From an uncultured Peptococcaceae bacterium (lineage in GTDB: Bacteria > Bacillota > Dehalobacteriia > UBA7702), in the NCBI GenBank assembly GCA_964637365.1, contig CAZWWH010000001.1, positions 132,269 to 196,268 on the forward strand: a stretch of 64,000 nucleotides of DNA. Reading direction: 5' to 3'. Position 1 is the first letter of the stretch; every line of letters begins with the position of its first letter. This document shows, piece after piece, positions 1-64,000 of this stretch. The position numbers and the translations under genes were made by a program. The notes under the pieces are model-generated. The model worked only from the letters and a program-made list of their open reading frames with translations. It was not told the DNA's origin and did no database searches.

Positions 1-30
1 GATGAAAAAACGGGATGAGGAATTAAAGCA

Positions 31-981
31 GTGCAAAAAATAAAAGTCAAAGAACCTAAAAAAATCATGGGCTATCTTGCCGCCATCGTCTCTTCCATCC
101 TTTTTGGAATGATGGCGATTTTGGTAAAGCTCGCTCTAAAAACCGGGCTTGATCCTTTTGATGTGGTTTTCTTCCGCTTTTTCTTCACTTCCTTTATCAT
201 TGCCATTTATGTACTGGTACGCCGCATCAACTTAAAGCTGCAATGGGCGCAAATTTGGCGGATCATCTTTTTGGCCCTGGTAGGATATGCCGCCATGAAC
301 ATCACCTACTACACGGCCTTTGACCGTATGCCGGTATCCCTCGCCGGTATGATGCACTATATCTATCCCGTGGCCGCGGTAGTCATTGGTCGGGTTATAT
401 TTAAGGATCATATTGGCAAAGAGTGCTATTTTGCCGTGGCACTGGCGGTTGGCGGCGCCATGCTCCTTTCCTTCGGTGATTTTCAGGCCTTGGACGCCAT
501 TGGCATCCTTTGCGCTTTGCTTTCCGGGATTCTTTACGGCCTTTACGCTGTGGGACTGGGGCGCCCCGCTTTGGCGGATTTAGACAGTTGCGCCATTGTC
601 TTTTATCTTTGTGTATTCAGCACATTGTTCTTAGGAGGTTTCGAGGCTATTCGGGGAGTCAATCCTTTTGGGATACTCACAACCAAGGGACTCCTTATTA
701 TGCTGGCCAACGCTTTCTTCTGCACCGGCTTTGCCATGATGATTTTCCGAAAGGCCATTGTGTCTGTAGGAGCCGTTCCTACTACCATTCTTTCCACTTT
801 AGAACCAATTACCGCCGCAGGTTTGAGTCTTATTTGTTTCCATGAAACGTTCAATTTTTTGATGATTATGGGTTCCGCTCTGATCTTAATTGCCGTAATT
901 CTAACGGTAAAACCACCAAAGCAAAAAGATACATCGGCGCCATCCCAGGAGGAGGAACAAACAACCGTTACCCACACATAA
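31..981 (+). CDS. EamA/DMT-family drug/metabolite transporter (10-TM permease)
   Basis: 316-aa highly hydrophobic ORF with two tandem EamA-like halves (GxxxALxxG..FFRF motifs); true start may be the M at 67. Confidence 0.65.
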   Translation: MQKIKVKEPKKIMGYLAAIVSSILFGMMAILVKLALKTGLDPFDVVFFRFFFTSFIIAIYVLVRRINLKLQWAQIWRIIFLALVGYAAMNITYYTAFDRMPVSLAGMMHYIYPVAAVVIGRVIFKDHIGKECYFAVALAVGGAMLLSFGDFQALDAIGILCALLSGILYGLYAVGLGRPALADLDSCAIVFYLCVFSTLFLGGFEAIRGVNPFGILTTKGLLIMLANAFFCTGFAMMIFRKAIVSVGAVPTTILSTLEPITAAGLSLICFHETFNFLMIMGSALILIAVILTVKPPKQKDTSAPSQEEEQTTVTHT

Positions 982-984
982 AAA

Positions 985-1022
985 GCAGCGGAGACGTTTT
1001 TTTAGTCTCCGCTGTTTTTTTA
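985..1022. terminator. bidirectional rho-independent terminator between convergent genes
   Basis: perfect 10-bp stem CAGCGGAGAC/GTCTCCGCTG (986-995/1005-1014) with a 9-nt U-rich loop, followed by T7 and preceded by A4. Confidence 0.7.
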
Positions 1023-1027
1023 TTAGC

Positions 1028-3118
1028 TTATTGTACTGTAGGTAATTTGGAGAAATCAGCTTTTTTATCTTTTCCCCAGAATTTGCCCAGCAATGATTTT
1101 TGTTTTTCTTGTACCACACGGTTTTTTGGACGGCCAACCGCAACGATTTCAATATGGCACTCAATGTGGAGGTGGGCGCCGCTCCCCTCTCTTCCCACTT
1201 TGGAATCCTTCCGATCCACCAAAACTTCATAGTCGTTCATTCCCTGAAGCTGCATTTCCACAGTCATTCTCTTTTTGCCCTCTTGAATCGCCAATTCAAT
1301 GGCCGTCTCCATGGGAGTTCGTTCCCCGATTTCGTCCTTATGCTCCGAAGGCTTAAAGTGACTTTTGCCCCAAGGCGCATAAACCTCGATACCGGAAGTA
1401 TCATGATTCTGAACCAAAATACGGTAAATGTTCATGACCTTCCCCGCCGCAGCTCCCACAGCGTTTGCCACTCCGTGATGGGATGGAAATATCGCGTCAG
1501 TATGGAGCTTTTCGCAGGCGGCAGGCAGCCAGAATTCCGTGGGAGCGCCAATGCCGACGACGGGAAGGGACAGAGAAATGTCGGTGGAGACCAAAGGCCC
1601 CTGCTTTTTGCCAAAGGAATTTTCTAAGAAATATTCCATGACCGTTTCTTTGGCAAAGGGATTTAAATCCTTCTTCTCATAAGTCCACATACTATCCAGA
1701 ATGACACGGTACATCTGCTCAGTCATGGCCTGCTTCAGCGTTTCCGTCAGCTCCGACAGCTGAAAATGGTGGGTTTGAGCAACCAAATGAGCAGCCAGAG
1801 TCCCCGCTTCTTGAGAACCGATTTCACATTCTCCCGCAAAATGGAGAAGATCAGTGGGCGTAAAACCTACGGTCCCCAAAATTCCATGATCCACCAAAGG
1901 TTCTATAGATAGAAAATTGGGATTCGTTTCCAAACAGCGGCTGATTTCCACCAGCGTATGGGGGGCTTCCTTCACAATTTCTATGACCTTCCGTTGTTCC
2001 TCGGTGAGCTCTGTATGAGGAGAAGGATGATGCAAGAGCAGATATCCCTCTACAGCCTCATGCCCCAAAAGCCCCACCGGGGAAAGAGAAATCTGTTTCA
2101 ACTCATCCAAATAATGGGGATACTGGCGGCAAATTACTGACACCGGCCAGCTGCGGCGCGGACCGATGCGCCATTCTCTCGTTGTATCGTCATAGCAAAT
2201 ATGACTGTCTCCTCCCAACCCAAAGGTAGTGGCCTCCACAGCAGAAACCCGTGTATGCCAACCGCCGACCTTGGCGCCGTTCTCATCGAGGCGCGGCAGC
2301 CCTTGGCGCAAAATCGCGATATCCGTGGTGGTGCCGCCCATATCAAGAACAATGCCCTCCCGCACGTCGCTTAAAAAAGTAGCTCCGATGATGCTGGCGG
2401 CAGGCCCCGACAGAATCGTTTCAATGGGACGTTCTCTGGCAACAGATTCGTTCATCAAGCTGCCGTCGCCTTTTACTACCATAATGGGAATATCTAATTT
2501 TTTTTCATCCAAAACCGTTCGGACAGCATTAAGAAGCTCATCAATGATATAGAGAAGACGGGCGTTCAACACCGCTGTAACGGTGCGCTCCTGCATACCG
2601 ATGACGGAACTCAACTCATGGGCTGCCACCACGGGGCATTTGAGGATTTTCCGCACCATTTCTTTGACGGTCTTCTCATGGGCGTCATTGCGGATGCTGA
2701 ATATTCCCGAAACAGCCACGGCGTCCACTTTATCCCGGAGGCTTTCAATTTCTTCCTTTATTTCTTCCAAATCAAGTGGTTCCGTTTCCTCCCCGCGGAT
2801 ATTATGTTTCCCGTGGAGAATGCGGTATTCACACTGGGGTAGTTCCGCTTTAGGAGAAAATCCCAGCAAAAGCAAGCCAACACGGCAGCCACGGCTTTCC
2901 ACAATGGCATTGGTGGCTAAGGTAGTGGATAATGCCAAATAATCCACTTGTTCCAACCAAGACTGTGGCAATTGATTAATGGTATTATGAATCCCAATCA
3001 TAAGGTCTTGATGGGTTGTGGACGACTTTGTTGACGCCAAAATTTCTTTTGTATCTAAATTGATGACGACGCCGTCGGTAAAAGTGCCGCCGGTATCAAT
3101 TCCTAAAACAATTGACAT
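1028..3118 (-). CDS. hydantoinase/oxoprolinase-family protein (HyuA-like ASKHA ATPase), 696 aa
   Basis: N-terminus MSIVLGIDTGGTFTDGVVI is the Hydantoinase_A_N signature; length matches HyuA-type proteins; no Cys cluster, so not a RamA-type activator; last gene of the mttB-paralog/BCCT operon. Confidence 0.55.
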   Translation of the reverse strand: MSIVLGIDTGGTFTDGVVINLDTKEILASTKSSTTHQDLMIGIHNTINQLPQSWLEQVDYLALSTTLATNAIVESRGCRVGLLLLGFSPKAELPQCEYRILHGKHNIRGEETEPLDLEEIKEEIESLRDKVDAVAVSGIFSIRNDAHEKTVKEMVRKILKCPVVAAHELSSVIGMQERTVTAVLNARLLYIIDELLNAVRTVLDEKKLDIPIMVVKGDGSLMNESVARERPIETILSGPAASIIGATFLSDVREGIVLDMGGTTTDIAILRQGLPRLDENGAKVGGWHTRVSAVEATTFGLGGDSHICYDDTTREWRIGPRRSWPVSVICRQYPHYLDELKQISLSPVGLLGHEAVEGYLLLHHPSPHTELTEEQRKVIEIVKEAPHTLVEISRCLETNPNFLSIEPLVDHGILGTVGFTPTDLLHFAGECEIGSQEAGTLAAHLVAQTHHFQLSELTETLKQAMTEQMYRVILDSMWTYEKKDLNPFAKETVMEYFLENSFGKKQGPLVSTDISLSLPVVGIGAPTEFWLPAACEKLHTDAIFPSHHGVANAVGAAAGKVMNIYRILVQNHDTSGIEVYAPWGKSHFKPSEHKDEIGERTPMETAIELAIQEGKKRMTVEMQLQGMNDYEVLVDRKDSKVGREGSGAHLHIECHIEIVAVGRPKNRVVQEKQKSLLGKFWGKDKKADFSKLPTVQ

Positions 3119-3150
3119 GAGACTCCTCCTGAAACATGATAAATTTCATA

Positions 3151-4695
3151 TTATTCCGCAGCATCTTTTTTGGCCTCGTTTGTTCCATTGGAACCATAAA
3201 GTCCCCTGACGGCCGAAAGCGCCAGTGCGATCATTAAGAACAGCAACGGGAACGAAGCCAATACCGCCAACATCTTTGTGCCATCAATGCCGGCAAAGCT
3301 TATCATTACCCAAGCCAACGAGCCCATAATGATGCCCCAAGCAAGCTTTAAAAATAGCGGCGGCTCCCCTTCCTCCTGTTGGAACCCACTGGTACTCATA
3401 ATAGCGGCCACAGAAGTCATGGAATCAGCCATGGTGACAAAAGAAATCACAATAATGACCAAAAATAGAATGACCAGGAAGGTGCCGAGGGGGAATTGAT
3501 CGAAAAAGGTAAAAACAGCACTTTCCAAACCGTTGGCCTCCAAAGCGCTCCAAAGGTCAAAGGTACCTTCCAACTGCATATGGATAGAGGTGCCTCCGAA
3601 TACGGTAAACCAAAGAATACCAAAAATTGCTGGTGCTACCAAATTTACTGCCAAAAACTGCCGTATCGTGCGGCCATAGCAGAGGCGGGTGAGGAATACC
3701 CCCACCACAGGAGCGTAAGCAATCCAGGACGCCCAATAGAAAATGCTCCACCAGCGGGACCAGTCCTCTCCAGTGGCGGCGCCAAGATACGTGGATTTAG
3801 CAAAAAAAGTGGTGATAAACTCACCAGTGCTTTCCGCACCCAGCTTCAAGATATAGGTGGTGGGACCTACAATGAGAATGAACAATAGCACGATGACGTA
3901 AAGCTTCAAATTCTGATCTGACAGCCACTTCAAACCCTTGTCCATCCCCACAGCGCTGGAAGCTGTAAAAAACAAAATAATGCAAAGAGCCACCATAGCC
4001 CAGACAAAGGGCGTGGGATCAATGCCTGTTACAAAATTCAAACCACTGGAAATCTGCATGATTCCCATACCCATGGAGGTAGCGATACCGCCAGCCAAGG
4101 AGAACAAGCAAACAGCATCGACCACAGTGCCGATTTTACCATGGCAACGGTCTCCCATAAGAAAATAGAGTCCGGAGCTGATGGTCATTTTCTGATGATA
4201 ATTGTAAACGGCCAAAGCAATAGGAATCGTGGCCGTAACATACAGGGCATAAGGAGTAAAAGACCAATGATGAAAAACAGTGGACATTGAAAACATAATA
4301 GCTTCAGCACTTTCCGGGGTAATGCCGTGAGCAGGAGCTTCTAAATGCTGGATAGGTTCGGCAACGCCCCAAAAGACAATGCCAATGGCAATACCGCCAC
4401 ACAGACTCATGGCAAACCATTGGATAAAAGTATATTTCGGTTTTGCCTCCTCCCCGCCAAATTTGATGCGTCCTGCGGGGCTGCAAAAAATCACAATACA
4501 AAGGAGCACAAACCCCAAAGCAACCAAAGCAAAAAGCCAATCAAATCCATCGGTAATCCATTGATAAGCCCCATTCATTGCTGCGGAAAACCCATCACCG
4601 CTGATAAAGCTGAAAATCACAGAACCCAATAACACCAAAAACGGCGGCCAGAAAACGGCATGATTGATTCTGTGTCCTTTGATAGAATTTTTCAT
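3151..4695 (-). CDS. BCCT-family (betaine/carnitine/choline) transporter
   Basis: 514 aa, 12 TM; N-terminal region and Trp-rich segments (WTVFYWASWIAYAP-like: WSIFYWASWIAYAPVVGVFLTR) typical of BetT/OpuD/CaiT transporters. Confidence 0.8.
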   Translation of the reverse strand: MKNSIKGHRINHAVFWPPFLVLLGSVIFSFISGDGFSAAMNGAYQWITDGFDWLFALVALGFVLLCIVIFCSPAGRIKFGGEEAKPKYTFIQWFAMSLCGGIAIGIVFWGVAEPIQHLEAPAHGITPESAEAIMFSMSTVFHHWSFTPYALYVTATIPIALAVYNYHQKMTISSGLYFLMGDRCHGKIGTVVDAVCLFSLAGGIATSMGMGIMQISSGLNFVTGIDPTPFVWAMVALCIILFFTASSAVGMDKGLKWLSDQNLKLYVIVLLFILIVGPTTYILKLGAESTGEFITTFFAKSTYLGAATGEDWSRWWSIFYWASWIAYAPVVGVFLTRLCYGRTIRQFLAVNLVAPAIFGILWFTVFGGTSIHMQLEGTFDLWSALEANGLESAVFTFFDQFPLGTFLVILFLVIIVISFVTMADSMTSVAAIMSTSGFQQEEGEPPLFLKLAWGIIMGSLAWVMISFAGIDGTKMLAVLASFPLLFLMIALALSAVRGLYGSNGTNEAKKDAAE

Positions 4696-4753
4696 ATTCT
4701 AAAACCTTCTTTCATGTTTCATTTCCAAAGAGCTTTTCGCGGAAAATGAGCTT

Positions 4754-4782
4754 GGAATGGGAAGCGCAACACTTCCCATTCC
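4754..4782 (-). other. intercistronic perfect hairpin (11-bp stem, 7-nt loop) between the methyltransferase paralog and the BCCT gene
   Basis: GGAATGGGAAG cgcaaca CTTCCCATTCC; no U-tract, so more likely an attenuator or processing/stability element than a full terminator. Confidence 0.5.
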
Positions 4783-4797
4783 AATATTAGAGATTGA

Positions 4798-6261
4798 TTA
4801 TTCGCCGATTCTTTTCTGGGCTTTTTCAAGAACTTCGTCTAATTTGGCGATTACATCGGCAGGAAGCTCAGGAACCTCATGTTCGGCCAAAAGTTTTTTG
4901 GTTCTTTCATGCATTCTGGTACGGAAGTCGGTGGGGTTTTCTTTCCATACATCATATCTCTGTCTGTCCATGAGGTTGGGGAACCAGAGTTCACTTTTGA
5001 AGTTTTCAAAAGTGTGCATATGAGTGATGTATTCACCGCCAGGACCAATTTCTTTGATTACATCAAGAGCAAGTTTTTCGGGAGTGATTTCCACGCCACG
5101 GCGGATGCGGCGGGCATAACCGATGGCTTCGTCAGCCATGGTGATGAGGTCGAGGTGGGAGGCGGCGGCGGATTCCATGAATCCCACGTCATGAACGAGG
5201 TTGCCACCGGAGAGGCAGTTTACGAGAGAGGTAAATGCGCATTCCAAAGCGCACTGCTCGTCAACAACTTTGGAGTCGGAGGCGCAGGCCGTTTCCCAGC
5301 AGGGAAGGTCGAGATAATGATAGATATCAGCGACTAAGCTTTCACCGAGGCAGTGTTCGGGAGTACCGTAAGCAGCCTGAGTGGTGTTCATATCGACGGT
5401 CAAGGTTACGCAGGTGGCAACATAGCCGTTACCAGGACGTACAGACTGGCTCAGTACGAGACCGGCGAGGTTTTCCGCAATACCGAGGGTGATGGAGCCG
5501 GCGATGGTCATGGGCGATACGCAGCCGAGCTGTACACCGGAGGGCCAGAGAACGGTCATGCCGCGTTCCGCACAATATACGTGCTTGCGGGCAGCGTCCG
5601 CAGGAACAGTAAGGGGAGTCACAGGATCGCCAGCATAGCAGATGGCGAAGGGTTTTTCAAGGAAAGCTTCCCAGCTGCCTCTTACGGCTGCCATCATTTC
5701 GAACTGTTCTTCCAGACCTTCTACATCAACGCCCCAACAAACGATGGGCTTGGTGGTGTTCTGAAGCATTTCGTGCATTTCGCAGGTATCGGCGATGAGA
5801 GGGTTCCAGTCACGGATACCGGCCAGGGACATGATAAAGTCGATATTGGGAAGAGCGTCGGAAAGTTTTGCGCTGTTGGCAACGTCGCTCTTTCTTGCTT
5901 CACGTCTTTCATAGGTTTCAAAGTCATAGTAGAAGGGATTTGTGGGACCATTGCCAAAGTAGGTGTTGTTGCCGCCTACATCCATGGCATGTTCACCGAA
6001 ACGGTTGTAAACCTGAATATGAGAGGGAGCGGTGCTGATCGCTTTTTTAACGAGTTCTCTGTCGACAAAAACTCGGTTGCCTTCGACGCGGCAGCCATAT
6101 TTTTCCATATAATCACGGGCGCCGGGATCCATGATGTCGGTACCAACTTCTTCAAGAATTTCGAATGCACCGTTAAGAATCAATTCGATCTGTTCTTCGG
6201 TTGCCACATGATAACGCATTACGTTTTCTTTGTAATGGGAGGTGATGCCTTCAATTGCCAT
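4798..6261 (-). CDS. MttB-superfamily methyltransferase without pyrrolysine (quaternary-amine:corrinoid methyltransferase, MtgB/MtcB/MtpB-like)
   Basis: 487-aa uninterrupted ORF homologous along its whole length to the Pyl-containing mttB at 62622-64000; the residue aligned with Pyl is Cys (…ETAC-ASDSKVVDEQ…); operon with BCCT transporter. Confidence 0.85.
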   Translation of the reverse strand: MAIEGITSHYKENVMRYHVATEEQIELILNGAFEILEEVGTDIMDPGARDYMEKYGCRVEGNRVFVDRELVKKAISTAPSHIQVYNRFGEHAMDVGGNNTYFGNGPTNPFYYDFETYERREARKSDVANSAKLSDALPNIDFIMSLAGIRDWNPLIADTCEMHEMLQNTTKPIVCWGVDVEGLEEQFEMMAAVRGSWEAFLEKPFAICYAGDPVTPLTVPADAARKHVYCAERGMTVLWPSGVQLGCVSPMTIAGSITLGIAENLAGLVLSQSVRPGNGYVATCVTLTVDMNTTQAAYGTPEHCLGESLVADIYHYLDLPCWETACASDSKVVDEQCALECAFTSLVNCLSGGNLVHDVGFMESAAASHLDLITMADEAIGYARRIRRGVEITPEKLALDVIKEIGPGGEYITHMHTFENFKSELWFPNLMDRQRYDVWKENPTDFRTRMHERTKKLLAEHEVPELPADVIAKLDEVLEKAQKRIGE

Positions 6262-6339
6262 AGTTTTAAACTCCTTTCAAAATAAACATCATTTGGTTTT
6301 TGGATTGTTTGTTTTTTTGTCGTGAACGTCTTACTATAA

Positions 6340-6355
6340 TGCAAGGAGCGTGCCA
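6340..6355 (-). promoter_or_regulatory. sigma-54 (-24/-12) promoter driving the mttB-paralog/BCCT/hydantoinase operon
   Basis: minus strand reads TGGCAC-GCTCC-TTGCA, an exact match to TGGCAC-N5-TTGCW, about 80 nt upstream of the start at 6261; divergent from the sigma-54 activator gene. Confidence 0.8.
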
Positions 6356-6479
6356 AAATAAATAAAAAAACAAAAAAATTTTTCTTTACAAAAAATCTAC
6401 TTTATATATACGAATGCCAATAGAACTTAAAAATTTTTATCACAAGGGGTTGAATTACATAATTTTCATGTTATAATCT

Positions 6480-6550
6480 ATTATGCAAATATTTTTGCGG
6501 CAAAATTATTTGCTATTGCCAGGAAAAATGCAAATATATTTGCTATTTTA
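6480..6550. promoter_or_regulatory. candidate enhancer (UAS) palindromes for the adjacent sigma-54 activator
   Basis: TTTTTGCgGCAAAAT perfect palindrome plus repeated TTTGCTATT/GCAAATAT half-sites about 150-200 bp upstream of the -24/-12 element. Confidence 0.4.
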
Positions 6551-6594
6551 AAACAATGTAAATTTTTTGCTTACGAAATTTGGGAGCGGAAACT

Positions 6595-8082
6595 ATGGAA
6601 TTAAAAATCACCAAAAAAATTTTGTTTGAGATCATTGAACACCTCAAAGAAGCCGTCTATATCGTAGACGCCCAAGGGAAGGTTGTCTATTTAAACGATG
6701 CAGCTTCCGAGCTGGAACAGATGCCGAAAAAGGATTTTCTGGGGAAAACCATTGCCGATGTTTACTTTAACACAGAATTTCATTCTCACAAAAACTCCCC
6801 TTGTCTCGACGTCTTAGCCAGCGGTGAAGTACAGGAAAACGAAAACCTGGAATGGTACACCGCCGACGGTACCACCATTAATGCCATCACCAATACCTTT
6901 CCCATCATGGAAAACGGTGAGATATTAGGGGTATTTTCCATGGCGGAAAATATCGCGGACCTGAAAAAGCGCCTCATTGAAATAGGAGCCTTTCCCCGAA
7001 AGCAAACCTACCGCATGAAAAAGAAAACCCTCCATAACGGCACCTCTTACATTTTTGATGACATCATCGGCGAAAGTGACGCCCTGCAAAGCACCATCAC
7101 CATTGCCCGGCGGTTTGCCGCCAAAAAGCTGCCGGTCATGATATACGGTGAAACAGGAACCGGGAAAGAGATGTTCGCCCAAAGCATTCACAACGCCAGC
7201 TCCTCGGTGGCAGGCCACTTCATCCCCGTGAACTGCGCCGCCATCCCAGAGAATCTGCTGGAAAGTATCCTCTTCGGCACTGTCAAAGGAGCCTTTACCG
7301 GGGCCATTGACAGTGTGGGGCTTTTAGAGAAAGCGGAAAACGGCTCTGTTTTCTTAGATGAAATCAACTCCATGCCCATTGGCCTGCAAGCAAAAATCCT
7401 TCGAGCGTTACAGGAAAAGGAGGTACAGCGCATTGGCGACAGCAAAACGAGAAAGATCAACTGCCGAATTATCAGCGCCACCAACAAGCTGCCTGCGGAA
7501 GCCATTCGTGACGGAGAAATGCGGGAGGACTTATTCTACCGGTTATCAACTGGGATGATTCTCATCCCACCACTGCGGGAGCGGGGCAATGATTTTGAAC
7601 TCCTGGCAGACTATTTCATCGCAAAGTGTAACGAGGAAATTGACGCCACCGTGACGGCTATGTCGCCGGAGCTGAAAAATCTTTTAAAGACATACTATTT
7701 CCCCGGTAATATCAGAGAGCTTGCCAATATCATTGAAAGTGCCATGAATATGACCATTGAAGGAGAAAATATCCTGGACCTGCGGCATCTTCCCACCTAT
7801 CTGAAAAACCATTTCAAAGAGGAAATTTCCGCCATGCCCAATGCGGAGCAGGTCTTTCAAAGGCATAGTCCCCAAAGCCACAAAAATGTCCCTCAAATGG
7901 ACTTCCATGGCAATCTCAATACCATGATGGCAGAATACGAGAAGGGCCTGATTGAACTCGCTTTGGCCAGCACTCAAGGAAATCTCACCAAATGCGGGGA
8001 AAAGCTGGGGATCACCCGTCAGAATCTCACCTTTAAGATGAAACGGCACAATATTGATTTAAAAAAATTCAAACGCAGATAG
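6595..8082 (+). CDS. sigma-54-dependent transcriptional activator (PAS sensor - AAA+ - HTH)
   Basis: GETGTGKEMFAQSIHNAS Walker A, GAFTGA motif (GAFTGAIDSVG), ESILFG, C-terminal Fis-type HTH, N-terminal PAS-like domain; ATG at 6595 has a GGAG RBS (the ORF track starts at an upstream TTG, 6580). Confidence 0.85.
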   Translation: MELKITKKILFEIIEHLKEAVYIVDAQGKVVYLNDAASELEQMPKKDFLGKTIADVYFNTEFHSHKNSPCLDVLASGEVQENENLEWYTADGTTINAITNTFPIMENGEILGVFSMAENIADLKKRLIEIGAFPRKQTYRMKKKTLHNGTSYIFDDIIGESDALQSTITIARRFAAKKLPVMIYGETGTGKEMFAQSIHNASSSVAGHFIPVNCAAIPENLLESILFGTVKGAFTGAIDSVGLLEKAENGSVFLDEINSMPIGLQAKILRALQEKEVQRIGDSKTRKINCRIISATNKLPAEAIRDGEMREDLFYRLSTGMILIPPLRERGNDFELLADYFIAKCNEEIDATVTAMSPELKNLLKTYYFPGNIRELANIIESAMNMTIEGENILDLRHLPTYLKNHFKEEISAMPNAEQVFQRHSPQSHKNVPQMDFHGNLNTMMAEYEKGLIELALASTQGNLTKCGEKLGITRQNLTFKMKRHNIDLKKFKRR

Positions 8083-8151
8083 ATAAAAGCCTGTTAAGAA
8101 AAACTTAGAGGAGGCCAAGGCCTCCCCTTTTTCCATGCGGCACATCTGAAA

Positions 8152-9612
8152 TTATTTTACGCGGTCTTCTGCCCGGGCCAAAATCGCATCAAGGCGGGCC
8201 ACTACTTCCTCGGGCAAAGCAGGTACCTGGTGCTCAGCCAAAAGGCGTTTTGTTTTTTCGTGAACGCGAGTACGCATATCCGTAGGATTGTTGATCCAAG
8301 ATTGGTAGCGGCTGCGATCCATCAAAGTAGGCTGCCACAGCTCCTTCTTAAAGTTCATGAAAGTATGCTCGTTGGTGAGGAATTCACCGCCGGGGCCGAC
8401 GGCTTTGATAACGTCATAAGCCAAGGTATCATCAGAAATTTCGATACCTCTAGTGATGCGACGGGCATAGCCGATGATTTCATCACACATGACGATCTGA
8501 TCCAAGGAGGCGGACATAGCGCCATCAATAAAGCCCACGTCATGAACGAGATGGCCACCGCTCAAGGCGTTGGACAAGATTTGCATGGACGATTCAATGG
8601 CAGCTTGTTCATCCACTACCTTAGCTTCGGTGACACCGCCGGTTTGGAACATCGGTAAATTGAGATAATGGAAAATATCAGCAATGGCGCTTTCCCCCAG
8701 GCAATGCTCAGGGCTGCCATAGGCCGACTGGGTGGTAGCCATATCCACAGCTAGAATCACAACACCCCCCACAAATACGCTGCCTCTTTTTAACAGCTGG
8801 GACAAAACAAGGCCAATGAAAACCTCAGCCAACCCCATGGCTAAGCCTGCGGCAATGGTTACAGGAGAAGTCGAGCCCAGTTGGGGGCCGGTGGGCCAAA
8901 TGATAGGCAAACCGGCTTCAATGCCACACTCTAATTTATCAAAATTACTGGTATCAATGACTAAAGGCGTTACAGGGCAGCCGGGGAAAATGGCAACAAA
9001 GGGCTTTTCACGCAATTTATCCATACCGCCGGCGACTTCAGCACACATTTCAATTTCATCTTGGAAGCTTTCCACTGTGGTACCCCAAGCCACAAAGGGT
9101 TTTGTGGTATTTTCCAAAATTTCGCGTACTTCTACAACGTCAGCAACATCGGGGTGGCAATCGGAAATTCCAGCGAGGCCCATAATAAAGTCGATGTTGG
9201 GGCAGGCATCGGAAATCCGGGCGTTATTGGCCACGTCTTTACGGAGACCTTCGCGGCGTTCCCCGGTTTCAAAATCGTTGTACATGGGATTAGTGGGGCC
9301 ATTGCCGTAGTAGTTGTTAATACCGCCGGCACGAATGACTTCATTGCCCATGCGGTCGTAAAGCACCATTTCCGAAGGAGCCGAAGCAATGCATTCCTTT
9401 ACAAGGCTGGCAGGGACTTTGACGATGTTATCCTCCGCCGCACAGCCAGCTTTAACCAAAAGCTCAATGGCTCTGGGATTTTTAATCATCATCCCGGTAT
9501 CCTCCATGATATGGAGAGCGGCTTCAATAATTTTTTCACATTCGGCTTCGGTCAAAGCCTGATAGCGAGATTTGTTAACGTGGTAGTAAGATTGAATACC
9601 TTTGATCGACAT
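8152..9612 (-). CDS. MttB-superfamily methyltransferase without pyrrolysine (second paralog)
   Basis: 486 aa, about 50% identical to 4798-6261; the Pyl-equivalent position is Val (…MFQTGGV-TEAKVVDEQ…). Confidence 0.85.
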   Translation of the reverse strand: MSIKGIQSYYHVNKSRYQALTEAECEKIIEAALHIMEDTGMMIKNPRAIELLVKAGCAAEDNIVKVPASLVKECIASAPSEMVLYDRMGNEVIRAGGINNYYGNGPTNPMYNDFETGERREGLRKDVANNARISDACPNIDFIMGLAGISDCHPDVADVVEVREILENTTKPFVAWGTTVESFQDEIEMCAEVAGGMDKLREKPFVAIFPGCPVTPLVIDTSNFDKLECGIEAGLPIIWPTGPQLGSTSPVTIAAGLAMGLAEVFIGLVLSQLLKRGSVFVGGVVILAVDMATTQSAYGSPEHCLGESAIADIFHYLNLPMFQTGGVTEAKVVDEQAAIESSMQILSNALSGGHLVHDVGFIDGAMSASLDQIVMCDEIIGYARRITRGIEISDDTLAYDVIKAVGPGGEFLTNEHTFMNFKKELWQPTLMDRSRYQSWINNPTDMRTRVHEKTKRLLAEHQVPALPEEVVARLDAILARAEDRVK

Positions 9613-9676
9613 ATTTCATTCTCCTTTTTTGTTTTGTCGCAAACAAGTCGTGTCGTGTTTTTCACAAGTATGTAAA

Positions 9677-9692
9677 CGCAAAACCCGTGCCA
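9677..9692 (-). promoter_or_regulatory. sigma-54 (-24/-12) promoter of the second mttB paralog
   Basis: minus strand TGGCAC-GGGTT-TTGCG, about 65 nt upstream of the start at 9612. Confidence 0.75.
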
Positions 9693-9759
9693 AAACCCAT
9701 ATTTTTTCCACGATTCTTTTTCGCTACATATAGATATGGAATAAAGGAGTCAATAACTG

Positions 9760-9910
9760 ATTCTATAGGCGTCATGTAAATATTTATTGCCGCAATAAAT
9801 ATTTCATCTATAAAAAATCGCAATAAAAATTGCTACTTCGGCACAAACTATTTTTGACAATTTTCATTGCCTATTCAGGAAAAACGACATTTTTATTGCG
9901 CAATATTTCT
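9760..9910. promoter_or_regulatory. candidate activator-binding palindromes
   Basis: TTTATTGCcGCAATAAA (perfect 8+8 palindrome), AATCGCAATAAAAATTGCTA and ATTGCGCAAT; same TTGC-N-GCAA theme as at 6480-6550. Confidence 0.45.
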
Positions 9911-9987
9911 TGCGGTATGCTTTTTGCATATATCATATTAACAAAGAGGCACAAAGCATAAACCAAACCGAGAAAGGAGGAAACTCA

Positions 9988-11466
9988 TTGAGAAAAGTAA
10001 TGAATGAATCGCTGCTGCTGGATATCATTGAGCATTTTCATGCCGCAGTCTACATTGTGGATAAAGACGGAAATATGGAATACCTAAACAGTGCAGCCAA
10101 ACGCATGGACCGCCTTACCGATAATGTCATTGGCAAAAACTTATCGGAAATTTATTACAATACAGTTTTCCAGGAAGGCATGAACTCCCCCTGCTTAGAC
10201 ACCCTCAAAACAGGAAATGCCCACATTTACGAAAATTTAGAGTGGTATCTCAAAGACGGTACTACGGTCAACGCCATTACCAGCACTTATCCCATTATCA
10301 AGGAGGGAGAAATCCAGGGTGTATTTGCCCTGTCCGAAGATGTCAATCAATTAAAAAAGTTCCTGATAAAAAATGGTGCTTTCAAACAGAAATTGTCCTA
10401 CCGTTTCCGCAATAAGACCATGAAAAACGGTACTCAATATGTGTTCAACGATATCATTGGGGAAAGCGAATTGATGAAAAATACCATTATGATGGCTCGG
10501 CGGTTTGCCGCCAAAAAGCTGCCGGTAATGATATACGGCGAAACCGGTACCGGTAAAGAAATGTTCGCACAGAGCATCCATAATGCCAGCCCCTATGTGG
10601 CCGGGCCTTTTATTCCCATCAACTGCGCGGCCATTCCCGAAAACCTGCTGGAAAGTATGCTTTTCGGCACTGTCAAAGGAGCCTTTACCGGCGCCCTGGA
10701 CCATGCTGGACTTTTTGAAAAGGCCGAGGGCGGTTCCGTGTTTCTCGACGAAATCAACTCCATGCCCATGTTGCTCCAAGCAAAGATCCTCAGGGTTCTC
10801 CAAGAAAAGGAAGTGCAGCGCATTGGCGATAGTAAAACACGAAAAATCAACTGCCGCATCATTAGCGCTACCAATCAATTACCCACTGAAGCCATCCGCT
10901 CTAACAGCCTGCGTGAGGATTTATTTTACCGTTTATCCACCGGCATGGTCTGGATTCCTTCCTTGAAAGAACGCAGCGAAGATATCTCCCTTTTGGTAGA
11001 TTATTTTATGGAAAAGGCCAATGCGGAATTGGATACCACCATCCTCTCCATTTCACCAGAGCTGGACCATTTGTTCCATGCCTATGACTGGCCGGGTAAT
11101 ATCAGGGAACTGTCCAATGCCATAGAAAGCGCCATGAACATGACGCTGGATGGGGAAACCGTACTGGACCTGCGACATCTACCCACTTACTTAAAGCGGC
11201 ACTTTAGCACGGAATTGATGGGAATGCCCAATGCAGAGGAGGTCTTCTCCGTACGAAACGAGTCCATGGACAACCCTGCGCCCATGCTCCACCTTCATGG
11301 CAATATCAATGAAATGGTAGACGCTTACGAAAAAGAGCTGATTCAATTCGCTTTACGCGCTACTAGGGGCAACCTTTCCAAGGCTGGGGAAAAACTGGGA
11401 ATCTCTCGCCAAAGCCTTTCTGTAAAACTGAAAAAGCATTGCATTGATGCAAAAACTTTTAAATAA
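9988..11466 (+). CDS. sigma-54-dependent transcriptional activator (PAS - AAA+ - HTH), paralog of 6595-8082
   Basis: the same motif set (GETGTGKEMFAQSIHNAS, GAFTGA) and about 65% identity to the first activator; likely TTG start at 9988 (GGAGG 7 nt upstream) or ATG at 10000. Confidence 0.85.
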   Translation: MRKVMNESLLLDIIEHFHAAVYIVDKDGNMEYLNSAAKRMDRLTDNVIGKNLSEIYYNTVFQEGMNSPCLDTLKTGNAHIYENLEWYLKDGTTVNAITSTYPIIKEGEIQGVFALSEDVNQLKKFLIKNGAFKQKLSYRFRNKTMKNGTQYVFNDIIGESELMKNTIMMARRFAAKKLPVMIYGETGTGKEMFAQSIHNASPYVAGPFIPINCAAIPENLLESMLFGTVKGAFTGALDHAGLFEKAEGGSVFLDEINSMPMLLQAKILRVLQEKEVQRIGDSKTRKINCRIISATNQLPTEAIRSNSLREDLFYRLSTGMVWIPSLKERSEDISLLVDYFMEKANAELDTTILSISPELDHLFHAYDWPGNIRELSNAIESAMNMTLDGETVLDLRHLPTYLKRHFSTELMGMPNAEEVFSVRNESMDNPAPMLHLHGNINEMVDAYEKELIQFALRATRGNLSKAGEKLGISRQSLSVKLKKHCIDAKTFK

Positions 11467-11545
11467 TAAAGAATCAACGGCTATAGGCCCCAAATCATCA
11501 GTATTCGATCCTCTCATTCAAATATTTTTATCACATGATAGTTTT

Positions 11546-11561
11546 TGGCATAAAATTTGCA
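11546..11561 (+). promoter_or_regulatory. sigma-54 (-24/-12) promoter upstream of the MFS transporter gene
   Basis: TGGCAT-AAAAT-TTGCA (GG-N10-GC spacing preserved) about 190 nt upstream of the ATG at 11754. Confidence 0.6.
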
Positions 11562-11753
11562 ATATTATATTGACAAATGTCGTGAACAATAAAAAAATCG
11601 TCTGTCGTGAACCATGCAATTATTCCAAATTCGTTTTATCATCTTTTCAAAACGACTCAGAAAACGGGAATCAATGAAACATTTTCATACAACTGAATAA
11701 TGAATTTTCATCTTAATTTGGACTTCTTAATAAAGAATTAGGAGGCATATTTT

Positions 11754-13013
11754 ATGAGTAAAAAAGGATTAAACCGCTGGTTTGTTTTATTCATCTTATC
11801 TCTGGCCTGCGGGCTGATTTATCAACTGCCCTACCTTCGTTATAGCTATTATGATTCCATGATCGTTGCCTTTAACGTCACCAATACCCAGTTGGGGACT
11901 TTCATGACTGCCTTTGGTCTTGGTTCTCTCGTATGCTATCTCATCGGCGGCGTACTGGCCATGAAGTTTTCCGATAAAGCCTTGCTTCCCTTAGGACAAA
12001 TTCTCACAGGGGCTGCGGGACTCTGGTTTGCAACCTTTCCTTCTTACGGCATCTGCCTGTTCATCAGTTTCTTCTGGGCCTTTTCCACTTCTCTGATTTT
12101 CTGGCCCGCAGTTATCAATTTTGTCCGCGGCATGGGCGACTCCAAAGAACAAGGACGTCTATATGGTCTTTTTGAAGGGCTCCGCGGCATCACCGCCACC
12201 ATCATTGGTCTCGGCATTGTAGCGCTTTTCAACGGCGCCTTAAGTGAAACCGCGGGACTCCGCACCGTAATCCTGGCCTATGCCATCATCAATATCGTTC
12301 TTGGGATTATCACCTTCTTTGTAGTACCCAACAACAAAGAGGAAAAGAAAGCACTCAGTGCTGCCAGTGGCGAACAACTATCTCTTGGAGCGGGGTTTAT
12401 GAAAGCCCTGAAGCTCCCCATTACCTGGATTGCTTCGGGCATCGTGTTCTGCACCATGATGGTATTTGACTGTCTCGGTTATACCACGCCTTATCTCACC
12501 GGCGTGATGGGCGCCACCGTTGTATTTGCCGCCACCTTCGGCACCATCCGCACCTGGGGGCTTCAAATTGTCGGCGGTACCTGCGGCGGTATCATTGCCG
12601 ATAAAATCGGTTCCTCTGCCAAAACCCTGATCGGCGCTTTCGTCGTCATCGGCATAGGATTTGCCGCTTTGGCCTTGCTTCCTGCCGGCTCCTTCTGGGT
12701 TGCCACTATTTTGATCCTGGTGTTTGGTATCGCGATTTACGTCAACCGCGGCGTTTACTTCGCGGTTCTGGACGAAGCCAAAGTCCCTGCCAGCATCAAC
12801 GCTGCTGTGGTCGGCATCGTATCCGCCATTGGCTTTACCCCTGATGCTTTCATTTACACTGTCATCGGCTATTGGCTTGACAAATATCCCGGCGCCACCG
12901 GATATCAAATCACCTTTTGGTGCGGCACCATCTGCGCTGCAGTCGGGGTAATTCTCTCCATTATCGCAGTAAAAGTAATTAAAAACAACAAATCCAAAGT
13001 TACATCCGAGTAA
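11754..13013 (+). CDS. MFS transporter
   Basis: 419 aa, 12 predicted TM segments, two MFS-like halves; GGAGG RBS. Confidence 0.75.
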   Translation: MSKKGLNRWFVLFILSLACGLIYQLPYLRYSYYDSMIVAFNVTNTQLGTFMTAFGLGSLVCYLIGGVLAMKFSDKALLPLGQILTGAAGLWFATFPSYGICLFISFFWAFSTSLIFWPAVINFVRGMGDSKEQGRLYGLFEGLRGITATIIGLGIVALFNGALSETAGLRTVILAYAIINIVLGIITFFVVPNNKEEKKALSAASGEQLSLGAGFMKALKLPITWIASGIVFCTMMVFDCLGYTTPYLTGVMGATVVFAATFGTIRTWGLQIVGGTCGGIIADKIGSSAKTLIGAFVVIGIGFAALALLPAGSFWVATILILVFGIAIYVNRGVYFAVLDEAKVPASINAAVVGIVSAIGFTPDAFIYTVIGYWLDKYPGATGYQITFWCGTICAAVGVILSIIAVKVIKNNKSKVTSE

Positions 13014-13096
13014 CACTCATCGAAGCGACATTTTCTTTGCCCAAAAATCTGTTTCTACTTAGCAAAAAAATAACAACCTTCCCATATGTTCTCTTC

Positions 13097-13135
13097 AAAA
13101 AAAAGCCATTGGAATTTTCTCCAATGGCTTTTTCT
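13097..13135. terminator. bidirectional rho-independent terminator
   Basis: AAAAAGCCATTGGA-attttc-TCCAATGGCTTTTT, perfect 11-bp stem flanked by A/T runs. Confidence 0.75.
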
Positions 13136-13136
13136 T

Positions 13137-13868
13137 CTATGGTATTTGCTTTTCTTTCGTATGGTAATCAATATTCGCTTTTCGGGCCTGGGAACAAAGG
13201 TCTTTCACTCCTAAAGTATACTGTTTGCCGTCTTTGATAAAATGGGTACCGCATTGGCGAAATTCAAAGGAAACCCCGTGGGCCATACATTGTTCTCGAA
13301 TACCCAGCACCCAATCGTAATGAAGGGGCCGGGCAAATCGGTCCGACTCTCCTCCCACTACCACAAGGTCGATGCCATCCAGAAACGATTCCAGATTCAC
13401 GGCGCCAATCAAGGGCTGGCAGATAATATTTCTATGTTTGATAGGCAAGGAGGAAAAAATGGAAAGCCGTTCCACGGCTTTGGCCTGATTTTCCACAGTG
13501 CAGCCCACGGTCACATTATCGTAGCCATCCCCCCAGTCCTTGGGAACGCAGTCCATAAAACGATGAATGCGCTTGGTTAGGAAAAGGAAATCTAAATCGG
13601 GGCGTTGTTTCATCATGGCCCAACAGTCATCGCGCCAGGGATCTGCCTCATCCAACAAAAAATCCGAAGAAAAACAAAGATAGACCCGCTGATGGGGCTT
13701 CATTTTATATTGGCCGTTTTTCAATTTTACAATAGGAGCGTCAAACTGAGGGGTTTTTACAATTTGGGAGGTATCAATCTTGCGCTTAGCGTCGCCTTTG
13801 TGAATGTAACAAAACTTGCATCCCTCACTGAAACGGCGGCAGCCCCGCCAAGGATTCCACATTGCCAT
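13137..13868 (-). CDS. phage Gp37/Gp68-family protein (DUF5131)
   Basis: N-terminal MAMWNPWRGCRRFSEGCKFCYIH matches the WNPxxGC…SxGCxxCY signature of the family. Confidence 0.7.
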   Translation of the reverse strand: MAMWNPWRGCRRFSEGCKFCYIHKGDAKRKIDTSQIVKTPQFDAPIVKLKNGQYKMKPHQRVYLCFSSDFLLDEADPWRDDCWAMMKQRPDLDFLFLTKRIHRFMDCVPKDWGDGYDNVTVGCTVENQAKAVERLSIFSSLPIKHRNIICQPLIGAVNLESFLDGIDLVVVGGESDRFARPLHYDWVLGIREQCMAHGVSFEFRQCGTHFIKDGKQYTLGVKDLCSQARKANIDYHTKEKQIP

Positions 13869-14170
13869 AAATATTCCACCCTTCCGCTAGATACCATTAT
13901 AACAATCATCATAGGAAATAGATACCCATCTCAAACAAATTCGGTTTAATTCCTCAGGCGTCCATGACAGAAACAGCCGGAGATGGTATAATAAAAGAAA
14001 CGCAGCGTTGTTTCCATATATATATATTTGAAATCAAAGGTGCTGCTATCGATATCTTTATTTGAGTTTTTATATCAACGCGGTATAAAAGAGAGGTGGT
14101 ATACTGTGAAGCTCTGCATTGTTTAGCCGAAATAGTCTGTGAAACAATACGAAAATATAGGAGGCTTTTC

Positions 14171-14815
14171 ATGGCTATTTCGGGAATAAAAATTTATCCC
14201 CGCACAGAAGATAAAGAAACGATTTACTTAAAAAATGTTATCACAAACCCCAACATAATCGTTGGCGACTACACCATGTACAATGACTTTGTCAATGACC
14301 CAACCTTGTTTGAAAAAAACAATGTATTGTACCATTATCCAGTCAACAATGATAAACTTGTTATCGGTAAGTTTTGCTCCATTGCTTGCGGCACCCGTTT
14401 TCTCTTTAACAGCGCCAATCACGCATTATCTTCATTATCTACTTATCCATTTCCCATATTTTTTGAGGAATGGGGATTGAACGGAAAGGATGTAACCACG
14501 GCCTGGGATCATCAAGGAGACATTATCATAGGAAATGACGTATGGATCGGTTATGAAGCCGTGATTATGGCCGGGGTGACGATTGGAGACGGCGCAGTAA
14601 TCGGCGCCAGGGCATTGGTGACAAAGGACGTCCCTCCATACACCATTGTTGGTGGAATACCCGCTAAGCCCATACGAAAGCGCTTTTCGAAACAAACCAT
14701 TTCCAAACTGACGAAAATAAAGTGGTGGGATTGGTCCCCCCAGAAAATTACCCAAAACATTGATGCCATTCAAGCTGGCGACCTTGAAGCACTCTTGCGG
14801 CAGGTAAATATGTAG
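14171..14815 (+). CDS. vat: Vat-family streptogramin A O-acetyltransferase (xenobiotic acetyltransferase, hexapeptide repeat)
   Basis: YHYPVNNDKLVIGKFCSIACGTRF…NHA…STYPF…GDIIIGNDVWIGYEAVIMAGVTIGDGAVIGA…KIKWWDW motifs characteristic of Vat/Sat proteins; GGAGG RBS before the ATG at 14171 (the ORF track starts upstream at 14096). Confidence 0.8.
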   Translation: MAISGIKIYPRTEDKETIYLKNVITNPNIIVGDYTMYNDFVNDPTLFEKNNVLYHYPVNNDKLVIGKFCSIACGTRFLFNSANHALSSLSTYPFPIFFEEWGLNGKDVTTAWDHQGDIIIGNDVWIGYEAVIMAGVTIGDGAVIGARALVTKDVPPYTIVGGIPAKPIRKRFSKQTISKLTKIKWWDWSPQKITQNIDAIQAGDLEALLRQVNM

Positions 14816-15515
14816 TATGACGCTTTTGCTCCCCCCCTTCTGAGGCGAAAGAGCCCATTTTATTTTAGGACAACATCATCTTTTTGCCGCCCGCAGGAGA
14901 ATTTGTTCATTCCAAGTGATAGATTCACTTGCGGGTGGCTCTCTTTTATGCCTGTTCAAAACGGTTCATGGAAAAAATAAAGTGCGGCGGAACATTATGT
15001 CCGCCGCAAAAGCAATCGATATAAAAATTAAAATATAAGGAGAATTTAGAATCCATATCATAAGTGCACAAATCGCACGAATTTAAGAAAGAAGGGGCAA
15101 ATGCGTAACTTAGGCGAGATAGGCGATTGCCCAACAAAGAAAAAAATAAGGAGTTTGTGTTAAGATTGGCAACTAAATAAAAAAGCCTTGCTTCCGAAGA
15201 ACCAAGGCGATTTTGAGAAATTAAAAATCGCAAACTTCTTACGCGGAAGTTTCCAAATCATCAATGAGGTTTCAGTATCCTGACTTACCTTCAACGTCTT
15301 CCTGCGCCTTCCCGGTTTCCCAGTGGCAAAATGCAGTAGACTCAGAGCTTACAGTGGCGCGACCGTCCGGGATTTAAACCCGATTCCTTCATACCTCAAT
15401 GTAATGTGCTATTCACTTTTGTTGAAGTAATCATAACACATCGAATTGGAAAAATCAAGTACTTTTTTTAAAATCTTGGCATTCCGGTGATTCCAATTTG
15501 TTATCACCAAAACCC

Positions 15516-16943
15516 TCAATTTTGCGATATCAATGCCCCAAGAATCCCCAGAAATAGATCCATGGTAGGCTTTAAGGTGTCCACATGCAGGGTTTCACGG
15601 ACACTATGGGCGTCAGTAATGGTTGGCCCTAAGGAAATAATGTCGAGACCGGGATTTTTTTCGGCAAAATAACCGCACTCCAAACCAGCGTGGATCAATT
15701 CCACACGGATTTCTCTGCCACTCTGACGGAAGTAAACCTCTTTGGCAATATCCAAAATGGGGCTGGGCAACTTCGGTGGCCAAGAGGGATTTTCCGAGTC
15801 CACTATGGAAACCCAACCGCAATCCGCGGCCAACTCCGCTGTTCTTTCTGCCAGACCATGCATGGCCTTACTTTCACTGGCACGATATAAGACCTCCAGA
15901 GTTACACCGTTTTCATCGGTGGAGATTACGCCGAGATTATCGGAAAGCTCCACCAATCCCTCGATTTCCTGGGACATGGAAGCCACACCTTGAGGACACT
16001 GACCCAAAAATGAGGCGATGTTGGCGCTATCCTCTATGGAAAAACCCTGAGTATACTCTTTCATTTCTTTGCAAAGGAAGTAAAAATCCTTTTCCGTATC
16101 GGCAAATTCCTGTTCAAAATCGGTCACTGCGTTTTGAAAGCATTGGGCAAATTGTTCCTTCTGCGAAACCTCCACTACAAGCTTCACCGTAGCGTCGGGA
16201 CAAATGACGTTATGCGCCCGTCCGCCTTGGATGGCAACCAAAGAAAAACCGATCTTTTCATGAATCAGTTGATATAGGAAACGTCCCACTATCGCAATTG
16301 CATTGGGGCGGTGCTCCACAATTTCCACCCCGGAGTGGCCGCCCCTGAGGCCCCTCAAGGTAATTTCATAGCCCGCTCCCTCCATGGGATGAAGCTCACA
16401 TTGCTTTTTATAGATCACTGTCAAACTCCCTGCGCAGCTAACGCACACAGAGCCTTCTTCCTCCCAATCAATGTTAATAAGGTAATCGCCTTGGGTATAT
16501 TGCTCCGCCAGCCCCAACGCACCGCTCATACCGCTTTCCTCATCGGCAGTAAAAATTACCCGCAAAGGTCCGTGAGGTGCATCGCTGTCCAAGAGCGCCA
16601 AAATCATGGCAACGCCGATGCCGTCATCAGCGCCAAGGCTGCTGTTTTGGGCTCTTAATGTTTTTCCGTCATTCACCGTGACAATAGGGCTGGTAAGGGG
16701 GTCGTAAGCAGGGTCCTCACTGACGCATACCATATCGGAATGGGCCTGAACAATGCCAAACGGCGCTGTTTCACAGCCAGGCGTAGCGGGCACCTCAATG
16801 ATAACATTATTGGCGGCATCTCGAAAGGAACGATATCCCAATGCCTCTCCCCGTTTGGCCAAATATTCGGCCACGGCTTTTTCATGCTTTGATTTTCTGG
16901 GAATGAGGTTTAAGGCAGCAAATTCCTTTAAGATTTTTTCCAT
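15516..16943 (-). CDS. pepD: aminoacyl-histidine (Xaa-His) dipeptidase PepD, M20C family
   Basis: HSDMV, GADDGIGVA, DEE metal-binding motifs and about 475 aa length; start taken at the internal ATG with a GAGAGGA RBS. Confidence 0.8.
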   Translation of the reverse strand: MEKILKEFAALNLIPRKSKHEKAVAEYLAKRGEALGYRSFRDAANNVIIEVPATPGCETAPFGIVQAHSDMVCVSEDPAYDPLTSPIVTVNDGKTLRAQNSSLGADDGIGVAMILALLDSDAPHGPLRVIFTADEESGMSGALGLAEQYTQGDYLINIDWEEEGSVCVSCAGSLTVIYKKQCELHPMEGAGYEITLRGLRGGHSGVEIVEHRPNAIAIVGRFLYQLIHEKIGFSLVAIQGGRAHNVICPDATVKLVVEVSQKEQFAQCFQNAVTDFEQEFADTEKDFYFLCKEMKEYTQGFSIEDSANIASFLGQCPQGVASMSQEIEGLVELSDNLGVISTDENGVTLEVLYRASESKAMHGLAERTAELAADCGWVSIVDSENPSWPPKLPSPILDIAKEVYFRQSGREIRVELIHAGLECGYFAEKNPGLDIISLGPTITDAHSVRETLHVDTLKPTMDLFLGILGALISQN

Positions 16944-17172
16944 GATATGTCCTCTCAATGTAATTCAATATTTATTGTAAAAATGAAAGTCCGATGAAAA
17001 GCCTTAAAATCAGAAAAACCTTGGACAACGACTACTAACTGCCAATTTATTGGCAAAGCAAGTCGTCGCAGCTCGGGCCAGACTTTATCGACAGACCCAC
17101 CAAAGCCACGATGACTCGTGGCTTTGGCCTATTTAACGATATAATATGTTATTTTAACACATTTATTTGATG

Positions 17173-18213
17173 TTATTCAACCGCAGATTGACTGAAGTTC
17201 AATCCAATAGAACCGCTTTCACATTCTACCTCCATTTGGTCCGCGGTATTGTTTTTGGAATGCATGGTTCCTTCAATTTTTTTACCATCAATGGAAATAT
17301 CTCCATATTCTGCTTTCAATAGATAACCGTATTCCGCTTCGGCTCCAGTAAGATTTAACGTAATATTACCGTACCCCGCATCAATTTCTGTTTTGCCCCG
17401 TAAATCACCACTGATGTCGGCATCGCCGCTTTCCAAGGAAAGATCCAGACCCTTGGAAGACACCTTCTTCATGGTCAAGCTACCATATTCCACGTCGCAT
17501 TCCAAAGTAGCCAGTTGAGCATTGTCAAAGGTCACTTCACCGCTTTCGGCGTCCAAAATCCAATGATCGGTTCCTTGACATTCCGTGATTTGTACATTGC
17601 CGTATTCTGCGGACATGGTGCTCTTACCCAAACTACATTTTTTCAACACAAGATTACTGCTTTCGGCAGCGATTTCAGCATTTTCCGCTTTCACATTTTC
17701 CAAAGTCAACGCATCACCGTATTCGTTATTCAACACCAAATGATCTGTCGCGAGATCCTTTACCAAAATCTCACCTTCTGCAATGATATTTACCGAAGAA
17801 AATTTTGCATCATTGGGAACTGTTACCGTAATTTTCGCCGAATCATCAATGCCCTCCCCAAACATCATAATGCCATGATAGGAAAATTTATAATGTAGGA
17901 ATAAAGTACCGTCCTTCACTTCATAAGAGGGCTGGCGGTCTTTCAGAAAGTTGGAGCATTGAATGGAATAGCTATCCCCTGGGATAACTTCAACGCTGCC
18001 TAGCTCTGTTGTAATATCAATTGCGGAAAACGCTTCGATCTCCGTTTTATCCATAGTTACAAGGTCTTCTGCTTTATATTCCGTGATTTTTTGGTTCTCG
18101 CTCCAATAAAGGTTCGGAAAACCTCCGGAAATAAATCCCACAGCAGCGATACCGCCGCCGACCACAACAAGTACGATACCGACAATCAAAAGAATCTTTA
18201 CCGGTTTTTTCAT
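17173..18213 (-). CDS. DUF4097-family membrane-anchored beta-helical/adhesin-like protein
   Basis: N-terminal TM anchor, then repetitive beta-strand-rich segments with recurring GD/SG/EYG patterns typical of the DUF4097 'putative adhesin' fold; third gene of the PadR-DUF1700-DUF4097 module. Confidence 0.6.
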   Translation of the reverse strand: MKKPVKILLIVGIVLVVVGGGIAAVGFISGGFPNLYWSENQKITEYKAEDLVTMDKTEIEAFSAIDITTELGSVEVIPGDSYSIQCSNFLKDRQPSYEVKDGTLFLHYKFSYHGIMMFGEGIDDSAKITVTVPNDAKFSSVNIIAEGEILVKDLATDHLVLNNEYGDALTLENVKAENAEIAAESSNLVLKKCSLGKSTMSAEYGNVQITECQGTDHWILDAESGEVTFDNAQLATLECDVEYGSLTMKKVSSKGLDLSLESGDADISGDLRGKTEIDAGYGNITLNLTGAEAEYGYLLKAEYGDISIDGKKIEGTMHSKNNTADQMEVECESGSIGLNFSQSAVE

Positions 18214-18312
18214 ATTTCTTTCCTCCTCTGTTTATGAAAGGCCACCACGCCGCAGACGATGCCGAAAACAGTGGCGAACGCCGTTAAGAAACAGCTAATA
18301 TTTTTCGTTCTC

Positions 18313-18912
18313 TTATTCAACTTCTTGACCATGCTTCCTCCGTTCAATCATAAGGCGGAATAGACGCGCCATCCCGCGGAAAGTTACTTTGGTGAGATAA
18401 TAGGAAAAGAAAAACAATAAAATCCCCGCGCCAATACAACCGATACTGCAGCCGTAATAAGCAACATAATTATAGATGGAATCTGCATGTGCAAAAAATC
18501 CCCAAAAGATACCACCGATTCCCCCGGCCGCTAACGCAATGGATGTGACCCAAAAAGATATTACCACAGAAACAACGGTGATAACCAAAGAGAAAATTAC
18601 AGCGATAATCGCAATGCCTATGGGAAGCGCGATGGGAGAAGCCAATACCGCCAAAATCACCACCCACATGGCTCGGAGTCCCTTTTTCGGTGAAACCGAA
18701 GGTTCTTCCTCCATTTCCTTAACGGCATAGTCAGCGGAAAGCTGCAAAGCGATATCCTTTACGGCCCCCAACTCCGCAATGACCTCATCCTCCCGCTCGG
18801 GCCCGGCTTCAGTCAAATATTCATCATAATATACCAGGGCATTGTCACGTTCCTCCTGAGGAATATGGGATAATTCCCGTTCCAAAGCGGATAAAAACTG
18901 TTCTTTATTCAT
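18313..18912 (-). CDS. DUF1700-family membrane protein
   Basis: N-terminal soluble helical region (MNKEQFLSALERELSHIPQEERDNALVYYDEYL…) followed by 3 TM helices; start overlaps the PadR stop (GGAGGTG RBS). Confidence 0.65.
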   Translation of the reverse strand: MNKEQFLSALERELSHIPQEERDNALVYYDEYLTEAGPEREDEVIAELGAVKDIALQLSADYAVKEMEEEPSVSPKKGLRAMWVVILAVLASPIALPIGIAIIAVIFSLVITVVSVVISFWVTSIALAAGGIGGIFWGFFAHADSIYNYVAYYGCSIGCIGAGILLFFFSYYLTKVTFRGMARLFRLMIERRKHGQEVE

Positions 18913-19225
18913 TGATTTCACCTCCAAACATAATATCTTCCACAGTGGTACGATAATTGATCCATTCCTTACGATATTCCTCCAGCTGCTCACGGCCTTC
19001 ATCGGTAATGGCGTAATAACGGCGGTTCCGTCCCTGGTAAGGTTGGTCATAAGTGGTCAGAAAGCTGTTTTTTTGTAACCGGCGCAGGACTGGATAAAGC
19101 GTGGACTCAGAAATTTCCATTTTTTCCTTCATCCTCTGGGTCAGGATATATCCGTAGGCATCCCCCTGTTCCATAATGGCCAAAACGCAGCTGTCCAATA
19201 AAGCTGCACCAAAAGGAAAGACCAT
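18905..19225 (-). CDS. PadR-family transcriptional regulator
   Basis: 106-aa winged-HTH with the PadR hallmark (GYILTQRM…STLYPVLRRLQKNSFL…RRYYAITDEGRE). Confidence 0.85.
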   Translation of the reverse strand: MVFPFGAALLDSCVLAIMEQGDAYGYILTQRMKEKMEISESTLYPVLRRLQKNSFLTTYDQPYQGRNRRYYAITDEGREQLEEYRKEWINYRTTVEDIMFGGEINE

Positions 19226-19332
19226 ATAATCGCCTCCTTTCTTAATCTATATAATAATATATATTATATAATATAAATTGTCAATCTATATTATAGGATT
19301 TTAATTTTCTTTTAATCATTTCCTAATTTTCC

Positions 19333-19371
19333 ATCAAAAAAGACTTCACTCGCAGTGTTACGAGTGAAGTC
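19333..19371 (-). terminator. rho-independent terminator downstream of the frameshifted sigma-54 activator
   Basis: perfect 11-bp stem GACTTCACTCG/CGAGTGAAGTC followed on the minus strand by TTTTTTG. Confidence 0.7.
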
Positions 19372-19395
19372 ATTATTTGTTTTATATCAGCTCAA

Positions 19396-21374
19396 TCACC
19401 GAAGCTGATATTTTTTTATCTTTTTATATAATGTAGATTTTCCCATATTCAGCATTTTCGCCGCCTGGGCCACGTCATGATCCGTAGCCGTCAGGGCTTT
19501 TTGAATGGTTTCTATTTCCGCATCCCGGATTGGGTCTGGGGAAATTAGAGATTTAGACGGCGCGATTGACGTAGAGAATACGTCATCGGGAAAATTTCCG
19601 GGAACGATCCATTCGCCATTACCGGTAGTTACCGCATAGACAACGGCCTTTTGCAGTTGGCGCACATTACCGGGCCAATCACCATGAAGCAAAATGCTTT
19701 TCGCCTCAGAACTCAGTCGGGGTACCTGCCACTGCATTTTGCCGCAGTACTCCTGAATAAAGTGCTCTGCCAATAAAACGACGTCGTCATCGCGTTCCTT
19801 CAATGGTGGAATGACAATTTTCAATGCAGAAAGACGGTAATATAAATCTTCACGGAACAGGCGTTTCCGCACAAGCTCTTGTAAATCCTGATTGGTGGCG
19901 GCGACGAGACGGAATTCCACGTCAATGTACTTATCGCCGCCAATTCGCATCACCTGATGATTTTCTAAAACCCGTAGCAGCACCGCCTGCACCTCATAAG
20001 GCATGTCCCCAATTTCATCTAAAAACAAGGTGCCCCCTGGGCCAGCTCAATTTTTCCGGGGCGGCCCTTCCGCTCGGCACCGGTAAAGCTGCCGCCCTCA
20101 TATCCCAACAGCTCACTTTCCACCAAATTTCGAGGCATGGAGGCGCAGTTTAACGCGATAAAAGGGCCGTGGGGCCGTGAGGCGTTGTGGATCGCCTGGG
20201 CAAAAATTTCTTTGCCAGTACCGCTTTCCCCTAAAATCAATACATTTTCAAAGGAGGAGGCAAAGCGCATAGAGATATCCTTAGCTTTCACAATGGAGGA
20301 ACTTTCTCCGAGAATATCCTGGAACGTCAGAGTCGCAGTATTATGATTTCTTTGGGCAATGTAGCTGTCAATTTGTTTCGGGTCACTGATACGGATTACC
20401 ATACTGTCGGAAACATCGGCCTGCTCCCCCATAATGGGTCTTAGGCTGAACAGGTAGTTTTTATCTCCCTCCGGCAGAAGCAGTGTATCCTCTAAATTAT
20501 TAACGTTGGCTTGAAGCGACAGCATATGCTTTAACGGCGAATTCTCTCGAAGAAATTCACAAAGGTTGTACTGACGTTCCGAATCCTCCTTGATGCCAAG
20601 GATATTAATGCTTTTTCGATTAGCTTTCAAAATTTTCCCGTGATTCTCCGCCAAAACAATACCTTCATCCATAAAAGTAAGGGTGGCCTCCAGCATTTGA
20701 TTGGTCTTGCGGAGCTCCTCGTTCCGCTTTTTGATTTCCATTTGCTGACCTATGGACAAGGCCATGGAGGACGTCCAGCAAAGAGCATTGATTTGATCCC
20801 GATGATATTCCGTGGTCCAGTATTCCTCCGGCATTAATCGGGCCAAGGCAATGATCCCGACACTCTGCCCCTTTCCATCGAGAATCGGCGCTGCCGACAT
20901 TGTGGTCGGCTGCATGGTATCGTGAAAATTCTCCGGGCCGTTGGTTTGCACGGGACAGCCGTAGCGGAGAGCCAGCATGGTTGCGGTAGTTCCCAGATAC
21001 TCATCTTTCGAGGAAGATGCGATATACTCCGCACCGGAGTCCGTCACAGGGAATCCCTTATTGGCAATGATAGTGAAGTAGGATTTATCCTCCGGGCTGT
21101 TAAAGAAGCAAAGCAAATTCAAATCCCGATCAAATAAAATCACAATAAGGTGGGAAATGGCAAAAAGCTCCATAATTTCATCGGTAATCATTGCCTTTGT
21201 AGTCTCTATCAGCAATTTATTTTTTTGAAAAAGATAATTATTCTGTTCCACACTGGGATCTGGCGGAAAAAGATCCTGATATGGGTGGATGCCATAGGTA
21301 AAGGAGCGCTCCCATGACAGGGCTATTTCCTCCCGAATCAGGGGATTCCCCGAGGGACGAATTCCTTTTTCCAC
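19396..21374 (-). pseudogene. sigma-54-dependent activator (GAF-PAS-AAA+-HTH, AcoR-like) disrupted by a -1 frameshift
   Basis: ORFs 20019-21374 and 19396-20028 are the N- and C-halves of one activator; the break is at a C5/G5 homopolymer (20033-20037). Restoring one G gives …GKIELAQGGTLFLDEIGDMP…, the canonical activator sequence. Confidence 0.75.
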
Positions 21375-22139
21375 ATAATCCCTTTTCGCCCGTTCCAGTA
21401 TTGTACCGGATATGCGCCGTTCAAGGTAAAAGGCAAAGCCATCACTTGCCGAAAATATGCCGCAAGGATCAACCGCAAAGAATATGCCAATGCCAACCCC
21501 ATTATTCGCCTTTACAAAAACCGTTGCTCGGCACTACGTATGGAACGCAAACGTGGTAAGCACGACGATGTACTAATAAATGCCGCCCTTGCCGTTGCCA
21601 AAGAGCGTATGCAACGGGCAAAGAACGATCCCGATTATGCCAACGGACAGTATGAAGCAGATATACTTCGTGAAGAACTCTACGCCGAAGCGGACAGACG
21701 ATTAAACGGCAAATAACACAGATTGGAGGTGAGTGCCGTGAAAGAAAAGTATATTGACGAAAAGGAACTGAATATGTACCGCATCCAGCTGGCACCGCCG
21801 AAGTGGGATTTACAGGAATATATTGTGACCTATCTGAAAGAGCAAGATGACCGAACGAATGATGCTCGCCCAGCGGCTTGGTTTCTGTTTTGATTGCCAC
21901 AGCATATTTTATATGGATTATGACGATTTGGATGAATACGGTGATCCGAAAAAGAAACCAATCAAGCCAATGATGTATACCGATATTGCCACCGACCACG
22001 AATACAGCTCCGCCAATACCGCACACAAAAATGTGAAAAGGCACTTGCTAAACTAAAAGAAACCATAAAAGACTTGATATAACGAAAAAAGCCCCGTTAG
22101 AAATGCAGAATTTACTGCGCTCCCAACAGGGCAATTTAT

Positions 22140-24314
22140 TTATTTCCGCCTTTTGAAAACAAATGCAAAAACAAGCCCTAATGCAAGAAACAATACGCTT
22201 ACAATCATTACGATCCAATCGGTTGCAGGTACAGTATTCTGACCTTGCGATTGGGTTTGACCGTTACTGTTTGGTTGCGCATTGCCGTCAGGTCGTTGCA
22301 TCTGACCGCCGAAATCCCCATTTTCACCGTCAGGCAGTTCAGGCGGTGCGCCACCTTGCATTTGTTCGCCTCCGAAGCCGCCTTGGTTTCCGTTCGGCAT
22401 TTGACCATCAGGCATCTGAGAAATTGAACTATCTTCTGAGCTGCCATTTTCTGTAGCATCCGATTCTCCCGAAGGTGTTTTGTCGGTTGATTCTGTGGTT
22501 TCATTATCCTCAGCATCAGTCTGCGGTTTTTGAGTATTACCATCAAACTTATCTTTGCCGCCGCCCATAGTATTGCCCATAGAACCCATATCATTGATTT
22601 GAATATCACCGGCATCTATAAGGGTATCACTCTTTTGGGTATCAGAGGTAGAGCCAATTGTTCCGTCAAGTTGAGCACTCACGCTTTCTGCACGAAGCAA
22701 ACAGAACTCTTTAAGAGTCGTAATGCCTTTTTCAAATTCTTCATAAGTGCAGAACTTTGTAGGATCCTTTTCAACATATGGAGAAATCATTGCATTGACG
22801 TTATCTATCATCTCTGAGAAATAACCGCTATCGAAATAGGTCACAATAAATTCCGAGAAATACTTATGGTACAGTTCGGTATATTCTTCATTCTCGAAGA
22901 TCCAAGCAATCATCGGTCTATCTTCGGTGTTGCCGCCGGATACAGGAGAGTCAACCGGATAGTTGACAAGGTTGGTAGCACCGCCCGCAGACTCGAATCC
23001 GCCGAAAGCAAGGTTATAGTCCCACGGAACCATTTGCATCTGACCGTCTTTTTCGTAGAGATAATAGTTATGGATCATCGATCCGGTATAGCTGTCAAAA
23101 TTCAAAACAAAGTTATGCACCACGAAATAACGGATTACTTTTTCGATATCAACAGTATCTTCAAGCTCTTCGCCGTTACTCAGTTTTTTGAGAGCTGCGA
23201 TCAAACGTGCTTTATCGCTGTCGGAAACATCAGTTTTCGCATTGTCAAAGATGTTGGCATAGCTTTCGATCTCATCGTCAATGTATTTGAGCAATACATC
23301 GTCGCTGCCATTGGTCATACCGCCTTTATCTCCGCCTTGCATATCTCCACCGGGTATCTGTCCGCCCATTTCGGGAACGGTACCGCCTTGTTGCATCTGT
23401 CCGTTTGTATCTGATGTCGAACCGTCTGTAGTTGTTTCGTTATTAGGAGGTGTCATTCCGCCTTGTGCGTTACCTGCATTGGGCTCTACCGCTGTTTCTC
23501 CGCTCGGTAACTCAGGAGGTGTTGTGCCGCCCTGTGACTGACCACCTTGCATATTTTCGCCTGGCATCTGCGGAGTGGTTTGATCGGTATTACTGCTTGT
23601 TGTATCTTGCGTGGTAGTCGAGGTGTCGGCATCCTCGGTGTTGCCGAGGAAGTCATCCATATCGAACTTCTCGCCGTTGCCTCGTCCACCTCCCATACTT
23701 TGACTGTCGGGCTTATAGAGTTCACCATAATTGTTTCCGTAATTACGTTGCAGGAAAGATTTTTCTACACCTTCTACCGCAATGTAAAGCCCCCAATCTT
23801 CACCGTTTACCGTAATATAAACATAACTGCAAAGCGGTGAAGAAACGCCCATTTCAGCCATCATCTGATAGGCCAGATAATCCTTCATATAGGTGTTGTC
23901 CTGAATGATATTGTTTAGGCACAGCTTATCCAGACCGTAGTAGGTGTTGGTACTGTCGTAATGGTCAAACTCGATTTTGAAGCTGTAACGGTCGTTTCCG
24001 TAGGATGCCACCTGTGTCAGCGAAGTGTTGCCTTTTCCACGAATCGCCACATTTTTATACGCTTCATTATCAATGACAACAGAACAGGCATAGTATTCTT
24101 CGCTTTTGCAGTTTGCCGTAAATTCTTCCCAATCCTCCATAATAATATCAATGGTGTGGACAGCAGAGGTATCAAACAGCTTATTTTCATAGCCCATTAC
24201 GGTAGAAGCCTTTTGAACACCGAAACTTTCGGCATTCATAAACAATACGGTAAGAAGCAACGTAACAGCAAGAACAACACAGCAAATTTTATCAAAATGC
24301 TTATGTGTTGACAT
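22140..24314 (-). CDS. CotH kinase-family protein, membrane-anchored at both ends, with a long Gly/Gln/Met/Pro-rich low-complexity segment
   Basis: 724 aa; CotH-like core (…YGELYKPD…, …YYLYEKDGQMQMVPWDYNLAFGGF…); N-terminal signal anchor and C-terminal TM (WIVMIVSVLFLALGLVFAFVFKRRK). Confidence 0.65.
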   Translation of the reverse strand: MSTHKHFDKICCVVLAVTLLLTVLFMNAESFGVQKASTVMGYENKLFDTSAVHTIDIIMEDWEEFTANCKSEEYYACSVVIDNEAYKNVAIRGKGNTSLTQVASYGNDRYSFKIEFDHYDSTNTYYGLDKLCLNNIIQDNTYMKDYLAYQMMAEMGVSSPLCSYVYITVNGEDWGLYIAVEGVEKSFLQRNYGNNYGELYKPDSQSMGGGRGNGEKFDMDDFLGNTEDADTSTTTQDTTSSNTDQTTPQMPGENMQGGQSQGGTTPPELPSGETAVEPNAGNAQGGMTPPNNETTTDGSTSDTNGQMQQGGTVPEMGGQIPGGDMQGGDKGGMTNGSDDVLLKYIDDEIESYANIFDNAKTDVSDSDKARLIAALKKLSNGEELEDTVDIEKVIRYFVVHNFVLNFDSYTGSMIHNYYLYEKDGQMQMVPWDYNLAFGGFESAGGATNLVNYPVDSPVSGGNTEDRPMIAWIFENEEYTELYHKYFSEFIVTYFDSGYFSEMIDNVNAMISPYVEKDPTKFCTYEEFEKGITTLKEFCLLRAESVSAQLDGTIGSTSDTQKSDTLIDAGDIQINDMGSMGNTMGGGKDKFDGNTQKPQTDAEDNETTESTDKTPSGESDATENGSSEDSSISQMPDGQMPNGNQGGFGGEQMQGGAPPELPDGENGDFGGQMQRPDGNAQPNSNGQTQSQGQNTVPATDWIVMIVSVLFLALGLVFAFVFKRRK

Positions 24315-24325
24315 AGTGTACCTCC

Positions 24326-24997
24326 TTAACCCATATACTCGCCGTTATAGCTCACAAGAACTGCACTGTTTACGCCGGGCATAGTGCTCAGAGCATTGAT
24401 AAAATCGGTATTATCGTTTACCATACGAATTTCGAGATTCAGTTCAATCAATCCTTTGGTTGCCGTCTTGCTCTTAACAACGCATTTTTGAACATTACCT
24501 TTGAGAAAATCCACCGCTTTGTTTTCGGCCATAGAATCAGCGCAGGAAAGAACAACGATATAAGGATTGTAATAAGATTTCTTGTTTACGAACACAAGAA
24601 GGATTGCGCCGATGATAACGCTGCCGATTACTGCAAGAGGAATAAAACCGGCTGCAAGCACAATGCCGACTGCGATTGCCCAGAAAAGAAACGCAATATC
24701 GAGGGGTTCTTTAATAGCGGTACGGAATCGAACAATAGAAAGTGCACCAACCATACCAAGCGAAAGAACCACGTTAGAAGTTACCGCTAAAATAACAACG
24801 GTGGTGATCATCGTGAGGGCAACGAGCGTTGTTCCAAAGCTGGAGGAATACATAACGCCCTGATAGGTCTTTTTATATACGAGGAAAATAAACATACCGA
24901 TGCCGAAGGCAAGAGCCAAGGCAATCGCCATATCGAGAATACCCACGCTTGCGATATTCTCCAAAAAACTTGATTTGAAAATGTCATTGAAAGTCAT
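24326..24997 (-). CDS. DUF4956-domain membrane protein
   Basis: 223 aa, 4-5 TM helices plus a C-terminal soluble domain; fits the DUF4956 family that co-occurs with VTC-domain and CotH proteins. Confidence 0.55.
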   Translation of the reverse strand: MTFNDIFKSSFLENIASVGILDMAIALALAFGIGMFIFLVYKKTYQGVMYSSSFGTTLVALTMITTVVILAVTSNVVLSLGMVGALSIVRFRTAIKEPLDIAFLFWAIAVGIVLAAGFIPLAVIGSVIIGAILLVFVNKKSYYNPYIVVLSCADSMAENKAVDFLKGNVQKCVVKSKTATKGLIELNLEIRMVNDNTDFINALSTMPGVNSAVLVSYNGEYMG

Positions 24998-25026
24998 AAT
25001 ACTTACTCCTTATAATTTTTATTATT

Positions 25027-25698
25027 TTAGCCGTAGATTCTGCAAACGGCGTATTTGGAAAAAGCGCCAACACGGCGGTTATTAAGTTGGACAGCATCCC
25101 GAATAATGTCCGGCAAATACTCGTCCCATTTTACTTCAAGAATGATCGGTGTCTCGCCTGCAGGAACCGTAACACAGTTTGGATTCAGAAAGTCCGTACA
25201 GTTCATTCCTGTGCGGATGTTATAGTCAAGGGTTACTCGAACATTACCGGGTGCAAAAACAAAGGGTTCTCTTAGATAATCCACGATAGTTTTTGGGCGC
25301 AATCCCTGACCTTTCATCTTACTGTATAATTCCTGAATCAAAGGAACACCGCTATCCATCATCCAATTATAATCACCGTTTGCAATCGCCTGCGCTTGTT
25401 CTTTGGACAGTGTTGCATTGTCTTTCAAACACAAACCATTGACTTTGCTTTTCTTCTCTAAATGAATCAAGGATGTGTCGTTGTTATAATATCGAATGCG
25501 GAACTTTTCACGGACATTCACACTGTCAACCTTTTCTCTTAGTGCCTTATCGGATGCGTTATCAAAATATAAACTGCGGATCAGATACTTGCCGTCAATA
25601 GCGTGGGCATCTCGTTTCATAACGGCAGACAAACGCTGACGGAGAACAAGCATATCACCGTAGCTGATTTCGTGCTTCCATTCGTGTCGGTATTTCAT
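25027..25698 (-). CDS. VTC-domain (polyphosphate-polymerase/triphosphate-tunnel-like) protein
   Basis: 223 aa; N-terminus MKYRHEWKHEISYGD…RQRL…IRSLYFDN… and conserved Lys/Arg/Glu pattern of bacterial VTC (CYTH-like) domains. Confidence 0.6.
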   Translation of the reverse strand: MKYRHEWKHEISYGDMLVLRQRLSAVMKRDAHAIDGKYLIRSLYFDNASDKALREKVDSVNVREKFRIRYYNNDTSLIHLEKKSKVNGLCLKDNATLSKEQAQAIANGDYNWMMDSGVPLIQELYSKMKGQGLRPKTIVDYLREPFVFAPGNVRVTLDYNIRTGMNCTDFLNPNCVTVPAGETPIILEVKWDEYLPDIIRDAVQLNNRRVGAFSKYAVCRIYG

Positions 25699-25798
25699 CT
25701 TTTCACTCCTTTCTCATTTAGCTTCATAAAAAAGCCTCCTGTACTTGATAGCATCATTGTACAGGAGGAAGATTGAAGTTTGATTGAAGATTATTAAA

Positions 25799-27058
25799 TT
25801 ATTTTCCTAATGGAATATGCACAGTAAATTCAACCTTACCGTCATAACACAATACATCAATTTTACCACTATGTGTGGAAACGATTGCTTTCGCTATTGC
25901 AAGTCCGAGTCCATAGTGCTTGTCCTCACTATTACGGGCGGTATTCACTCGATAGAAGCGTTCAAATATCTGTTCACGCTGTTCTGCAGGGATTTCATTA
26001 CCTTTGTTTATAACGGAAAGCTTGGCGAGAGCGTGTTCCTTTGTCAAAGACAAATAGACTTCGCCTTGTTCTTTGCTATGACGAATAGCGTTATCAAGCA
26101 GTATTGAAACGATTTGTTTAAGCTGTGTGCTGTTACCTTCGATACTAATACCGTTTGCTATATTGCTGTTCAGCACGAGTCCTTTTTCAAAGGCAACACT
26201 TTCAAATGGGAGGGCTTCACCGGCAACCAAACGGCTGAAATCAATGTGTTCCATCTGCGGTGTTACGGTCTCGGTTCGAGCAAGGTCAAGAAGCTGACCG
26301 ACCAACATTCCCATACGCTCATTTTCATATTGTATATTTTGGAGCCATTGGTTATCGCCGATCTCACGGGACAAGAGTTCTGCATTTGCACTTACCACCG
26401 ATACCGGTGTTTTCAGTTCGTGACCTGCATCGGATATAAACTGCTTCTGTTTTTGATAGCTTTCTTCAAGGGGATTCACAATTTTTCTTGCAAGAAATAC
26501 CGACAGGAAAAAGAACAAAACCAAAGCCACACCGCCAAAAACCAGCGTATAACGGAATAAGGTCAAGGCGTTTTCGTTTACAACAGTATTATCCATAAAG
26601 GTAACAAGGTTGTAGCCACCTTTATCCGCTTTGTAAAAAGCAAGATTATTTTTAGTTCCGGTAGTTTCATTGCTCTTTATAATATCTTTTGCCAACACTT
26701 CCAAATCATCATTGGTATGCACTGTTGGCGGTTCATTCTTTACTTCAATAATATCACCGTCATAGGATACCGCAACGGTATAGAAAGTGGACAACTGAAA
26801 CAACGGTGATTGCGGATCAAAGCCGAGATTGAAACCTTGATTGCCATTAGTTTTTGGTCTGTTTGGCGGAATCATATCTTCAAAGGATTGCGGGAGCACA
26901 TACATTTCAGCGTGTGCCTGAAGCATCTGTTCATTTTGTTTTGCCATTTCAAAATAACTGGATGCATAAATAACACCAAGCGTTCCTACCCATAAAAGCA
27001 CAAGGATGGACATAATGGCTGCAACGATTTTTCTTTTTGATTTTTTAAACATCGTCAC
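25799..27058 (-). CDS. sensor histidine kinase (two TM, HAMP, HisKA, HATPase)
   Basis: H-box ISDAGHELKTPVSV, N/G boxes (IRHS…, GLGLAIAKAIV); overlaps the response-regulator gene by 14 nt. Confidence 0.85.
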   Translation of the reverse strand: MTMFKKSKRKIVAAIMSILVLLWVGTLGVIYASSYFEMAKQNEQMLQAHAEMYVLPQSFEDMIPPNRPKTNGNQGFNLGFDPQSPLFQLSTFYTVAVSYDGDIIEVKNEPPTVHTNDDLEVLAKDIIKSNETTGTKNNLAFYKADKGGYNLVTFMDNTVVNENALTLFRYTLVFGGVALVLFFFLSVFLARKIVNPLEESYQKQKQFISDAGHELKTPVSVVSANAELLSREIGDNQWLQNIQYENERMGMLVGQLLDLARTETVTPQMEHIDFSRLVAGEALPFESVAFEKGLVLNSNIANGISIEGNSTQLKQIVSILLDNAIRHSKEQGEVYLSLTKEHALAKLSVINKGNEIPAEQREQIFERFYRVNTARNSEDKHYGLGLAIAKAIVSTHSGKIDVLCYDGKVEFTVHIPLGK

Positions 27059-27728
27059 ACCTCAATTCATATCCAACACCACGGACTGCCTTAATTTCGG
27101 TTTTAGCTTCGATAAAACTGAGTTTTTTACGGGTAAAAGACATATATACTTCTACATTGTTATACTCGGCTTCACTCTCAAAACCCCAAATTTTTACCGC
27201 AAGTTGTTTACGGGTGAGTATCTGACCGCTATTTGCAATTAAGTATTCAAGGATTCTATATTCCTTTTCACTAAGTCTTACGCTCTGTCCGTTGGTAGTG
27301 CAAGATAATGTAAGGGTGCTTGTATCAAGGGTAATGTCCCCAAATGAAAGAATACCATCTGTTGTTCCAAGTGTTCGTCTACCGAGTGCACGGAGACGGG
27401 CAAGCAGTTCCTTTGTCATAAAGGGTTTTGTTAGATAATCGTCGGCACCGCTATCAAGACCTGTAACCTTGTCGTCAAGCTCTGCCTTTGCCGTGAGCAT
27501 CAATATCGGTGTTGCAACACCTTTGTTGCGAGCCCGTTTTACAATTTCGTATCCGTTCATTCCGGGGAGCATAACATCAAGAATTACAATATCGTAAATG
27601 TTACTCTCGATTGCGGCTAATCCATCAAGACCGTTTGCAAAATGATCTACTTCATATTTTTCAAGACGCAGGATTTCGCAAAGCGCCTGCGCCATTCTTT
27701 TTTCATCTTCGACGAGTAAAATCCTCAT
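27045..27728 (-). CDS. OmpR-family response regulator
   Basis: MRILLVEDE…D(53)VMLPGMNG receiver domain plus a winged-helix trans_reg_C (…VRGVGY); GGAGGT RBS before MRIL. Confidence 0.85.
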   Translation of the reverse strand: MRILLVEDEKRMAQALCEILRLEKYEVDHFANGLDGLAAIESNIYDIVILDVMLPGMNGYEIVKRARNKGVATPILMLTAKAELDDKVTGLDSGADDYLTKPFMTKELLARLRALGRRTLGTTDGILSFGDITLDTSTLTLSCTTNGQSVRLSEKEYRILEYLIANSGQILTRKQLAVKIWGFESEAEYNNVEVYMSFTRKKLSFIEAKTEIKAVRGVGYELRCDDV

Positions 27729-27805
27729 AGCGATACCTCCGCTTATTATCATTATACCATAAAAGATTGAAAAATGATTGAAGTATTTGAAAAACGGCGG
27801 CTCGG

Positions 27806-28189
27806 TTAGTTGTAAATTATATCGTAATTTACGATTTCTGTGGCTCTGCTGCGGATGTTATTCATCCGAGAAACCCATTCCATTTGACTGTCAGCTTTGA
27901 GTTGTTCGGTCACGCCCTCACGCTCTGCCATCTGTTCTACGAGCCGAAAAAACATATCCTCAGTCTGCTTGTTTACATCGGCAAGGTGCCTGTTCAGTTC
28001 ACATTGTGTGAGTAAGGTTGTATAAAACCCTTTGCGGTGCACCTTGATATACTGCAAGTGCCGCTGTCCCCAAATACCGATAGGCTGTTTTTCTTCATTG
28101 GGGAGTGCAAGGTCGGGCAAGTAGTAATCTCCGTGCAGAGTGTAGCTAATGCTCGTCTGTTCGTTATAAATGTGCTTCTCCATCATCAC
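27806..28189 (-). CDS. TnpV-like small protein (transposon-associated, Tn4451-family accessory protein)
   Basis: 127 aa; the …ISYTLHGDYYLPDL…PIGIWGQRHL…QMEWV… pattern resembles, from memory, TnpV proteins carried on Firmicute conjugative/mobilisable elements; not verified by search. Confidence 0.45.
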   Translation of the reverse strand: MMMEKHIYNEQTSISYTLHGDYYLPDLALPNEEKQPIGIWGQRHLQYIKVHRKGFYTTLLTQCELNRHLADVNKQTEDMFFRLVEQMAEREGVTEQLKADSQMEWVSRMNNIRSRATEIVNYDIIYN

Positions 28190-28371
28190 GCCTCCTTGTA
28201 GATCACTTTGAATTTCTTTTGCTTTCTATCAATGATTTTCAGTAAAACCTCATCCACCGCATCGGTGTACTTGCCGTTGGCAATAAGCTTATTCCGCATT
28301 TCATTCAGGCATTTTATAACTACCCGCCGTTCAAAATCATCAAGTGCTATGTAATATTTCTTATCCCGCAT
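28186..28371 (-). CDS. hypothetical 61-aa basic protein
   Basis: AAGGAG RBS 9 nt before its ATG; translationally coupled (ATGA overlap) to the TnpV-like gene. Confidence 0.45.
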   Translation of the reverse strand: MRDKKYYIALDDFERRVVIKCLNEMRNKLIANGKYTDAVDEVLLKIIDRKQKKFKVIYKEA

Positions 28372-28376
28372 ATCAT

Positions 28377-28676
28377 TTACTCCTTTAACAAATCTTGAAA
28401 CGGTGTGTCGGTGACTACGAAGGTATCGTATGTGAAGTTGGCTCCCAAGCGAAACCACATCATATAACTGTCAAGATTGGATTCGCCGTTTACCACGCTC
28501 CACGCATTAACGAAATCGAGAAACTTTTTCTTATTTTCAACCGATAGCCGTTCTGTTAGGAAATCTTCATTGAGCATCAAGACCTTCATTTGCTTTTGCA
28601 CCGCTTTGTTCTGCTTTGTGCTTCGTTCCTGTGGATCAATGTTGCCGTAATAAAATTCTTCTATAAATTTACCCAT
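28377..28676 (-). CDS. hypothetical 99-aa protein (first gene of the same-strand array)
   Basis: ORF with Firmicute codon usage; no recognisable motif. Confidence 0.45.
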   Translation of the reverse strand: MGKFIEEFYYGNIDPQERSTKQNKAVQKQMKVLMLNEDFLTERLSVENKKKFLDFVNAWSVVNGESNLDSYMMWFRLGANFTYDTFVVTDTPFQDLLKE

Positions 28677-28757
28677 ATTGTTACCTCCTTTGATTTTCTA
28701 TCATCATTTTACTCAAAGGCAGTTTGATAGTCGAATGTATGGATATAAAAGCATAAA

Positions 28758-28798
28758 AAGACAGAGAGAAAGGCGATTAAGCCTTTCTCTCTGTCTTT
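28758..28798 (-). terminator. strong hairpin/terminator separating spoIIID from the downstream array
   Basis: 18-bp near-perfect stem AAAGACAGAGAGAAAGGC/GCCTTTCTCTCTGTCTTT, U-run on the minus strand. Confidence 0.6.
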
Positions 28799-28954
28799 CC
28801 CTTTTGCAACGCCCATAAGTTAGTGTTTTGAAATTACTGCCTTATGTGGCGTGTGCAAATGTGCTTTCTCTTTTTTGTTTATCCACGTCACACGACATAA
28901 AACAATCCCATAGGGGCAATTCTTGCACCGTCGATTCATTGGGACACAAAGAGA

Positions 28955-28982
28955 GCCACCACATTTCAAAATGTGGCGGCTT
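28955..28982 (-). terminator. hairpin immediately after the spoIIID stop
   Basis: GCCACCACAT-ttcaaa-ATGTGGCGGC (one mismatch). Confidence 0.45.
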
Positions 28983-28990
28983 CATTGAAA

Positions 28991-29272
28991 CTATGGCTTT
29001 CGTTGAATCTTTACCTTGGCCTGATGCTCTGCAGCATATTTTTTTCGCGTGGCTTCGCCGCCTCGAAGGTGACGTTCGGCCTTGTTGATTTCTAATATCT
29101 GGCGCACTTTTTGTGCCGTTGCTTCATTAATCATCGGCAATCGCTCCGTCATATCCTTATGTACCGTTGACTTACTCACACCAAAAATGGCAGCGGTCTG
29201 ACGTACTGTGGCCGAGGATTCCATGATATAGCTGCTGATCTCCAGGACCCGTTTTTCAATATAATCCTGCAT
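28991..29272 (-). CDS. spoIIID: stage III sporulation transcriptional regulator SpoIIID
   Basis: 93 aa; …FGVSKSTVHKDMTERLP…RHLRGGEAT… is near-identical in the HTH core to Bacillus SpoIIID. Confidence 0.9.
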   Translation of the reverse strand: MQDYIEKRVLEISSYIMESSATVRQTAAIFGVSKSTVHKDMTERLPMINEATAQKVRQILEINKAERHLRGGEATRKKYAAEHQAKVKIQRKP

Positions 29273-29500
29273 GGAAAGGCCTCCCGAAAAAGCTCCTTTT
29301 TAACTATATGGCTTCGCCGCCGCTTTATGCAGGGGAGTCCAAACAGGAAAGAATTTTCGAAAGAATCACCATATAAAACATAGGCCTGTTAAGAGAAGTT
29401 CCAAATAGAGCAACCCTCTCCGCACCGCATGTAATAGGGAGAAATTTTGCCTGAAATAAACCTTTCTTAACAGCCTCAAGCTATCTAAATCGTCATCGTA

Positions 29501-29869
29501 TTAAAGTTTTGGTAAAGATTTCGTTGCAACCATATCAATACCGGTGCCGCAAATATTGGGAATTACCACATCGCCCAAAGCAATACCGTGGCCAGCCGCC
29601 ACTGCAATATGATCAATCGCCGCCATACAAGAAAAAATCGTATCTTTGGGCAAAGGAGTTGCCGAACGGATGGGTAGTAGACGGTCATCATCCGTACGAA
29701 CGGTAGTGGTTAAAGTACGAACGGGATTCACACATTCTGTGCGAGCATAGGCTTCCCCCCGTTTACATTCATTCCCGGAAACACGAATGACCTTTCCATC
29801 CTCCATTTCCACTTTAAGACGGCAGCCCACTGGGCAGACGATACAAGTCAAATATTTGATTTCCTTCAT
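29501..29869 (-). CDS. DUF1667-domain protein (third subunit of a GlpA-like oxidoreductase cluster)
   Basis: 122 aa, Cys-rich (CIVCPVGC…CKRGE…C); co-operonic with the two flavoproteins. Confidence 0.6.
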   Translation of the reverse strand: MKEIKYLTCIVCPVGCRLKVEMEDGKVIRVSGNECKRGEAYARTECVNPVRTLTTTVRTDDDRLLPIRSATPLPKDTIFSCMAAIDHIAVAAGHGIALGDVVIPNICGTGIDMVATKSLPKL

Positions 29870-31134
29870 GACTGCATCTCCACTTCTACGGTAATTTCAT
29901 CAGCGTTGATAGAGGAAATTATCCCCTCCTTCAACACCACCGTGGCCATTTCCCCCGGGGTAATAATGCGTTTCTTTTTACGAAACAGCAATTGCTCACC
30001 GCAAGTTACCGTAATATAGGCATTACGACAAACCTGATCAGGACGGAAAAAAAGTTTTATTTCCTCGTGCGTCGTTTCGATCACTTGGGGCACAACATAG
30101 CGCACCCCAGCGCCACGGTTCACTGCCACGGCATGGCCTGTTCTACGCCGCCCCTGCAAATAACGGGCAGCAGCGCGGCCCGCAATTTCCGCCTCTTCAG
30201 ACACGTAGTCGACTACGTCATGAACGTGAAGAACATTACCACAGGAGAAAATTCCCGGAACACTGCTTTCCCGACGAGCATTGACTACAGCGCCATTGGT
30301 AACAGCATCCAACTGTACCCCAGCCTTCTTTGCCAATTCATTTTCAGGGATTAATCCCACCGAAAGCAATAGGGTATCACAAGGAATATACTGGGCAGAG
30401 TCCGGCACGTATTGGCCGTCAGCTCCCACCTCACAAATGGTAACGCCCTCCACTCGCTGTTTGCCATGAACCTGCACCACTGTATGGCTAAGGAGCAAGG
30501 GAATATCAAAATCCTCCAAACATTGTACAATATTGCGTTTCAAGCCACCGCTGTAAGGCAGGTATTCCAAAACCGCTTTGACATGGGCCCCTTCTAAGGT
30601 CATGCGTCGTGCCATAATCAAACCAATATCACCGGAGCCCAAGACAACAACTTCTTTTCCCGGCAGCATGCCCTTGAGGTTCACGAATTTCTGGGCGGCG
30701 CCGGCGGTATAAATTCCCGCCGGACGGCTCCCCACAATATGAAGAGGCCCACGATTCCGTTCCCGGCATCCCATGGCCAAAATCACCGCTTGCGCATAAA
30801 TGCGGCACACTCCCTGAGGCCCCACAGCGGTGACGACACGCTGGGGCGTTAAATCCGTCACTGTAGTATTCAAACGATATTCAATATTCAACTCCCTTAT
30901 CCGCTGTTCATAGCGGGCGGCATATTCAGGACCTGTCAGTTCTTCATTAAATTTATGCAAACCAAACCCATTGTGAATACATTGCTGCAAAATGCCGCCA
31001 AGAGAATCCTCTCGCTCCAAAATTACGATGCGTTCCAGACCTTCCTCCCGGGCAGCGATGGCCGCTGCCATACCGGCAGGGCCGCCACCAATCAACACAA
31101 GGTCGTAATGTTGTTCATGGTCAATTCGCTTCAT
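29866..31134 (-). CDS. NAD(P)/FAD-dependent pyridine-nucleotide-disulfide-type oxidoreductase
   Basis: two Rossmann motifs (LVLIGGGPAGMAAA and VVVLGSGDIGL); AGGAGG RBS before MKRIDHEQ. Confidence 0.7.
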   Translation of the reverse strand: MKRIDHEQHYDLVLIGGGPAGMAAAIAAREEGLERIVILEREDSLGGILQQCIHNGFGLHKFNEELTGPEYAARYEQRIRELNIEYRLNTTVTDLTPQRVVTAVGPQGVCRIYAQAVILAMGCRERNRGPLHIVGSRPAGIYTAGAAQKFVNLKGMLPGKEVVVLGSGDIGLIMARRMTLEGAHVKAVLEYLPYSGGLKRNIVQCLEDFDIPLLLSHTVVQVHGKQRVEGVTICEVGADGQYVPDSAQYIPCDTLLLSVGLIPENELAKKAGVQLDAVTNGAVVNARRESSVPGIFSCGNVLHVHDVVDYVSEEAEIAGRAAARYLQGRRRTGHAVAVNRGAGVRYVVPQVIETTHEEIKLFFRPDQVCRNAYITVTCGEQLLFRKKKRIITPGEMATVVLKEGIISSINADEITVEVEMQS

Positions 31135-31144
31135 TCTCCGCCTC

Positions 31145-32575
31145 CTACTTGGTTCTTCCCCATAGAACCGCAGAATCATACCCCTTCTTAGTCACTTGCT
31201 CCATGGGAATTCCCAATTCACGGCTGAGAATCTCCGTCACCGAGGGTAAGCAGAAGCCCCCTTGACACCTTCCCATCCCGCTGCGGGTGCGCCGTTTGAC
31301 ACCGTCAACAGTAGTAGCGGGAGGATTACGGTGAATGGCATCAATAATTTCCCCTTCACTGATTTCTTCACAGCGACAAACGATTTTACCATAATGGGGA
31401 TCCTTTTCGATCCATTGCTGACGCACATCATCAGGTAAAGTCCGCAGCGCAGGAACACCGTGACGACAGGGATCAAAACTGGATTTTTTTTGCCCTAAAT
31501 AACCGTTTTCCCTTAATAAACCAGTTACATAGGCGGCAATGGCCGGAGAGGAAGCAAGCCCTGGAGACTCGATTCCCGCTACATGAAGAAAACGAGGAGC
31601 AAACTGAGAAAAACCAATGATAAAATCTCCAGTACTCCCCACGGCTCGTAAGCCCGCAAAGGTAGTGATCACCTGTTTCAAGGAAAGGGAAGGTAATGTT
31701 TTTCCTCCATCTACAATCACCTTGGATTGCCCTGTGGTAGTCGTATCGAGATCTTCCTTATCGGTTAAATCCTCGGCATTGGGACCAATCATCAAATTAC
31801 CGTGAGCTGTTGGCGTCACTAAAACGCCCTTTCCCATGGGGGTGGGAGCCTGAAAAACGGTATGGTGGACTCTATATCCCAATTCTTGATCAAATAAGAG
31901 ATATTCCCCACGGCGAGGATGAATGGAAAAAGAACGATCCCCCACCATAGCTCCGATATCATCGGCAAAAATCCCCGCCGCATTGATAATGATGCGAGCT
32001 TCTACCATAGCATCACCGGAAATGATCTGATAATGGTCGCCGCATGGAACAATTTGTTCCACCGGGAAGTCGCATTGCAAAAAGACACCGTTGTCCATGG
32101 CATTTCCCATAGCGGCAACGGTTAGTGAGTAAGGGCATATGATCCCCGCCGAAGGAGCATAAAGAGCGCCTATGGTTTTGGAGGAAATATTTGGTTCCAT
32201 AGCATGGAGCCTGGCAGCATCAATCAACTCCAGATTTGGAACACCATTGAGAACTCCCCGGGCATAGAGATTTCTCAAAGATTCCATATCCCCTTCATGG
32301 AAAGCAACTACAAGGGAACCATTGCGATGATAGGCAACACCCAATTCTTCAGCGACACGGGGCATCCTAGCTGCCCCCTCAACATTCAGGCGCGCCTTTA
32401 AGGTTCCGGGCTTCGCATCGAAACCAGCATGGACGATGCCGCTATTGGCGCCGGAGCTGCCTTTCGCCACATCCTCTTCCTTTTCCAAAACGATGATAGA
32501 ATTTTCGTATCTGGATAACTCTCTGGCAATCATGGAGCCTACAATACCGGCCCCAATGATAGCAAAATCAAACAT
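31145..32575 (-). CDS. FAD-dependent oxidoreductase (anaerobic glycerol-3-phosphate dehydrogenase/L-2-hydroxyglutarate oxidase-like) with C-terminal BFD-like [2Fe-2S] domain
   Basis: FAIIGAGIVGSMIAREL dinucleotide fold; C-terminal CRCEEISEGEI…GMGRCQGGFC. Confidence 0.75.
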   Translation of the reverse strand: MFDFAIIGAGIVGSMIARELSRYENSIIVLEKEEDVAKGSSGANSGIVHAGFDAKPGTLKARLNVEGAARMPRVAEELGVAYHRNGSLVVAFHEGDMESLRNLYARGVLNGVPNLELIDAARLHAMEPNISSKTIGALYAPSAGIICPYSLTVAAMGNAMDNGVFLQCDFPVEQIVPCGDHYQIISGDAMVEARIIINAAGIFADDIGAMVGDRSFSIHPRRGEYLLFDQELGYRVHHTVFQAPTPMGKGVLVTPTAHGNLMIGPNAEDLTDKEDLDTTTTGQSKVIVDGGKTLPSLSLKQVITTFAGLRAVGSTGDFIIGFSQFAPRFLHVAGIESPGLASSPAIAAYVTGLLRENGYLGQKKSSFDPCRHGVPALRTLPDDVRQQWIEKDPHYGKIVCRCEEISEGEIIDAIHRNPPATTVDGVKRRTRSGMGRCQGGFCLPSVTEILSRELGIPMEQVTKKGYDSAVLWGRTK

Positions 32576-32664
32576 GGAGAAAAGTCTCCTTTCGGAAAGC
32601 GATTTGTAATTATGGTATTACAAAATCATCTTGTTTTATACATCACTTTATCAATAAACCGTAA

Positions 32665-33495
32665 TTACTCCACTTTCGCCAAGTCATTACGGACATAGCC
32701 ACTTTCACCATCGTCCAAAACAATGTGATACCAGCCATCGACTTCTTCCAGGTAAATGCCGGAATCTCCCCGATCCAATCGAGTAACCTCATCGGAGTCT
32801 ACAGTGGCTTCGGAACGGATTCTGGCAAAGCTGTTGGTAATCACTACTTTTCGTGTGGGAGCTGAAGATGGATTGGTTCCATTCGCCTCAGAAACCAAAT
32901 CAGAGGAAACATAACCTTTCGTATCATCTGCCATACGTACATGAATCCAACCGTTGCTTTCCCCCAACTGCTCCATGGTATCGCCCTCTAAGGCGAAAGC
33001 CACTATCTCACTATCTTGGGAAGCTTGGGCGCGAACATTCACATAAAGTCCAACGGGGGAAACCAAAGTTGTTTTTTCTTTTTCTTCGGAATCTTTTTGG
33101 GAAGTTTCTTTTTCCTCTGAAGTGTCTTTATCAGAAGATTTTCCACTGTCCTCTGTGACCAATGACATCTTCACCGAAGGCACATAGCCGGAAACACCAT
33201 CCATAACTTCAACATATAGCCAATTAGGCTCATCCTGATGAATGCATGATACCTCTGTATTTTTGGGAAGGCTCATCAGAACTTCTGAGTCCATATCGGC
33301 ACTGGCATGAACATTAACAATATTGTCTCCCGTAGTGACAATTTTTCCGGAAAGGTCCTTAGTGGCTTCATCCCCGAAACCCAACATGGCAGGGAGTCCG
33401 GCAATTCCACCATTCTGATTAATATGTCCCAACAGAAATCCACCAGCCAAACTCGCCACAGAAATGATAAAGACAGTTACTACTTTTTTCCACAC
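32665..33495 (-). CDS. membrane-anchored protein with three bacterial SH3 (SH3_3) domains
   Basis: N-terminal TM, then three repeats of the N..V.VR…..S.V…L..G…..E..GW..V….G..GYV pattern separated by an acidic/Ser-rich linker. Confidence 0.65.
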   Translation of the reverse strand: MWKKVVTVFIISVASLAGGFLLGHINQNGGIAGLPAMLGFGDEATKDLSGKIVTTGDNIVNVHASADMDSEVLMSLPKNTEVSCIHQDEPNWLYVEVMDGVSGYVPSVKMSLVTEDSGKSSDKDTSEEKETSQKDSEEKEKTTLVSPVGLYVNVRAQASQDSEIVAFALEGDTMEQLGESNGWIHVRMADDTKGYVSSDLVSEANGTNPSSAPTRKVVITNSFARIRSEATVDSDEVTRLDRGDSGIYLEEVDGWYHIVLDDGESGYVRNDLAKVE

Positions 33496-33537
33496 GATTT
33501 TAATTCACCTTTCTGAAATATGAAGATAACTTCCATT

Positions 33538-34557
33538 CTATTTTTCTTTATGGACACTCAACACACCGATTTTTACAGCGCCAGCCATAATCAAAGCCGA
33601 GGCAAAGACCAACAGCAAAATGCTGTAAACCGAGGGCAACAGTGTTACCATTACGGCAAAAGCCCCCAGCAGGAAGGTAATGCCGTAGATAAACAAAACT
33701 GTATCCTTATGGCTGAATCCACGGGCCATCAACTGATGATGCAGGTGCCCCTTGTCCGCTTCAAAAATAGGCTTATGATTCATTTTTCTGCGGATGATGG
33801 CAAAAAGCGTATCAAGAATAGGGATCCCCAACACCATGATAGGGATAAAGAAGGAAATAATGGTAGCCCCTTCCGATAATCCCAAGAGGGACAGCGCTCC
33901 CACCACGAAACCAAGGAACAAGGCGCCGCAATCCCCCATAAAAAGCTGGGCAGGATGAAAATTATAGCGCAGGAAGCCCAATATACATCCCACCAGGATA
34001 ATAGCAATACTGCCACTGACGGTAAAACCTTTCGCCAAAGCCACCACAGCCAGAGACAGTGCGGCAATTCCCGAAACCCCGGAGGCCAAACCATCAAGAC
34101 CATCAATGAGATTCACAGCATTGGAAACCCCCACGAGCCATAGAAGCGTAATAGGATAACCCAGCCAACCCATATCGAAAATAACGCCATTAATTGGATT
34201 GGTAATAAATTCTAAACGGACGCCAAACCCCATCAGCACCAATGCCGCAATGATTTGACCCAATAATTTCATTTTGGGAGATATATTTTTAATATCATCG
34301 TAAAGCCCTACGGCAACGACAATCGACGCACTGAGAGCCAAACCCACAATCGTATGGGAAAACTCGCCATAAACCAGAATCCCCGCAATAAAACCGCAGT
34401 AAATGCCAAGGCCACCCAAGCGAGTCATAATACCGGTATGAACTTTACGGGCATCGGGTTCGTCATATACACCAAAATGCATGGCCATTTTTTTTGTCAA
34501 TGGCGTTACCAACAATGATATAACGACTCCGGCCAGGAAAGCAATCAATAATCTCAT
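33538..34557 (-). CDS. tagO: UDP-GlcNAc:undecaprenyl-phosphate GlcNAc-1-phosphate transferase (TagO/WecA, MraY-like GT4 family)
   Basis: polytopic; DD..N (YDDIKN), NAVNLIDGLDGLA and HHQLM motifs of the MraY/WecA family; TGAGGT RBS before MRLL. Confidence 0.8.
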   Translation of the reverse strand: MRLLIAFLAGVVISLLVTPLTKKMAMHFGVYDEPDARKVHTGIMTRLGGLGIYCGFIAGILVYGEFSHTIVGLALSASIVVAVGLYDDIKNISPKMKLLGQIIAALVLMGFGVRLEFITNPINGVIFDMGWLGYPITLLWLVGVSNAVNLIDGLDGLASGVSGIAALSLAVVALAKGFTVSGSIAIILVGCILGFLRYNFHPAQLFMGDCGALFLGFVVGALSLLGLSEGATIISFFIPIMVLGIPILDTLFAIIRRKMNHKPIFEADKGHLHHQLMARGFSHKDTVLFIYGITFLLGAFAVMVTLLPSVYSILLLVFASALIMAGAVKIGVLSVHKEK

Positions 34558-34606
34558 AATAACCTCAATTTGCCAAAACAGAATCACAACTTATTTGCAA
34601 ATTATT

Positions 34607-36142
34607 TTAAGAAGATGCACGTTTTAATTTATGGAGCAAAATCTCTTTCGTATCATTAAATTCCCGCACTTTAAGGATTGCCGCAAAGAGCAAGTAGACA
34701 GTAACGCCCATGATAATACAGCAAAGCACAAGCAGGAACACACTGTTAATGCTGAATACCCCCAGGCACCACTCAGTAAGTTTTACGGCGGCTGCCATCA
34801 ATAATGAGGAAAAGAAGATTTTCCCAAAGGACTGTACCAAGGGGCCGTAATGAAAATGGGGCATATGCTTTTTTAATGCAATAAAGAATACAAGCATATT
34901 TGCAGTTCCGGCCAAAGACGTGGCTAAGGCCAAGCCACCGACACCCATCCATTTCATGGTGAGGAAGCTAATCGCCAGGTTCACAAGAATCCCCGCACCA
35001 CCAGCATAAAGCGGCAGTTTATTATCCTCAAAAGCATAAAAGACTTTTACCATCACCAGTACAACAGCAAAAGGCAGCAGGCCGATAGCATACCACAACA
35101 AGGCAGATGAGGTCATCGCAGTAGCCGTAGCATCAAAGGCACCTCGTTGAAACAACAACGTAATAATGGGTTGGCGTAAAACCATTAAACCAACCGCCGA
35201 AGGAATTCCTAAGAACATGACCAGACCAACGCCTTTATGGATGACGCGATCCAGTCGTTCTTCTTCCCCCTTCATGGCGTATTCCGTCAGATAAGGATAA
35301 ATAGCCACCGCCATGGCAGCTACAAAAATGCCGCCGGGCAGGTTCACGACTTTGCTGGCATAGTTCAGGGCTGAAATACTGCCCTCTGCCAAGCCGGAAG
35401 CAAAAATTCGATTGATAATATAATAAATTTGATTGACCGACGTTCCCAGCACAATAGGAACCAAAGAAACCATCGCCGCCCGAACATCAGGATGATGCCA
35501 TGATAATTTCGCCTGGTAACGAAAGCCTGTTTGGGCCACACTGGGGAGGTGAATCAACATAAAGCCGACAAATCCCAATAAGGTACCAATGGCCAAGCCT
35601 TGAATCCGTGAAACCAAGCACACAGAAATGATAATAATTGCACTGCATAGCGCAGGAGCCGAAGCACTTACCAGAAAACGGTGATTGGCGTTGAGATATC
35701 CTGACAGGACCATGCCGATGCTCATAAACAGAATAGCAGGGAACATGATGCGGGTCAGCTGTACTGCCAAGGCCGCAGTTTCCCCATCAAATAACGGTGC
35801 TGTGATTTTCACCAAAATTGGCGCAAAGGCAATGCCAAGGATCGTGACGATTAGCATGACCAAGGCAACCAGGTTCAAAAAGTAATTTCCTACCAAAAAG
35901 GCTTCTTTTTTATTTTCTTCCAACAAATATTTGGTTAGCAATGGTACTGTTACTGTTACCAAGGCCGAACCCAATACTGCCTGTAAAGAATAGGGTAACG
36001 TATAGGCGACGAGATACGCGTCGGTATACATTGTTGCGCCAAAAGCGCCGGCAATGGCCATCTCCCGGACAAAGCCCAGAAGTTTTGCCACAAAATTCAT
36101 CACAACGATGACTGCCGCCGCCTTTGTAATATTGTTTGCCAT
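34607..36142 (-). CDS. murJ: lipid II / polysaccharide flippase MurJ (MOP superfamily)
   Basis: 511 aa, 14 TM; N-terminal …KLLGFVREMAIAGAFGATMYTDAYLVAYTLP… typical of MurJ/MviN. Confidence 0.8.
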   Translation of the reverse strand: MANNITKAAAVIVVMNFVAKLLGFVREMAIAGAFGATMYTDAYLVAYTLPYSLQAVLGSALVTVTVPLLTKYLLEENKKEAFLVGNYFLNLVALVMLIVTILGIAFAPILVKITAPLFDGETAALAVQLTRIMFPAILFMSIGMVLSGYLNANHRFLVSASAPALCSAIIIISVCLVSRIQGLAIGTLLGFVGFMLIHLPSVAQTGFRYQAKLSWHHPDVRAAMVSLVPIVLGTSVNQIYYIINRIFASGLAEGSISALNYASKVVNLPGGIFVAAMAVAIYPYLTEYAMKGEEERLDRVIHKGVGLVMFLGIPSAVGLMVLRQPIITLLFQRGAFDATATAMTSSALLWYAIGLLPFAVVLVMVKVFYAFEDNKLPLYAGGAGILVNLAISFLTMKWMGVGGLALATSLAGTANMLVFFIALKKHMPHFHYGPLVQSFGKIFFSSLLMAAAVKLTEWCLGVFSINSVFLLVLCCIIMGVTVYLLFAAILKVREFNDTKEILLHKLKRASS

Positions 36143-36156
36143 GGTTCTCCTTTTAA

Positions 36157-37932
36157 TTACGCCTCTTCGGAAGAAAGTTCTTTCTCAGTAGTTTCCTCTA
36201 CGTCAGCTTCCATGGAAAAGATGGAGACCTCCATCTCATCGTCATCCTGTTCCGAAAAGAGATTTGCAGCGTCGACTGAAACGTCGACCGAATTTTCTGT
36301 TCCTGTCGCAGCTCTCGCTGCTTTGCGTTCTTCCAGCAGGGCCATTTTTTCTGCCCGGGTCCGTTTCACATGATCGGATTTACGAATCACCCGCTGGACA
36401 ATGACATCCAATAAAAAATTAATTTGATTGGCTTCTTCACAAAGATTGGGAAGATTTGCCTCCAATGCGGCAACCACTGCGTCAGTATCCCCTACCAGCT
36501 TGCGATAATTGGCAAAGAAGGCGTCACTGTCATACTGTTCCGAATTCCCACAAAGAGGCACACCCACATTGTGACAAAAACTGCTTATCCCCTCTTCACC
36601 GCTGATTGCGGCAAAGGGTTTATATCTCAACGCCGCCATGGTCAAAACAGGCAAATTCATACCGATCACAAGATCTGCGGCGGAAATAATATCCATCAAT
36701 TCCTGAGGCAACAAGGAATCTCCAATATCAAAAATTTCCGCAAATTCTGTCATCTGAGACAGAACGTCTTTGGATATTTTTAAATCACGCTCATATTGGA
36801 AAGGCACAAAAACAACTGTATAACCAAAACGAACGGAATCATCAGCCAAGGACACCAAATCTCCCACGGGTATATGTTCCGATTCGGAAAGGAAGAACAC
36901 GGCCAATTTGGAATCCTCCAAAGCCCACTGCCAAGGAGTCTCATTTAAAAGACGGTGTGAACAAGAAATTTCATTCTGTAAGGAGAGGTCTTCTTTTTGA
37001 ACCGTTTCCTCATCATCAGCCGCTGTCTGGACTACGGTCTCCTCAGTAGACTCATGTTCCGGCTCAGTAATGATAATTTCAATTTCCATGGGAGTATCAA
37101 CGGTGAAACGAGCATCAGCTGCGACTAAAGGTTCTTCATCTTTCGGCAAAAGGCCTTCGGGAACCACTGTAGCAAACTGCTCCATGGGAATATCTATATC
37201 GTCAAGGCCATCAGCGTCAGATTCTTTCTTTGCTTCTTTTTCCAAGGAAGCAAAAGCTTCCGGATCCATCACCACAATTTGCAGTTCCATATCATCATTT
37301 TGATTCACTTCCACAGCAGAATCTGCCGAAGCAGACACTTCCTCCTCTTCTTTCTTCAAGGATTCTTGTTGGATCTTTTCTGACATCGCGACATATTTAT
37401 CCAAATCCCAGCAATGACTGATGGAGGTAAGATTTAGCAACGGGTCCGCAGTGATACTGATACGTCCACGGCGCATTCCCCAATCGCGTAGGCACTCTGC
37501 GGAGTCCTTATCCCGCACTGTGACGCGGGAAACCTTACGCAAGGCATTCACGATCAATTTGCGGCCCAAACCACTTTCCAGGCTACGGAATCCTTGGCCA
37601 TAAACAAATACAGGCTTTTTACGGCGTACGGCCATGCGGATCACTCTGGTATATTCGTAGTAAGAACGAAAATCTGTTTTTTCCCGCATTAAGCTGCTGT
37701 CACCGCAAATCACGATATCTGATTCAAGAATCCCCTTGTGAAGCTGGGACCACCGGCTACGGTCATAGGCAATGACTCCATAAGCAGCTGCGGTTTCCTC
37801 TGGATCGTCAGAAAAAACAACGATTTCTACATCTTCAATATGATTCCGCAGTGACTCTATTAATGAAAGTAAAGTCAACTCGTCGGCGGCAATTCCGCAA
37901 CCATAATACCCGGAAATACAAACTTTTATCAT
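36157..37932 (-). CDS. polysaccharide pyruvyl transferase (CsaB-like) with an internal ~120-aa highly acidic insertion and acidic C-terminal tail
   Basis: N-terminal pyruvyl-transferase fold (ISGYYGCGI…DIVICGDSS…VFVYGQG) interrupted by an E/D-rich low-complexity region (EEEEVSASADSAVEVNQNDDME…EEPLVAADARFT…); fold resumes afterwards; tail DDDEMEVSIFSMEADVEETTEKELSSEEA. Confidence 0.6.
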   Translation of the reverse strand: MIKVCISGYYGCGIAADELTLLSLIESLRNHIEDVEIVVFSDDPEETAAAYGVIAYDRSRWSQLHKGILESDIVICGDSSLMREKTDFRSYYEYTRVIRMAVRRKKPVFVYGQGFRSLESGLGRKLIVNALRKVSRVTVRDKDSAECLRDWGMRRGRISITADPLLNLTSISHCWDLDKYVAMSEKIQQESLKKEEEEVSASADSAVEVNQNDDMELQIVVMDPEAFASLEKEAKKESDADGLDDIDIPMEQFATVVPEGLLPKDEEPLVAADARFTVDTPMEIEIIITEPEHESTEETVVQTAADDEETVQKEDLSLQNEISCSHRLLNETPWQWALEDSKLAVFFLSESEHIPVGDLVSLADDSVRFGYTVVFVPFQYERDLKISKDVLSQMTEFAEIFDIGDSLLPQELMDIISAADLVIGMNLPVLTMAALRYKPFAAISGEEGISSFCHNVGVPLCGNSEQYDSDAFFANYRKLVGDTDAVVAALEANLPNLCEEANQINFLLDVIVQRVIRKSDHVKRTRAEKMALLEERKAARAATGTENSVDVSVDAANLFSEQDDDEMEVSIFSMEADVEETTEKELSSEEA

Positions 37933-38100
37933 GGTTTCATCCCTTCCCAACCCGATCCTTGGTCATAGAACCTTTCTAATATTCATCGGATCTGTGGTTT
38001 TATACATATAAAACTAACCTATATTATAATAAAAAAAAGACAATTCATCAAGTTTTTTCACAATAAAAGTGGAAAAGCGACACAGAAAGATGCCGCAAAC

Positions 38101-38135
38101 CAAAAAGAGCAGGGGAGGTTTGCCCCCATGCTCTT
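38101..38135 (-). terminator. rho-independent terminator after tagA
   Basis: AGAGCAtGGGGG…CCCCTGCTCT hairpin followed by TTTTT on the minus strand. Confidence 0.6.
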
Positions 38136-38142
38136 TATATAA

Positions 38143-38868
38143 TCATTTACAATCCTTCTTGACTAAGGACATAAACTTGGGTAACGCCATGGTGCGTTTC
38201 AAACGCTTTGGATCGGCGCAAAGGCGGTAAAACCATTCCAGACCGGTTTTCTGAAAAAACCTCGGCGCTCGTTTCACATTACCGGAAAGCACATCCAAGC
38301 TGCCGCCAACGCCAATTGCTACATGAATATTTGCAGCGTCATGGTACTGCGTAATCCATTGATCCTGACGGGGGAATCCCATGGCCACGAAGAGGATATC
38401 TGTTTGAGCCGCAGCAATTTCCCGAGCGATGGCGGGACTTTCTTCCTCCTTAAAGTAACCGTCACGATAACCGACAATTTCCGCTTGAGGATAATCCCGG
38501 CGAATATTGGCCACAGCAGCCTCCACCACTTCAGGATGGGCTCCCAAGAAATAAAAACGATGTTTTCCTTGGGACAACAAATTTTGTACCAGGTCAATGC
38601 CGGAGACGCGCTCTCTCAGGGGTGTACCATACCGTTCCGCCGCCCAGAGAATCCCCGAGCCATCGGCAGTAATATAATCCGCAGTCTCTACAATAGAGCG
38701 AATTTCACTGTTAGTAGCTGCAGCATAGGCAATTTCCGCATTCATGGTCACGATGCGGGAAAAGCCTCCTTCATCTACCACACGATCAATATAGGCCAAG
38801 GTTTCTTCCATAGATGCATCCACCACAGGAAGTCCCAGGACATGAATTTCTTTTCCTTTTGTCGCCAT
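38143..38868 (-). CDS. tagA: WecB/TagA/CpsF-family glycosyltransferase (UDP-ManNAc transferase, TagA-like)
   Basis: 241 aa; …ITADGSGI…FFLGA…FVAMGFPRQ(D/E)…WFYRL… family signature. Confidence 0.8.
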   Translation of the reverse strand: MATKGKEIHVLGLPVVDASMEETLAYIDRVVDEGGFSRIVTMNAEIAYAAATNSEIRSIVETADYITADGSGILWAAERYGTPLRERVSGIDLVQNLLSQGKHRFYFLGAHPEVVEAAVANIRRDYPQAEIVGYRDGYFKEEESPAIAREIAAAQTDILFVAMGFPRQDQWITQYHDAANIHVAIGVGGSLDVLSGNVKRAPRFFQKTGLEWFYRLCADPKRLKRTMALPKFMSLVKKDCK

Positions 38869-38869
38869 T

Positions 38870-39937
38870 TTATTGCGAATCCCCCGTGCTGTTATTACCG
38901 ACAGAGACTTTCCCTGCGCTACGTTCCATGGATTCTATAACGTCTGAAGGCATTTCTTCATAATTGTTCAAGGCGTTAAAGAAAGCGTCCCTGGTAGAAT
39001 CGAAAATAAAGAAATAGCTGACTCCATCCTGGTAACGGCCTTCACCCGGCGGTGTATAGGTGCTCATTTCCACACCGTCCTTCAGATTCATAAAAATCTG
39101 CAAGAGCTGTGTGCCGGTGAGGTTCGTAGATACATTGGTCTTAATAGCAGTGCAGAGATCAGGAATTTTCAATAAAGTACCAGCGGAGAACATTTGCTCC
39201 TTCAGAGTGGTCATAAACAGTTGCTGACGGGCCACACGACCGATATCGCCCTGCCCATCACTGCGGAAGCGGCAGAACTGGAGCGCTTGGTCACCGTTGA
39301 GCGTTTGGAGACCCGGCTGAAGGTCAATGCCTTCGCCATCATATTTCATGCGCATGGGAACATCAATGGTGATACCGCCCAAGGCGTCGATAACATCACG
39401 GAAGCCCTGAAAATCAATTTGCGCCATAAAGTCAACTTCAATATCGAAATTATGCTCTAGCGTCGCTTTGGACAGCTCAATGCCGCCATAAACGAAGGCG
39501 TGATTAATTTTCGTTTTTTGCCCGGCATAGGAGCCGCCTTCCGGAGGAATTTCAATATAGGTATCCCTAGGAATGCTTAAAAGGCGCATTTCTTTGGCTT
39601 TCATATCAACGAAAGCAATCATCATGGTATCGGAACGACTTTTCGTTTCTCCAGGACGAGCGTCGCATCCCATCATCAAAACGGTGAATTGATCCTTGTC
39701 AAAGGCAATTCCCTCATCCTCGGCAGCTTCCAGTTCAGCAGTGCCACTGAGATCGCCCCAAATCAGAGGATAAACGTAAGCCCCTACATAACCGACCCAA
39801 CCAAAAACCAGGACACATACGGCGAGTATACCCACAAAAATCCAGTTATGAATTTTTTTGCGCCGTTTTAAACGGTCTTTTTCCGTTTTTATGGGGTTTG
39901 ATATGATTTCATCTTTCGGCGTTTTTTTTCTGAACAT
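38870..39937 (-). CDS. LytR-CpsA-Psr (LCP) family cell-wall polymer ligase
   Basis: N-terminal TM plus LCP domain (…TVLMMGCDAR…RSDTMM…SIPRDTY…). Confidence 0.8.
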   Translation of the reverse strand: MFRKKTPKDEIISNPIKTEKDRLKRRKKIHNWIFVGILAVCVLVFGWVGYVGAYVYPLIWGDLSGTAELEAAEDEGIAFDKDQFTVLMMGCDARPGETKSRSDTMMIAFVDMKAKEMRLLSIPRDTYIEIPPEGGSYAGQKTKINHAFVYGGIELSKATLEHNFDIEVDFMAQIDFQGFRDVIDALGGITIDVPMRMKYDGEGIDLQPGLQTLNGDQALQFCRFRSDGQGDIGRVARQQLFMTTLKEQMFSAGTLLKIPDLCTAIKTNVSTNLTGTQLLQIFMNLKDGVEMSTYTPPGEGRYQDGVSYFFIFDSTRDAFFNALNNYEEMPSDVIESMERSAGKVSVGNNSTGDSQ

Positions 39938-40092
39938 GATATCGAAATCCTCAAATAAATTCTTTTGTAAACCAATAAACTTGAGTAATTATATCATATT
40001 ATTTCATATAATTCAAAAAAAATTGTGACAGAATTAGGCATTTTAATAAATATTTCGCATTAATTCAGCAAATATACATTAATTCTCCATAT

Positions 40093-41379
40093 TTAAAGCT
40101 GTTCCACGATGATTTTATAATGAGATTCTACTTCATAAACAACTTTTTCCAAATCAATGGTAGGAAATTCTCCATCACGGTAGACAATTCGTCCATCACT
40201 CATGGTAAGGCAAACATCACTGCCTTCTGCAGCGTAGACCAAATGATTTACTAAATGAGTGGCAGGCTGCCAATGAGGCTCTTTTAAATCAATCACAATC
40301 AAATCCGCCCGCATTCCAGGTTTGATAACACCACAATCATCACGGCCCTGGGCTTTTGCGCTGTTGACAGTAGCGGCGGCCAAGGTTTGTGCCGGCGTGA
40401 TCACCGTGGGGTCGTTACTGCTCCCTTTATGAATCAGGGCGAAAACATTCATTTCCTGAATCATGCTTAAATTATTATTACTAGCCACACTGTCGGTTCC
40501 CAGAGCCACATTGATACCTTTTTCAAAAAATTTGGGAACCGGAGCAATGCCGCTGGCCAATTTCAGATTGCTGACAGGGCAATGGCCCACGGAAACACCT
40601 TTTTCCGCCATAATTGCCATGTCATTTTCATCCACCCAAACACAGTGAGCGGCAGTCGTGGGCAAATCAAAAATCCCCAATTCATTGAAGTAGGCTGCCG
40701 GCGTTTTGCCGTGACGCTCCAGGGAAGCCTCATGCTCTGCTTTCGTTTCGGAAAGATGGAGATGCATCCGGCAATTCTTCGTTTTGGCGTATTCCGCCAC
40801 ACCGGTCACCACCTTAGGCGAAGAGGTATATTCCGCATGAAGACTCATGTCAATGCGGATACGACCGTCTTCTGCCATATGGTACTCGGAAAACAGCATT
40901 TCATTGGCGGGGTAATCCTCCAATTCATAAAAGCTCCGATCATCAAAACAGAGGGTACCAGTACTGTAATTCGTTTTAGCACCACTTTCAATAAAGGCCT
41001 TCAGCAATGCTTCAGCCTGCATATACATGTCAGTAGTGGCCACAGTACCACTGCGGAACATCTCAGCGATCCCCAGAAGCGCTCCATAATAAACGGAATC
41101 CGCTGTGAGATGGGACTCAAAGGGAAAAATTTTTTGATTGAGCCAATCCTGAAGAGCCATATTTTCGCCATAGCCCCTCATCAAAGTCATGGGCGTATGG
41201 GCATGGGAATTGTAAAAAGCGGGCGTCAACAGTTTACCGCTGCCATCGTATATTTCGCCGAAATCATCTTGGGGCATTTCACTTCCCACATACATAATAC
41301 GGCTATCCTTAACACCGATATAGCGATTAGGCTCAATCTCAAAATTCTCATTTAACAACAAAACATTTTTAAAAAGCAT
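40093..41379 (-). CDS. amidohydrolase-family deaminase (5'-methylthioadenosine/S-adenosylhomocysteine deaminase MtaD-like)
   Basis: HAH…H metal-binding site (YNSHAHTPMTLMRG), HLSE, GTDS motifs of the MtaD/chlorohydrolase family. Confidence 0.7.
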   Translation of the reverse strand: MLFKNVLLLNENFEIEPNRYIGVKDSRIMYVGSEMPQDDFGEIYDGSGKLLTPAFYNSHAHTPMTLMRGYGENMALQDWLNQKIFPFESHLTADSVYYGALLGIAEMFRSGTVATTDMYMQAEALLKAFIESGAKTNYSTGTLCFDDRSFYELEDYPANEMLFSEYHMAEDGRIRIDMSLHAEYTSSPKVVTGVAEYAKTKNCRMHLHLSETKAEHEASLERHGKTPAAYFNELGIFDLPTTAAHCVWVDENDMAIMAEKGVSVGHCPVSNLKLASGIAPVPKFFEKGINVALGTDSVASNNNLSMIQEMNVFALIHKGSSNDPTVITPAQTLAAATVNSAKAQGRDDCGVIKPGMRADLIVIDLKEPHWQPATHLVNHLVYAAEGSDVCLTMSDGRIVYRDGEFPTIDLEKVVYEVESHYKIIVEQL

Positions 41380-41393
41380 TGATGTCTCCTAAT

Positions 41394-41804
41394 TTACTTT
41401 TCCAGGGTTTCCAGCAATTCACAAGCGCAATCAATATAACCGGAGCAAAGTTGTTTTTTATAAGCAGGATCTTCCTTTGCTCTATCATTCACCAATTTGG
41501 CGCATTTCAAGGAGCCATTTTTGGCTTTAAACTGTTTACACAGCTCCTGCACGTTTGCATAGGTATCCTGCTTTGTTTGACCTACCTTGTCCAAGGAGGC
41601 GTCAGACTTCATCCCAGCCACCATAATCATGCCGCTGACAGCGCCGCAAACATCCTTCATACCCATACCGCCGCCGAAGCCCTCAGACAGACGATAGGCA
41701 GCGCTTTCATCAATGCCCAGTTCCTCTGCGTAAGCGCAGAGCACCGATTGAGCGCAGTTGTATCCGCAAGTAAATTTTTCCTTCGCTTTTTCTCTTTGAC
41801 TCAT
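41394..41804 (-). CDS. C_GCAxxG_C_C-family protein
   Basis: FTCGYNCAQSVLCAYAEELGI… matches the C-GCAxxG-C-C signature. Confidence 0.7.
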   Translation of the reverse strand: MSQREKAKEKFTCGYNCAQSVLCAYAEELGIDESAAYRLSEGFGGGMGMKDVCGAVSGMIMVAGMKSDASLDKVGQTKQDTYANVQELCKQFKAKNGSLKCAKLVNDRAKEDPAYKKQLCSGYIDCACELLETLEK

Positions 41805-41847
41805 TATTTCCGTTCCTTTCAATGATGTTTTCTTTTAAATTTATTAT

Positions 41848-44073
41848 TTATTTTTGCAAAAGCTGCCGCAAATAGGCTTCATTTTTGTGGGCCCGTTCCT
41901 TCATTAAGGCAGAGTTTTTTTTCAGATGCTCGGCATACTGTTGATAATGTTCCGTCAAATCCTTGACTTTTTCGGAAAGCTCCCGCAAATCAAGGTTTTC
42001 CACATTGCCACCATTGGGCATAGAGAAAGCGTCAAGATAATAAAGGATTTTAGGGTCATAAACCAAGCCGATAAAGGGAATCGCCATATGGGCGGAAAAA
42101 ATCAGAGTATGAAGCCGCATGGCAATAATAAATTCCGCTTCTCCGACCACACTCATGAGCTCCTTAGAGGAAACCGGAGAGTCAAGAACATAGGCGGGAT
42201 GCTTCATCATGTTCCGTATCTCGCGACTGATGGCAACATCATGAGGCACCTGCATGGCAATAAATAAAATATTTTTGCCATAGAATTCATGAATCTCGTC
42301 ACAGAGTGCCGCGATTTTTTCGCAAAAACCTTCCATATTGGGCCAATTACGAACTGATACTGCGACAAATGGACGATCCCGCGGAACGCCACACTGCTCT
42401 AAAAGCGTATCGGCATAATGCTCCGGCGGCGCTTCCATGGTGAAAACAGGGTCGCTTGTCACATAAACATGTTCGTTGACAATCCCCATAAGCTGCAGTT
42501 CTTTGGCAGAATTCTCATCCCGTAAAGTGATGATATCAGCTTTATTCAATAATCTTCGTACAAGATGACGGTTAAATTTTTTCCGCACTGGACCAATGCC
42601 GTTGGCATAGAGCATTACCTTTTTTCCCATCAATTCTGCCAAGCAAATAATAGAGAGATAGTACCACAGAGAACGGGTAGATGTACGGTCCTGCAAAAGA
42701 CTGCCGCCGCCGGATACCAAAACGTCGCAGCGACGGATGGCGCGCATTACCTCCCGAAAATGGAAGCGGTGGGTGGTTTGGTAACCATAGGCCTTGGCTG
42801 TGGCTTCGGGGTCATTGGACAACACCGAAATTTCCACTCGTTCCCCTATGGACTGAATATTGGCATAAACTGCCTGTAAAATGGCCTCATCACCACTGTT
42901 GCCAAAGCCATAATAGCCGCTGATTAAAACGTGATACGTTTTCTCTTTGCTCCACACTGTGTCGTAAGCCTTGAGACAGTCATCGGTCATACGGGCAACA
43001 GAGTAATATTTCAAAATGACGCTGCGTCCATAATCTCCTATGGCTTGTTTTTGCTCCGCTTCCATATGGCGGAAAAAATGCATGATGTCATCAAACAGCA
43101 ATTGAGCCGTCGGCATCTGGCAGCCACGGCAACAAAAATTTCCTTCCCGAGCCACTGCCAAATGCTCTTGGGAAAATAAACCGATATAGCCCTGACTTCC
43201 GGCTACAATAACAGGTTTGGAGGTAGCCATGGCCTCCAAAGCGGCGCGGGACACCCCGACGAACAAATCACCTACTGCCACAATTTCATTGATATCAGTG
43301 CGGGGGCCTGCCATAATAACACACTGACGGCCTAAAGCCTCATTGATAGTTTGAGCTCTGGCCTTCAATTCCTGAAAGACATCACCGCCACCCACAATCA
43401 GTAGGCGGATTCCAGGAAGTTCCTCAGATAACTGCGGGGCAAGCTCAATCAGCTGGCGGGCGATCATATCAGTCTCCTGATCCAAACGGCTAACATGGCA
43501 GATAACAGGCCCCCCTTCGGAGAGACTGAATTCCTCCCGAATTCGCGCCCCAGAGGTTTGGGGAGCAAACTTTTTGGTATCAATGCCATTGATGGTAAGG
43601 AAAATGTCCTCTTCAGCAGTATTATATTGTTTCATCAGATACTGTTTGATATCTTCGCTGACGGCAATGGTTTTTTGCCCCCAATCGGTAATATAGCGCA
43701 AAATCCCGTCAGTATCAAAAACCCCATGAGCCGAGGTAACAAAGGGGAAGCCATACTTTTTATGAAGCTTCCCGCAAATAAAACCGGGAATACGGGCATG
43801 GGCGTGAACAATATCGGGTTTTTCCTTTTGGATAATTTTCTTCATGGAACGGTACGATTGCCACATGGTGAAAACATTGCGGCGATTCATGGGAACACAG
43901 TAATGGCGAATTCCCGCCGCCTCAATTTCCGGCACATACACGCCGCCATTGGAAGCAATAAGGACGTCGTATCCTCGCTGCTTTAACTCCTTGGCCAATT
44001 CCACGATATGGGTTTCAGCGCCGCCGATATCAAGGCCCATTGTGGCCATTAAAATCTTATATTTCTGTTCCAT
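41848..44073 (-). CDS. fusion protein: N-terminal GT4 glycosyltransferase + C-terminal polysaccharide pyruvyl transferase (CsaB-type)
   Basis: residues 1-~380 look like GT-B/GT4 (GG.E…, EALA…KPVI); residues ~385-741 repeat the pyruvyl-transferase pattern seen in 36157-37932 (ISGYYGFGNSGDEAIL…VLVSGGGSLLQD…MLYANGIGP). Confidence 0.65.
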   Translation of the reverse strand: MEQKYKILMATMGLDIGGAETHIVELAKELKQRGYDVLIASNGGVYVPEIEAAGIRHYCVPMNRRNVFTMWQSYRSMKKIIQKEKPDIVHAHARIPGFICGKLHKKYGFPFVTSAHGVFDTDGILRYITDWGQKTIAVSEDIKQYLMKQYNTAEEDIFLTINGIDTKKFAPQTSGARIREEFSLSEGGPVICHVSRLDQETDMIARQLIELAPQLSEELPGIRLLIVGGGDVFQELKARAQTINEALGRQCVIMAGPRTDINEIVAVGDLFVGVSRAALEAMATSKPVIVAGSQGYIGLFSQEHLAVAREGNFCCRGCQMPTAQLLFDDIMHFFRHMEAEQKQAIGDYGRSVILKYYSVARMTDDCLKAYDTVWSKEKTYHVLISGYYGFGNSGDEAILQAVYANIQSIGERVEISVLSNDPEATAKAYGYQTTHRFHFREVMRAIRRCDVLVSGGGSLLQDRTSTRSLWYYLSIICLAELMGKKVMLYANGIGPVRKKFNRHLVRRLLNKADIITLRDENSAKELQLMGIVNEHVYVTSDPVFTMEAPPEHYADTLLEQCGVPRDRPFVAVSVRNWPNMEGFCEKIAALCDEIHEFYGKNILFIAMQVPHDVAISREIRNMMKHPAYVLDSPVSSKELMSVVGEAEFIIAMRLHTLIFSAHMAIPFIGLVYDPKILYYLDAFSMPNGGNVENLDLRELSEKVKDLTEHYQQYAEHLKKNSALMKERAHKNEAYLRQLLQK

Positions 44074-44096
44074 GTTTTGATAACTCCTACTTATCT

Positions 44097-45659
44097 TTAC
44101 TTGTGAAAATGAAACACTTTTTTACATAGAGATACTGCCGCCAGCCCCTCTTCAATGCGTAACGCAATGGCTGCCAGAAAATAAACGACAAGCCCGCCTA
44201 AAGTAGGTAGAAAAACCGTGATGATTTTACCAATCATTCCTGAGACAACCCCCTCTACCAGTAGACGAAGGCCATAAACCGCCGCCGCCATAATGAAAGC
44301 GGCCGCAATCACCTTTAGCATATCGAGACAGAATTTTTTGGAAAAAAAACCCATTCCTTTTTTTTCCAAAAAGATCACCAAAATCAGGGCATTGACAACA
44401 CAGGAAATGGATGAAGCCACGGCTAAACCAGCGACATCAAAAGGCTCTGTGAGCACTATACAAAGGAGAATATTGGTGGCAATGGCAAAAATCCCCGCTA
44501 CCAACGGAACTTTGCCGCTTTGCTCCGCAAAGAAAGCGCGGCTCAAAATCGTCTGCACAGTATAGGCTACCATTCCCAATGATAGGAATACCAGGGCACG
44601 GCCGGTAATATCTACAGAAAAGGCGTCAAATTGACCGCCGCCATAAATCAAATCCACACAAGGACGAGCCAAAGTCATGAGTCCCGCCATCAGTGGGATA
44701 ACAAAAAATAAAGATGAGTGTATGACGCTGGCAATCGTTTCCCGAAAGGCGGCATTGTCGTTCCGTGCTGTAAGCCGGGACAATCGTGGAAAGACCACAT
44801 TGGTCACTGACAATACAAAAACTCCGGTCACAATCAAATAAAGGTTGTTGGCAAATTCAATGGCCGAGACACCCGCTCCGTTGAACAAATGAGAGCCAAA
44901 CCGCGTATTAATAGCCAAATTAATCGGCTGCACCCAGGTACTGACCATAACAGGGATCATCAAGGCAAAGACTTTTTTCAGCCCCTCGGAACGAAAATGA
45001 AAAGAGGGACGGTAAAAATATCCTTTTTTCAACAACGAAGGCACTTGAACCGCTGCCTGCAAAAACCAGCTAAACAAAAAGGCTAAGGCCAAGCCGTAAA
45101 TGCCAAAACGGTCATTGAAAAAAATAAAGTACAGAATTACCGCCACATTGGAAACGACGCTAATCAAGGCAGGAATATTAAACTCGTCCATGGATTGGAG
45201 AACACCCACCATGGAAAAGGCAATGCCGGTAAAAAGCACCGAAGGGAACATTACCCGGGTCAGAGACACGCAGAGAGCCGCGGTTTCCTCATCAAATCCA
45301 TTGGCAAAGAGCGTCACAAGCTGGTCGGCAAAAACGATCCCCAAAACCGTCAAAACACAGCAAAGCAGGGAAATCAGAGAAAAAAAATCATTGGAGAAGC
45401 CAAAGGCCACCTTTTTTCCCTTTTTCGTCAAATATTCGCTGAACACAGGAATGAAGCAGGCCGCTACAGCTGAAGCAAAAATAGCGTCAAAAAAGACCCT
45501 GGGAATGCGGCTGGCAGTAAGAAATGCGTTGGTTTCCATGCCGCTGCCATAGGTAACGGAAAGCATACGATCCCGCAAAAGTCCCAATATTTTTCCCAGT
45601 AGAGTCAATATCATGACCCCGCTCACTGTTTTGACTGCGCTTTTTTTTTGTTCTGCCAT
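44097..45659 (-). CDS. second MurJ-family flippase
   Basis: 520 aa, 14 TM; …LLGKILGLLRDRMLSVTYGSGMETNAFLTASRIP… MurJ/MviN N-terminus. Confidence 0.75.
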   Translation of the reverse strand: MAEQKKSAVKTVSGVMILTLLGKILGLLRDRMLSVTYGSGMETNAFLTASRIPRVFFDAIFASAVAACFIPVFSEYLTKKGKKVAFGFSNDFFSLISLLCCVLTVLGIVFADQLVTLFANGFDEETAALCVSLTRVMFPSVLFTGIAFSMVGVLQSMDEFNIPALISVVSNVAVILYFIFFNDRFGIYGLALAFLFSWFLQAAVQVPSLLKKGYFYRPSFHFRSEGLKKVFALMIPVMVSTWVQPINLAINTRFGSHLFNGAGVSAIEFANNLYLIVTGVFVLSVTNVVFPRLSRLTARNDNAAFRETIASVIHSSLFFVIPLMAGLMTLARPCVDLIYGGGQFDAFSVDITGRALVFLSLGMVAYTVQTILSRAFFAEQSGKVPLVAGIFAIATNILLCIVLTEPFDVAGLAVASSISCVVNALILVIFLEKKGMGFFSKKFCLDMLKVIAAAFIMAAAVYGLRLLVEGVVSGMIGKIITVFLPTLGGLVVYFLAAIALRIEEGLAAVSLCKKVFHFHK

Positions 45660-45833
45660 GGTAAACCTGCTTTCCTTCGGATAAATTACATGACAATCAT
45701 CATTTTATCATAAAGAATATTGTACCCCAAAACGGCGGCGTTTTCAACTTTATTGCTTATATCACATCAAAAAAACAAGAATCGGACGACTTCTTTTCAA
45801 AAAAGCATCCGATTCTGATCTACGATTCCATGA

Positions 45834-46589
45834 TTACCCACGGCGCTGGCGCAGCACTTCATAAATCATTACCGCCGCTGCTACCGAAGCATTGAGGGAT
45901 GTAATGTGGCCCGCCATGGGGATGGTCACTTTGAAATCGCAATGCTCCATCAGCAGACGGGGAATACCCCGATCCTCCCCGCCAATTACCAGCAGCATGG
46001 GACCTTTCATATCTTGATCCCACATGGGAGCACCATCCATATCAGCACCATAAACCCAGAGTCCCTGTTCCTGCAACTGTTTGGCAGTTTGAGTCAAATT
46101 AGCAACCCGAGCTACGGGAACATATTCCGCCGCTCCCGCTGCGATTTTTGCCACGGTGGCGTTTAGTCCTACACTGTTGTTTTTGGGAATGATAATACCG
46201 TGAACACCGGCGATGTCTGCCGTTCGCATGATGGCGCCTAGATTCTGAGGACTCTCAATTTCCGCCAGCATTAAGAGAAAGGGCTCCTCCCCCTTTTCTC
46301 TGGCGGCGGCCAGCATATCGTCAACATCACCGTATTCATAACCAGCGATTTCGGCGATAACCCCTTGGTGTTTGCCGTGAAACATCTCGTCCAATCTGCG
46401 GCGCGGTACCAAAGCAGTGGGGATTTTCAACTCCTTAGCCTTGGCCATAATTTGGCGGGCAGAGCCTTCCAGTTTGCCTTCGGCAAAATAAATTTTATGA
46501 ATGGAATGCCCGGCCTTGATGGCTTCCAGCACACCATTGCGGCCGGGGATGTATTGATTTAAATTTTGTTCCTCATGTTTTTTCATCAT
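45834..46589 (-). CDS. rlmB: 23S rRNA (guanosine-2'-O)-methyltransferase RlmB (SpoU/TrmH family)
   Basis: SpoU motifs …LVIGGEDRGI…SLNASVAAAVMIYE…. Confidence 0.8.
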   Translation of the reverse strand: MMKKHEEQNLNQYIPGRNGVLEAIKAGHSIHKIYFAEGKLEGSARQIMAKAKELKIPTALVPRRRLDEMFHGKHQGVIAEIAGYEYGDVDDMLAAAREKGEEPFLLMLAEIESPQNLGAIMRTADIAGVHGIIIPKNNSVGLNATVAKIAAGAAEYVPVARVANLTQTAKQLQEQGLWVYGADMDGAPMWDQDMKGPMLLVIGGEDRGIPRLLMEHCDFKVTIPMAGHITSLNASVAAAVMIYEVLRQRRG

Positions 46590-47002
46590 TTTTTTGATTC
46601 CTTTTCGATCAACGCAAACAGACAGTGAAAAATTTCCTCCAGACGTTGGGTCTTACCGGCCAAATACAACGCCCCTACCAGAGCCTCCACCGCCGTGGCC
46701 TTACGGTAATCCTGCACATCGGTATGCTTAGGCTGATGGCCGGATTTGCTGTTCCTCCCCCGCTTCAACACTGCCGCCTCCTGTTCCGAAAGGGTTGGGA
46801 GAATTTCATGGTAAAAACGGCTCTGGAAAGTGGCCTTCACATACTCCACAGCCTTATGGTGCAGCTCCTCAGGCTTACGAATTCCCTGTTCCAACAGATA
46901 ACGGCGAATAGCCATTTCGTAAACGCCGTCGCCAATATAGGCTAACGTCAACGACGGCAAATTGATAGCGTCAATCCAGGAATATGGTGACATCGCTGTC
47001 AT
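46586..47002 (-). CDS. mrnC: mini-ribonuclease III (MrnC)
   Basis: 138 aa; LAYIGDGVYEMAIRRYL RNase III signature, lacks dsRBD; conserved cysS-mrnC-rlmB order. Confidence 0.8.
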   Translation of the reverse strand: MTAMSPYSWIDAINLPSLTLAYIGDGVYEMAIRRYLLEQGIRKPEELHHKAVEYVKATFQSRFYHEILPTLSEQEAAVLKRGRNSKSGHQPKHTDVQDYRKATAVEALVGALYLAGKTQRLEEIFHCLFALIEKESKK

Positions 47003-47005
47003 TGC

Positions 47006-48445
47006 TCAGTTCTCCTTTTTCCAACGGGGACCGTTGGGAGTATCTTCAATGATGATGCCGATTTTTTTCAGTTCATCACGGATAAAGTCCGCTGTGGGCC
47101 AATCCTTCTGACTCCGGGCTCTGGTACGGATTTCCATGAGAATGTTTAAGAGGTCATTGCTCATGTCGTCCCCTTCTTCCTCCTGGGGTACGATAACGTT
47201 CATCACTTCGTTGATTTCTCCGAAAAAGGCCAAAACTTCTTTGATGGTGGACAAAGTCTTTTCACCACCGCTGAATCCTTGAACGTTAATGATGCCATTG
47301 ACGTCACGGCAGAGGTCAAATACCGAGGCCAAGGCAAGGGAGGTGTTGAAGTCATCATCCATGGCGGCGATAAATTTTTCTCTCGTTTCGTTGACGATGG
47401 CAGTCAAGCGGTCCGCAACGTCACTATCCGAAGCAGGGTTCTTTTCCAACAAGGCCGCCTTTTCTTCGGCAATACGGTAGGTGTTCCAAATGCGGTGGAG
47501 AGATTTCTCGGCCGCTGTCAGCTTCTGGTCATCGAAGTCCAGAGGGCTTCTGTAATGGGTAGACATCAGATAAAACCGCACCACAGGGCCGGGAAATTTA
47601 TCGAGGATATCCCGAAGGAGGAAGAAATTTCCCAGAGATTTAGACATTTTTTCCGAATTGATGGTAATAAATCCGTTATGAATCCAGTAATGTACCGACT
47701 CACAGCCGTTGCAGCCTTCGCTTTGGGCGATTTCATTTTCATGATGGGGGAAAATTAGGTCGGCGCCGCCGCCGTGAATATCGAAGGTTTTGCCCAAATA
47801 TTTGGTAGACATGGCGGAGCATTCAATATGCCAACCGGGGCGGCCTTTGCCCCAGGGGCTGTCCCAAGCGGGTTCACCTGGTTTGGCAGCTTTCCACAAA
47901 GCGAAATCCAAAGGATCCCGCTTCTGTTCGCCCACGGCAATCCTGGCACCGGACTGCATTTCATCCAAAGAGCGACCGGAAAGCTTGCCGTAGGGTTCAA
48001 ATTTTCGCACTTCGTAATAAACGTCGCCGTTGACCTCGTAGGCCAATCCATTGTCGATGATGGTCTGAACCATGTCGATAATTTCCTGCATATGCTCGGT
48101 GACACGAGGATGCACATCAGCCCGTTTCACCCCCAGACGGTCAGCGTCTTCAAAGTAAGCATCGATATATTTTTCCGCCAGCTTTTTGGGGTCCATGTTT
48201 TCTTCATTGGCCCGATTGATGATTTTATCGTCCACATCAGTGAAGTTTTGAACATAGGTCACATCATAACCGCGGTAGGCGAAATAACGGCGGATGACGT
48301 CAAAAGCCACGATGGGGCGGGCGTTGCCTAAATGGATGTAGTTATAGGTCGTAGGGCCGCAGACATACATTTTGACCTTTCCCTCTTCCACTGGGACAAA
48401 TTCTTCTTTGGTGTTGCGCAGTGTGTTATAAATTTTAATGGACAT
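47006..48445 (-). CDS. cysS: cysteine--tRNA ligase
   Basis: HLGNARP (HIGH) and KMSKSLGN motifs, 479 aa. Confidence 0.95.
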
Positions 48446-49082
48446 CTTTTTTCTCCTTTAACAGATTTTCCAGATATTCAACTTTTTCAGTCAATTCATT
48501 GATTTTTTCAAATACAGGATCGTTGAATCTGCCGTCTTCCACTTCCTCCCCTTCGTTGACGCGGCAGCCATCTTTCACTACAATGCGTCCGGGGACCCCC
48601 ACCACGGTACAGTTATCTGGTACGTCGTTCAGCACCACGGAGCCTGCGCCGATTTTCACATTATTACCAATGGTAATGGAACCCAGTACAATGGCGTTGG
48701 AGCTCACAACAACGTTGTGGCCGATGGTGGGGTGGCGCTTGCCATGCTCTTTTCCGGTACCCCCAAGAACCACGCCTTTATAAAGGGTCACATTTTCCCC
48801 GATCTCCGTAGTCTCCCCAATGACAATCCCCATGCCGTGGTCGATGAAAAATCCCTCGGAAATCTTGGCGCCGGGATGGATTTCCACCCCTGTCATAAAA
48901 CGGTTGATATGAGCGATCCAGCGGGCCATGACAGTCCAATGATGACGAAAAAACCAATGGGCCAGACGGTGTCCCCAAATGGCGTGAAGGCCGGGAGAAC
49001 AGAGAAAAACCTCCCACGCCGAGGTAGCGGCGGGGTCACGATCCATGACTGCTTTGATATCTCGTTTGGCACGGTCAAACAT
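48435..49082 (-). CDS. cysE: serine O-acetyltransferase
   Basis: SATase N-terminal helical domain plus hexapeptide repeats (…[24 protein letters not shown]…); start at MFDRAKRD, with a GGAGG RBS. Confidence 0.85.
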
Positions 49083-49099
49083 CTCAAATCCTCCTGTTT

Positions 49100-49370
49100 T
49101 GACTCCTGAATCTTTTACCAAAACAAAAAAACCGCACCCAATCCAGAGACAGGGTTCGGCTGTGGTTCCACTCTGATTTACGGCGAAAAGCCGCATCTCA
49201 ATTCCTTTAACGCAGGTCATACGTCGTCGCCTAAAGAAAAAAATCCCTCAGCGCCGCGGCTCCCAAGTGCACTTCAGAAAAGTTATTGCCGAGACCGCTT
49301 TCAGCCGGTGACGGTCTCTCTCTGCTGCCAGCCCTTTTCTTACTCTCTTGTTCAAAGCCTTTGCATTTGT
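49100..49370 (-). ncRNA. probable T-box riboswitch leader (Cys-specific) of the cysE-cysS operon
   Basis: leader contains AGAGAG (stem I base), a UGCA candidate specifier, a T-box-like AAUCAGAGUGGAACCACAG (consensus AAnnnGGGUGGnACCGCG), then the terminator CCGAACCC…GGGUGCGG + U7 directly before the cysE RBS. Confidence 0.5.
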
Positions 49371-49375
49371 ATTTA

Positions 49376-49404
49376 AATTTACCAAATCCCATGGCCATTG
49401 TCAA
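49376..49404 (-). promoter_or_regulatory. putative sigma-A promoter for the T-box leader
   Basis: TTGACA-17 nt-TAAATT on the minus strand. Confidence 0.4.
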
Positions 49405-49500
49405 TAGGTTTCCGTGTCTTTCCAAAAAGAAAATATGGACGGGATTTCGACATCATGATATAATTAAATCATATGAAAAGTAAAATAAAGGAGTGATCCT

Positions 49501-50358
49501 ATGAAAAAATTACGGCAAAAACTCCCGGTACTTGTAGCCATCCTTGCCTTGGTCTGCCTCTTTGCTACGGGCTGCGGTGAGGAAACTGATACGAAAACCC
49601 CTTCGGACAATACCACGGAACAAAACCCCGCAACGCAGGAAACAGTCATCACAGAAAAAGAAGCCACTGCGTATTTTGAAGAAATCACCACCAATGTCTA
49701 TTATCATCTTCTGGAAACCCCTGTCGATGAATTGAAAACCGGCATCGATCCCTATTACTGGATCTGGCTGGCCAAGCCCGCCGCTGAAGGCGGCTTGGAA
49801 GAGCTTTCCGAACCCTATATTACCCAAGAAGAAAAGGATGCCCATACCGGTGACGGCTACCAGTTATCTTATGCGGCTTATGCCAAAAACGACATTCAAA
49901 AGGGACTCGACGGAGTTTGGGGCCAAGGAAACATTACTTGCGGTGATATCATCAAAAATTTGGAAGAGCCGTCGGTCATCGTTACAGAAAATTATTTGTT
50001 GGCAGCACAGGGTTTTGGCGGCCCTTATAACCAACAATTTTTTCAAATCAAAGAAGTGACCTGCGACGGAGCCACTGCCGTGGTTCACGCATACGTTTTG
50101 GAACAAAACCACATGGATGGTGAGGTTTTTGACCTCTCCTCCCGTACCGTTACGGAGACATCCAATACCAACGGCATGAAACAGATACATTACCAATACA
50201 AGTCTCTGGGGTCTGCCGGGTATCAGGACAGCGCCTCGGTGGAAAGTCTCTTGCACGAAGTGAATTCCTCTCTGGATGCATTGGGCGTTGTTGATTTTAC
50301 CTTAAAAAAGGACGGCAACGGCCTTCATCTCGTTTCAATCGATTGCAGTCAATCTTAA
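49501..50358 (+). CDS. lipoprotein of unknown function
   Basis: signal peptide with lipobox LFATGC. Confidence 0.7.
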   Translation: MKKLRQKLPVLVAILALVCLFATGCGEETDTKTPSDNTTEQNPATQETVITEKEATAYFEEITTNVYYHLLETPVDELKTGIDPYYWIWLAKPAAEGGLEELSEPYITQEEKDAHTGDGYQLSYAAYAKNDIQKGLDGVWGQGNITCGDIIKNLEEPSVIVTENYLLAAQGFGGPYNQQFFQIKEVTCDGATAVVHAYVLEQNHMDGEVFDLSSRTVTETSNTNGMKQIHYQYKSLGSAGYQDSASVESLLHEVNSSLDALGVVDFTLKKDGNGLHLVSIDCSQS

Positions 50359-50384
50359 CAATTAAATTTTGTTACCCCAAAAGC

Positions 50385-50412
50385 CGAAGCAATAAAGCTT
50401 CGACTTTTTTTT
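50385..50412 (+). terminator. rho-independent terminator
   Basis: CGAAGC-aataaa-GCTTCG followed by T8. Confidence 0.6.
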
Positions 50413-50695
50413 CCTCAATTGTTCCGTCAGTTCTTTGGTACAACAAAAGGAGCGCTTCAGAATGGCCAAATAAAAGAACAACGGTTGGGGCCATACTACC
50501 CTTCTCCCATTGCGACAGGGTATTCCTGCGAAAAAAATCTTACCAATACCACCATCAAAGTCAATTCTGAAATGATCCATGAAGGAAGATGTGCGACTGT
50601 TACAACAGTAAAAAAAGGATCCAATACTTGGTCCTTTACTGTCAAGGTTGGGATTGGAGAGTATCCAACATTATAAAAAGGAACGGAGGTAGACC

Positions 50696-51304
50696 ATGAA
50701 CAAGGCACTGCAAACCATCATGATTATCGCCACGACTGTTTTTCTCTGCGCGGGATGCGGCGAGGACGCGGGCATCAGCCAAAAGAACTTGGAACCCTAC
50801 GAGGCTCTCATCTGCGCCACCGACGCCGAGGTGGTGGAGGCCATGGGGGAAGGCGTTGCCCAGGATTATCCCGATACAGAAAATCAGCTGGAGAGCCCCG
50901 TCATGTGGCAGAGGGAATATAAAGGCTGTTTATTTGCCGACGGCTCTGCGGAAAACCAAGGGAAAACCGTGGTGCGTTATTATCTGCCCGACCTTGAGGA
51001 TGTAATTTCCGGGGCTGCAAAGGACGATCCTCGGAAGGTCTCCTGCGTCATCATGTCCGCAGCCCTTTCCACAGAGGACAGCGTTTCCCTCTATGAAGAG
51101 GTTATGAAAACGCTGGGGGATCCCACTTCTGAAGAAGCGCCCTTTGATAAGGCCCAGCAATACAGCGGCTTTTGGAACGGCGAAAAATGCGCCTATCAAT
51201 TTTGGTATACTCCGCCGGACAACGACGGTGAACAATGCGGAGTCGTATTTGCCATATCTGACATGGAATATTATTCTAACGAGGAATCGGCGGAATTCCA
51301 ATGA
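50696..51304 (+). CDS. lipoprotein of unknown function
   Basis: signal peptide with lipobox FLCAGC. Confidence 0.7.
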   Translation: MNKALQTIMIIATTVFLCAGCGEDAGISQKNLEPYEALICATDAEVVEAMGEGVAQDYPDTENQLESPVMWQREYKGCLFADGSAENQGKTVVRYYLPDLEDVISGAAKDDPRKVSCVIMSAALSTEDSVSLYEEVMKTLGDPTSEEAPFDKAQQYSGFWNGEKCAYQFWYTPPDNDGEQCGVVFAISDMEYYSNEESAEFQ

Positions 51305-51321
51305 CAAAACGTTATCAAGAC

Positions 51322-51353
51322 AGCGACACAGGCACTGCTTGTGTCGCTTTTTA
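51322..51353 (+). terminator. rho-independent terminator
   Basis: AGCGACACA-ggcactgct-TGTGTCGCT + TTTT. Confidence 0.65.
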
Positions 51354-51397
51354 TCTATGTAAGTCACATCACATCCTTGCCATGAAAAGAATGCAAG

Positions 51398-52009
51398 TCA
51401 ATTTTTCGTTTCCATATTGGGCATGGAGGTGTTGTAATACCCCAATTTGTGAAAATGATACCATTCCATGATATTCTCTTCAGACGCGACTTCTAAAGCC
51501 AGCAGGACCTCTCTGGCGAATTCCAAGGCGGCTGTGCCATTTGCCGTAATAATATTTTTATCACTTACAGCCTGATCCATAATATAGTTATCTTCCCCGG
51601 CATAGGAATCACCGGCCCACTGTTTCAAGTCCTTCAAATCATTGGAGGTATGCTTTCCATGGTTTAATACGCCGATGGTTCCCAAAAATGCAGAAGCGTC
51701 GCATATACCGCCTAGAACCTTGCCATCGTTCAAACACTTTTCTACCAACGGTCTAAGCTGCCGGGCGTTTTTGTTTCTCCAGGTCATCCCGCCGACCAAA
51801 ATCAAAGCTTCATACTCTGTGGGAACGGTATAAATATCATAATCAGGCAGCATACGAAAGCCACCGATGGAGCAAACATTTTCCTTTGTCAAAGATACTG
51901 TTTTCGTTTCAAAATTCCCCTGCCCAAGCATATGGATTGCCGAAGACAGATAAGCCGCTTCCCAATCAGCATATTGGTCCAATAAAACGAACAGAACAAT
52001 TTTTGCCAT
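51398..52009 (-). CDS. DJ-1/PfpI-family protein (class I glutamine amidotransferase-like)
   Basis: …ALILVGG…GICDASAFL… nucleophile-elbow Cys pattern of the DJ-1/PfpI family. Confidence 0.65.
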   Translation of the reverse strand: MAKIVLFVLLDQYADWEAAYLSSAIHMLGQGNFETKTVSLTKENVCSIGGFRMLPDYDIYTVPTEYEALILVGGMTWRNKNARQLRPLVEKCLNDGKVLGGICDASAFLGTIGVLNHGKHTSNDLKDLKQWAGDSYAGEDNYIMDQAVSDKNIITANGTAALEFAREVLLALEVASEENIMEWYHFHKLGYYNTSMPNMETKN

Positions 52010-52455
52010 AATCCACACTCCTTTGAGAGTTCCATAATTTATTTATTTGTTTATTATAATATAAACTGAGTGACCTTATTAATCATAATCAAAACGAATC
52101 AATCGTCTGCTGGAAAATAACAATTCATCATGCTTACAGTTGTCATTTTTTCTATTTTTTACAATCATTTGGGGTAGATTTTTTACCGTGCTTTCTTACT
52201 CGCCACAAAAACGTACTCTTACTTAAAAAAATTAGCAATGTTTCAATGAGGTACAAAATAACAAACGCTCCCGGGAATACTGACTGACAATTGTATGAAT
52301 GTAAGAATTTTATGTTCTCGAAAAATCACCACAAAATAGAATACAAACCTGGCGTTTTATAAACAAATCATTAAAACCATTACAAATTTCTATTCTTGAA
52401 ATCTTCTTTCAATCACTTAAAATGGAACTATAAGATTCAGGAAAGGAGATTTGCG

Positions 52456-53061
52456 ATGAACGGTTACGACGCTATTTACGATCAACTATTGCCTCGCTTA
52501 AAACAATGCGATTTGGAAAAACACGCGAAAAATTTGGGTCTCGTGTACGAAGACAGCCGAGTGAAGGTGGATTTTATGGGAGAAGAATTCACAGTAACCA
52601 ATGAGGGAGTCACCCCTTATGAGGAGGATGGCAATGCCATATCGGTTCCCATTACTCTCGTTTATTATATACTTTCCGAAGGTATTGGCGAGGCCTCGGA
52701 TCATTTTGTCGCCAGACACAATCTTTCCAATGCGATGGCGGGAATGTTCAATAAGCCCAGACTCACCGAGCCAGTACTAATCGCCGCCAAAGGACGTTAC
52801 GATATCTTTGCCCAAGCTGCTGAAAAACTAGGAGGAAAATATATGGGGGAAAGAAAAGGTGGTCATTTCTGGGTCTTTGCTCCCCTACCGAAGACTCCCA
52901 TCGGCTTCAATTTTATCGAAGCCGACGATGAACTCCCGGCAGAACTGCTGATTACTGTATCTGCCAATGCCACGGATTTTCTGGAATATGAATGCTTAGA
53001 CAGCTTGGAGGGCATTGTCATCGACCGCATTAAAAAAGAAGCAGCCCGCTTAACGAAATAG
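52456..53061 (+). CDS. hypothetical protein (~200 aa)
   Basis: AGGAGA RBS; no recognised motif; preceded by a ~430-nt AT-rich untranslated region. Confidence 0.5.
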   Translation: MNGYDAIYDQLLPRLKQCDLEKHAKNLGLVYEDSRVKVDFMGEEFTVTNEGVTPYEEDGNAISVPITLVYYILSEGIGEASDHFVARHNLSNAMAGMFNKPRLTEPVLIAAKGRYDIFAQAAEKLGGKYMGERKGGHFWVFAPLPKTPIGFNFIEADDELPAELLITVSANATDFLEYECLDSLEGIVIDRIKKEAARLTK

Positions 53062-53350
53062 TTTTCTGTGCCGTACAAAACATTGATGGAATGAGGTGAT
53101 ATATATGGAATGAAGTTTACTTTTATATCTCATTTTAATTGTAGCCCTATCCGCCTTTGCTCAGGGCATGACTGAATTCGGCATCGGCATCTTTATGATG
53201 TGTTTTCTTATCGCTAAGGTTCAGTTATTAATTGTCATTATTTGTCTGGTTTGTGCCCTGATGATAGGCTGTATCCTGATTTATCGTTTGCGGCACTATG
53301 TGGAAGTTAAAAAAGTTTTGCCCACGATGCTTGCGGCAATAAAGCAGTAG

Positions 53351-53539
53351 ATTATTTTGACTATATTCAGGGGATCAAAGATAATCCCATCGCAAAAACC
53401 GTAAAACTGGCTGATCTTGCTCACAACTCGGATGAAACACGATTGGACGGCGTAAAAAGCGTAACAGAAAAAGAACGTTGCAGACTCCGTGATAAATATC
53501 AAAAAGCGAAAGCACTACTGACCGATGGAGATCTCTAAA
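53351..53539 (+). pseudogene. 3'-terminal remnant of an HD-domain phosphohydrolase gene (RelA/SpoT-like hydrolase motif)
   Basis: frame reads DYFDYIQGIKDNPIAKTVKLADLAHNSDETRLDGVKSV…* with the KLAD(R/L)xHN HD-domain motif, but no start codon and no upstream HD (H…HD) half. Confidence 0.5.
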
Positions 53540-53566
53540 TCTCATTGGTACACACTCGCACAAGTA

Positions 53567-53603
53567 AAAAAATGGCGATGAGACAATCTCATCGCCGTTT
53601 TTT
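53567..53603. terminator. bidirectional rho-independent terminator
   Basis: AAAAAA-TGGCGATGAGA-caa-TCTCATCGCC-GTTTTTT. Confidence 0.75.
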
Positions 53604-53614
53604 CTGATTTTAAT

Positions 53615-54361
53615 TCACTGTTCCAGAGTCCGTTTGAGGAATTCTCTGGTACGGTTATGCTTGGGATTGGTAAACATCTCTTTGGGGTCCCCTTCTTCCA
53701 CGATAACGCCTTGATCCATAAAAACCACACGGTCAGCGACATCACGGGCAAAGGCCATTTCATGAGTAACCACCAGCATAGTGAGACCCATTTCCGCCAA
53801 AGATTTAATGACCTTCAGAACTTCTCCCACCATTTCGGGGTCCAAGGCCGAAGTAGGCTCATCAAAAAGCAAAGCATCAGGCTCCATGGAAAGGGCGCGG
53901 GCAATGGCCACACGCTGTTTCTGACCGCCACTGAGCTGCGCTGGACGGGCTTCAATATATTCGGCCATTCCCACTTGTTTCAAATATTTCAAAGCCGTTT
54001 CACGGGCTTCCTGTTTCGATTTCTTTAGAACTTTGATGGGACCAACGGTGCAATTATCCAAAACAGAGAGGTTGTTAAACAAATTAAATTGCTGGAACAC
54101 CATACCAAGCTTCGTACGATATTGAGCACCGGTGATCTTACCGCTGTGAATATCATCACCACGGTAATAGATATCGCCACTGGTAGCAATTTCCAAGAGA
54201 TTAATACAGCGGAGCAAGGTGCTTTTTCCGGAGCCCGACGAACCGATGAGACAAACGACCTCACCTTCGGATACATCAAAGTTGATGTCCTTCAAAACTT
54301 CGTTGGCGCCAAAGGATTTTTTCAGGTGGCGTACTTCGATTACTTTTGTTTTATCGCCCAT
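53615..54361 (-). CDS. polar amino acid ABC transporter, ATP-binding protein
   Basis: Walker [25 protein letters not shown] signature, Walker [12 protein letters not shown]. Confidence 0.9.
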
Positions 54362-55157
54362 GGGTATCCTCCACTTTGATTTCTGATTCCGGCGTTGTCT
54401 GGGAACCGTGGATCGTGTAGGTCGAAGACCCAGCCAGTTTCCGTTCTAAAAGTCGCAGGAGACGAGTGACGGTAAAAGTCATGATCAAGTACATGATACA
54501 GGTAATAAGGAATACCTGAAAGTATTTAAAGTTAATCCCTGCAATCCCCTTAGATGCAAAGAACAACTCCGTCACGGAGATGACACTTAACACGGAAGTA
54601 TCTTTAATATTGATAACGAATTCATTACCGGTGGCAGGCAGGATATTCCGTAAAACCTGAGGCATGACTACATTGACCATCGTCTGCCAATGGTTCATGC
54701 CGATGGAATGAGCCGCTTCAAATTGGCCCTTATCCACAGCAATGATGCCACCGCGGACGATTTCCGCCATATAAGCGCCGGTATTGATGGATACAATTAA
54801 GAAACCCGCAAACAACACAGGAAGGGATTTCCCGGTGGCCAAAGCAATACCATAATAGATGACCATGGCCTGTACAATCATAGGCGTGCCACGGAATACT
54901 TCAATATAGACCGACAGCAGCCAGTTAATAAACTTAAAGAAGCCACGTTTCAGCTTGGAGTCAGCAGGGCTTACCGGTATGGTACGAATCATCCCGATAA
55001 CAAGGCCAATTAATGAACCGGTGATTGTACCGGTAATGGCAATAAGCAAGGTGACGCCAGCGCCTTTCAGGAAAAGAGGCCAGTAAGTCTGGAGGATTTG
55101 CCAGGATTGTGCTAGGAATCCCGGATCCGATGAAGTTGCGGCAGCGAGTTCAAACAT
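54351..55157 (-). CDS. amino acid ABC transporter permease
   Basis: HisM/GlnP-type EAA-like loop and 5-6 TM. Confidence 0.8.
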
Positions 55158-55239
55158 AAATAGCTCCTATTTCAGACATTGGGGACAGGCAAGCCTGTCC
55201 CCTGGATTGTCAAAAACTTCATTGATTCAAGATGTTATC

Positions 55240-56097
55240 TTAGTCAGCTGCGGGCTGATTTGCCACGGCATTGTCCATGATTTCAAGGCGTTCTTCATCA
55301 CTGATACCGGCAAGAATTTCGTTGATTTGGTCTACGAATTCATCTCTGCCTTTTTTGATACCAACGGCAATGGCCACATCGTCGTCACTGGCTTCAAAGC
55401 CTTGTCCTTCATCAAAAACCACAAAGGTGAAGTTACTGTTAGCCGAGGAAGCGGAGATACCTTCAGGACGTTCGGAAACATAACCATCAATAACGCCAGA
55501 TTCCAAAGCTACGCGCATAGCGGGGAAATCGTCCATAGCAGCTTGTTTATTTACGCCTTCAATCTGATCAATTACAGTGTAGTGGAAAGTATTCAACTGC
55601 GCGGTTACTTTTGCGCCAGAGAAATCCTGAATGCTGGTGGCGTTTTCATATGCGCCGCCTTTTTTCACAACCATAACAAGGTCGCTTTTGTAATAATTAT
55701 CAGTGAAGTCAATGGTTTTTTTGCGTTCTTCTGTGGGAGACATCCCTGCGATAATAGCATCAATGGTGCCGGCCTGTAAAGCCTGGGGAAGACCATCCCA
55801 GCTAGTTTTTACAATTACGAGTTCCTTACCGAGACCTTCCGCAATTTTTTTAGCGATTTCTACATCATAACCACCGGCATAACCGCCGCCTTCCACAGCG
55901 ACGCCACCGTTACTGTCGTCAAGCTGAGTCCAGTTAAAAGGGGCGTAACCGCATTCCATACCGACACGGAACTGATCGGAAGAATCTCCAGTGGCAGCAG
56001 CGTCGTCGGAATCCTTGTCGGTACCGCAGGCAGTGAATGCCATGGCGGCAAATGCCATCATTAAAACAGCGAGCATTATCCCAAATTTCTTTTTCAT
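55240..56097 (-). CDS. amino acid ABC transporter substrate-binding lipoprotein
   Basis: lipobox AFTACG; periplasmic-binding-protein type 3 fold signatures (…VGMECGYAPF…, …IDAIIAGMSPT…). Confidence 0.8.
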   Translation of the reverse strand: MKKKFGIMLAVLMMAFAAMAFTACGTDKDSDDAAATGDSSDQFRVGMECGYAPFNWTQLDDSNGGVAVEGGGYAGGYDVEIAKKIAEGLGKELVIVKTSWDGLPQALQAGTIDAIIAGMSPTEERKKTIDFTDNYYKSDLVMVVKKGGAYENATSIQDFSGAKVTAQLNTFHYTVIDQIEGVNKQAAMDDFPAMRVALESGVIDGYVSERPEGISASSANSNFTFVVFDEGQGFEASDDDVAIAVGIKKGRDEFVDQINEILAGISDEERLEIMDNAVANQPAAD

Positions 56098-56324
56098 AGT
56101 TTCTCATTCCTTTCCAAAATTCGTAAAATTACTATAAAAATAATATAAAAATATTTTCACCCAAAACGAGCGAAATGTCAAGCAGAAATCACAGGGAAAA
56201 TCCATATTCCGGGAAAAAAATGAGAAAATATAAAGCCATAAAAAATTTCAAATGTTTTCGCTAAAAATCACTGACAAAAAATTCCAGCAAATAACAAAAT
56301 ACTCTTCCTTCCGTCAATAAAATG

Positions 56325-56333
56325 TGCTATAAT
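56325..56333 (+). promoter_or_regulatory. extended -10 (TGcTATAAT) promoter upstream of asnS
   Basis: TGCTATAAT about 80 nt before the asnS start; weak -35. Confidence 0.35.
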
Positions 56334-56414
56334 GAATATAATCATTAGAAATATTCCACCATTACTTCAAATTTTTACACAATCACTTCAAGGACAATGG
56401 AAAGGATTTTTATC

Positions 56415-57809
56415 ATGGCAAAGATTGATTTAAGAATGATTTTCACACATCCTGAATCATACGGAGATAAAACCATTTCTATTTGCGGTTGGGTTCGTAC
56501 CATTCGCAATTCTAAAACATTGGGTTTTCTCGAGTTGAATGACGGGACTTCTTGTCAAAATCTGCAAGTTGTTTTTGAAAACAGTAAGCTCCGGAATTTC
56601 TCAGAAATCGCCAAAGCCAATGTCGGAGCTGCCATGGTGGTAAAAGGTACCGTATTGCTGACTCCCAAAGCAAAACAACCTTTGGAAATTCATGCCGACG
56701 AGGTTCAAATTGTGGGTGAATCGTCGCCAGACTATCCCTTACAAAAAAAGCGCCATACATTGGAATATCTTCGCACCATACAACATTTTCGTCCTCGCAC
56801 CAATACGTTATCCGCAGTATTCCGTCTGCGCTCCGCCGCGGCTTGGGCCATTCATAAGTTTTTCCACGACAATGGTTTTTGGTATATCCATACTCCTATC
56901 ATTACCGGCAGCGACTGCGAAGGCGCCGGAGAGATGTTTCACGTTTCCACTCTGGATTTTGAGAATCTTCCCCGCACAGAAGAAGGGATGATTGATTATA
57001 AAGAAGACTTTTTCCATAAACCCACCAGTTTAACGGTATCAGGACAACTGGAAGCGGAGTGTATGGCACTAGCTTTTTCTAAAGTTTATACCTTTGGCCC
57101 GACATTTCGCGCTGAAAACTCCAATACGCCGCGGCATGCAGCAGAATTTTGGATGATAGAGCCGGAAATCGCCTTCGCAGATCTGAGTGACGATATGGAA
57201 CTTGCAGAAACTATGATAAAATCGGTTCTGAAGGAGACCATGGCGCAATGTGCCGATGAAATCCGCTTTTTTAATGATTTTTACGATAAAAATCTCATGG
57301 AACGTCTGACACACATTATGGAATCCGATTTTGCGCGCATTACATATACCAAAGCCATTTCCCTTCTGGAAGAAGTCAAAGATCGCTTTGAGTACCCTGT
57401 TTCCTGGGGGTTGGACCTTCAGACAGAACATGAACGATACCTCACTGAGGAAGTTTACCAGAAGCCCGTTTTTGTAACGGATTACCCCAAAGAAATCAAA
57501 GCCTTTTATATGCGTCTTAACGAAGACCAGAAAACTGTGGCTGCCATGGATTTATTGGTTCCCGGCGTGGGAGAAATTATCGGCGGCTCCCAAAGGGAAG
57601 AACGCCTAGATGTACTCACTAGTCGCATGGAAGAATTAGGGTTGGATCCTGAGGATTACTGGTGGTATCTAGATTTAAGAAAATACGGCAGTACAAAACA
57701 TGCCGGGTTTGGCTTGGGATTTGAGCGGCTCATTATGTATATGACGGGAATTTCCAATATCCGTGACGTCCTCCCCTTCCCCCGCACTACTGGTCAAGCT
57801 GATTTTTAA
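56415..57809 (+). CDS. asnS: asparagine--tRNA ligase
   Basis: class IIb synthetase: N-terminal OB-fold plus motifs 2/3 (FRAE, GGSQRE…GFGLGFERL). Confidence 0.85.
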
Positions 57810-57895
57810 GTTCACGATATATTCACTAATTTTACATTAAAGAGATATAAACTGAACAATAGAATAAGTATTTAGAGAATTGGAGGTAAATAACC

Positions 57896-58441
57896 ATGAG
57901 TAAAATTGTAATATTCAACGGCAGTCCCAGAAAAAAGGGGATTTGCTCCCAAGTGCTCAATGAGATGATCCAGGGCGCAGAAGAAAAAGGGAACGAAGTA
58001 ACTTATTTTAATCTCAATGATAAAGGCGTTCGCGGCTGCCAAAGCTGCTTCTATTGCCGTAAGCACGAAGGCTGCGCCACCAAAGATGATTTGCAGCCCA
58101 TGTACGAGGCCATCAAAGAGGCGGATGCCATTGTATTCAGTTCCCCCATCTATATGAGCAGAATTACCGGTCAGGCAAAATTGTGGATTGACCGTCTTTA
58201 TCCCTTCATTAACAATCAATTCCAACCCCGTAATCCCGGGAAAAAAGTTTTTGCCCTTTATGTACAGGGAGCCTTTGACGACACGATGTACCAAAGTGAA
58301 GTTGACACCATGGAAGAAGTTTTCAAAAAATTCGGTTGGGAAGTCGTGGAAAATATGATTGTCAGCAATACAAGCTCCCCGGAATTTGTTCTCAGCGACG
58401 ATATCAAAGCGAAAGCCCGTCAGATCGGCGCAGAACTTTAA
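57896..58441 (+). CDS. flavodoxin-like NAD(P)H-dependent FMN reductase family protein
   Basis: IVIFNGSPRKKG…SSPIYMSRITG pattern of NADPH-dependent FMN reductase / iron-sulfur flavoprotein family. Confidence 0.65.
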   Translation: MSKIVIFNGSPRKKGICSQVLNEMIQGAEEKGNEVTYFNLNDKGVRGCQSCFYCRKHEGCATKDDLQPMYEAIKEADAIVFSSPIYMSRITGQAKLWIDRLYPFINNQFQPRNPGKKVFALYVQGAFDDTMYQSEVDTMEEVFKKFGWEVVENMIVSNTSSPEFVLSDDIKAKARQIGAEL

Positions 58442-58486
58442 AAACAGGCAAAACCATTTAAATTAGAATAAAATTATGGCACCTTT

Positions 58487-58520
58487 AGACCATACCCTAA
58501 TTGGTATGGTCTTTTTTTAT
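58487..58520 (+). terminator. rho-independent terminator
   Basis: AGACCATACC-ctaatt-GGTATGGTCT + T7. Confidence 0.7.
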
Positions 58521-58589
58521 GTAAATCTGGAATGATTTCACAAAAAACAGGGCATATTAGGAAAAACAAACATCGGGAGGATATTTTCA

Positions 58590-59204
58590 GTGAAAACAGA
58601 TTTCAACAGCAGTGAAACGAAAATCAATCTGCTCCGCGCCTTCGCAGGGGAAAGCCAAGCCAGAAACCGTTACACCTTTGCGGCTTCCACCGCCAAAAAT
58701 GCAAATCTCCATGTAGTAGAAGCGGTGTTCACCTTTACCGCTAACCAGGAAAAAGAACACGCAGAAATTTTCTATAAGCATTTGGCCGAAGCCGCGGGAC
58801 AAAATATCACCATTGATGCGGCCTACCCCGTGGATAATGGCAAAGATGTACTCTCTCTACTGAAGGCGGCCCAACATAATGAATATGAGGAATTTGGAGA
58901 CGCTTATCCCGCCTTCGGAAAAATTGCCGAGGAGGAGGGTTTCCCCGTCATTGCCCAGCACTTTAAAATGATCGCGGAAATTGAAAAGACTCACGGCGAC
59001 CGTTTTGGCAAATTCGCGGAGCTACTAGAGCAGGAAAAGTTGTTTATTTCCGACGTGGAAACCGGTTGGATATGCTTAAACTGCGGCCATATTTTAACAG
59101 GCCGTCAAGCGCCAATGGTCTGCCCCGTTTGCGACCATAACCAGGGCTATTTTGTACGTCTCACCATGGCCCCCTTTACCGGATGCGACCTCCAAGCCCA
59201 ATAA
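58590..59204 (+). CDS. rbr: rubrerythrin (ferritin-like di-iron domain + C-terminal rubredoxin-like CxxC…CxxC)
   Basis: E..E..H ferritin-like motifs and C-terminal CLNCGH…CPVCDH; GTG start with a GGGAGG RBS. Confidence 0.85.
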   Translation: MKTDFNSSETKINLLRAFAGESQARNRYTFAASTAKNANLHVVEAVFTFTANQEKEHAEIFYKHLAEAAGQNITIDAAYPVDNGKDVLSLLKAAQHNEYEEFGDAYPAFGKIAEEEGFPVIAQHFKMIAEIEKTHGDRFGKFAELLEQEKLFISDVETGWICLNCGHILTGRQAPMVCPVCDHNQGYFVRLTMAPFTGCDLQAQ

Positions 59205-59273
59205 CGTACGGCAATGATATCTTTTTCCAAAGATATTTTTGTATAAAACTTATCTCTGAATCTCTAAATGCAA

Positions 59274-59301
59274 AAAAACCGCTTTGAAAGCGGTTTTTTT
59301 G
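59274..59301. terminator. bidirectional terminator between rbr and cdd
   Basis: AAAAAAACCGCTTTgaaAGCGGTTTTTTT. Confidence 0.75.
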
Positions 59302-59332
59302 CTATCTCTTTTTATGAAAATTATGGGCATCC

Positions 59333-59755
59333 TCAGCGATCTAAGGAATGATTCATAGAAAAGCCATGAGGCAAAAGTTCCTTTAAAGTATAAACCGCAT
59401 AGTCATTGCAGCTTTTAGCTACGATAATTTCAAAATCCCGCTCACAAAATTCCAACATTACCTGGCGGCAACTGCCGCAGGGAAAGCAATAATCCAAATC
59501 AAAACTATCCTTATCTTCATGCCCTCCAATAATCGCAATGGCCACAAATTTTCTATGTCCATCGACAATGGCAGAATAGAATGCCGAGCGTTCTGCGCAC
59601 ACAGACGCAGGATATGCCGCATTCTCGATATTGCAGCCACGGTAAATCTTTTCATCCTCAGTGAGAAGGGCCGCACCTACGGTAAAATGCGAATATGGAG
59701 CATAAGAAGTCTCACGAGCTTCTATTGCCGATTGAATCAAAGTTTCAACATTCAT
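59333..59755 (-). CDS. cdd: cytidine deaminase
   Basis: CAER…PCGSCRQ zinc-binding motifs, 140 aa. Confidence 0.9.
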   Translation of the reverse strand: MNVETLIQSAIEARETSYAPYSHFTVGAALLTEDEKIYRGCNIENAAYPASVCAERSAFYSAIVDGHRKFVAIAIIGGHEDKDSFDLDYCFPCGSCRQVMLEFCERDFEIIVAKSCNDYAVYTLKELLPHGFSMNHSLDR

Positions 59756-59780
59756 AATGACTGTTACCGCCTTTCCAAAC

Positions 59781-60476
59781 TTAATTCTCTAAATCATTTT
59801 CATCGGTCAGAGCCGCAACTGCGTTGCTGGCGCCGATTCGCTTGCAGCCTAGGGCTAGATACTTTTCCAACTCTTCTTTGGTACGGATGCCTCCGGCTGC
59901 TTTGATTTTAACGTTCTGACCAATATGCTTCTTCATCAGTCGGACGTCATCTTCTGTTGCCCCACCACTTCCAAAACCAGTAGAGGTTTTAATATAGTCA
60001 GCCCCACCCTCTGTGACACAGCGGCAAAGGGCTATTTTTTCATCTTCCGTCAAATAACAGGTTTCAATAATTACCTTTAAAATATGATTCCCACAAATAC
60101 CCTTCATGGTTCGAATTTCTTTGGTAACTTCTTCCATATCCCCATTTTTCACATGACCAAGATTTACCACCATATCAATTTCCGAAGCCCCTTTATCCAA
60201 AGCTTGCTTGGCCTCAAAAACCTTGGTTTCTGTTGTATGGTATCCCAGAGGAAAGCCTACCACAGTACAAATAGCAAGATCGGGATAGACTCGATGAACG
60301 CGTTCTACATAGGAGGGAGGTATACAAACTGAAGCTGTTCCATGGGAAACAGCCTCTTCACACAGAGACCGAATCCCTGTCCAATCTGCTACTGCCTTCA
60401 ATAACGTATGGTCAACATGGGCTAAAATACGTTTTTTCTGGTTTTCTGTGGAGAAATCCTTTTTTTGATTTGTCAT
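59781..60476 (-). CDS. deoC: deoxyribose-phosphate aldolase
   Basis: …IDHTLLK…, KTSTGF (Schiff-base Lys), KAAGGIRT; AAGGAGG RBS before MTNQ. Confidence 0.9.
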   Translation of the reverse strand: MTNQKKDFSTENQKKRILAHVDHTLLKAVADWTGIRSLCEEAVSHGTASVCIPPSYVERVHRVYPDLAICTVVGFPLGYHTTETKVFEAKQALDKGASEIDMVVNLGHVKNGDMEEVTKEIRTMKGICGNHILKVIIETCYLTEDEKIALCRCVTEGGADYIKTSTGFGSGGATEDDVRLMKKHIGQNVKIKAAGGIRTKEELEKYLALGCKRIGASNAVAALTDENDLEN

Positions 60477-60858
60477 TTCATATGCCTCCTTTCCCAAATA
60501 TTCTATAAAGTATAGGGAAATACTTTTGGATTATATCATATTTGAATCAAAATTGTAACCCAAATTACTAAAAAGCAATCAAACTGCTATTTTCAAAAAT
60601 TCTTACATATTATTTAGTTTTTTTGAAAACTCTTTATGATGATTCCGACACAAACCATATTTGCCCTCTTACCCCTCCATTATCAGCATAAAAAACGGAC
60701 AGTCGCTGACTGTCCGTTTCAGATTGTCAAAAAACTCTGCTTTCAATGAAATGATAGCGATTAGTATAGACCGTAAATCAGAAAAACCTTCTGAACTGCG
60801 AATAAGGATAACGAGCTACTCCAAGGAAGGTTTTTTTCAATCCGCCAAATACCGTCTC

Positions 60859-61350
60859 TTAATACCAGGGACGATCTTTGGAATGATCCGGAGGCTGAGG
60901 AAAAGCTCTTATTTTTTCAAAAGTGACCGTTTTCTCTTCATTGATATCACATTCATCACAACACTCCGCATATTCCGCTTCTTCCGTAATTTGTGTCTCT
61001 TCAAGTTCCCGAGACTCTTGTGCTTTTTTTACAGAGTATTTTTCGTAAACAACATCTTTATACTTACGATTTAAAACACATCTTGCAAAAAGATTCCCTA
61101 AAAGAACACCGAAAAGATATCCGAGCGTAATATAAAGAAAACCGTTGGTATGAATATGTCTGCCCACATGAATGGCAACAAACATATAAATTACAATAGC
61201 ACCGATGGACAGCATATTGCGAATCAGAACACCGTTTTTTCCGCTTTCCTCTTTGCCTATATTGAAATATGGATGTTTCCATGCGGCAATCATATATGTC
61301 ACAAAGGATAAAATAAATATTAAGACAGTACATATGTATACAATTGTCAT
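60859..61350 (-). CDS. hypothetical membrane protein (3 TM + acidic Cys-containing tail)
   Basis: hydrophobic N-terminal half; no recognisable family. Confidence 0.45.
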   Translation of the reverse strand: MTIVYICTVLIFILSFVTYMIAAWKHPYFNIGKEESGKNGVLIRNMLSIGAIVIYMFVAIHVGRHIHTNGFLYITLGYLFGVLLGNLFARCVLNRKYKDVVYEKYSVKKAQESRELEETQITEEAEYAECCDECDINEEKTVTFEKIRAFPQPPDHSKDRPWY

Positions 61351-61648
61351 AACATCGGTCCTCCCGTAAAGGATAAATCAAGCTACAAGGTCCACGATTC
61401 ACAAAGTGCCTTCTATGCTCCTCAGGCAGAAGCAGTAGAAGCAAAAACGATTTACAACTATTTCATCAGCAGACTCTCCTGTATCAATAAAAAAATGACA
61501 AGCAATTTTTTTGCCGGTTCAGGGAAGCCGGCCCTATGACAACAAATCGGGATTATTCGAACACCACCACAGACTTGCGAAAGAACGCAAATCTATGGTG
61601 GCGCCGATACAAACAAACACAACCTTCACTATTTGCCATAAAGGACTT

Positions 61649-62593
61649 TTATTCTATCAATTCTTTCTCCGTCTGAACAGCATTCTTTGTGTTCCTAAAT
61701 GCTGCGTAAAGCATGGTAGCAGAAGTGTAGAACAAGATGACAACGATGAGCCAGAACAATACATTAATCGGCATGGACTGGAAGATAAAGTATGCCAGCA
61801 ATACACCGACAACGCCACCAATATTACCAAAGGCATTTGCTCTGTAGTCGAGGGCTTCGTTTTTCAGGAAGGTAAGACCACTGGCCAGCATCAAGAAGGT
61901 ATAGGAACCGAACATGATGGGGAATGCGCATCTGGGATCCATACCAAAACCGTAACAAATGGCAATCATGAAGGCATAACCGCCAACACCACCGGCAGCA
62001 AGAATACCAACAAAGAAGAAAAGGATCGTTGCGATAACGAGCTGCACACCATAAATACCAATTTCCATACCGCCAACTGCCCAGAGGCCAAGGTTACGGA
62101 GAATCATGGTAACGGTAACAACAGCAAGGCCAAAACCGATAATAAAACGGATGGGTCTGAGCGGTAAATGGGAAACATATTTTGCACCTAATTTTGTACC
62201 GATGGTAACGGCAGCGATCAGGCAAATCAAGGTAAGGGGATCCACGGTAACGGTGGATACGAACAACATGGTTTCGGTTGCGGAACCTAATAAAGACGCA
62301 GTATTCAACGTACCGGGAATCAGTCGTTCGTCCGTAGCTTTTGTCAGCTTCAAAAGAGCGGTATGAGGAGCATTACCACCGATACCAAGGGTATCACCAA
62401 ACATGATGAAAGCAACAATAAAGAAGTGAATAAGAGAAAGCAGTTTTGTTTTACCGCGGCTTTGATAGTAAGGATTCTGAAGCATCAAACCGGGGTTTTT
62501 AAGCAGCTTGCGGTAAAATACAATAATCCAAGTAATCGCATTGACAGCGGCGCCAATGACTACTAATTTAACCAATAATGCACCAATATCCAT
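61649..62593 (-). CDS. polytopic membrane protein immediately downstream of mttB; candidate methylamine permease
   Basis: 314 aa, about 8-9 TM, Gly-rich helices; position directly 3' of mttB parallels the mttB-mttP (permease) arrangement in methanogens. Assignment is by context only. Confidence 0.4.
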   Translation of the reverse strand: MDIGALLVKLVVIGAAVNAITWIIVFYRKLLKNPGLMLQNPYYQSRGKTKLLSLIHFFIVAFIMFGDTLGIGGNAPHTALLKLTKATDERLIPGTLNTASLLGSATETMLFVSTVTVDPLTLICLIAAVTIGTKLGAKYVSHLPLRPIRFIIGFGLAVVTVTMILRNLGLWAVGGMEIGIYGVQLVIATILFFFVGILAAGGVGGYAFMIAICYGFGMDPRCAFPIMFGSYTFLMLASGLTFLKNEALDYRANAFGNIGGVVGVLLAYFIFQSMPINVLFWLIVVILFYTSATMLYAAFRNTKNAVQTEKELIE

Positions 62594-62621
62594 TGCACAC
62601 CTCCCAAATAATTTTCAAGTT

Positions 62622-64000
62622 TTATTCCTTGATACCGTATTCTTCGGCGGCTTCGGAGATAATATCACGCATGCCAGCTTCTACGCCGTCAGCAAGAGGA
62701 GCGACTTTATGGTTTTCCATGATGTATTTTGCGCGTTCATAAGCACGTTCAGCCAAGTCGGTTTTGCCTTCCATTTCCCAAGTTTCACGCATGGTGCGGC
62801 AGAAGAGGCTGCTGGTGCTTTGTTCTTTTCTGAAGCGTTCAAAGGTATGAGGATGGCTGACCAATTCGCCGCCAGGCCCGATCTCCTTGATCAGATCAAC
62901 GGCGAGATTTTCGTCAGTTACTTTGATACCTTCAATGACTTTGCGGATCATGGTATAGATTTCGTTATCAATGACGAACTGAGCATAGTCGAAAGTGATA
63001 CCGAGGTCTAACATCCCGGCCCCATAAATGATGTTGGCGCCGCCCTGGGCTGCCAAAAGGGCTGTCAATGTTTTTTCATGAGCTGCTTGAGCATCGGGGA
63101 GTTTGCTGTCTGCCTAACCACCGGCTACGAAGCTGGGGAGATTATAGAACTGAGCCAGACGTGCAACGGAAGCACTGATCATGCCCAATTCAGGAGCACC
63201 AACAGGAGCGGTAGTATAACGCATATCCATGATGGTGGTGGAGCTAGCATAGATGCAGGCCGCGCCTTTTTGGGTCAACTGAGAAAGAACGATAACGCTC
63301 AAAACTTCAGCATTGTGGGTAACGAGAGTACCGGCCAAAGTTACAGGAGAAGTAGCACCAGCCATAGCCATGGAAATGATGTTAATGGGAACACCTTCTT
63401 TGGCAGCAAGAATTACGACGTCAGTGCATTCAGGAATCAATTTCAACAAACTGGTGGGGCATACATTGAAAGTGACCAAAGGTCTTTTGCGAAGGTTTTC
63501 TCTGCCGCCAGCAACGAGGGAAGCCATACGAATGATTTTCTTAGCATTTTCAGCGCCATCGGGACCGATGAAAACGTGTTTGGTGGTATTGGGGAAAATC
63601 GCTTCCGCATTGTGGAGTGCTTGAAGAGGACCAGGGATGTCCTGAGAAGCAACGGCACGGTAAGTGATATCCATATTGGAAAGGTAGTCGCTCATGATGG
63701 AACATTTTACCAAGTCAGCTTTGGTGCTGGGACGATATTCTTTGGTTTCGATATCGCGAACAACAACGCCTTCACCGAAGTTAACAAAACCAACTCTATT
63801 TTTTTCTACCACATAGTCCTTTTGAGGATCTCTTGCAGCCAAGAGAACAGTGGGGGGAGCGGTACGGATGGCATCTTCCACCACATAGGGAGGGATGCGG
63901 ACGATATTGGTTTCAGGATCTACTACAGCGCCGCCAGCGGCAAAAATTTCTCTGGCTTCTGCGCTATCTACTCGTACCCCGACATTTTGCAGGAGATCGA
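62622..64000 (-). CDS. mttB: trimethylamine:corrinoid methyltransferase MttB with in-frame UAG (pyrrolysine) codon at 63114-63116; 5' end lies beyond the window
   Basis: ORFs 63114-63884 and 62622-63068 are in the same frame and joined through a single TAG: …LAQFYNLPSFVAGG-[UAG]-ADSKLPDAQAAHEKTLTALLAAQGGANIIYGAGMLD…. Both flanks align with the uninterrupted paralogs at 4798-6261 and 8152-9612, and the upstream frame continues to the window edge with MttB-like sequence. Confidence 0.85.

Follow-up and report, generated by a model that had tools for sequence, protein, structure and literature searches.

The operon between positions 1,028 and 6,261 of this stretch raises the question of what a HyuA-type ATPase does when it is encoded together with an MttB-family methyltransferase and a betaine-type transporter. 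The earlier note proposed that the substrate needs ring hydrolysis before or after demethylation, or else that the ATPase has a new accessory role. Positions are those of the window, by which is meant the whole 64-kb stretch that was analysed.

Layout and control of the operon

Along the minus strand the order is sigma-54 promoter, MttB paralog, hairpin, BCCT transporter, HyuA-type protein of 696 aa (here called Hyd) and strong terminator, and the three genes lie where they had previously been placed. The host of the operon is a gut Firmicute. The features of the operon and its surroundings are:

31-981, plus strand: EamA gene, convergent with the operon
978-1014, minus strand: intrinsic terminator that closes the operon, common to the convergent EamA gene
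1028-3118, minus strand: Hyd, a HyuA-type ASKHA ATPase without a HyuB partner, 696 aa
3151-4695, minus strand: BCCT-family quaternary-amine transporter, 514 aa (PF02028, E 2e-139)
4752-4784, minus strand: perfect 13-bp hairpin with a weak U-tail in the 102-nt MttB-BCCT spacer, GCUCAUUUUC
4798-6261, minus strand: MttB paralog (MttB1), 487 aa (PF06253, E 1e-83)
6341-6355, minus strand: sigma-54 -24/-12 promoter, TGGCACgctccTTGC, an exact match about 80 nt 5' of the MttB1 ATG
6484-6544: three GCAAA-N5-TTTGC palindromes between the operon and the activator gene, candidate sigma-54 activator binding sites
6580-8082, plus strand: divergent sigma-54 enhancer-binding protein with PAS, AAA+ and Fis-type HTH domains (Sigma54_activat, E 2e-62; HTH_8)
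8152-9612, minus strand: MttB2, a second MttB paralog, in a neighbouring module with separate regulation
9910-11466, plus strand: second PAS-type sigma-54 activator, divergent from MttB2
11754-13013, plus strand: MFS transporter, downstream of a sigma-54-like promoter (TGGCAT-N5-TTGC) at 11546-11560

Control by sigma-54 had been proposed from the start and is supported by the exact promoter, although this lies just beyond the interval to which the proposal referred. Only two exact matches occur in the 64 kb, the other being at 9678-9692, 5' of the MttB2 gene, where about 0.1 would be expected by chance (our own estimate). The operon thus combines the TGGCAC-N5-TTGC element, an adjacent enhancer-binding protein and upstream palindromes, as is characteristic of sigma-54-dependent operons. 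The true ATG of the adjacent activator is likely to be near 6595, judging from its sequence. A syntenic locus (L001) has kept the promoter element and contains similar palindromes. A 32-nt gap, with an AGGAGG ribosome site, separates the BCCT stop codon from the Hyd ATG, and no minus-strand promoter-like site from which Hyd might be transcribed independently was found between 3118 and 4800; this layout suggests that the three genes are co-transcribed.

The hairpin between the first two genes had been described as an 11-bp stem at 4754-4782. Its presence is confirmed, but the stem is 13 bp long, or 15 pairs if the inner G-U is counted. The MttB-BCCT intergenic region has a folding energy of -30.8 kcal/mol (z = -4.4), which was equalled by none of 200 shuffles. 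Five related loci (L001, L004, L006, L088 and L089) also have strong hairpins directly 3' of their MttB stop codons, in the same position but with unrelated sequences, and these lend support to the idea that this element sets the stoichiometry of the methyltransferase relative to the genes that follow. The hairpin is likely a partial terminator or 3'-end stabiliser. The sole strong terminator of the operon (10-bp GC stem with U-run, -22.8 kcal/mol, z = -6) is 3' of the Hyd gene.

The MttB1 ORF is uninterrupted and can be aligned over its whole length with MtgB (2qne); since it has no internal stop codon, MttB1 is a non-pyrrolysine MttB-family methyltransferase I. Its score against MtgB, 218 bits, is under the NCBIfam cut-offs. 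The betaine-binding residues of MtgB are Y97, R312, H348 and F356 (PMC13080624), and the aligned positions in MttB1 are P, W, H and A. With H348 alone kept and three of the four residues changed, MttB1 does not fit the glycine-betaine-specific MtgB, and its substrate is probably a compound other than glycine betaine. The MttB genes found immediately 5' of Hyd group in a clade of their own. The BCCT transporter of the window also falls under the NCBIfam betaine equivalog cut-off. The scanned ORFs of the window yielded neither a corrinoid (B12-binding) protein nor a Pterin_bind protein, and the corrinoid protein and methyl-THF methyltransferase must be encoded outside the locus; the related loci L006, L088 and L089 have both.

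Hyd and the known ASKHA families

Pfam recognises in Hyd the Hydant_A_N domain (residues 5-158, E 7e-32) and, at 178-321 (E 5e-30), the first half of Hydantoinase_A; the remainder of Hydantoinase_A and the C-terminal domain have diverged past detection. The HyuA architecture nevertheless extends over the whole protein, its C-terminal half included, and residues 666-696 form a low-confidence tail found in this copy alone. Profile alignment to 6yra_A agrees with ASKHA ATP-binding motifs, and DTGGT, DMGGTTTD and GGDS are intact and invariant, from which ATPase activity may be predicted. About 20 catalytic-looking residues (E148, H167, R178, K216, D218 and others) are conserved throughout the HyuB-less family. 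Hyd belongs to the HyuB-less, corrinoid-methyltransferase-linked clade as defined here, resembling its members over the full length and having the subfamily residues E177, R290, W530 and W583; it groups with L001, L002 and L090, and its neighbours in the tree are copies from Dehalobacterium, Formimonas, Syntrophaceticus and Desulfocicer. A quaternary-amine aromatic cage of W287, W530, W583 and Y431 was considered as a candidate; position 431 of Hyd is Cys.

The known HyuA-type subunits closest to Hyd are N-methylhydantoinase A, 5-oxoprolinase / caprolactamase alpha, acetone carboxylase beta and acetophenone carboxylase alpha and gamma. Hyd itself has no HyuB-type catalytic partner beside it or fused to it. 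To our knowledge, every characterised HyuA gene is beside or fused to HyuB. Identity between Hyd and these subunits is only 14-25%, and, unlike them, Hyd is found in a setting of corrinoid methyltransferase clusters. Against the NCBIfam equivalogs that were compared (caprolactamase alpha, Apc alpha or gamma), Hyd scored 118, 83 and 52 bits where the cut-offs are 1000, 1500 and 1250. A search for a HyuB partner elsewhere, as the earlier note had advised, returned no Hydantoinase_B in the 64-kb window, none among the Pfam families listed for 289 proteins encoded near Hyd homologs in about 90 loci, and none in the 12 distinct loci with precomputed Pfam annotation (including L003-L007, L088-L091, L094 and L095).

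RamA, RACE and RamQ resemble Hyd in being ASKHA-type ATPases whose genes lie within or close to corrinoid methyltransferase clusters. However, RamA and RACE have Fe-S and RACo/DUF4445 domains, and Hyd, which coexists with RACE in some clusters, has neither. Comparison with the hydantoinase and RamA/DUF4445 profiles bore out the original HyuA-type call, and identity with RamA/RACE was rejected, there being no match to RACo/DUF4445, Fer2 or Fer4. The match to RACo (3zyy) is a generic ASKHA one, and C78 is the only semi-conserved cysteine of Hyd. GlmL/MutL is also a hydantoinase-branch ASKHA protein without HyuB, and GlmL serves the B12 enzyme glutamate mutase as its accessory (reactivating) protein; however, this client is an adenosylcobalamin enzyme, GlmL has 462 aa to the 696 aa of Hyd, and only the first 50-100 residues align. 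Hyd scores 34.5 bits against Pfam MutL (PF13941), over residues 5-55 only, and is below the NF040745 cut-off of 475. Membership of this family was rejected, the hhalign probability against E. coli O157 GlmL being 6.8%.

Neighbourhoods of homologs, published relatives and DUF1638

The neighbourhood survey that had been called for places corrinoid methyltransferase genes near Hyd. An MttB, corrinoid protein or pterin-binding methyltransferase is encoded within 6 kb of Hyd in 9 of the 11 closest distinct loci (Hyd identity of at least 38%), and the top Pfam families of same-strand adjacent genes across more than 80 loci are MTTB (8), Pterin_bind (8) and B12-binding (7). In three loci (L022, L061 and L065) the order is corrinoid protein, Hyd and URO-D-type methyltransferase, with MttB absent, and in L061 and L065 a RACE activase comes next; in L032 the same genes are arranged around an MttB. 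The Hyd-corrinoid link is independent of substrate type. A B12-binding radical-SAM gene is immediately 5' of Hyd in L018, and a mutase-like B12-domain protein is encoded 5 nt 3' of it in L070. A RACE-type activator shares the cluster with Hyd in four loci (L019, L032, L061 and L065). Other homologs are beside transporters only (MFS in L024, L026 and L079; OpuAC in L041), some close stand-alone copies (L007, L090, L094 and L095) are among housekeeping genes, and branches of the HyuB-less family that adjoin malate synthase G, asparagine-synthase-like genes or MFS transporters have no B12 gene nearby. No enrichment of B12 genes was found among the second neighbours of Hyd homologs that are unlinked to methyltransferases. 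The possibility that Hyd clusters contain unusual corrinoid proteins needing a special loader was rejected, as all 17 of their small corrinoid proteins have DxHxxG. Compared with L001, Hyd has 59% amino-acid identity and MttB1 93%, so Hyd is evolving much faster.

One relative has already been reported. Ga0180325_114738 of Ca. Formimonas warabiya, a 668-aa protein labelled "Unknown," is part of a glycine-betaine-induced cluster (Holland et al. 2022, PMC9768040, Table 2, Fig. 5). In proteomics it was co-induced with the methyltransferase components, with a log2 fold change of -7.2, meaning higher on betaine, and in the drawings of the syntenic clusters from Sporomusa ovata and Ca. Frackibacter it is given as "HydA" (PMC9768040). 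The Formimonas locus was recovered here as L006; its protein has 42% full-length identity to Hyd, belongs to the same clade and is encoded directly 3' of an MttB, with BCCT transporters in the cluster. The Formimonas cluster also has corrinoid proteins and methyl-THF methyltransferase, whereas the operon of the window consists of MttB, BCCT and Hyd under sigma-54 control. The claim that no such ATPase belongs to a described betaine locus does not hold, since this homolog was published in 2022 (PMC9768040), and Hyd is therefore not new to betaine demethylation loci. Further leads in the literature are MAP of Methanosarcina barkeri and the "hydantoinases" MA4395/MA4396, which adjoin mtaCB2 in M. 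acetivorans.

A second line of evidence comes from fusions with DUF1638, which are 8 of the best 150 family representatives (915-959 aa; DUF1638 E 1e-36 to 1e-42). One of them has 34% identity to Hyd over 669 aa. The fusions group in a single clade that is nested within methyltransferase-linked ones, and their genes sit among housekeeping genes. In Phaeobacter inhibens, B12-dependent methionine synthase needs DUF1638 and a RamA-like protein, and these two have a common phyletic pattern (PMC5764234); in Ruegeria pomeroyi, N-osmolytes induce DUF1638 together with RamA (PMC12478193). The DUF1638 system of Price et al. 2018 (PMC5764234) concerns a split B12-dependent methionine synthase, and its genetics are alphaproteobacterial rather than from Firmicutes. 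The fusion of DUF1638 to members of the Hyd family implies a shared process. The 64-kb window has no DUF1638 gene, and among the fetched loci only L033 has a separate one near Hyd, 7 kb distant. Neither of two planctomycete DUF1638 genes that stand alone has Hyd as a neighbour; one of them is directly 3' of a URO-D methyltransferase.

The role of Hyd

The occurrence of Hyd relatives in B12 methyltransferase clusters indicates that Hyd is probably a helper of the B12 system and not a ring-opening enzyme. With confidence a little short of even, we propose that Hyd is an accessory factor which uses ATP to maintain the corrinoid component. The operon provides sigma-54-controlled uptake (BCCT) and demethylation (MttB methyltransferase I) of a quaternary amine, a betaine-like compound, which Hyd would leave untransformed. 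Acting without a HyuB subunit, Hyd would keep the corrinoid component functional by activating it, loading its cofactor or repairing it, and would share this process with DUF1638; it would work alongside the RamA/RACE reductive activase without taking its place. The housekeeping settings of the fusions and close copies are to be expected for a general cofactor-maintenance factor, and the fast evolution of Hyd and its position 3' of the conserved post-MttB hairpin both fit an accessory protein of lower dosage. However, the conserved catalytic-looking residues and the B12-free branches look like those of an enzyme family, which argues against a corrinoid role. All characterised HyuA proteins, as far as we know, phosphorylate small molecules, and this also counts against it. 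The negligible similarity to GlmL (hhalign 6.8%), the ordinary corrinoid proteins of Hyd clusters and the presence of RACE-type activators in four of these clusters are further observations on that side.

The main rival, which we consider rather unlikely, is that Hyd would use ATP to act on the imported amine, by phosphorylation or some other modification, or to recycle a phosphoryl group of the product, and that MttB1 would demethylate the modified, acidic form. There is a precedent in Eubacterium limosum, where the sole form demethylated by MthB is phosphocholine, a product of the choline kinase MthK that is encoded together with it; this was called the first substrate modification preceding MttB demethylation (Jiang et al. 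2025, PMC12155760). MthK resembles Hyd in being an ATP-using enzyme encoded together with an MttB-family methyltransferase, but its fold, described as serine-kinase-related, is not that of Hyd, and its function is proven and directed at the substrate. The same rival is favoured by the loss of three MtgB betaine residues, with the carboxylate-binding R312 replaced by Trp (PMC13080624), by the separate clade of MttB genes 5' of Hyd, by coexistence with RACE activators and by the homologs that adjoin transporters only. HyuA subunits are also small-molecule phosphotransferases, and the ATP site of Hyd and many catalytic-looking residues are invariant. However, the Formimonas member is induced on glycine betaine, for which MtgB-type demethylation needs no ATP-dependent modification (PMC9768040), the corrinoid clusters of L061 and L065 have neither MttB nor transporter, housekeeping genes surround both the DUF1638 fusions and the closest copies that stand alone, and the fusion indicates handling of a cofactor rather than of a substrate.

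It is improbable that Hyd is an Fe-S-free stand-in for the RamA/RACE ATPase module, supplying the ATP-dependent conformational step of activation from Co(II) to Co(I), while another carrier, possibly DUF1638 by way of its conserved His/Cys site, would deliver the electrons. The four more distant clusters that have both RACE and Hyd weaken simple replacement and suggest that Hyd is no simple substitute for RACE; P. inhibens requires a RamA-like protein as well as DUF1638 (PMC5764234), and Hyd has the single semi-conserved cysteine. The ring hydrolysis originally proposed finds no support: although Hyd has the full-length HyuA fold with intact ATP motifs, it is very improbable that a true hydantoinase or lactamase, with Hyd as its ATP-dependent subunit and a HyuB encoded elsewhere, opens an N-methylated ring. 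HyuB is missing from the window and from the Pfam families listed for neighbours of homologs, the equivalog scores are about one tenth of the cut-offs and the C-terminal half is too diverged for Pfam. BCCT transporters carry quaternary ammonium compounds, and homologs of Hyd are also found in corrinoid clusters without any MttB. The Formimonas cluster, moreover, answers to glycine betaine (PMC9768040), the one substrate that experiment has tied to the family, which is acyclic and so offers nothing to open.

MttB-family systems determine whether anaerobes of gut and sediment convert choline-, carnitine- and betaine-type compounds to trimethylamine or to harmless demethylated products. They are under development as biocatalysts, and in vitro work at present relies on borrowed RamA/RamQ activases and chemical reductants. 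Hyd is widespread, and its strong induction in the only member studied, its recurrence in clusters and its fusion elsewhere to DUF1638 suggest that the known list of components is incomplete. We tentatively suggest that the HyuB-less HyuA clade and DUF1638 make up an ATP-dependent system, hitherto unrecognised, that maintains the corrinoid cofactor or protein, is distinct from RamA/RACE and serves MttB-type and other B12 methyltransferases; the fusions would then join the ATPase in one polypeptide to the DUF1638 domain with its His and Cys residues. A role for Hyd would also assign a function to DUF1638 and define how a HyuA-type ATPase acts without HyuB. If Hyd instead modifies the substrate, it would represent a second, chemically different activation before MttB demethylation, and would point to a new class of methyl donors.

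Layout and probable co-transcription of the MttB1 unit

A compact unit on the minus strand (978-6355) runs from a promoter through the MttB paralog MttB1, a BCCT transporter and the HyuA-type ATPase Hyd to a terminator.

Features of the MttB1 unit
6341-6355, minus strand: sigma-54 -24/-12 element TGGCACgctccTTGC, exact match
4798-6261, minus strand: MttB1, MttB-superfamily protein of 487 aa, no internal stop codon
3151-4695, minus strand: BCCT transporter of 514 aa, 102-nt spacer between it and MttB1
1028-3118, minus strand: Hyd, 696 aa, separated from BCCT by 32 nt that contain an AGGAGG ribosome site
978-1014, minus strand: strong intrinsic terminator at the end of the unit (-22.8 kcal/mol, z = -6)

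Because its reading frame lacks an internal stop codon, MttB1 is a non-pyrrolysine protein. The exact sigma-54 motif has two copies in the 64 kb, at 6341-6355 and before the second paralog, MttB2 (9678-9692). Both MttB genes lie opposite a divergent PAS-AAA-HTH sigma-54 activator gene (6580-8082 and 9910-11466), and each pair has a separate set of palindromes within the shared intergenic region; the promoter and palindromes are kept in L001, a syntenic locus from a human-gut metagenome. No promoter-like site was found on the minus strand from MttB1 to Hyd. Given this promoter, these spacers, the terminator and the lack of an inner promoter-like site, MttB1, BCCT and Hyd most likely share one transcript, and the sigma-54-driven operon described in the earlier note stands in its gene layout and its sigma-54 element, with coordinates slightly corrected. 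The scanned ORFs of the 64-kb window, whose source is a MAG of an uncultured Bacillota member, include no corrinoid protein (CoP), methyl-THF methyltransferase (MTII), RamA/RACE reductive activase or HyuB, the usual catalytic partner of HyuA. MttB1 and its L001 copy (6855-8315) are 93% identical in protein and 81.5% in DNA; identity to L001 is 72% for the co-operonic BCCT, 59% for Hyd and 60-72% for the activators. This spread shows either that constraint differs very strongly among genes of the same operon or that the MttB gene was recently exchanged.

The spacer between MttB1 and BCCT folds better than 200 of 200 shuffles (z = -4.4). A perfect hairpin is present there as the earlier note had proposed, but its stem measures 13 bp (4752-4784) rather than 11 bp, or 15 pairs if inner G-U pairs are counted, and its U-tail is weak. 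Strong GC-rich hairpins (z -3 to -6) also lie directly 3' of the MttB stop in the related loci L001 (8316-8430), L004 (7885-8000), L006 (7870-8000), L088 (6915-7000) and L089 (6892-7000). Since their sequences are unrelated among loci, it is the position that is conserved and not the sequence. This pattern fits a device that would hold MttB mRNA above that of the genes that follow, either through partial termination or through 3'-end protection, so that the stoichiometric role previously suggested for the hairpin is reasonable.

A second module (8152-13013) is under separate regulation, and the same gene set occurs in another order in L001.

Features of the MttB2 module
8152-9612, minus strand: MttB2, behind the exact sigma-54 promoter at 9678-9692
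9910-11466, plus strand: PAS-type activator of the module, palindromes different from those of the MttB1 module
11754-13013, plus strand: MFS transporter, TGGCAT-N5-TTGC upstream at 11546-11560

Elsewhere on the minus strand, a sigma-54 activator gene (19396-21374) is divided between the overlapping ORFs 20019-21374 and 19396-20028, which break the AAA+ domain at about position 95 of 168; the break probably reflects either an error in the sequence or a frameshift in a pseudogene, and a sigma-54-like motif is found nearby at 21475-21489. A trio encoding a CotH kinase (724 aa), a DUF4956 protein and a VTC-domain protein (22140-27752, minus strand) adjoins a histidine kinase/response regulator pair.

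Identity and published record of Hyd

In Pfam, Hyd matches Hydant_A_N and the first half of Hydantoinase_A and has a short MutL-like N-terminal match, while residues 325-696 have no match; against the NCBIfam HyuA-type equivalogs it scores about one tenth of the cut-offs. The AlphaFold model, made with 39 homologs as input, is confident (pLDDT 85, pTM 0.81) and resembles HyuA-type subunits over most of its length, and the ATP motifs are invariant across the family. On the strength of this match and these motifs, Hyd is a genuine but divergent HyuA-type ATPase of predicted activity. The earlier note had set the hydantoinase families against RamA/DUF4445, and the RamA/RACE identity is ruled out because Hyd has neither an Fe-S nor a DUF4445 domain. 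GlmL is also ruled out (hhalign probability 6.8% against E. coli O157 GlmL). Two peculiarities of the window protein are a Lys/Arg-rich 30-residue C-terminal tail (residues 666-696; 1028-1120) with pLDDT <50, absent from homologs, and a Cys at position 431, which is Tyr in 37 of 38 close homologs.

A relative 42% identical to Hyd, P0106, corresponds to Ga0180325_114738 of Formimonas, a 668-aa protein entered in Table 2 of Holland et al. 2022 as “?” and “Unknown” with a log2 fold change of -7.20, higher on glycine betaine (PMC9768040). The label “HydA” is drawn there for clusters with shared synteny in Sporomusa ovata and Ca. Frackibacter, and no function was proposed for the Formimonas protein (PMC9768040). 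The claim that such an ATPase is absent from every described locus is incorrect, because this “HydA” was published in a betaine-induced cluster (PMC9768040). Full-text search found no further discussion of Ga0180325_114738 in the literature; a Hyd-type protein in such loci has been noticed once and never explained. To our knowledge, the characterised Mtg, Mtc, Mtp, Mty, and Mth systems were all reconstituted without one.

Gene neighbourhoods of the family

Profile search recovered 15,411 representatives at E <= 1e-3, of which 2,431 reach E <= 1e-30, and 97 loci were examined. Homologs close to Hyd lie inside clusters of corrinoid methyltransferase genes.

Clusters with close Hyd homologs
Dehalobacterium formicoaceticum: MttB-MttB-Hyd-BCCT
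Ca. Formimonas warabiya: CoP-MttB-CoP-MttB-Hyd-MTII-MttB-BCCT-BCCT
Syntrophaceticus schinkii: MttB-CoP-MttB-Hyd-MTII-BCCT
Desulfocicer niacini: BCCT-CoP-MttB-MttB-Hyd-BCCT-MTII
Bacillota MAG: CoP, Hyd and MttB present

In the HMM survey, linkage to MttB, CoP or MTII was seen in 9 of 11 distinct loci for homologs scoring at least 430 bits to Hyd, 9 of 20 at 350-420 bits and 12 of 58 below 350 bits. The most frequent Pfam families in adjoining same-strand genes are MTTB (8), Pterin_bind (8) and B12-binding (7), and Hydantoinase_B is not among the families listed. The MttB genes immediately 5' of Hyd form a separate clade. The link to corrinoid genes extends past MttB: CoP-Hyd-URO-D methyltransferase occurs in L022, L061 and L065, with a RACE activase next in the latter two; the same set is grouped around an MttB in L032; and a B12-binding radical-SAM gene lies immediately upstream of Hyd in L018. 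L070 (4311-9224) has a class-III aminotransferase, a Hyd homolog shortened to 562 aa (48% identity over the ATPase half) and, starting 5 nt 3' of it, a 593-aa protein with a C-terminal mutase-like B12-binding domain (DAHTYG); this pair may represent a B12 enzyme together with a dedicated accessory protein of the Hyd type. Other branches adjoin malate synthase G, asparagine-synthase-like or MFS transporter genes, with no B12 gene in view. Malate synthase G lies 3' of a HyuB-less branch in L034, L040, L056, L066, L078 and L087 (about 12000-14300), in some cases with a translationally coupled 222-aa protein without a Pfam match between them.

DUF1638 fusions and possible roles of Hyd

Eight of the best 150 representatives (P0177, P0218, P0225, P0235, P0243, P0261, P0269 and P0271; loci L094 and L095) are fusions of 915-959 aa that join an N-terminal DUF1638 (E 1e-36 to 1e-42) to a complete Hyd, one being 34% identical to window Hyd over 669 residues. 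They form a single clade nested among methyltransferase-linked clades and lie among housekeeping genes, a setting shared by two of the closest Hyd homologs that stand alone. The invariant DUF1638 residues H36, C68, H88, D89 and C90 (P0177 numbering) suggest a metal- or cofactor-binding site. In Phaeobacter inhibens, a split B12-dependent methionine synthase requires DUF1638 and a RamA-like protein, which show the same phyletic pattern across Alphaproteobacteria (PMC5764234), and DUF1638 is up along with RamA in Ruegeria pomeroyi on N-osmolytes (PMC12478193). A stand-alone planctomycete DUF1638 gene (L097, 5885-7759) lies 46 nt 3' of a URO-D (MtaA-like) methyltransferase gene and is followed by a Metallophos gene; the order DUF1638-Metallophos-MntP also occurs in L096.

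On the best-supported reading, a tentative one given somewhat less than even weight, Hyd would serve corrinoid methyltransferase systems as an ATP-driven accessory factor and act in the same process as DUF1638. A serious alternative, though a rather unlikely one, is suggested by analogy with E. limosum, where MthK phosphorylates choline and the MttB-family MthB takes only phosphocholine (PMC12155760): Hyd could be a HyuA-type phosphotransferase modifying another amine for MttB. In favour of this alternative, MttB1 retains only H348 among the four betaine-binding residues of the glycine-betaine-specific MtgB, whose carboxylate-binding R312 is Trp in MttB1 (PMC13080624); the HyuB-less family as a whole keeps about 20 catalytic-looking residues unchanged, and Hyd occurs together with RACE activators in four clusters. 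Against it, glycine betaine induces the Formimonas homolog, Hyd is present in clusters without MttB or a transporter, some relatives have housekeeping settings, and DUF1638 is fused to Hyd. A narrower variant of the accessory-factor reading, in which Hyd would be an Fe-S-free activase module, is improbable. Ring opening by Hyd, the hydrolysis proposed in the earlier note, is very unlikely, HyuB being found neither in the window ORFs scanned nor among the neighbour families listed. The DUF1638 fusion and the evidence on DUF1638 and RamA tie the Hyd family to the upkeep of corrinoid cofactors and not to any single substrate.

What the first reader, a model, noticed from the sequence alone, without database searches (positions are those of the whole stretch)
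3151..11561. Tandem duplicated 'PAS-sigma54 activator + non-Pyl MttB paralog' modules with perfect -24/-12 promoters
Two divergently arranged units repeat the same design within 8 kb. Each pairs an AAA+ enhancer-binding protein that has an N-terminal PAS sensor (6595-8082; 9988-11466; about 65% identical) with a non-pyrrolysine MttB-family methyltransferase (4798-6261; 8152-9612; about 50% identical). Each methyltransferase is preceded by an exact TGGCAC-N5-TTGC promoter (6340-6355; 9677-9692). This implies that each methyltransferase, probably specific for a different quaternary amine given the BCCT transporter in module 1, is switched on by its own dedicated small-molecule-sensing sigma-54 regulator. 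Substrate-specific regulation of MtgB/MtcB/MtpB-type enzymes is essentially unexplored.
Basis: partly seen in the sequence, partly recalled or inferred. Interest (0 to 1): 0.7.

Follow-up and report, generated by a model that had tools for sequence, protein, structure and literature searches.

The report
Sigma-54 switches for two methylamine methyltransferases
An uncultured gut Clostridia bacterium carries two side-by-side gene sets, each pairing a methyl-removing enzyme of unknown substrate with its own sensor-activator and sigma-54 promoter; this is a real, well-conserved example of a control scheme first reported for related enzymes in 2025.

Summary
Two non-pyrrolysine MttB-family genes (53% identical) each lie divergent from a PAS–AAA+–HTH sigma-54 activator (63% identical). 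The only two exact TGGCAC-N5-TTGC sites in 64 kb sit upstream of them, correctly oriented.

I add four things:
- **Operators:** each activator has its own upstream inverted repeats, GCAAA-N4-TTTGC for module 1 and GCAAT-N4-ATTGC for module 2. This difference is largely kept in four related genomes.
- **Third promoter:** a sigma-54-type promoter at 11546 drives an MFS transporter, so module 2 also has a transporter.
- **Operon 1:** it is mttB1–BCCT–hydantoinase-A-like ATPase.
- **Shared box:** an unexplained box, TGTTCACGAC, follows all three promoters and is conserved in relatives whose MttBs are only 36–42% identical.

The MttB | activator (–MFS) unit recurs in other Clostridia genomes. One relative carries rpoN inside the unit.

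The enzymes are not MtgB orthologues: about 30% identity, and 1 of 4 glycine-betaine-binding residues kept. Their substrates are unknown. I could not check for rpoN in this genome.

The novelty claim is weakened. SigL promoters and sigma-54 regulators in a betaine/MttB cluster were mapped in Sporomusa sphaeroides in 2025, and MttB was predicted as sigma-54-regulated in Clostridia the same year. Verdict: a real new member of a known kind, with moderate interest.

The parts
1028..3118 (-). Hydantoinase-A-like ASKHA ATPase (696 aa), last gene of operon 1
   Evidence: Pfam Hydant_A_N + Hydantoinase_A cover residues 5-321 only. Best solved relatives are 5-oxoprolinase, acetophenone carboxylase and N-methylhydantoinase. 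The gene follows BCCT after a 32-nt gap with an AGGAGG ribosome-binding site, and a terminator-like hairpin follows it. It is kept next to MttB1-BCCT in L002-L004. A paralogue sits in a third MttB module just left of the window.
3151..4695 (-). BCCT-family transporter of module 1
   Evidence: Pfam BCCT, E 2e-139. The closest NCBIfam model is glycine betaine BCCT, at 397 bits against a 650-bit cut-off.
4752..4784 (-). 15-bp stem-loop between mttB1 and BCCT (possible partial terminator or mRNA stabiliser)
   Evidence: Terminator-like scan hit with 15 pairs and tail GCTCATTTTC; sequence read. Its function is inferred.
4798..6261 (-). MttB1, a non-pyrrolysine MttB-superfamily methyltransferase (substrate unassigned, 'MtxB')
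   Evidence: Pfam MTTB 281.6 bits. TIGR02369 scores 323 bits against a 525-bit cut-off. About 30% identical to MtgB, with only H348 of the 4 glycine-betaine-binding residues kept; the Pyl position is Ala.
6319..6327 (-). Conserved box GTTCACGAC at about +3 to +11 of the mttB1 promoter
   Evidence: The exact 9-mer occurs 4 times in the window, and 3 of these lie just downstream of the sigma-54-type promoters. Spacing is fixed at 13-14 nt after the TTGC in 11 MttB-type promoters from 8 loci.
6340..6355 (-). Sigma-54 promoter of operon 1 (TGGCACGCTCCTTGCA)
   Evidence: Exact consensus match. The position is conserved in L002-L005 with variable spacers.
6450..6477 (+). Sigma-70-like promoter for EBP1 (TTGAAT-16-TATAAT, TG-extended)
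   Evidence: Consensus scan, 10 of 12 with an extended -10 TG. The UAS repeats lie just downstream of it, which suggests autorepression (inference).
6485..6543 (.). UAS of module 1: three GCAAA-N4-TTTGC palindromes (6485-6498, 6500-6513, 6530-6543)
   Evidence: GCAAW-N4-WTTGC has 4 matches in the window, all in the two EBP-MttB intergenic regions; 0.95 expected. The sites lie 143-188 bp upstream of the -24 element, and the same type and spacing occur in L002-L005.
6595..8082 (+). EBP1, a PAS-AAA+-HTH sigma-54 activator
   Evidence: Pfam PAS, Sigma54_activat, AAA_lid_14 and HTH_8. GETGTGKE at 185, GAFTGA at 232, LDEI at 254. The closest NCBIfam model is PrdR, at 365 bits against a 795-bit cut-off.
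8107..8128 (.). Bidirectional terminator-like hairpin between the convergent EBP1 and mttB2 genes
   Evidence: Terminator-like scan hits on both strands.
8152..9612 (-). MttB2, a non-pyrrolysine MttB-superfamily methyltransferase (substrate unassigned)
   Evidence: Pfam MTTB 281.7 bits. 53% identical to MttB1. Pocket positions differ from MttB1: Phe versus Trp at the MtgB-R312 position, Val versus Ala at the Pyl position.
9647..9665 (-). Degenerate or split version of the box (gtgaaaaacacgacacgac) downstream of the mttB2 promoter
   Evidence: Read. L002 also has a split version at its module-2 promoter. L004 and L005 have the intact box there, and L003 has a one-mismatch version, GTTCACGGT.
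9677..9692 (-). Sigma-54 promoter of mttB2 (TGGCACGGGTTTTGCG)
   Evidence: Exact consensus match; conserved in L002-L005.
9792..9913 (.). UAS of module 2: GCAAT-N4-ATTGC-type repeats. 9820-9833 and 9900-9913 keep both 4-nt arms (9900-9913 has C rather than A at position 10); 9792-9805 and 9857-9870 have one arm mismatch
   Evidence: The T/A type is kept in the module-2 regions of L002, L003 and L005, and is degenerate in L004.
9988..11466 (+). EBP2, a PAS-AAA+-HTH sigma-54 activator
   Evidence: Pfam domains and motifs. 63% identical to EBP1 overall: PAS 49%, AAA+ 75%, HTH 60%.
11546..11561 (+). Third sigma-54-type promoter (TGGCATAAAATTTGCA), upstream of the MFS gene
   Evidence: Relaxed scan. 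Equivalent promoters lie upstream of the MFS orthologues in L002-L005, L011, L012, L093, L134 and L136.
11579..11612 (+). Two direct copies of the box in reverse orientation (GTCGTGAAC at 11579-11587 and 11604-11612) in the MFS leader
   Evidence: The same reversed orientation, often in two copies, is seen in MFS leaders of L002-L005, L011, L012 and L134.
11754..13013 (+). MFS transporter, the likely transporter of module 2
   Evidence: Pfam MFS_1. An MFS gene with its own sigma-54-type promoter follows the activator in L011, L012, L134 and L136. In L004 one MFS promoter has module-2-like upstream repeats.

Best explanation
Two paralogous one-component sigma-54 circuits control two catabolic methyltransferase modules.

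Components:
- Module 1: EBP1 and the operon mttB1-BCCT-hyuA-like.
- Module 2: EBP2, a monocistronic mttB2, and a separately promoted MFS transporter gene.

Proposed mechanism:
1. Each activator is made at a low level from a sigma-70-type promoter. For EBP1 the activator's binding sites overlap the leader of its own gene, so it probably represses itself (inferred).
2. Each activator binds its own inverted repeats about 110-220 bp upstream of the -24 element. EBP1 uses GCAAA-N4-TTTGC and EBP2 uses GCAAT-N4-ATTGC (sites shown; binding inferred).
3. Without ligand, the N-terminal PAS domain holds the AAA+ ATPase off. With ligand, the hexamer contacts sigma-54 through its GAFTGA loops and opens the closed complex at TGGCAC-N5-TTGC. 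The ligand is most likely the imported methylated amine or a close derivative. This step follows established knowledge of PAS, GAF and V4R enhancer-binding proteins such as RocR, XylR, DmpR and NorR; it is inferred here.
4. The induced MttB-family enzyme demethylates its substrate onto a corrinoid protein. No corrinoid protein is encoded in this window.
5. A conserved box, TGTTCACGAC, at about +3 to +11 of the mttB promoters and reversed in the MFS leader, most likely adds a second control shared by all these promoters. Its factor is unknown.
For: - Anatomy and motifs.
- Promoters: only two exact consensus sites in 64 kb, both correctly placed, plus a third for the MFS gene.
- Comparative footprint: in L002-L005 (four gut MAGs; one is titled 'Ca. 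Cryptoclostridium obscurum', two Peptococcaceae) the GG and GC elements and their position are kept while the spacers differ.
- Operators: all four window matches to GCAAW-N4-WTTGC lie in the two intergenic regions. The A/T versus T/A type is largely kept per module across the window and four relatives. The exceptions are one T/A-type site in the L005 module-1 region, one A/A site in L002 module 1, and C/G or G/A first sites in L002 and window module 2. The recognition helices differ consistently: RQ[N/A/T]LT versus RQSL[S/W/T].
- Association: all 10 other loci examined that encode a homologue at least 40% identical (L008, L010-L013, L093, L134-L136, besides L002-L005) place it next to an MttB-family or corrinoid-protein gene.
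- L136 has a sigma-54 gene inside the unit.
- Experimental precedent: dRNA-seq-mapped SigL promoters and sigma-54 regulators in a betaine-induced mtgABC/mttBC cluster of Sporomusa sphaeroides (PMC12456013).
Against: - rpoN was not found for this genome. It is not in the window, and the search seeded with the L136 RpoN was inconclusive.
- There are no transcription or binding data for this organism.
- The PAS ligand is unknown, so the sensor could read a product, redox state or cofactor status rather than the substrate.
- One module-1 region (L005) contains a module-2-type repeat, so some cross-talk is possible.
- The MFS promoter has no recognisable operator within 300 bp.
- No corrinoid protein or methyl-corrinoid:THF methyltransferase is encoded nearby, unlike the characterised mtg, mtc, mtp and mth clusters.
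- Sigma-70-like hexamers also occur in the AT-rich intergenic regions.
Confidence: 0.75

Rival explanations
1. The circuits are sigma-54-dependent, but the PAS domains do not sense the methyltransferase substrates. They would read a general signal such as redox or energy state, cobalamin or folate status, or the demethylated product. The two modules would then be co-regulated rather than substrate-specific.
For: - PAS domains of Clostridial enhancer-binding proteins are widely proposed to sense redox or energy state (PMC6615313).
- All three promoters share the same downstream box, which points to a common input.
- The PAS domains keep conserved blocks, such as NSPCLD and ENLEWY, across paralogues.
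Against: - PAS is the most diverged structured domain between the paralogues: 49% identity against 75% for AAA+.
- Each unit has its own operator type and its own transporter.
- Genomes carry several such units at separate sites. That fits per-substrate sensors better than repeated copies of one global sensor.
Confidence: 0.2
2. The two activators are redundant or cross-acting: either one can drive both mttB promoters and the MFS promoter, so the modules form one regulon and not two insulated switches.
For: - The operators differ by essentially one base pair per half-site.
- The L005 module-1 region has one module-2-type site.
- The MFS promoter lies next to EBP1 in L003-L005 but next to EBP2 in the window and L002.
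- The HTH regions are 60% identical.
Against: - The A/T versus T/A difference is kept per module in most sites across the window and four relatives.
- The recognition-helix differences are also kept per module.
- In L004 one MFS promoter carries module-2-like repeats although it lies beside EBP1. This suggests specificity is set by operator type, not by proximity.
Confidence: 0.15
3. The -24/-12 matches are not the working promoters. The mttB genes would be transcribed from sigma-70-type promoters, with the neighbouring activators controlling something else.
For: Sigma-70-like hexamer pairs occur in the AT-rich intergenic regions. rpoN was not located for this genome.
Against: - Both exact consensus sites are in the right place and orientation, against 0.16 expected.
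- They are conserved in more than ten homologous units while the flanking bases vary.
- The activators keep intact GAFTGA loops.
- SigL-dependent starts were mapped experimentally in an analogous cluster (PMC12456013).
Confidence: 0.04

Closest known systems
SigL (sigma-54)-controlled betaine metabolism cluster of Sporomusa sphaeroides KIAC (PMC12456013, 2025)
   Same: TGGCA-N6-TTGC promoters and sigma-54-interacting regulators are interspersed with MttB-family or betaine methyltransferase and transporter genes. The substrate induces the cluster.
   Different: - That organism is a Negativicute with a 58-kb cluster that also holds corrinoid proteins and grd reductase genes.
- Here the host is an uncultured gut Clostridia (MAG titles: Bacillota/Firmicutes bacterium; related MAGs titled Peptococcaceae).
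- The units are compact: MttB | activator, plus a transporter.
- No corrinoid protein gene is nearby, and there are no expression data.
- Neither the operator types nor the TGTTCACGAC box is mentioned in the passages of that paper I read.
PAS-AAA+-HTH one-component activators of Firmicutes: RocR (Bacillus subtilis), PrdR (Clostridioides difficile), AdhR (Clostridium beijerinckii)
   Same: Same domain order, and a SigL-dependent catabolic target next to the regulator gene. PrdR is the best NCBIfam match. JGI labels some homologues 'arginine utilization regulatory protein'.
   Different: Scores are far below the PrdR cut-off (365-370 bits against 795), and PrdR has about 130 extra N-terminal residues. 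The targets here are MttB-family methyltransferases and transporters, not amino-acid catabolism.
MtgB, glycine betaine:corrinoid methyltransferase of Desulfitobacterium hafniense (PDB 2QNE, 9YCE; PMC13080624)
   Same: It is the closest solved structure, a non-pyrrolysine MttB-superfamily TIM barrel. His348 is conserved.
   Different: Identity is about 30%. Y97 becomes Pro, R312 becomes Trp or Phe, and F356 becomes Ala. mtgB lies next to its corrinoid protein and MtgA, which is not the case here.
Glycine-betaine-induced cluster of 'Ca. Formimonas warabiya' DCMF (PMC9768040)
   Same: MttB-family methyltransferases, BCCT transporters and an N-methylhydantoinase A-like protein are encoded together and induced on glycine betaine. 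Elsewhere in the same genome, a 43%-identical PAS activator sits next to BCCT and MttB genes with sigma-54-like promoters.
   Different: That cluster also holds corrinoid proteins and a second methyltransferase. The TGTTCACGAC box is absent from the Formimonas locus.
Eubacterium limosum and E. maltosivorans mttB-family loci (MtcB, MtpB, MtyB, MthB)
   Same: These are gut bacteria with many non-pyrrolysine MttB paralogues, each induced by its own quaternary amine and linked to BCCT, MFS or EamA transporters.
   Different: Those loci are reported to be associated with GntR-family regulators (PMC9303578), not sigma-54 activators.

Membership tests
[quoted passage not shown] | AAA+ sigma-54 interaction domain with Walker A, Walker B and the GAFTGA loop | tested here: met
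   PF00158, E 1.6e-61 and 2e-63. GETGTGKE, GAFTGA, LDEI and RIISATN are present in both proteins.
[quoted passage not shown] | C-terminal Fis-type HTH and N-terminal sensory domain | tested here: met
   HTH_8 and PAS/PAS_9/PAS_4 hits in both proteins.
[quoted passage not shown] | Cognate -24/-12 promoter with upstream inverted-repeat activator sites | tested here: met
   Promoters and repeats are conserved in L002-L005.
[quoted passage not shown] | Sigma-54 (rpoN/sigL) present in the same genome | tested here: inconclusive
   rpoN is not in the window. A search with the RpoN of L136 returned no hit on contigs known to carry these units. A related unit (L136) encodes sigma-54 itself.
[quoted passage not shown] | ATP-dependent, ligand-controlled activation of sigma-54 holoenzyme | not testable with these tools
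   This needs biochemistry or genetics.
PrdR (NCBIfam NF041552 equivalog) | Score above the curated cut-off of 795 bits | tested here: not met
   364.7 and 370.5 bits, matching only profile positions 131/135 to 575/576 of 577.
MttB superfamily, non-pyrrolysine members ('MtxB') | Full-length PF06253 match with no in-frame UAG at the pyrrolysine position | tested here: met
   The Pyl column is Ala in MttB1 and Val in MttB2, whereas the Pyl-type genes (window right end, L013) have TAG there.
MttB proper (TIGR02369, trimethylamine:corrinoid methyltransferase) | Score above the 525-bit cut-off, and pyrrolysine present | tested here: not met
   323.5 and 358.9 bits; no pyrrolysine codon.
MtgB (glycine betaine methyltransferase) | Glycine-betaine-binding residues Y97, R312, H348 and F356 (PMC13080624) | tested here: not met
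   Only H348 is kept. The others are Pro, Trp or Phe, and Ala. Identity is about 30%.
Corrinoid-dependent methyltransferase systems (MT1 + corrinoid protein + MT2) | Cognate corrinoid protein and methyl-corrinoid:THF methyltransferase encoded alongside | tested here: not met
   No B12-binding or MT2 domain was found in the non-overlapping ORFs of at least 150 aa scanned across the window. The 27.8-29.9 kb stretch was not scanned. These partners are presumably encoded elsewhere.
Corrinoid-dependent methyltransferase systems (MT1 + corrinoid protein + MT2) | Methyl transfer from a quaternary amine to Co(I) | not testable with these tools
   This needs an enzyme assay.

The most novel reading that the evidence does not exclude
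The TGTTCACGAC box at the start of every transcript in these units is the operator (or RNA target) of an unidentified regulator shared by all paralogous MttB units of this gut clade. That would put a global layer, for example cobalamin/folate status or carbon hierarchy, on top of a set of mutually insulated, substrate-specific PAS activators. The units would then be modular sensor-enzyme-transporter cassettes. Their PAS domains would be ready-made biosensors for working out the substrates of the orphan 'MtxB' enzymes that lower trimethylamine production in the human gut.
Probability: 0.3. Interest if true: 0.6.

Novelty: new member of a known kind. Interest (0 to 1): 0.4.

Why it matters
Non-pyrrolysine MttB enzymes of gut anaerobes remove methyl groups from dietary quaternary amines without releasing trimethylamine, the precursor of the pro-atherogenic TMAO. 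A gut-genome survey catalogued non-pyrrolysine family members it could not assign to a substrate and labelled them 'MtxB' (PMC10653893).

If each enzyme is wired to a dedicated ligand-sensing activator with its own operator, the activators give a practical route to substrate discovery. A reporter fused to the sigma-54 promoter, or binding assays on the isolated PAS domains, could be screened against candidate amines.

The paired operator and recognition-helix differences are also a compact natural example of how duplicated regulators become insulated from each other.

The general idea is no longer new. Sigma-54 control of betaine and MttB genes was shown in Sporomusa in 2025.

Tried and rejected
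- **Metagenome scan for 'sigma-54 promoter + box'** (TTGGCA-N6-TTGC-N13-19-GTYSWSRAC). The two true box variants were not enriched (6 and 5 of 120). Only L093 was a genuine unit.
- **rpoN in this genome.** I searched with the sigma-54 protein of L136 and looked for hits whose longest contig matched contigs known to carry these units (237,424; 301,939; 362,282; 252,672; 222,902; 2,649,597 bp). There were none, so the test is inconclusive.
- **Exact look-up of the EamA protein**, meant to reach the third module left of the window, was not on record. I could not see whether that module has its own activator.
- **Box as an RNA hairpin loop.** Only 2 of 9 first copies in MFS leaders have a significant flanking stem, and no mttB leader does. 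Rejected as a general explanation.
- **Known RNA families in the leaders.** Rfam gave none at E ≤ 1.
- **Box as a general feature of this lineage's sigma-54 promoters.** Rejected: it is reversed at MFS promoters and absent from the sigma-54-like site at 21489 and from L008, L010, L013, L135 and L136.
- **MtgB orthology.** Rejected on the substrate-binding residues.
- **Own operator for the MFS promoter.** None was found within 300 bp, except module-2-like repeats in L004.

Full report
**1. What is in the sequence**

The region holds, from left to right on the + strand:

| Coordinates | Strand | Feature |
|---|---|---|
| 1028-3118 | − | hydantoinase-A-like ATPase |
| 3151-4695 | − | BCCT transporter |
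| 4798-6261 | − | MttB1 |
| 6595-8082 | + | activator EBP1 |
| 8152-9612 | − | MttB2 |
| 9988-11466 | + | activator EBP2 |
| 11754-13013 | + | MFS transporter |

- The two MttB proteins are 53% identical without gaps. The two activators are 63% identical.
- Both activators have PAS, Sigma54_activat, AAA_lid_14 and HTH_8 domains, with intact GETGTGKE, GAFTGA and LDEI motifs.
- TGGCAC-N5-TTGC occurs exactly twice in the 64-kb window, at 6341-6355(−) and 9678-9692(−). Chance expectation is 0.16. Both sites lie 64-78 nt upstream of the mttB start codons.

**2. Source organism and conservation**

Exact copies of these proteins occur on MAG contigs labelled only Bacillota or Firmicutes bacterium; the longest contig is 237,424 bp.
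- L002: 'Candidatus Cryptoclostridium obscurum'.
- L003 and L005: Peptococcaceae MAGs.
- L004: an 'uncultured Firmicutes bacterium' MAG whose isolate name contains 'Hadza'.

All four keep EBP1 | MttB1-BCCT-HyuA and EBP2 | MttB2, plus the MFS gene. In all of them the GG and GC promoter elements sit at the same place upstream of the mttB genes, while the five spacer bases differ. That is the footprint expected of working sigma-54 promoters.

**3.

(a) *Operators.* GCAAW-N4-WTTGC has four matches in the window, all in the two activator-mttB intergenic regions, against 0.95 expected.
- Module 1 has three GCAAA-N4-TTTGC palindromes at 6485-6543, which is 143-188 bp upstream of the -24 element.
- Module 2 has GCAAT-N4-ATTGC-type repeats at 9792-9913.
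- Across the window and L002-L005, most module-1 sites are A/T type and most module-2 sites are T/A type. The exceptions are one T/A-type site in the L005 module-1 region, one A/A site in L002 module 1, C/G or G/A first sites in L002 and window module 2, and degenerate repeats in L004 module 2.
- The predicted recognition helices differ in step: (T/S)RQ[N/A/T]LT in module 1 and SRQSL[S/W/T] in module 2.

This is the best evidence that each activator serves its own promoter.

(b) *Third promoter.* A sigma-54-type promoter, TGGCATAAAATTTGCA, lies at 11546-11561(+) upstream of the MFS gene.
- MFS orthologues in L002-L005, L011, L012, L093, L134 and L136 have one too. It often follows directly after the terminator of the activator gene.
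- In L004 one MFS promoter has module-2-like upstream repeats.
- Module 2 therefore also has a transporter: MFS for module 2, BCCT for module 1.

(c) *Operon 1.* It reads mttB1, a 15-bp stem-loop at 4752-4784, BCCT, the hyuA-like gene, then a terminator.

(d) *EBP1's own promoter.* A sigma-70-like promoter for EBP1 at 6450-6477 lies just upstream of the three operators. This suggests autorepression, which is an inference.

**4. An unexplained conserved box**

- Starting 13-14 nt after the TTGC of the mttB promoters, at about +3, lies (T)GTTCACGAC(A). Downstream of the MFS promoters the same box appears reversed, GTCGTGAAC(AA), 15-18 nt after the TTGC and often in two direct copies.
- In the window the exact 9-mer occurs four times, and three of these are at the promoters. 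By my arithmetic the expectation for an exact 9-mer is about 0.5.
- The box is kept, in intact or one-mismatch form, in L011, L012, L093 and L134, whose MttBs are only 36-42% identical to the window's.
- It is degenerate or split at the window and L002 mttB2 promoters.
- It is absent from the Formimonas, Desulfitobacterium-MAG and Dehalobacterium loci, from L135 and L136, and from the sigma-54-like site at 21489.
- It works in either orientation, so it is not part of the promoter itself.
- No Rfam family matches the leaders. A hairpin-loop model holds for only 2 of 9 first copies in MFS leaders.

My best guess is an operator for a regulator shared by all units. This is not shown.

**5. How widespread the unit is**

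All 10 other loci I examined that encode a homologue of EBP1 at least 40% identical, beyond the four orthologous loci, place it next to MttB-family or corrinoid genes:

| Locus | Source | Arrangement |
|---|---|---|
| L008 | 'Ca. Formimonas warabiya' | activator-BCCT-MttB |
| L010 | D. hafniense MAG | activator next to a B12-binding protein |
| L011, L012 | one 2.65-Mb genome | two separate MttB \| activator-MFS units |
| L013 | Dehalobacterium | activator → sigma-54 promoter → mttB-MFS-mttB, both mttB genes with in-frame TAG |
| L093 | metagenome contig | two tandem activators with MttB, MFS and BCCT genes |
| L134 | metagenome contig | MttB \| activator-MFS |
| L135 | NCBI assembly GCA_031549025.1 | two mirror-image units |
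| L136 | metagenome contig | MttB \| activator-MFS-rpoN-BCCT |

In L136 a full sigma-54 gene (Sigma54_AID, CBD and DBD domains) sits inside the unit. The window's pair is thus two members of a dispersed family of units, not a recent local duplication.

**6. The enzymes**

Both are non-pyrrolysine MttB-superfamily proteins.
- The closest solved structure is MtgB of D. hafniense, at about 30% identity.
- Of the four residues shown to bind glycine betaine (Y97, R312, H348, F356; PMC13080624), only His348 is kept. The others are Pro, Trp (MttB1 group) or Phe/Ile (MttB2 group), and Ala.
- The pyrrolysine position is Ala in the MttB1 group and Val in the MttB2 group.

So they are not MtgB orthologues. 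Their pockets differ from each other consistently, and the substrates cannot be named. No corrinoid protein or second methyltransferase was found in the ORFs scanned across the window.

**7. Mechanism and confidence**

The most likely mechanism is the standard one for one-component sigma-54 activators:
1. The activator binds its upstream repeats.
2. The PAS domain inhibits the AAA+ ATPase until ligand binds.
3. The GAFTGA loops then remodel the sigma-54 closed complex.

Shown here: the parts, their placement, their conservation and the operator difference. Inferred: binding, ligand identity, autorepression and the role of the box. My confidence in the overall scheme is 0.75. The rivals are a general-signal PAS sensor (0.2), cross-acting activators (0.15) and sigma-70 promoters (0.04).

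**8. What is already known**

- PMC12456013 (mSystems 2025) mapped transcription starts in Sporomusa sphaeroides. It reports multiple SigL promoters (TGGCA-N6-TTGC) and sigma-54-interacting regulators in a 58-kb cluster. That cluster contains betaine transporters, mtgABC and mttBC, and is activated on betaine.
- PMC12316311 (PLoS One 2025) lists COG5598 (MttB) as predicted sigma-54-regulated in Clostridia.
- The 2019 Clostridiales sigma-54 regulon reconstruction does not mention these genes in its main text.
- Eubacterium mttB loci are reported with GntR-family regulators.
- The MttB-hydantoinase-BCCT grouping, and its induction on glycine betaine, was seen in 'Ca. Formimonas warabiya'.

The statement that such regulation is essentially unexplored is therefore out of date. 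What appears new here is the per-module operator code, the MFS promoter, the recurrent compact unit and the conserved box.

**9. Verdict**

This is a real and well-conserved feature. It is a new member of a known kind, with one unexplained element (the box) and a practical use: the activators could serve as biosensors for orphan gut 'MtxB' enzymes. Interest 0.4.

Noticed in passing
window 62622-64000 (-), TAG at 63114-63116; PYLIS at 63017-63116: A genuine pyrrolysine-type mttB gene runs off the right end of the window. It has an in-frame TAG in the motif FVAGG*ADSK and an Rfam PYLIS_3 (pyrrolysine insertion sequence, mttB) hit of 88.5 bits against a gathering score of 38. This organism therefore probably decodes UAG as pyrrolysine, and it carries Pyl-type and non-Pyl MttB paralogues within 55 kb of each other.
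   Followed up: partly
left of window start; L001 5382-11565 and L006 1-4387: A third MttB module lies just outside the window: MttB (35% identical to MttB1), a hydantoinase-A-like protein (41%), BCCT (32%) and EamA (window 31-981). It is convergent with operon 1. I could not see whether it has its own activator.
   Followed up: partly
window 1028-3118 (-): The hydantoinase-A-like ASKHA ATPase has no HyuB partner and about 375 C-terminal residues without any Pfam match. It is repeatedly linked to MttB and BCCT genes here, in the third module and in the Formimonas betaine cluster. By analogy with the choline kinase MthK (PMC12155760), it could activate the substrate with ATP before demethylation, or it could act on the corrinoid. 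Neither idea was tested.
   Followed up: partly
window 19396-21374 (-), sigma-54-like site at 21489 (-): A third sigma-54 activator gene is split into two overlapping ORFs (20019-21374 and 19396-20028) inside its AAA+ domain. This is either a frameshifted pseudogene or an assembly error. Its roughly 350 N-terminal residues have no Pfam match. A TGGCATATTCTTTGCG site lies just upstream.
   Followed up: no
window 15275-15387 (-): A cobalamin riboswitch aptamer (74.3 bits, E 6.5e-17) sits upstream of a 95-aa ORF (14946-15233) with no Pfam match. It may be relevant because the MttB systems depend on cobalamin.
   Followed up: no
L136 8906-10312 (+): In one related unit a full sigma-54 gene lies between the MFS and BCCT genes, downstream of the unit's sigma-54-type promoter. 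This would place rpoN under its own control. This RpoN has few close relatives, with only 8 proteins at 41% identity or more.
   Followed up: partly
L013 11695-16387: In Dehalobacterium formicoaceticum a 41%-identical PAS activator is followed by a sigma-54-type promoter and two mttB genes with in-frame TAG, which the gene caller missed, flanking an MFS gene. The activator family therefore also accompanies true trimethylamine methyltransferases.
   Followed up: partly
window 4798-6261 versus L003, L004 and L005: MttB1 is 85-93% identical to its orthologues in L003-L005. The flanking genes are only 57-79% identical: EBP1 58-60%, BCCT 68-71%, HyuA 57-59%, MttB2 66-71%, EBP2 68-72%, MFS 75-79%. 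The PAS domain of EBP1 is only 42-43% identical to those of L004 and L005. MttB1 is either under unusually strong constraint or was recently exchanged between lineages.
   Followed up: no
window 49142-49364 (-): A T-box leader (96.7 bits) lies upstream of the serine acetyltransferase-like gene and cysteinyl-tRNA synthetase gene (48435-49220 and 47006-48445). This is ordinary.
   Followed up: no

Follow-up and report, generated by a model that had tools for sequence, protein, structure and literature searches.

A strand-specific motif conserved in the predicted leaders of MttB-paralog and MFS transporter transcripts: a candidate mRNA-mRNA pairing element

The region analysed in this study (referred to as the window; 64,000 nt of an uncultured Peptococcaceae bacterium, GCA_964637365.1, contig CAZWWH010000001.1, positions 132,269-196,268 of the forward strand) carries the MttB1-BCCT-hydantoinase-like operon, the MttB2 gene and an MFS transporter gene, together with PAS-AAA+(Sigma54_activat)-HTH_8 activator genes that adjoin sigma-54 promoters. 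A scan with the -24/-12 consensus identified P1, P2 and P3 (Table 1), with 0-1 mismatch to TGGCAC-N5-TTGCW and correct spacing, which confirmed all three promoters proposed in the initial annotation of this DNA. Its gene assignments (MttB paralogs, PAS-AAA+-HTH activators, MFS) were equally correct. Promoters of the P1, P2 and P3 types are conserved in orthologs, and the order activator gene, promoter, MFS gene is also found in the related loci L003-L005, L033, L034, L036, L124, L163 and L165. Transcription start sites, and hence all positions relative to +1 given below, were predicted from promoter geometry (the -12 element only).

The predicted 5' leader of the MFS mRNA (the P3 leader) contains no terminator and shows no significant overall fold (z -0.12). 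Scanning of the whole window against Rfam 15 at the gathering thresholds detected only a T-box, a cobalamin riboswitch and PYLIS, all located elsewhere, and an E-value scan of the P3 leader only yielded chance-level matches far below threshold.

Table 1. Promoters, presumed activator sites, leader and motif copies in the window (positions within the 64,000 nt)
Feature	Sequence	Position	Strand	Remarks
Sigma-54 promoter P1	TGGCACGCTCCTTGCA	6340-6355	-	MttB1-BCCT-hydantoinase-like operon; orthologous promoters kept in L002-L005
Sigma-54 promoter P2	TGGCACGGGTTTTGCG	9677-9692	-	MttB2
Sigma-54 promoter P3	TGGCATAAAATTTGCA	11546-11561	+	MFS transporter gene; directly 3' of activator gene 2
Three palindromes	GCAAA-N6-TTTGC	6485..6543		Between MttB1 and activator 1; presumed activator binding sites
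MFS mRNA predicted 5' leader		11572..11753	+	About 180 nt
Class A element	CGTTCACGACA (transcribed strand)	6318..6328	-	Core from predicted +2 of MttB1 mRNA
Partial class A repeats	CACGACACGAC (transcribed strand)	9647..9657	-	Predicted +10 to +20 in P2 leader; site of the initial annotation
Diverged class A copy	TGTCGCAAACAA; transcribed strand TTGTTTGCGACA	9635-9646	-	About 10 nt upstream of MttB2 Shine-Dalgarno
Class B copy 1	TGTCGTGAACA	11578..11588	+	Sense in MFS leader; core at predicted +10
Class B copy 2	TGTCGTGAAC	11603..11612	+	Sense in MFS leader; core at predicted +35

Exact copies of TGTCGTGAAC are present at 6318-6327, 11578-11587 and 11603-11612, each just 3' of a good sigma-54 promoter. 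The first of these was found precisely where the initial annotation had placed it, and the two copies reported for the MFS leader do exist, although the coordinates given for them (11577-11586 and 11607-11616) were off by 1 and 4. The site proposed for the P2 leader is weaker than had been claimed: it has only CACGACA in common with the others, and reads AGTCGTGTCGTG at 9646-9657 and not TGTCGTGTCGTG at 9645-9656. The predicted partner of these partial repeats is the second class B copy of the MFS leader, and they are not kept as such in the L002 ortholog. A further, previously overlooked copy (TGTCGCAAACAA, 9635-9646) is present in the same leader; C>T and A>G changes are its only departures from the consensus, and its ortholog in L002 reads TTGTTTACGACA. 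The orientation originally described is also correct, with the motif antisense in the leaders of both methyltransferase units and sense in that of the MFS gene.

The 7-mer TGTCGTG shows no enrichment in the window (6 occurrences vs 4.5 expected). A 10-mer occurring three times is likewise unremarkable there, as 881 different 10-mers are present at least 3 times; a triple 10-mer confined to the three leaders is uncommon, arising in 39 of 5000 shuffles. Related loci totalling 226 kb contained 33 copies of the 8-base core, 30 of them in sigma-54 leaders and the other 3 at the chance level; the 10-mer occurred 20 times in these loci, but 0 times in distant homologous loci totalling 250 kb. Conservation at orthologous promoters, a check that had been suggested, was clearly observed, since the motif retains its position at both orthologous and paralogous loci with diverged flanks. 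Judged by this comparative evidence, the leader motif is genuine, under selection and tied to sigma-54 units rather than a chance repeat; the decisive support is phylogenetic, because the motif has been kept across related genomes in spite of the divergence of its flanks.

The comparison comprised approximately 11 further related genomes (about 12 in total), with activator identity of 48-95%, and revealed two strand classes of the motif. Class A (aggTGTTCACGAcA, with the core TGTTCACG) begins at predicted +2/+3 in 13 of the 14 MttB-paralog promoters and at +6 in L124. Class B (gtCGTGAACAA), the complement of class A, is present in 1-3 copies per MFS transporter leader, with cores at predicted +5 to +10 and further copies as far as +132. 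The strand is strictly class-specific (one strand in 14/14 methyltransferase leaders and the opposite one in 19/19 MFS-leader copies), so that the methyltransferase and MFS transcripts are mutually complementary. None of the 14 class A and 19 class B copies lies upstream of the predicted start, i.e. all are inside predicted transcripts. The distance between class B copies within one leader is variable (21-63 nt) and unconstrained, as expected for independent seeds. In an anchored alignment, the 11-12 bp motif block was more conserved than the -24/-12 elements themselves. The motif was not found in the more distant homologous loci, including their sigma-54 promoters.

The three palindromes of the window are unrelated in sequence to the leader motif, and equivalent triplets are present in L002-L005. 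Upstream activator palindromes vary between paralogous clusters (GCAAA-N6-TTTGC vs GTAAC-N4-GTTAC, the latter in L166 and L104) while the motif remains unchanged, which bears out the earlier proposal that it represents a layer separate from the activator sites. We also considered whether the motif is an upstream activating sequence of an enhancer-binding protein, i.e. one of the 2-3 activator-specific palindromes that precede the -24 element by about 80-200 bp. This was rejected, as the motif is situated 3' of the promoter, is non-palindromic and does not change with the type of upstream site. Besides the activator, no conserved candidate regulator gene was detected in the neighbourhoods of the related loci.

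The two classes differ in their structural context. Inverted repeats that differ in sequence from genome to genome surround the class B cores: the mean best stem is 5.0 vs 3.65 ± 0.25 in the null, a value reached in 0 of 5000 flank permutations (p<0.0002), and 8 of the 19 copies are placed in loops with stems of at least 5 bp. No excess of flanking stems was observed for class A cores (2.4 vs 2.5 in the null), or for the two class B copies of the window, which have no flanking stems (best 3 bp). In all nine genomes of this analysis (9/9), the class B cores were predicted to be more accessible than in flank-shuffled leaders (mean z 1.05). For L005 and L124, part or most of the left hairpin arm precedes the predicted transcription start, and read-through cannot supply it, because in orthologs a terminator separates the activator gene from the class B promoter.

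The complementarity of the two classes extends beyond the core. Contiguous stretches range from 10 to 15 nt, and the longest single pairs (12-15 nt) were L163 A1-B1 (14), L163 A2-B2 (15), L034 A2-B3 (15) and L036 (12). Within the same genome, the best complementarity spanned 10.75 nt when Watson-Crick pairs were counted (p = 0.004) and 11.7 nt when G·U pairs were included (p = 0.0014), in both cases longer than under permuted genome pairing. With RNAduplex, same-genome pairs reached -21.9 kcal/mol vs -18.8 kcal/mol for cross-genome pairs, and the same-genome pair ranked first of 9 in 5 of 14 cases. For the P2 and P3 leaders of the window, the predicted duplex (-27.3 kcal/mol, z -3.8) uses both class B copies. 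The substitutions seen in variant copies are for the most part G·U-compatible or compensatory, an argument that comprises 4-5 independent events, found in part with a G·U-permitting tool. The compensatory changes are those of L036, where A is CACGAT and both B copies are ATCGTG, and of L034, where A2 is CACGGT and B3 is GCCGTG; the G·U-compatible transitions of diverged class A copies are CA>TG in P2 of the window, C>T in P2 of L002 and AC>GT in L164.

Our preferred explanation, to which we assign roughly an even chance, is that the element is one half of an mRNA-mRNA pairing system, acting at the extreme 5' end and between co-activated sigma-54 transcripts. According to this model, the mRNAs of the methyltransferase operons would open with (G)GUGUUCACGACA (class A), at a distance of 1-3 nt from their predicted 5' end, and the 5' leader of the neighbouring MFS mRNA would bear 1-3 copies of the complement GUCGUGAACAA (class B), often in a hairpin loop and predicted to be unpaired. 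Once the activator fires both promoters, the B loop would anneal to the outermost 10-15 nt at the 5' end of the MttB-operon mRNA or, in a minority of leaders (e.g. P2), to a copy immediately preceding the ribosome binding site. The likeliest consequence would be that the 5' end is shielded from a 5'-3' exonuclease (RNase J type) or that translation is altered, and such protection or change in translation would couple the expression of enzyme and transporter. What we infer, as with the start sites, is that the transcripts pair in vivo, along with the direction and outcome of this pairing. It should be mentioned that near-invariance of an 11-nt sequence over so large a divergence is more usual for protein sites; a pair of interacting RNAs could change in concert, although many targets per genome would slow this drift. 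Moreover, the advantage of a duplex between two co-induced mRNAs is not obvious, and the within-genome co-variation could also be compatible with a co-evolving DNA-binding protein.

A less probable, though still serious, explanation is the one favoured in the initial annotation, namely that a putative DNA-binding protein recognises the asymmetric 10-12 bp sequence GTCGTGAACA in either orientation. Bound at +2 to +12, it would block open-complex formation or promoter escape, with the extra copies in the MFS leader acting as roadblocks, and it would add a common signal over the substrate-specific activators. The very high conservation of the motif block, above that of the -24/-12 elements, the fixed distance of class A to the -12 element, the occurrence of the motif in both orientations and its persistence in clusters with different activator sites, as for a shared regulator, are all in accordance with such an operator. 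There is also precedent for it: second regulators at or just 3' of the start are known from sigma-54 (SigL) promoters of B. subtilis, e.g. AhrC at rocA/rocD, and CcpA is reportedly active through a cre site at the levanase operon of Bacillus subtilis. The leader motif resembles these sites as a conserved second input at or just 3' of the start of a -24/-12 promoter. Unlike them, however, it matches neither cre nor the ARG box, is devoid of dyad symmetry, and is divided into complementary strand-specific classes, one for each of two transcript types.

Indeed, no dyad or direct-repeat symmetry was detected in the consensus, which has only a TGT...ACA pseudo-dyad, and no match was found among the cre, ARG box, Rex, LexA, Spo0A and CRP/FNR consensus sequences. 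The best matches in the leaders to the first four carry 4-6 mismatches, and those to Spo0A (1-2 mismatches, in all three leaders) and CRP/FNR (2 mismatches, in P2) miss the conserved core CGTGAACA. A protein site is further disfavoured by the lack of a conserved candidate regulator gene beside the loci (although such a regulator may be encoded elsewhere), by the confinement of the copies to transcribed leaders, save for the three chance-level ones in 226 kb, and by the variable spacing between copies. It also leaves unexplained (i) the variable-stem hairpins around class B only, (ii) the predicted accessibility, (iii) the within-genome complementarity reaching into the flanks, and (iv) the G·U-compatible bias. 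In the initial annotation, the opposite orientation of the copies had been taken as an argument for DNA over RNA. We find no support for this argument, since the orientation is class-specific, the copies lie within predicted transcripts and variable-stem hairpin loops are confined to the MFS-leader copies; the spacing, the excess of same-genome complementarity, the G·U-compatible and compensatory variants and the missing regulator gene point in the same direction.

It is improbable that the two classes represent two independent cis-acting RNA features, class B being 5'-terminal stabilising stem-loops or RNA-binding-protein sites and class A an initial-transcribed or 5'-end signal, with their complementarity a by-product of descent via inverted duplication of a promoter-proximal segment. 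5'-terminal hairpins stabilise mRNAs of Firmicutes, the first class B copies in L002, L033 and L034 form stems from about +1 to +3, and the clusters have clearly been multiplied by duplication. Nevertheless, two separate selective forces would be needed, which by coincidence conserve exactly complementary 10-11-mers in about 12 genomes; the same-genome excess of complementarity and the compensatory variants would remain unexplained, and many class B copies, including both of those in the window, have no stem. Least probable is that the motif serves the enhancer-binding activator as an additional site (a downstream enhancer) or belongs to an extended sigma-54 promoter. RocR-type activators are able to act from a downstream position (rocG), and the MFS promoter has almost no space for upstream sites of its own (in orthologs a terminator abuts the -24 element), but the motif is unrelated to the palindromic sites and constant where these differ, its orientation flips between the classes, which is unexpected for a promoter part, and it is absent from the sigma-54 promoters of more distant homologous clusters.

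The proposed pairing of mRNAs is similar to regulation of the RoxS-yflS type, in which the first nucleotides of a Firmicute mRNA are bound by an RNA acting in trans (here from predicted +2/+3); as in that system, transporter and metabolic function would be coupled, and the seed of the regulator would here be unpaired or in a loop. In contrast to RoxS, the pairing RNA would be an mRNA 5' leader rather than a stand-alone sRNA, the seed is CGUGAACA in 1-3 copies instead of a C-rich region, and both partners would originate from sigma-54 promoters under the same activator, with a pairing that is predicted from sequence. In Listeria monocytogenes, pairing of the hly and prsA2 mRNAs protects against RNase J1 (PMC8722363). 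The predicted system shares with this case the functional link between the two mRNAs and the binding of the 5' end of one of them by an untranslated region of the other; however, the regulator in Listeria is a 3' UTR and not a 5' leader with several seed copies, and in the system described here several paralogous target operons have a common target sequence.

In the literature searched, no paper connects MttB paralogs with sigma-54, and nothing was found on the control of MttB-paralog gene clusters, which agrees with the earlier statement that an extra regulatory layer is undescribed for these loci. The present comparison reveals, at the level of sequence, a conserved and hitherto undescribed element that one clade has in addition to its sigma-54 activators. 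We tentatively propose, with somewhat less confidence than for the pairing as such, that in this uncultured gut clade of Bacillota (Peptococcaceae-like) the quaternary-amine methyltransferase regulons are wired by an mRNA-mRNA network. The MFS leader, with its loop-displayed seeds, each matched to the 5' end or ribosome binding site region of a particular MttB-paralog message, may thus be a multi-headed riboregulator of enzyme stability or translation, whose seed-target specificity co-evolves in each genome. MttB paralogs are relevant to the trimethylamine balance in the gut, and the pairing of a transporter leader with the 5' ends of enzyme messages offers a testable model. If the motif is instead an operator, it would be the binding site of a common regulator of MttB-paralog regulons. 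If the pairing model is true, it would constitute a rare instance of mRNA-mRNA regulation between sigma-54 transcripts and, with its multiple seeds and paralogous targets, a clean natural system for studies of 5'-end protection in Firmicutes.

The genes named in the initial annotation were confirmed by Pfam, and all three of its sigma-54 promoters were recovered as matches in the window (those of the first MttB operon, the second MttB paralog and the MFS transporter gene are referred to as P1, P2 and P3, respectively). Its statement that one motif recurs in all three leaders held only in part: exact copies of TGTCGTGAAC are present in the P1 leader and twice in the P3 leader (the latter displaced by 1 and 4 bases from the positions first reported), but the P2 site, AGTCGTGTCGTG at 9646-9657, has only CACGACA in common with the others. 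Transcription starts were all predicted from the -12 GC, by taking the 12th base beyond its C; with that numbering the motif spans positions +2 to +12 (approximately) of P1, and positions +8 to +17 and +33 to +42 of P3. From the window alone, the case for the motif is weak. The 7-mer occurs at expectation (6 found vs 4.5 expected), 881 different 10-mers are present at least three times, and whole-window enrichment of either the 7-mer or the 10-mer is not significant by itself; when only the three leaders were considered, a triple 10-mer appeared in 39 of 5000 shuffles.

Coordinates of features in the window and in related loci of other genomes
Feature	Locus	Coordinates	Strand	Source or detail
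MttB paralogs	window	4798-6261, 8152-9612	-	Pfam
BCCT transporter and hydantoinase-like gene	window	downstream of first MttB paralog		Pfam
Hydantoinase/oxoprolinase-like gene	window	1028-3118	-	
Hydantoinase/oxoprolinase-like gene	L163	4597-6669		
Hydantoinase/oxoprolinase-like gene	L165	1-1266		
Hydantoinase/oxoprolinase-like gene	L004	9147-11219		
PAS-AAA+(sigma-54 interaction)-HTH_8 activators	window	6580-8082, 9910-11466	+	Pfam
MFS transporter gene	window	11754-13013	+	Pfam
Sigma-54 promoter matches P1, P2, P3	window	6340-6355, 9677-9692, 11546-11561	-, -, +	
Exact TGTCGTGAAC	window	6318-6327, 11578-11587, 11603-11612		reading of region 5800-12200 and motif scan
Diverged class A copy, P2 leader	window	9635-9646		TTGTTTGCGACA
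14-bp palindrome triplet, first MttB-activator intergenic region	window	6485-6543		GCAAATATTTTTGC, GCAAAATTATTTGC, GCAAATATATTTGC
14-bp palindrome triplet, second MttB-activator intergenic region	window	9780-9913		GCAATAAATATTTC, GCAATAAAAATTGC, GCAATATTTCTTGC
Lone palindrome, inside activator gene end	window	about 11441-11454		TTGCATTGATGCAA
DUF5131 (PF07505) gene	window	13137-13868	-	
DUF5131 (PF07505) gene	L163	3206-3913	-	
Cobalamin riboswitch	window	15275-15387	-	Rfam
T-box leader	window	49142-49364	-	Rfam
Pyrrolysine insertion element (PYLIS, mttB type)	window	63017-63116	-	Rfam

When genomes were scanned with MttB1, encoded by the first operon, four loci emerged as close orthologs (L002-L005; 85-95% identity); they belong to uncultured gut Bacillota that carry the label Peptococcaceae or Candidatus Cryptoclostridium. 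Each has GTGTTCACGACA downstream of the -12 element at an unchanged distance, the remaining leader having diverged. Homologs of the activator (48-65% identity) and their contigs added the loci L033, L034, L036, L104, L124, L163, L164, L165 and L166, which gave about 12 genomes in total; the conservation at orthologous promoters on which the initial annotation had made its proposal depend was thus observed. Motif frequency, which lent the motif little support in the window, speaks for it across 226 kb of related loci, where 30 of the 33 copies of the 8-base core fall inside sigma-54 leaders. These loci contain 20 copies of the 10-mer, whereas 250 kb of MttB/activator loci at greater distance contain 0, and the motif was not found in three distant clusters with sigma-54 promoters (L037, L039 and, from Candidatus Formimonas, L041; 50, 44 and 43% activator identity, respectively). 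A metagenome scan with the pattern TGGCAY-N5-TTGC-N11-18-GTTCACG was useful only for L104 and L124, almost all of the matches listed being chance hits in GC-rich soil or sediment contigs, and an exact look-up of MttB1 returned one contig, ending 101 bp upstream of the gene; a look-up of the EamA protein, meant to carry the source contig further to the left, gave no result. Retention in the related loci and absence from the distant clusters indicate that the element is real, under selection and confined to one clade.

Anchored alignments separated the element into two classes. Every MttB-paralog leader has class A (consensus aggTGTTCACGAcA) on its sense strand; 13 of 14 promoters place the core at +2 or +3, and L124 places it at +6. 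Class B (gtCGTGAACAA) is found, likewise in the sense orientation, in the leader of an MFS gene (~418 aa) placed directly after the activator gene; there the first core falls between +5 and +10, with one or two further copies 21-63 nt downstream. No motif copies were found upstream of a predicted start. The 10 bases common to both classes, GTCGTGAACA, are exact complements between A and B, so orientation is not free but class-specific (14/14 for class A, 19/19 for class B), which leaves without support the argument of the initial annotation that opposite orientations favour a DNA site over an RNA motif. The MttB leader of L166 (380-700, minus strand) contains two class A copies, GTGTTCACGG at +2 and TTTGTTCACGAAAAG directly upstream of the Shine-Dalgarno sequence; the second is placed much like the diverged copy of window P2, beside the ribosome binding site. 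A recurrent variant, GTTCACAAAA, occupies the class A position in P2 of L002 (2531-2600) and in the leader of a different type of MFS gene in L104 (4200-4290, minus strand); its reverse form, TTGTGAAAAAC, is the start of the window P2 leader.

The best explanation, in which we place about even confidence, is that the class B leader of the MFS transcript would base-pair with the very 5' ends of the mRNAs from the MttB operons or, in some leaders, with a site beside the ribosome binding site. This presupposes MttB transcripts whose 5' ends precede GUGUUCACG by 0-3 nt, and an MFS transcript that starts ahead of the first B copy. Within a genome, the best match between A and B has a mean length of 10.75 nt (Watson-Crick) or 11.7 nt (with G·U allowed), exceeding that of permuted genome pairings (p = 0.004 and 0.0014, respectively). 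The longest single pairs (15 nt for L163 A2-B2 and L034 A2-B3, 14 nt for L163 A1-B1, 12 nt for L036) extend into flanks that are not conserved otherwise. RNAduplex energies were -21.9 kcal/mol within genomes vs -18.8 kcal/mol across genomes, the same-genome combination ranking first of nine in 5 of 14 cases. The substitutions, which represent few independent events, include a compensatory change in L036 (CACGAT in A, ATCGTG in both B copies) and, in L034, CACGGT in the second methyltransferase leader with GCCGTG in the third B copy; in the diverged A copies of window P2, its L002 ortholog (TTGTTTACGACA) and L164 (TGTTCGTGAC), C>T or A>G changes keep the pairing via G·U. For the complete P2 leader of the window, a duplex engaging the two B copies of the P3 leader simultaneously is predicted (-27.3 kcal/mol, z -3.8); on this prediction P2 is part of the system, mainly through the diverged copy, which the initial annotation had missed.

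Class B cores are often surrounded by inverted repeats, the sequences of which differ from genome to genome: TTCTGTAAGT and ACTTACAGAA around CGTGAACAA in L005, GAGTGT and ATACTC (including a G·U pair) around the same core in L002, GTATGT and ACATAC around CGTGAACA in L033, and GTAAAGAG and CTCTTTAC around CCGTGAACAAA in L034. The mean best stem was 5.0 bp vs 3.65 ± 0.25 bp in a null obtained by re-pairing left and right flanks between sites (0 of 5000 permutations); the same test gave 2.4 vs 2.5 bp for class A, which has no flanking inverted repeats. A conserved loop on variable stems is a signature of RNA structure and not of a protein-binding palindrome. Moreover, shuffling the remainder of the leader made the class B cores less unpaired in the predictions (9/9 leaders, mean z 1.05). 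In L005, and more markedly in L124, the left stem arm precedes the predicted start. Transcription running on from the activator gene might have supplied such arms, but this idea is weakened by the intrinsic terminator found between that gene and the class B promoter in most orthologs, and read-through therefore does not rescue the L005 and L124 stems. This terminator abuts the -24 element in L034 (4785-4894) and at the equivalent positions of L005, L033, L036, L163 and L165; none is present in the window (11467-11545). Neither class B copy of the window has a stem, and a separate sRNA gene or riboswitch in the window MFS leader found no support, since this leader folds no more stably than shuffles (z -0.12) and has no terminator inside. 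No Rfam family matched in the leaders.

The reading of the initial annotation, in which a second regulator binds the motif as an operator or roadblock, is a serious rival, possible but in our judgement rather doubtful. Second regulators do act at SigL promoters of Bacillus (cre at the levanase operon, AhrC at roc), and 11 bases that barely change over such divergence would be expected of a protein site, whereas for RNA pairing one must also assume that the seed is held constant by the many targets in each genome; the co-variation would also be compatible with a co-evolving DNA-binding protein. However, the variable-stem hairpins around class B cores are not what an operator predicts, the motif does not match the consensus of cre, the ARG box, Rex, LexA, Spo0A or CRP/FNR, and the neighbourhoods of the compared loci have no regulator gene in common besides the activator. 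That the two classes are independent cis elements seems unlikely. It is very improbable that they are an activator site or a promoter extension, as the motif flips orientation between the classes, is absent from L037, L039 and L041, and is the same beside either type of upstream palindrome (GCAAA-N6-TTTGC in the window and L002-L005, GTAAC-N4-GTTAC in L166 and L104), and thus is not the activator's own site.

The activators presumably bind the palindrome triplets of the two MttB-activator intergenic regions, and the fifth base of these palindromes (A in the first region vs T in the second) suggests paralog-specific recognition. Upstream sites of its own would not fit ahead of the MFS promoter (11467-11545), so its activation would have to come from sites ~1.6 kb upstream or from the lone palindrome. 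Such putative distant activation recalls rocG of Bacillus subtilis, which has a distant enhancer. In L165 (6251-6700, corresponding to L004 4162-3727, minus strand), tandem sigma-54 promoters 233 nt apart precede one MFS gene, with class B copies after each; palindromes of a third type (TGAAAT-N4-ATTTCA) lie between them, and the transporter may thus respond to two different activators.

Several other genes were noted nearby. The MttB-transporter operons consistently end with a hydantoinase/oxoprolinase-like gene (~690 aa; Hydant_A_N, Hydantoinase_A, weak MutL), whose product could be an ATP-dependent partner, e.g. with a corrinoid reactivase-like function. A DUF5131 gene adjoins the cluster in two unrelated loci and may be linked to the system. 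The motif-less cluster L039 includes the sigma-54 gene rpoN (12906-14312) between its MFS and BCCT genes. The PYLIS element near the window end implies that the genome also encodes a true pyrrolysine-containing trimethylamine methyltransferase.

In the searched literature, no paper dealt with sigma-54 together with MttB paralogs, and the motif strings retrieved unrelated primer sequences only, in keeping with the view of the initial annotation that such an extra layer had no earlier description. The element is undescribed, whichever mechanism holds; the kinds of mechanism considered, whether pairing at a 5' end or an operator sited at a sigma-54 promoter, are already known. If the MFS leader pairs with the MttB-operon mRNAs, the likely effect, by analogy with RoxS-yflS (PMC5419742) and hly-prsA2 (PMC8722363), would be protection from 5'-3' exonuclease or altered translation.
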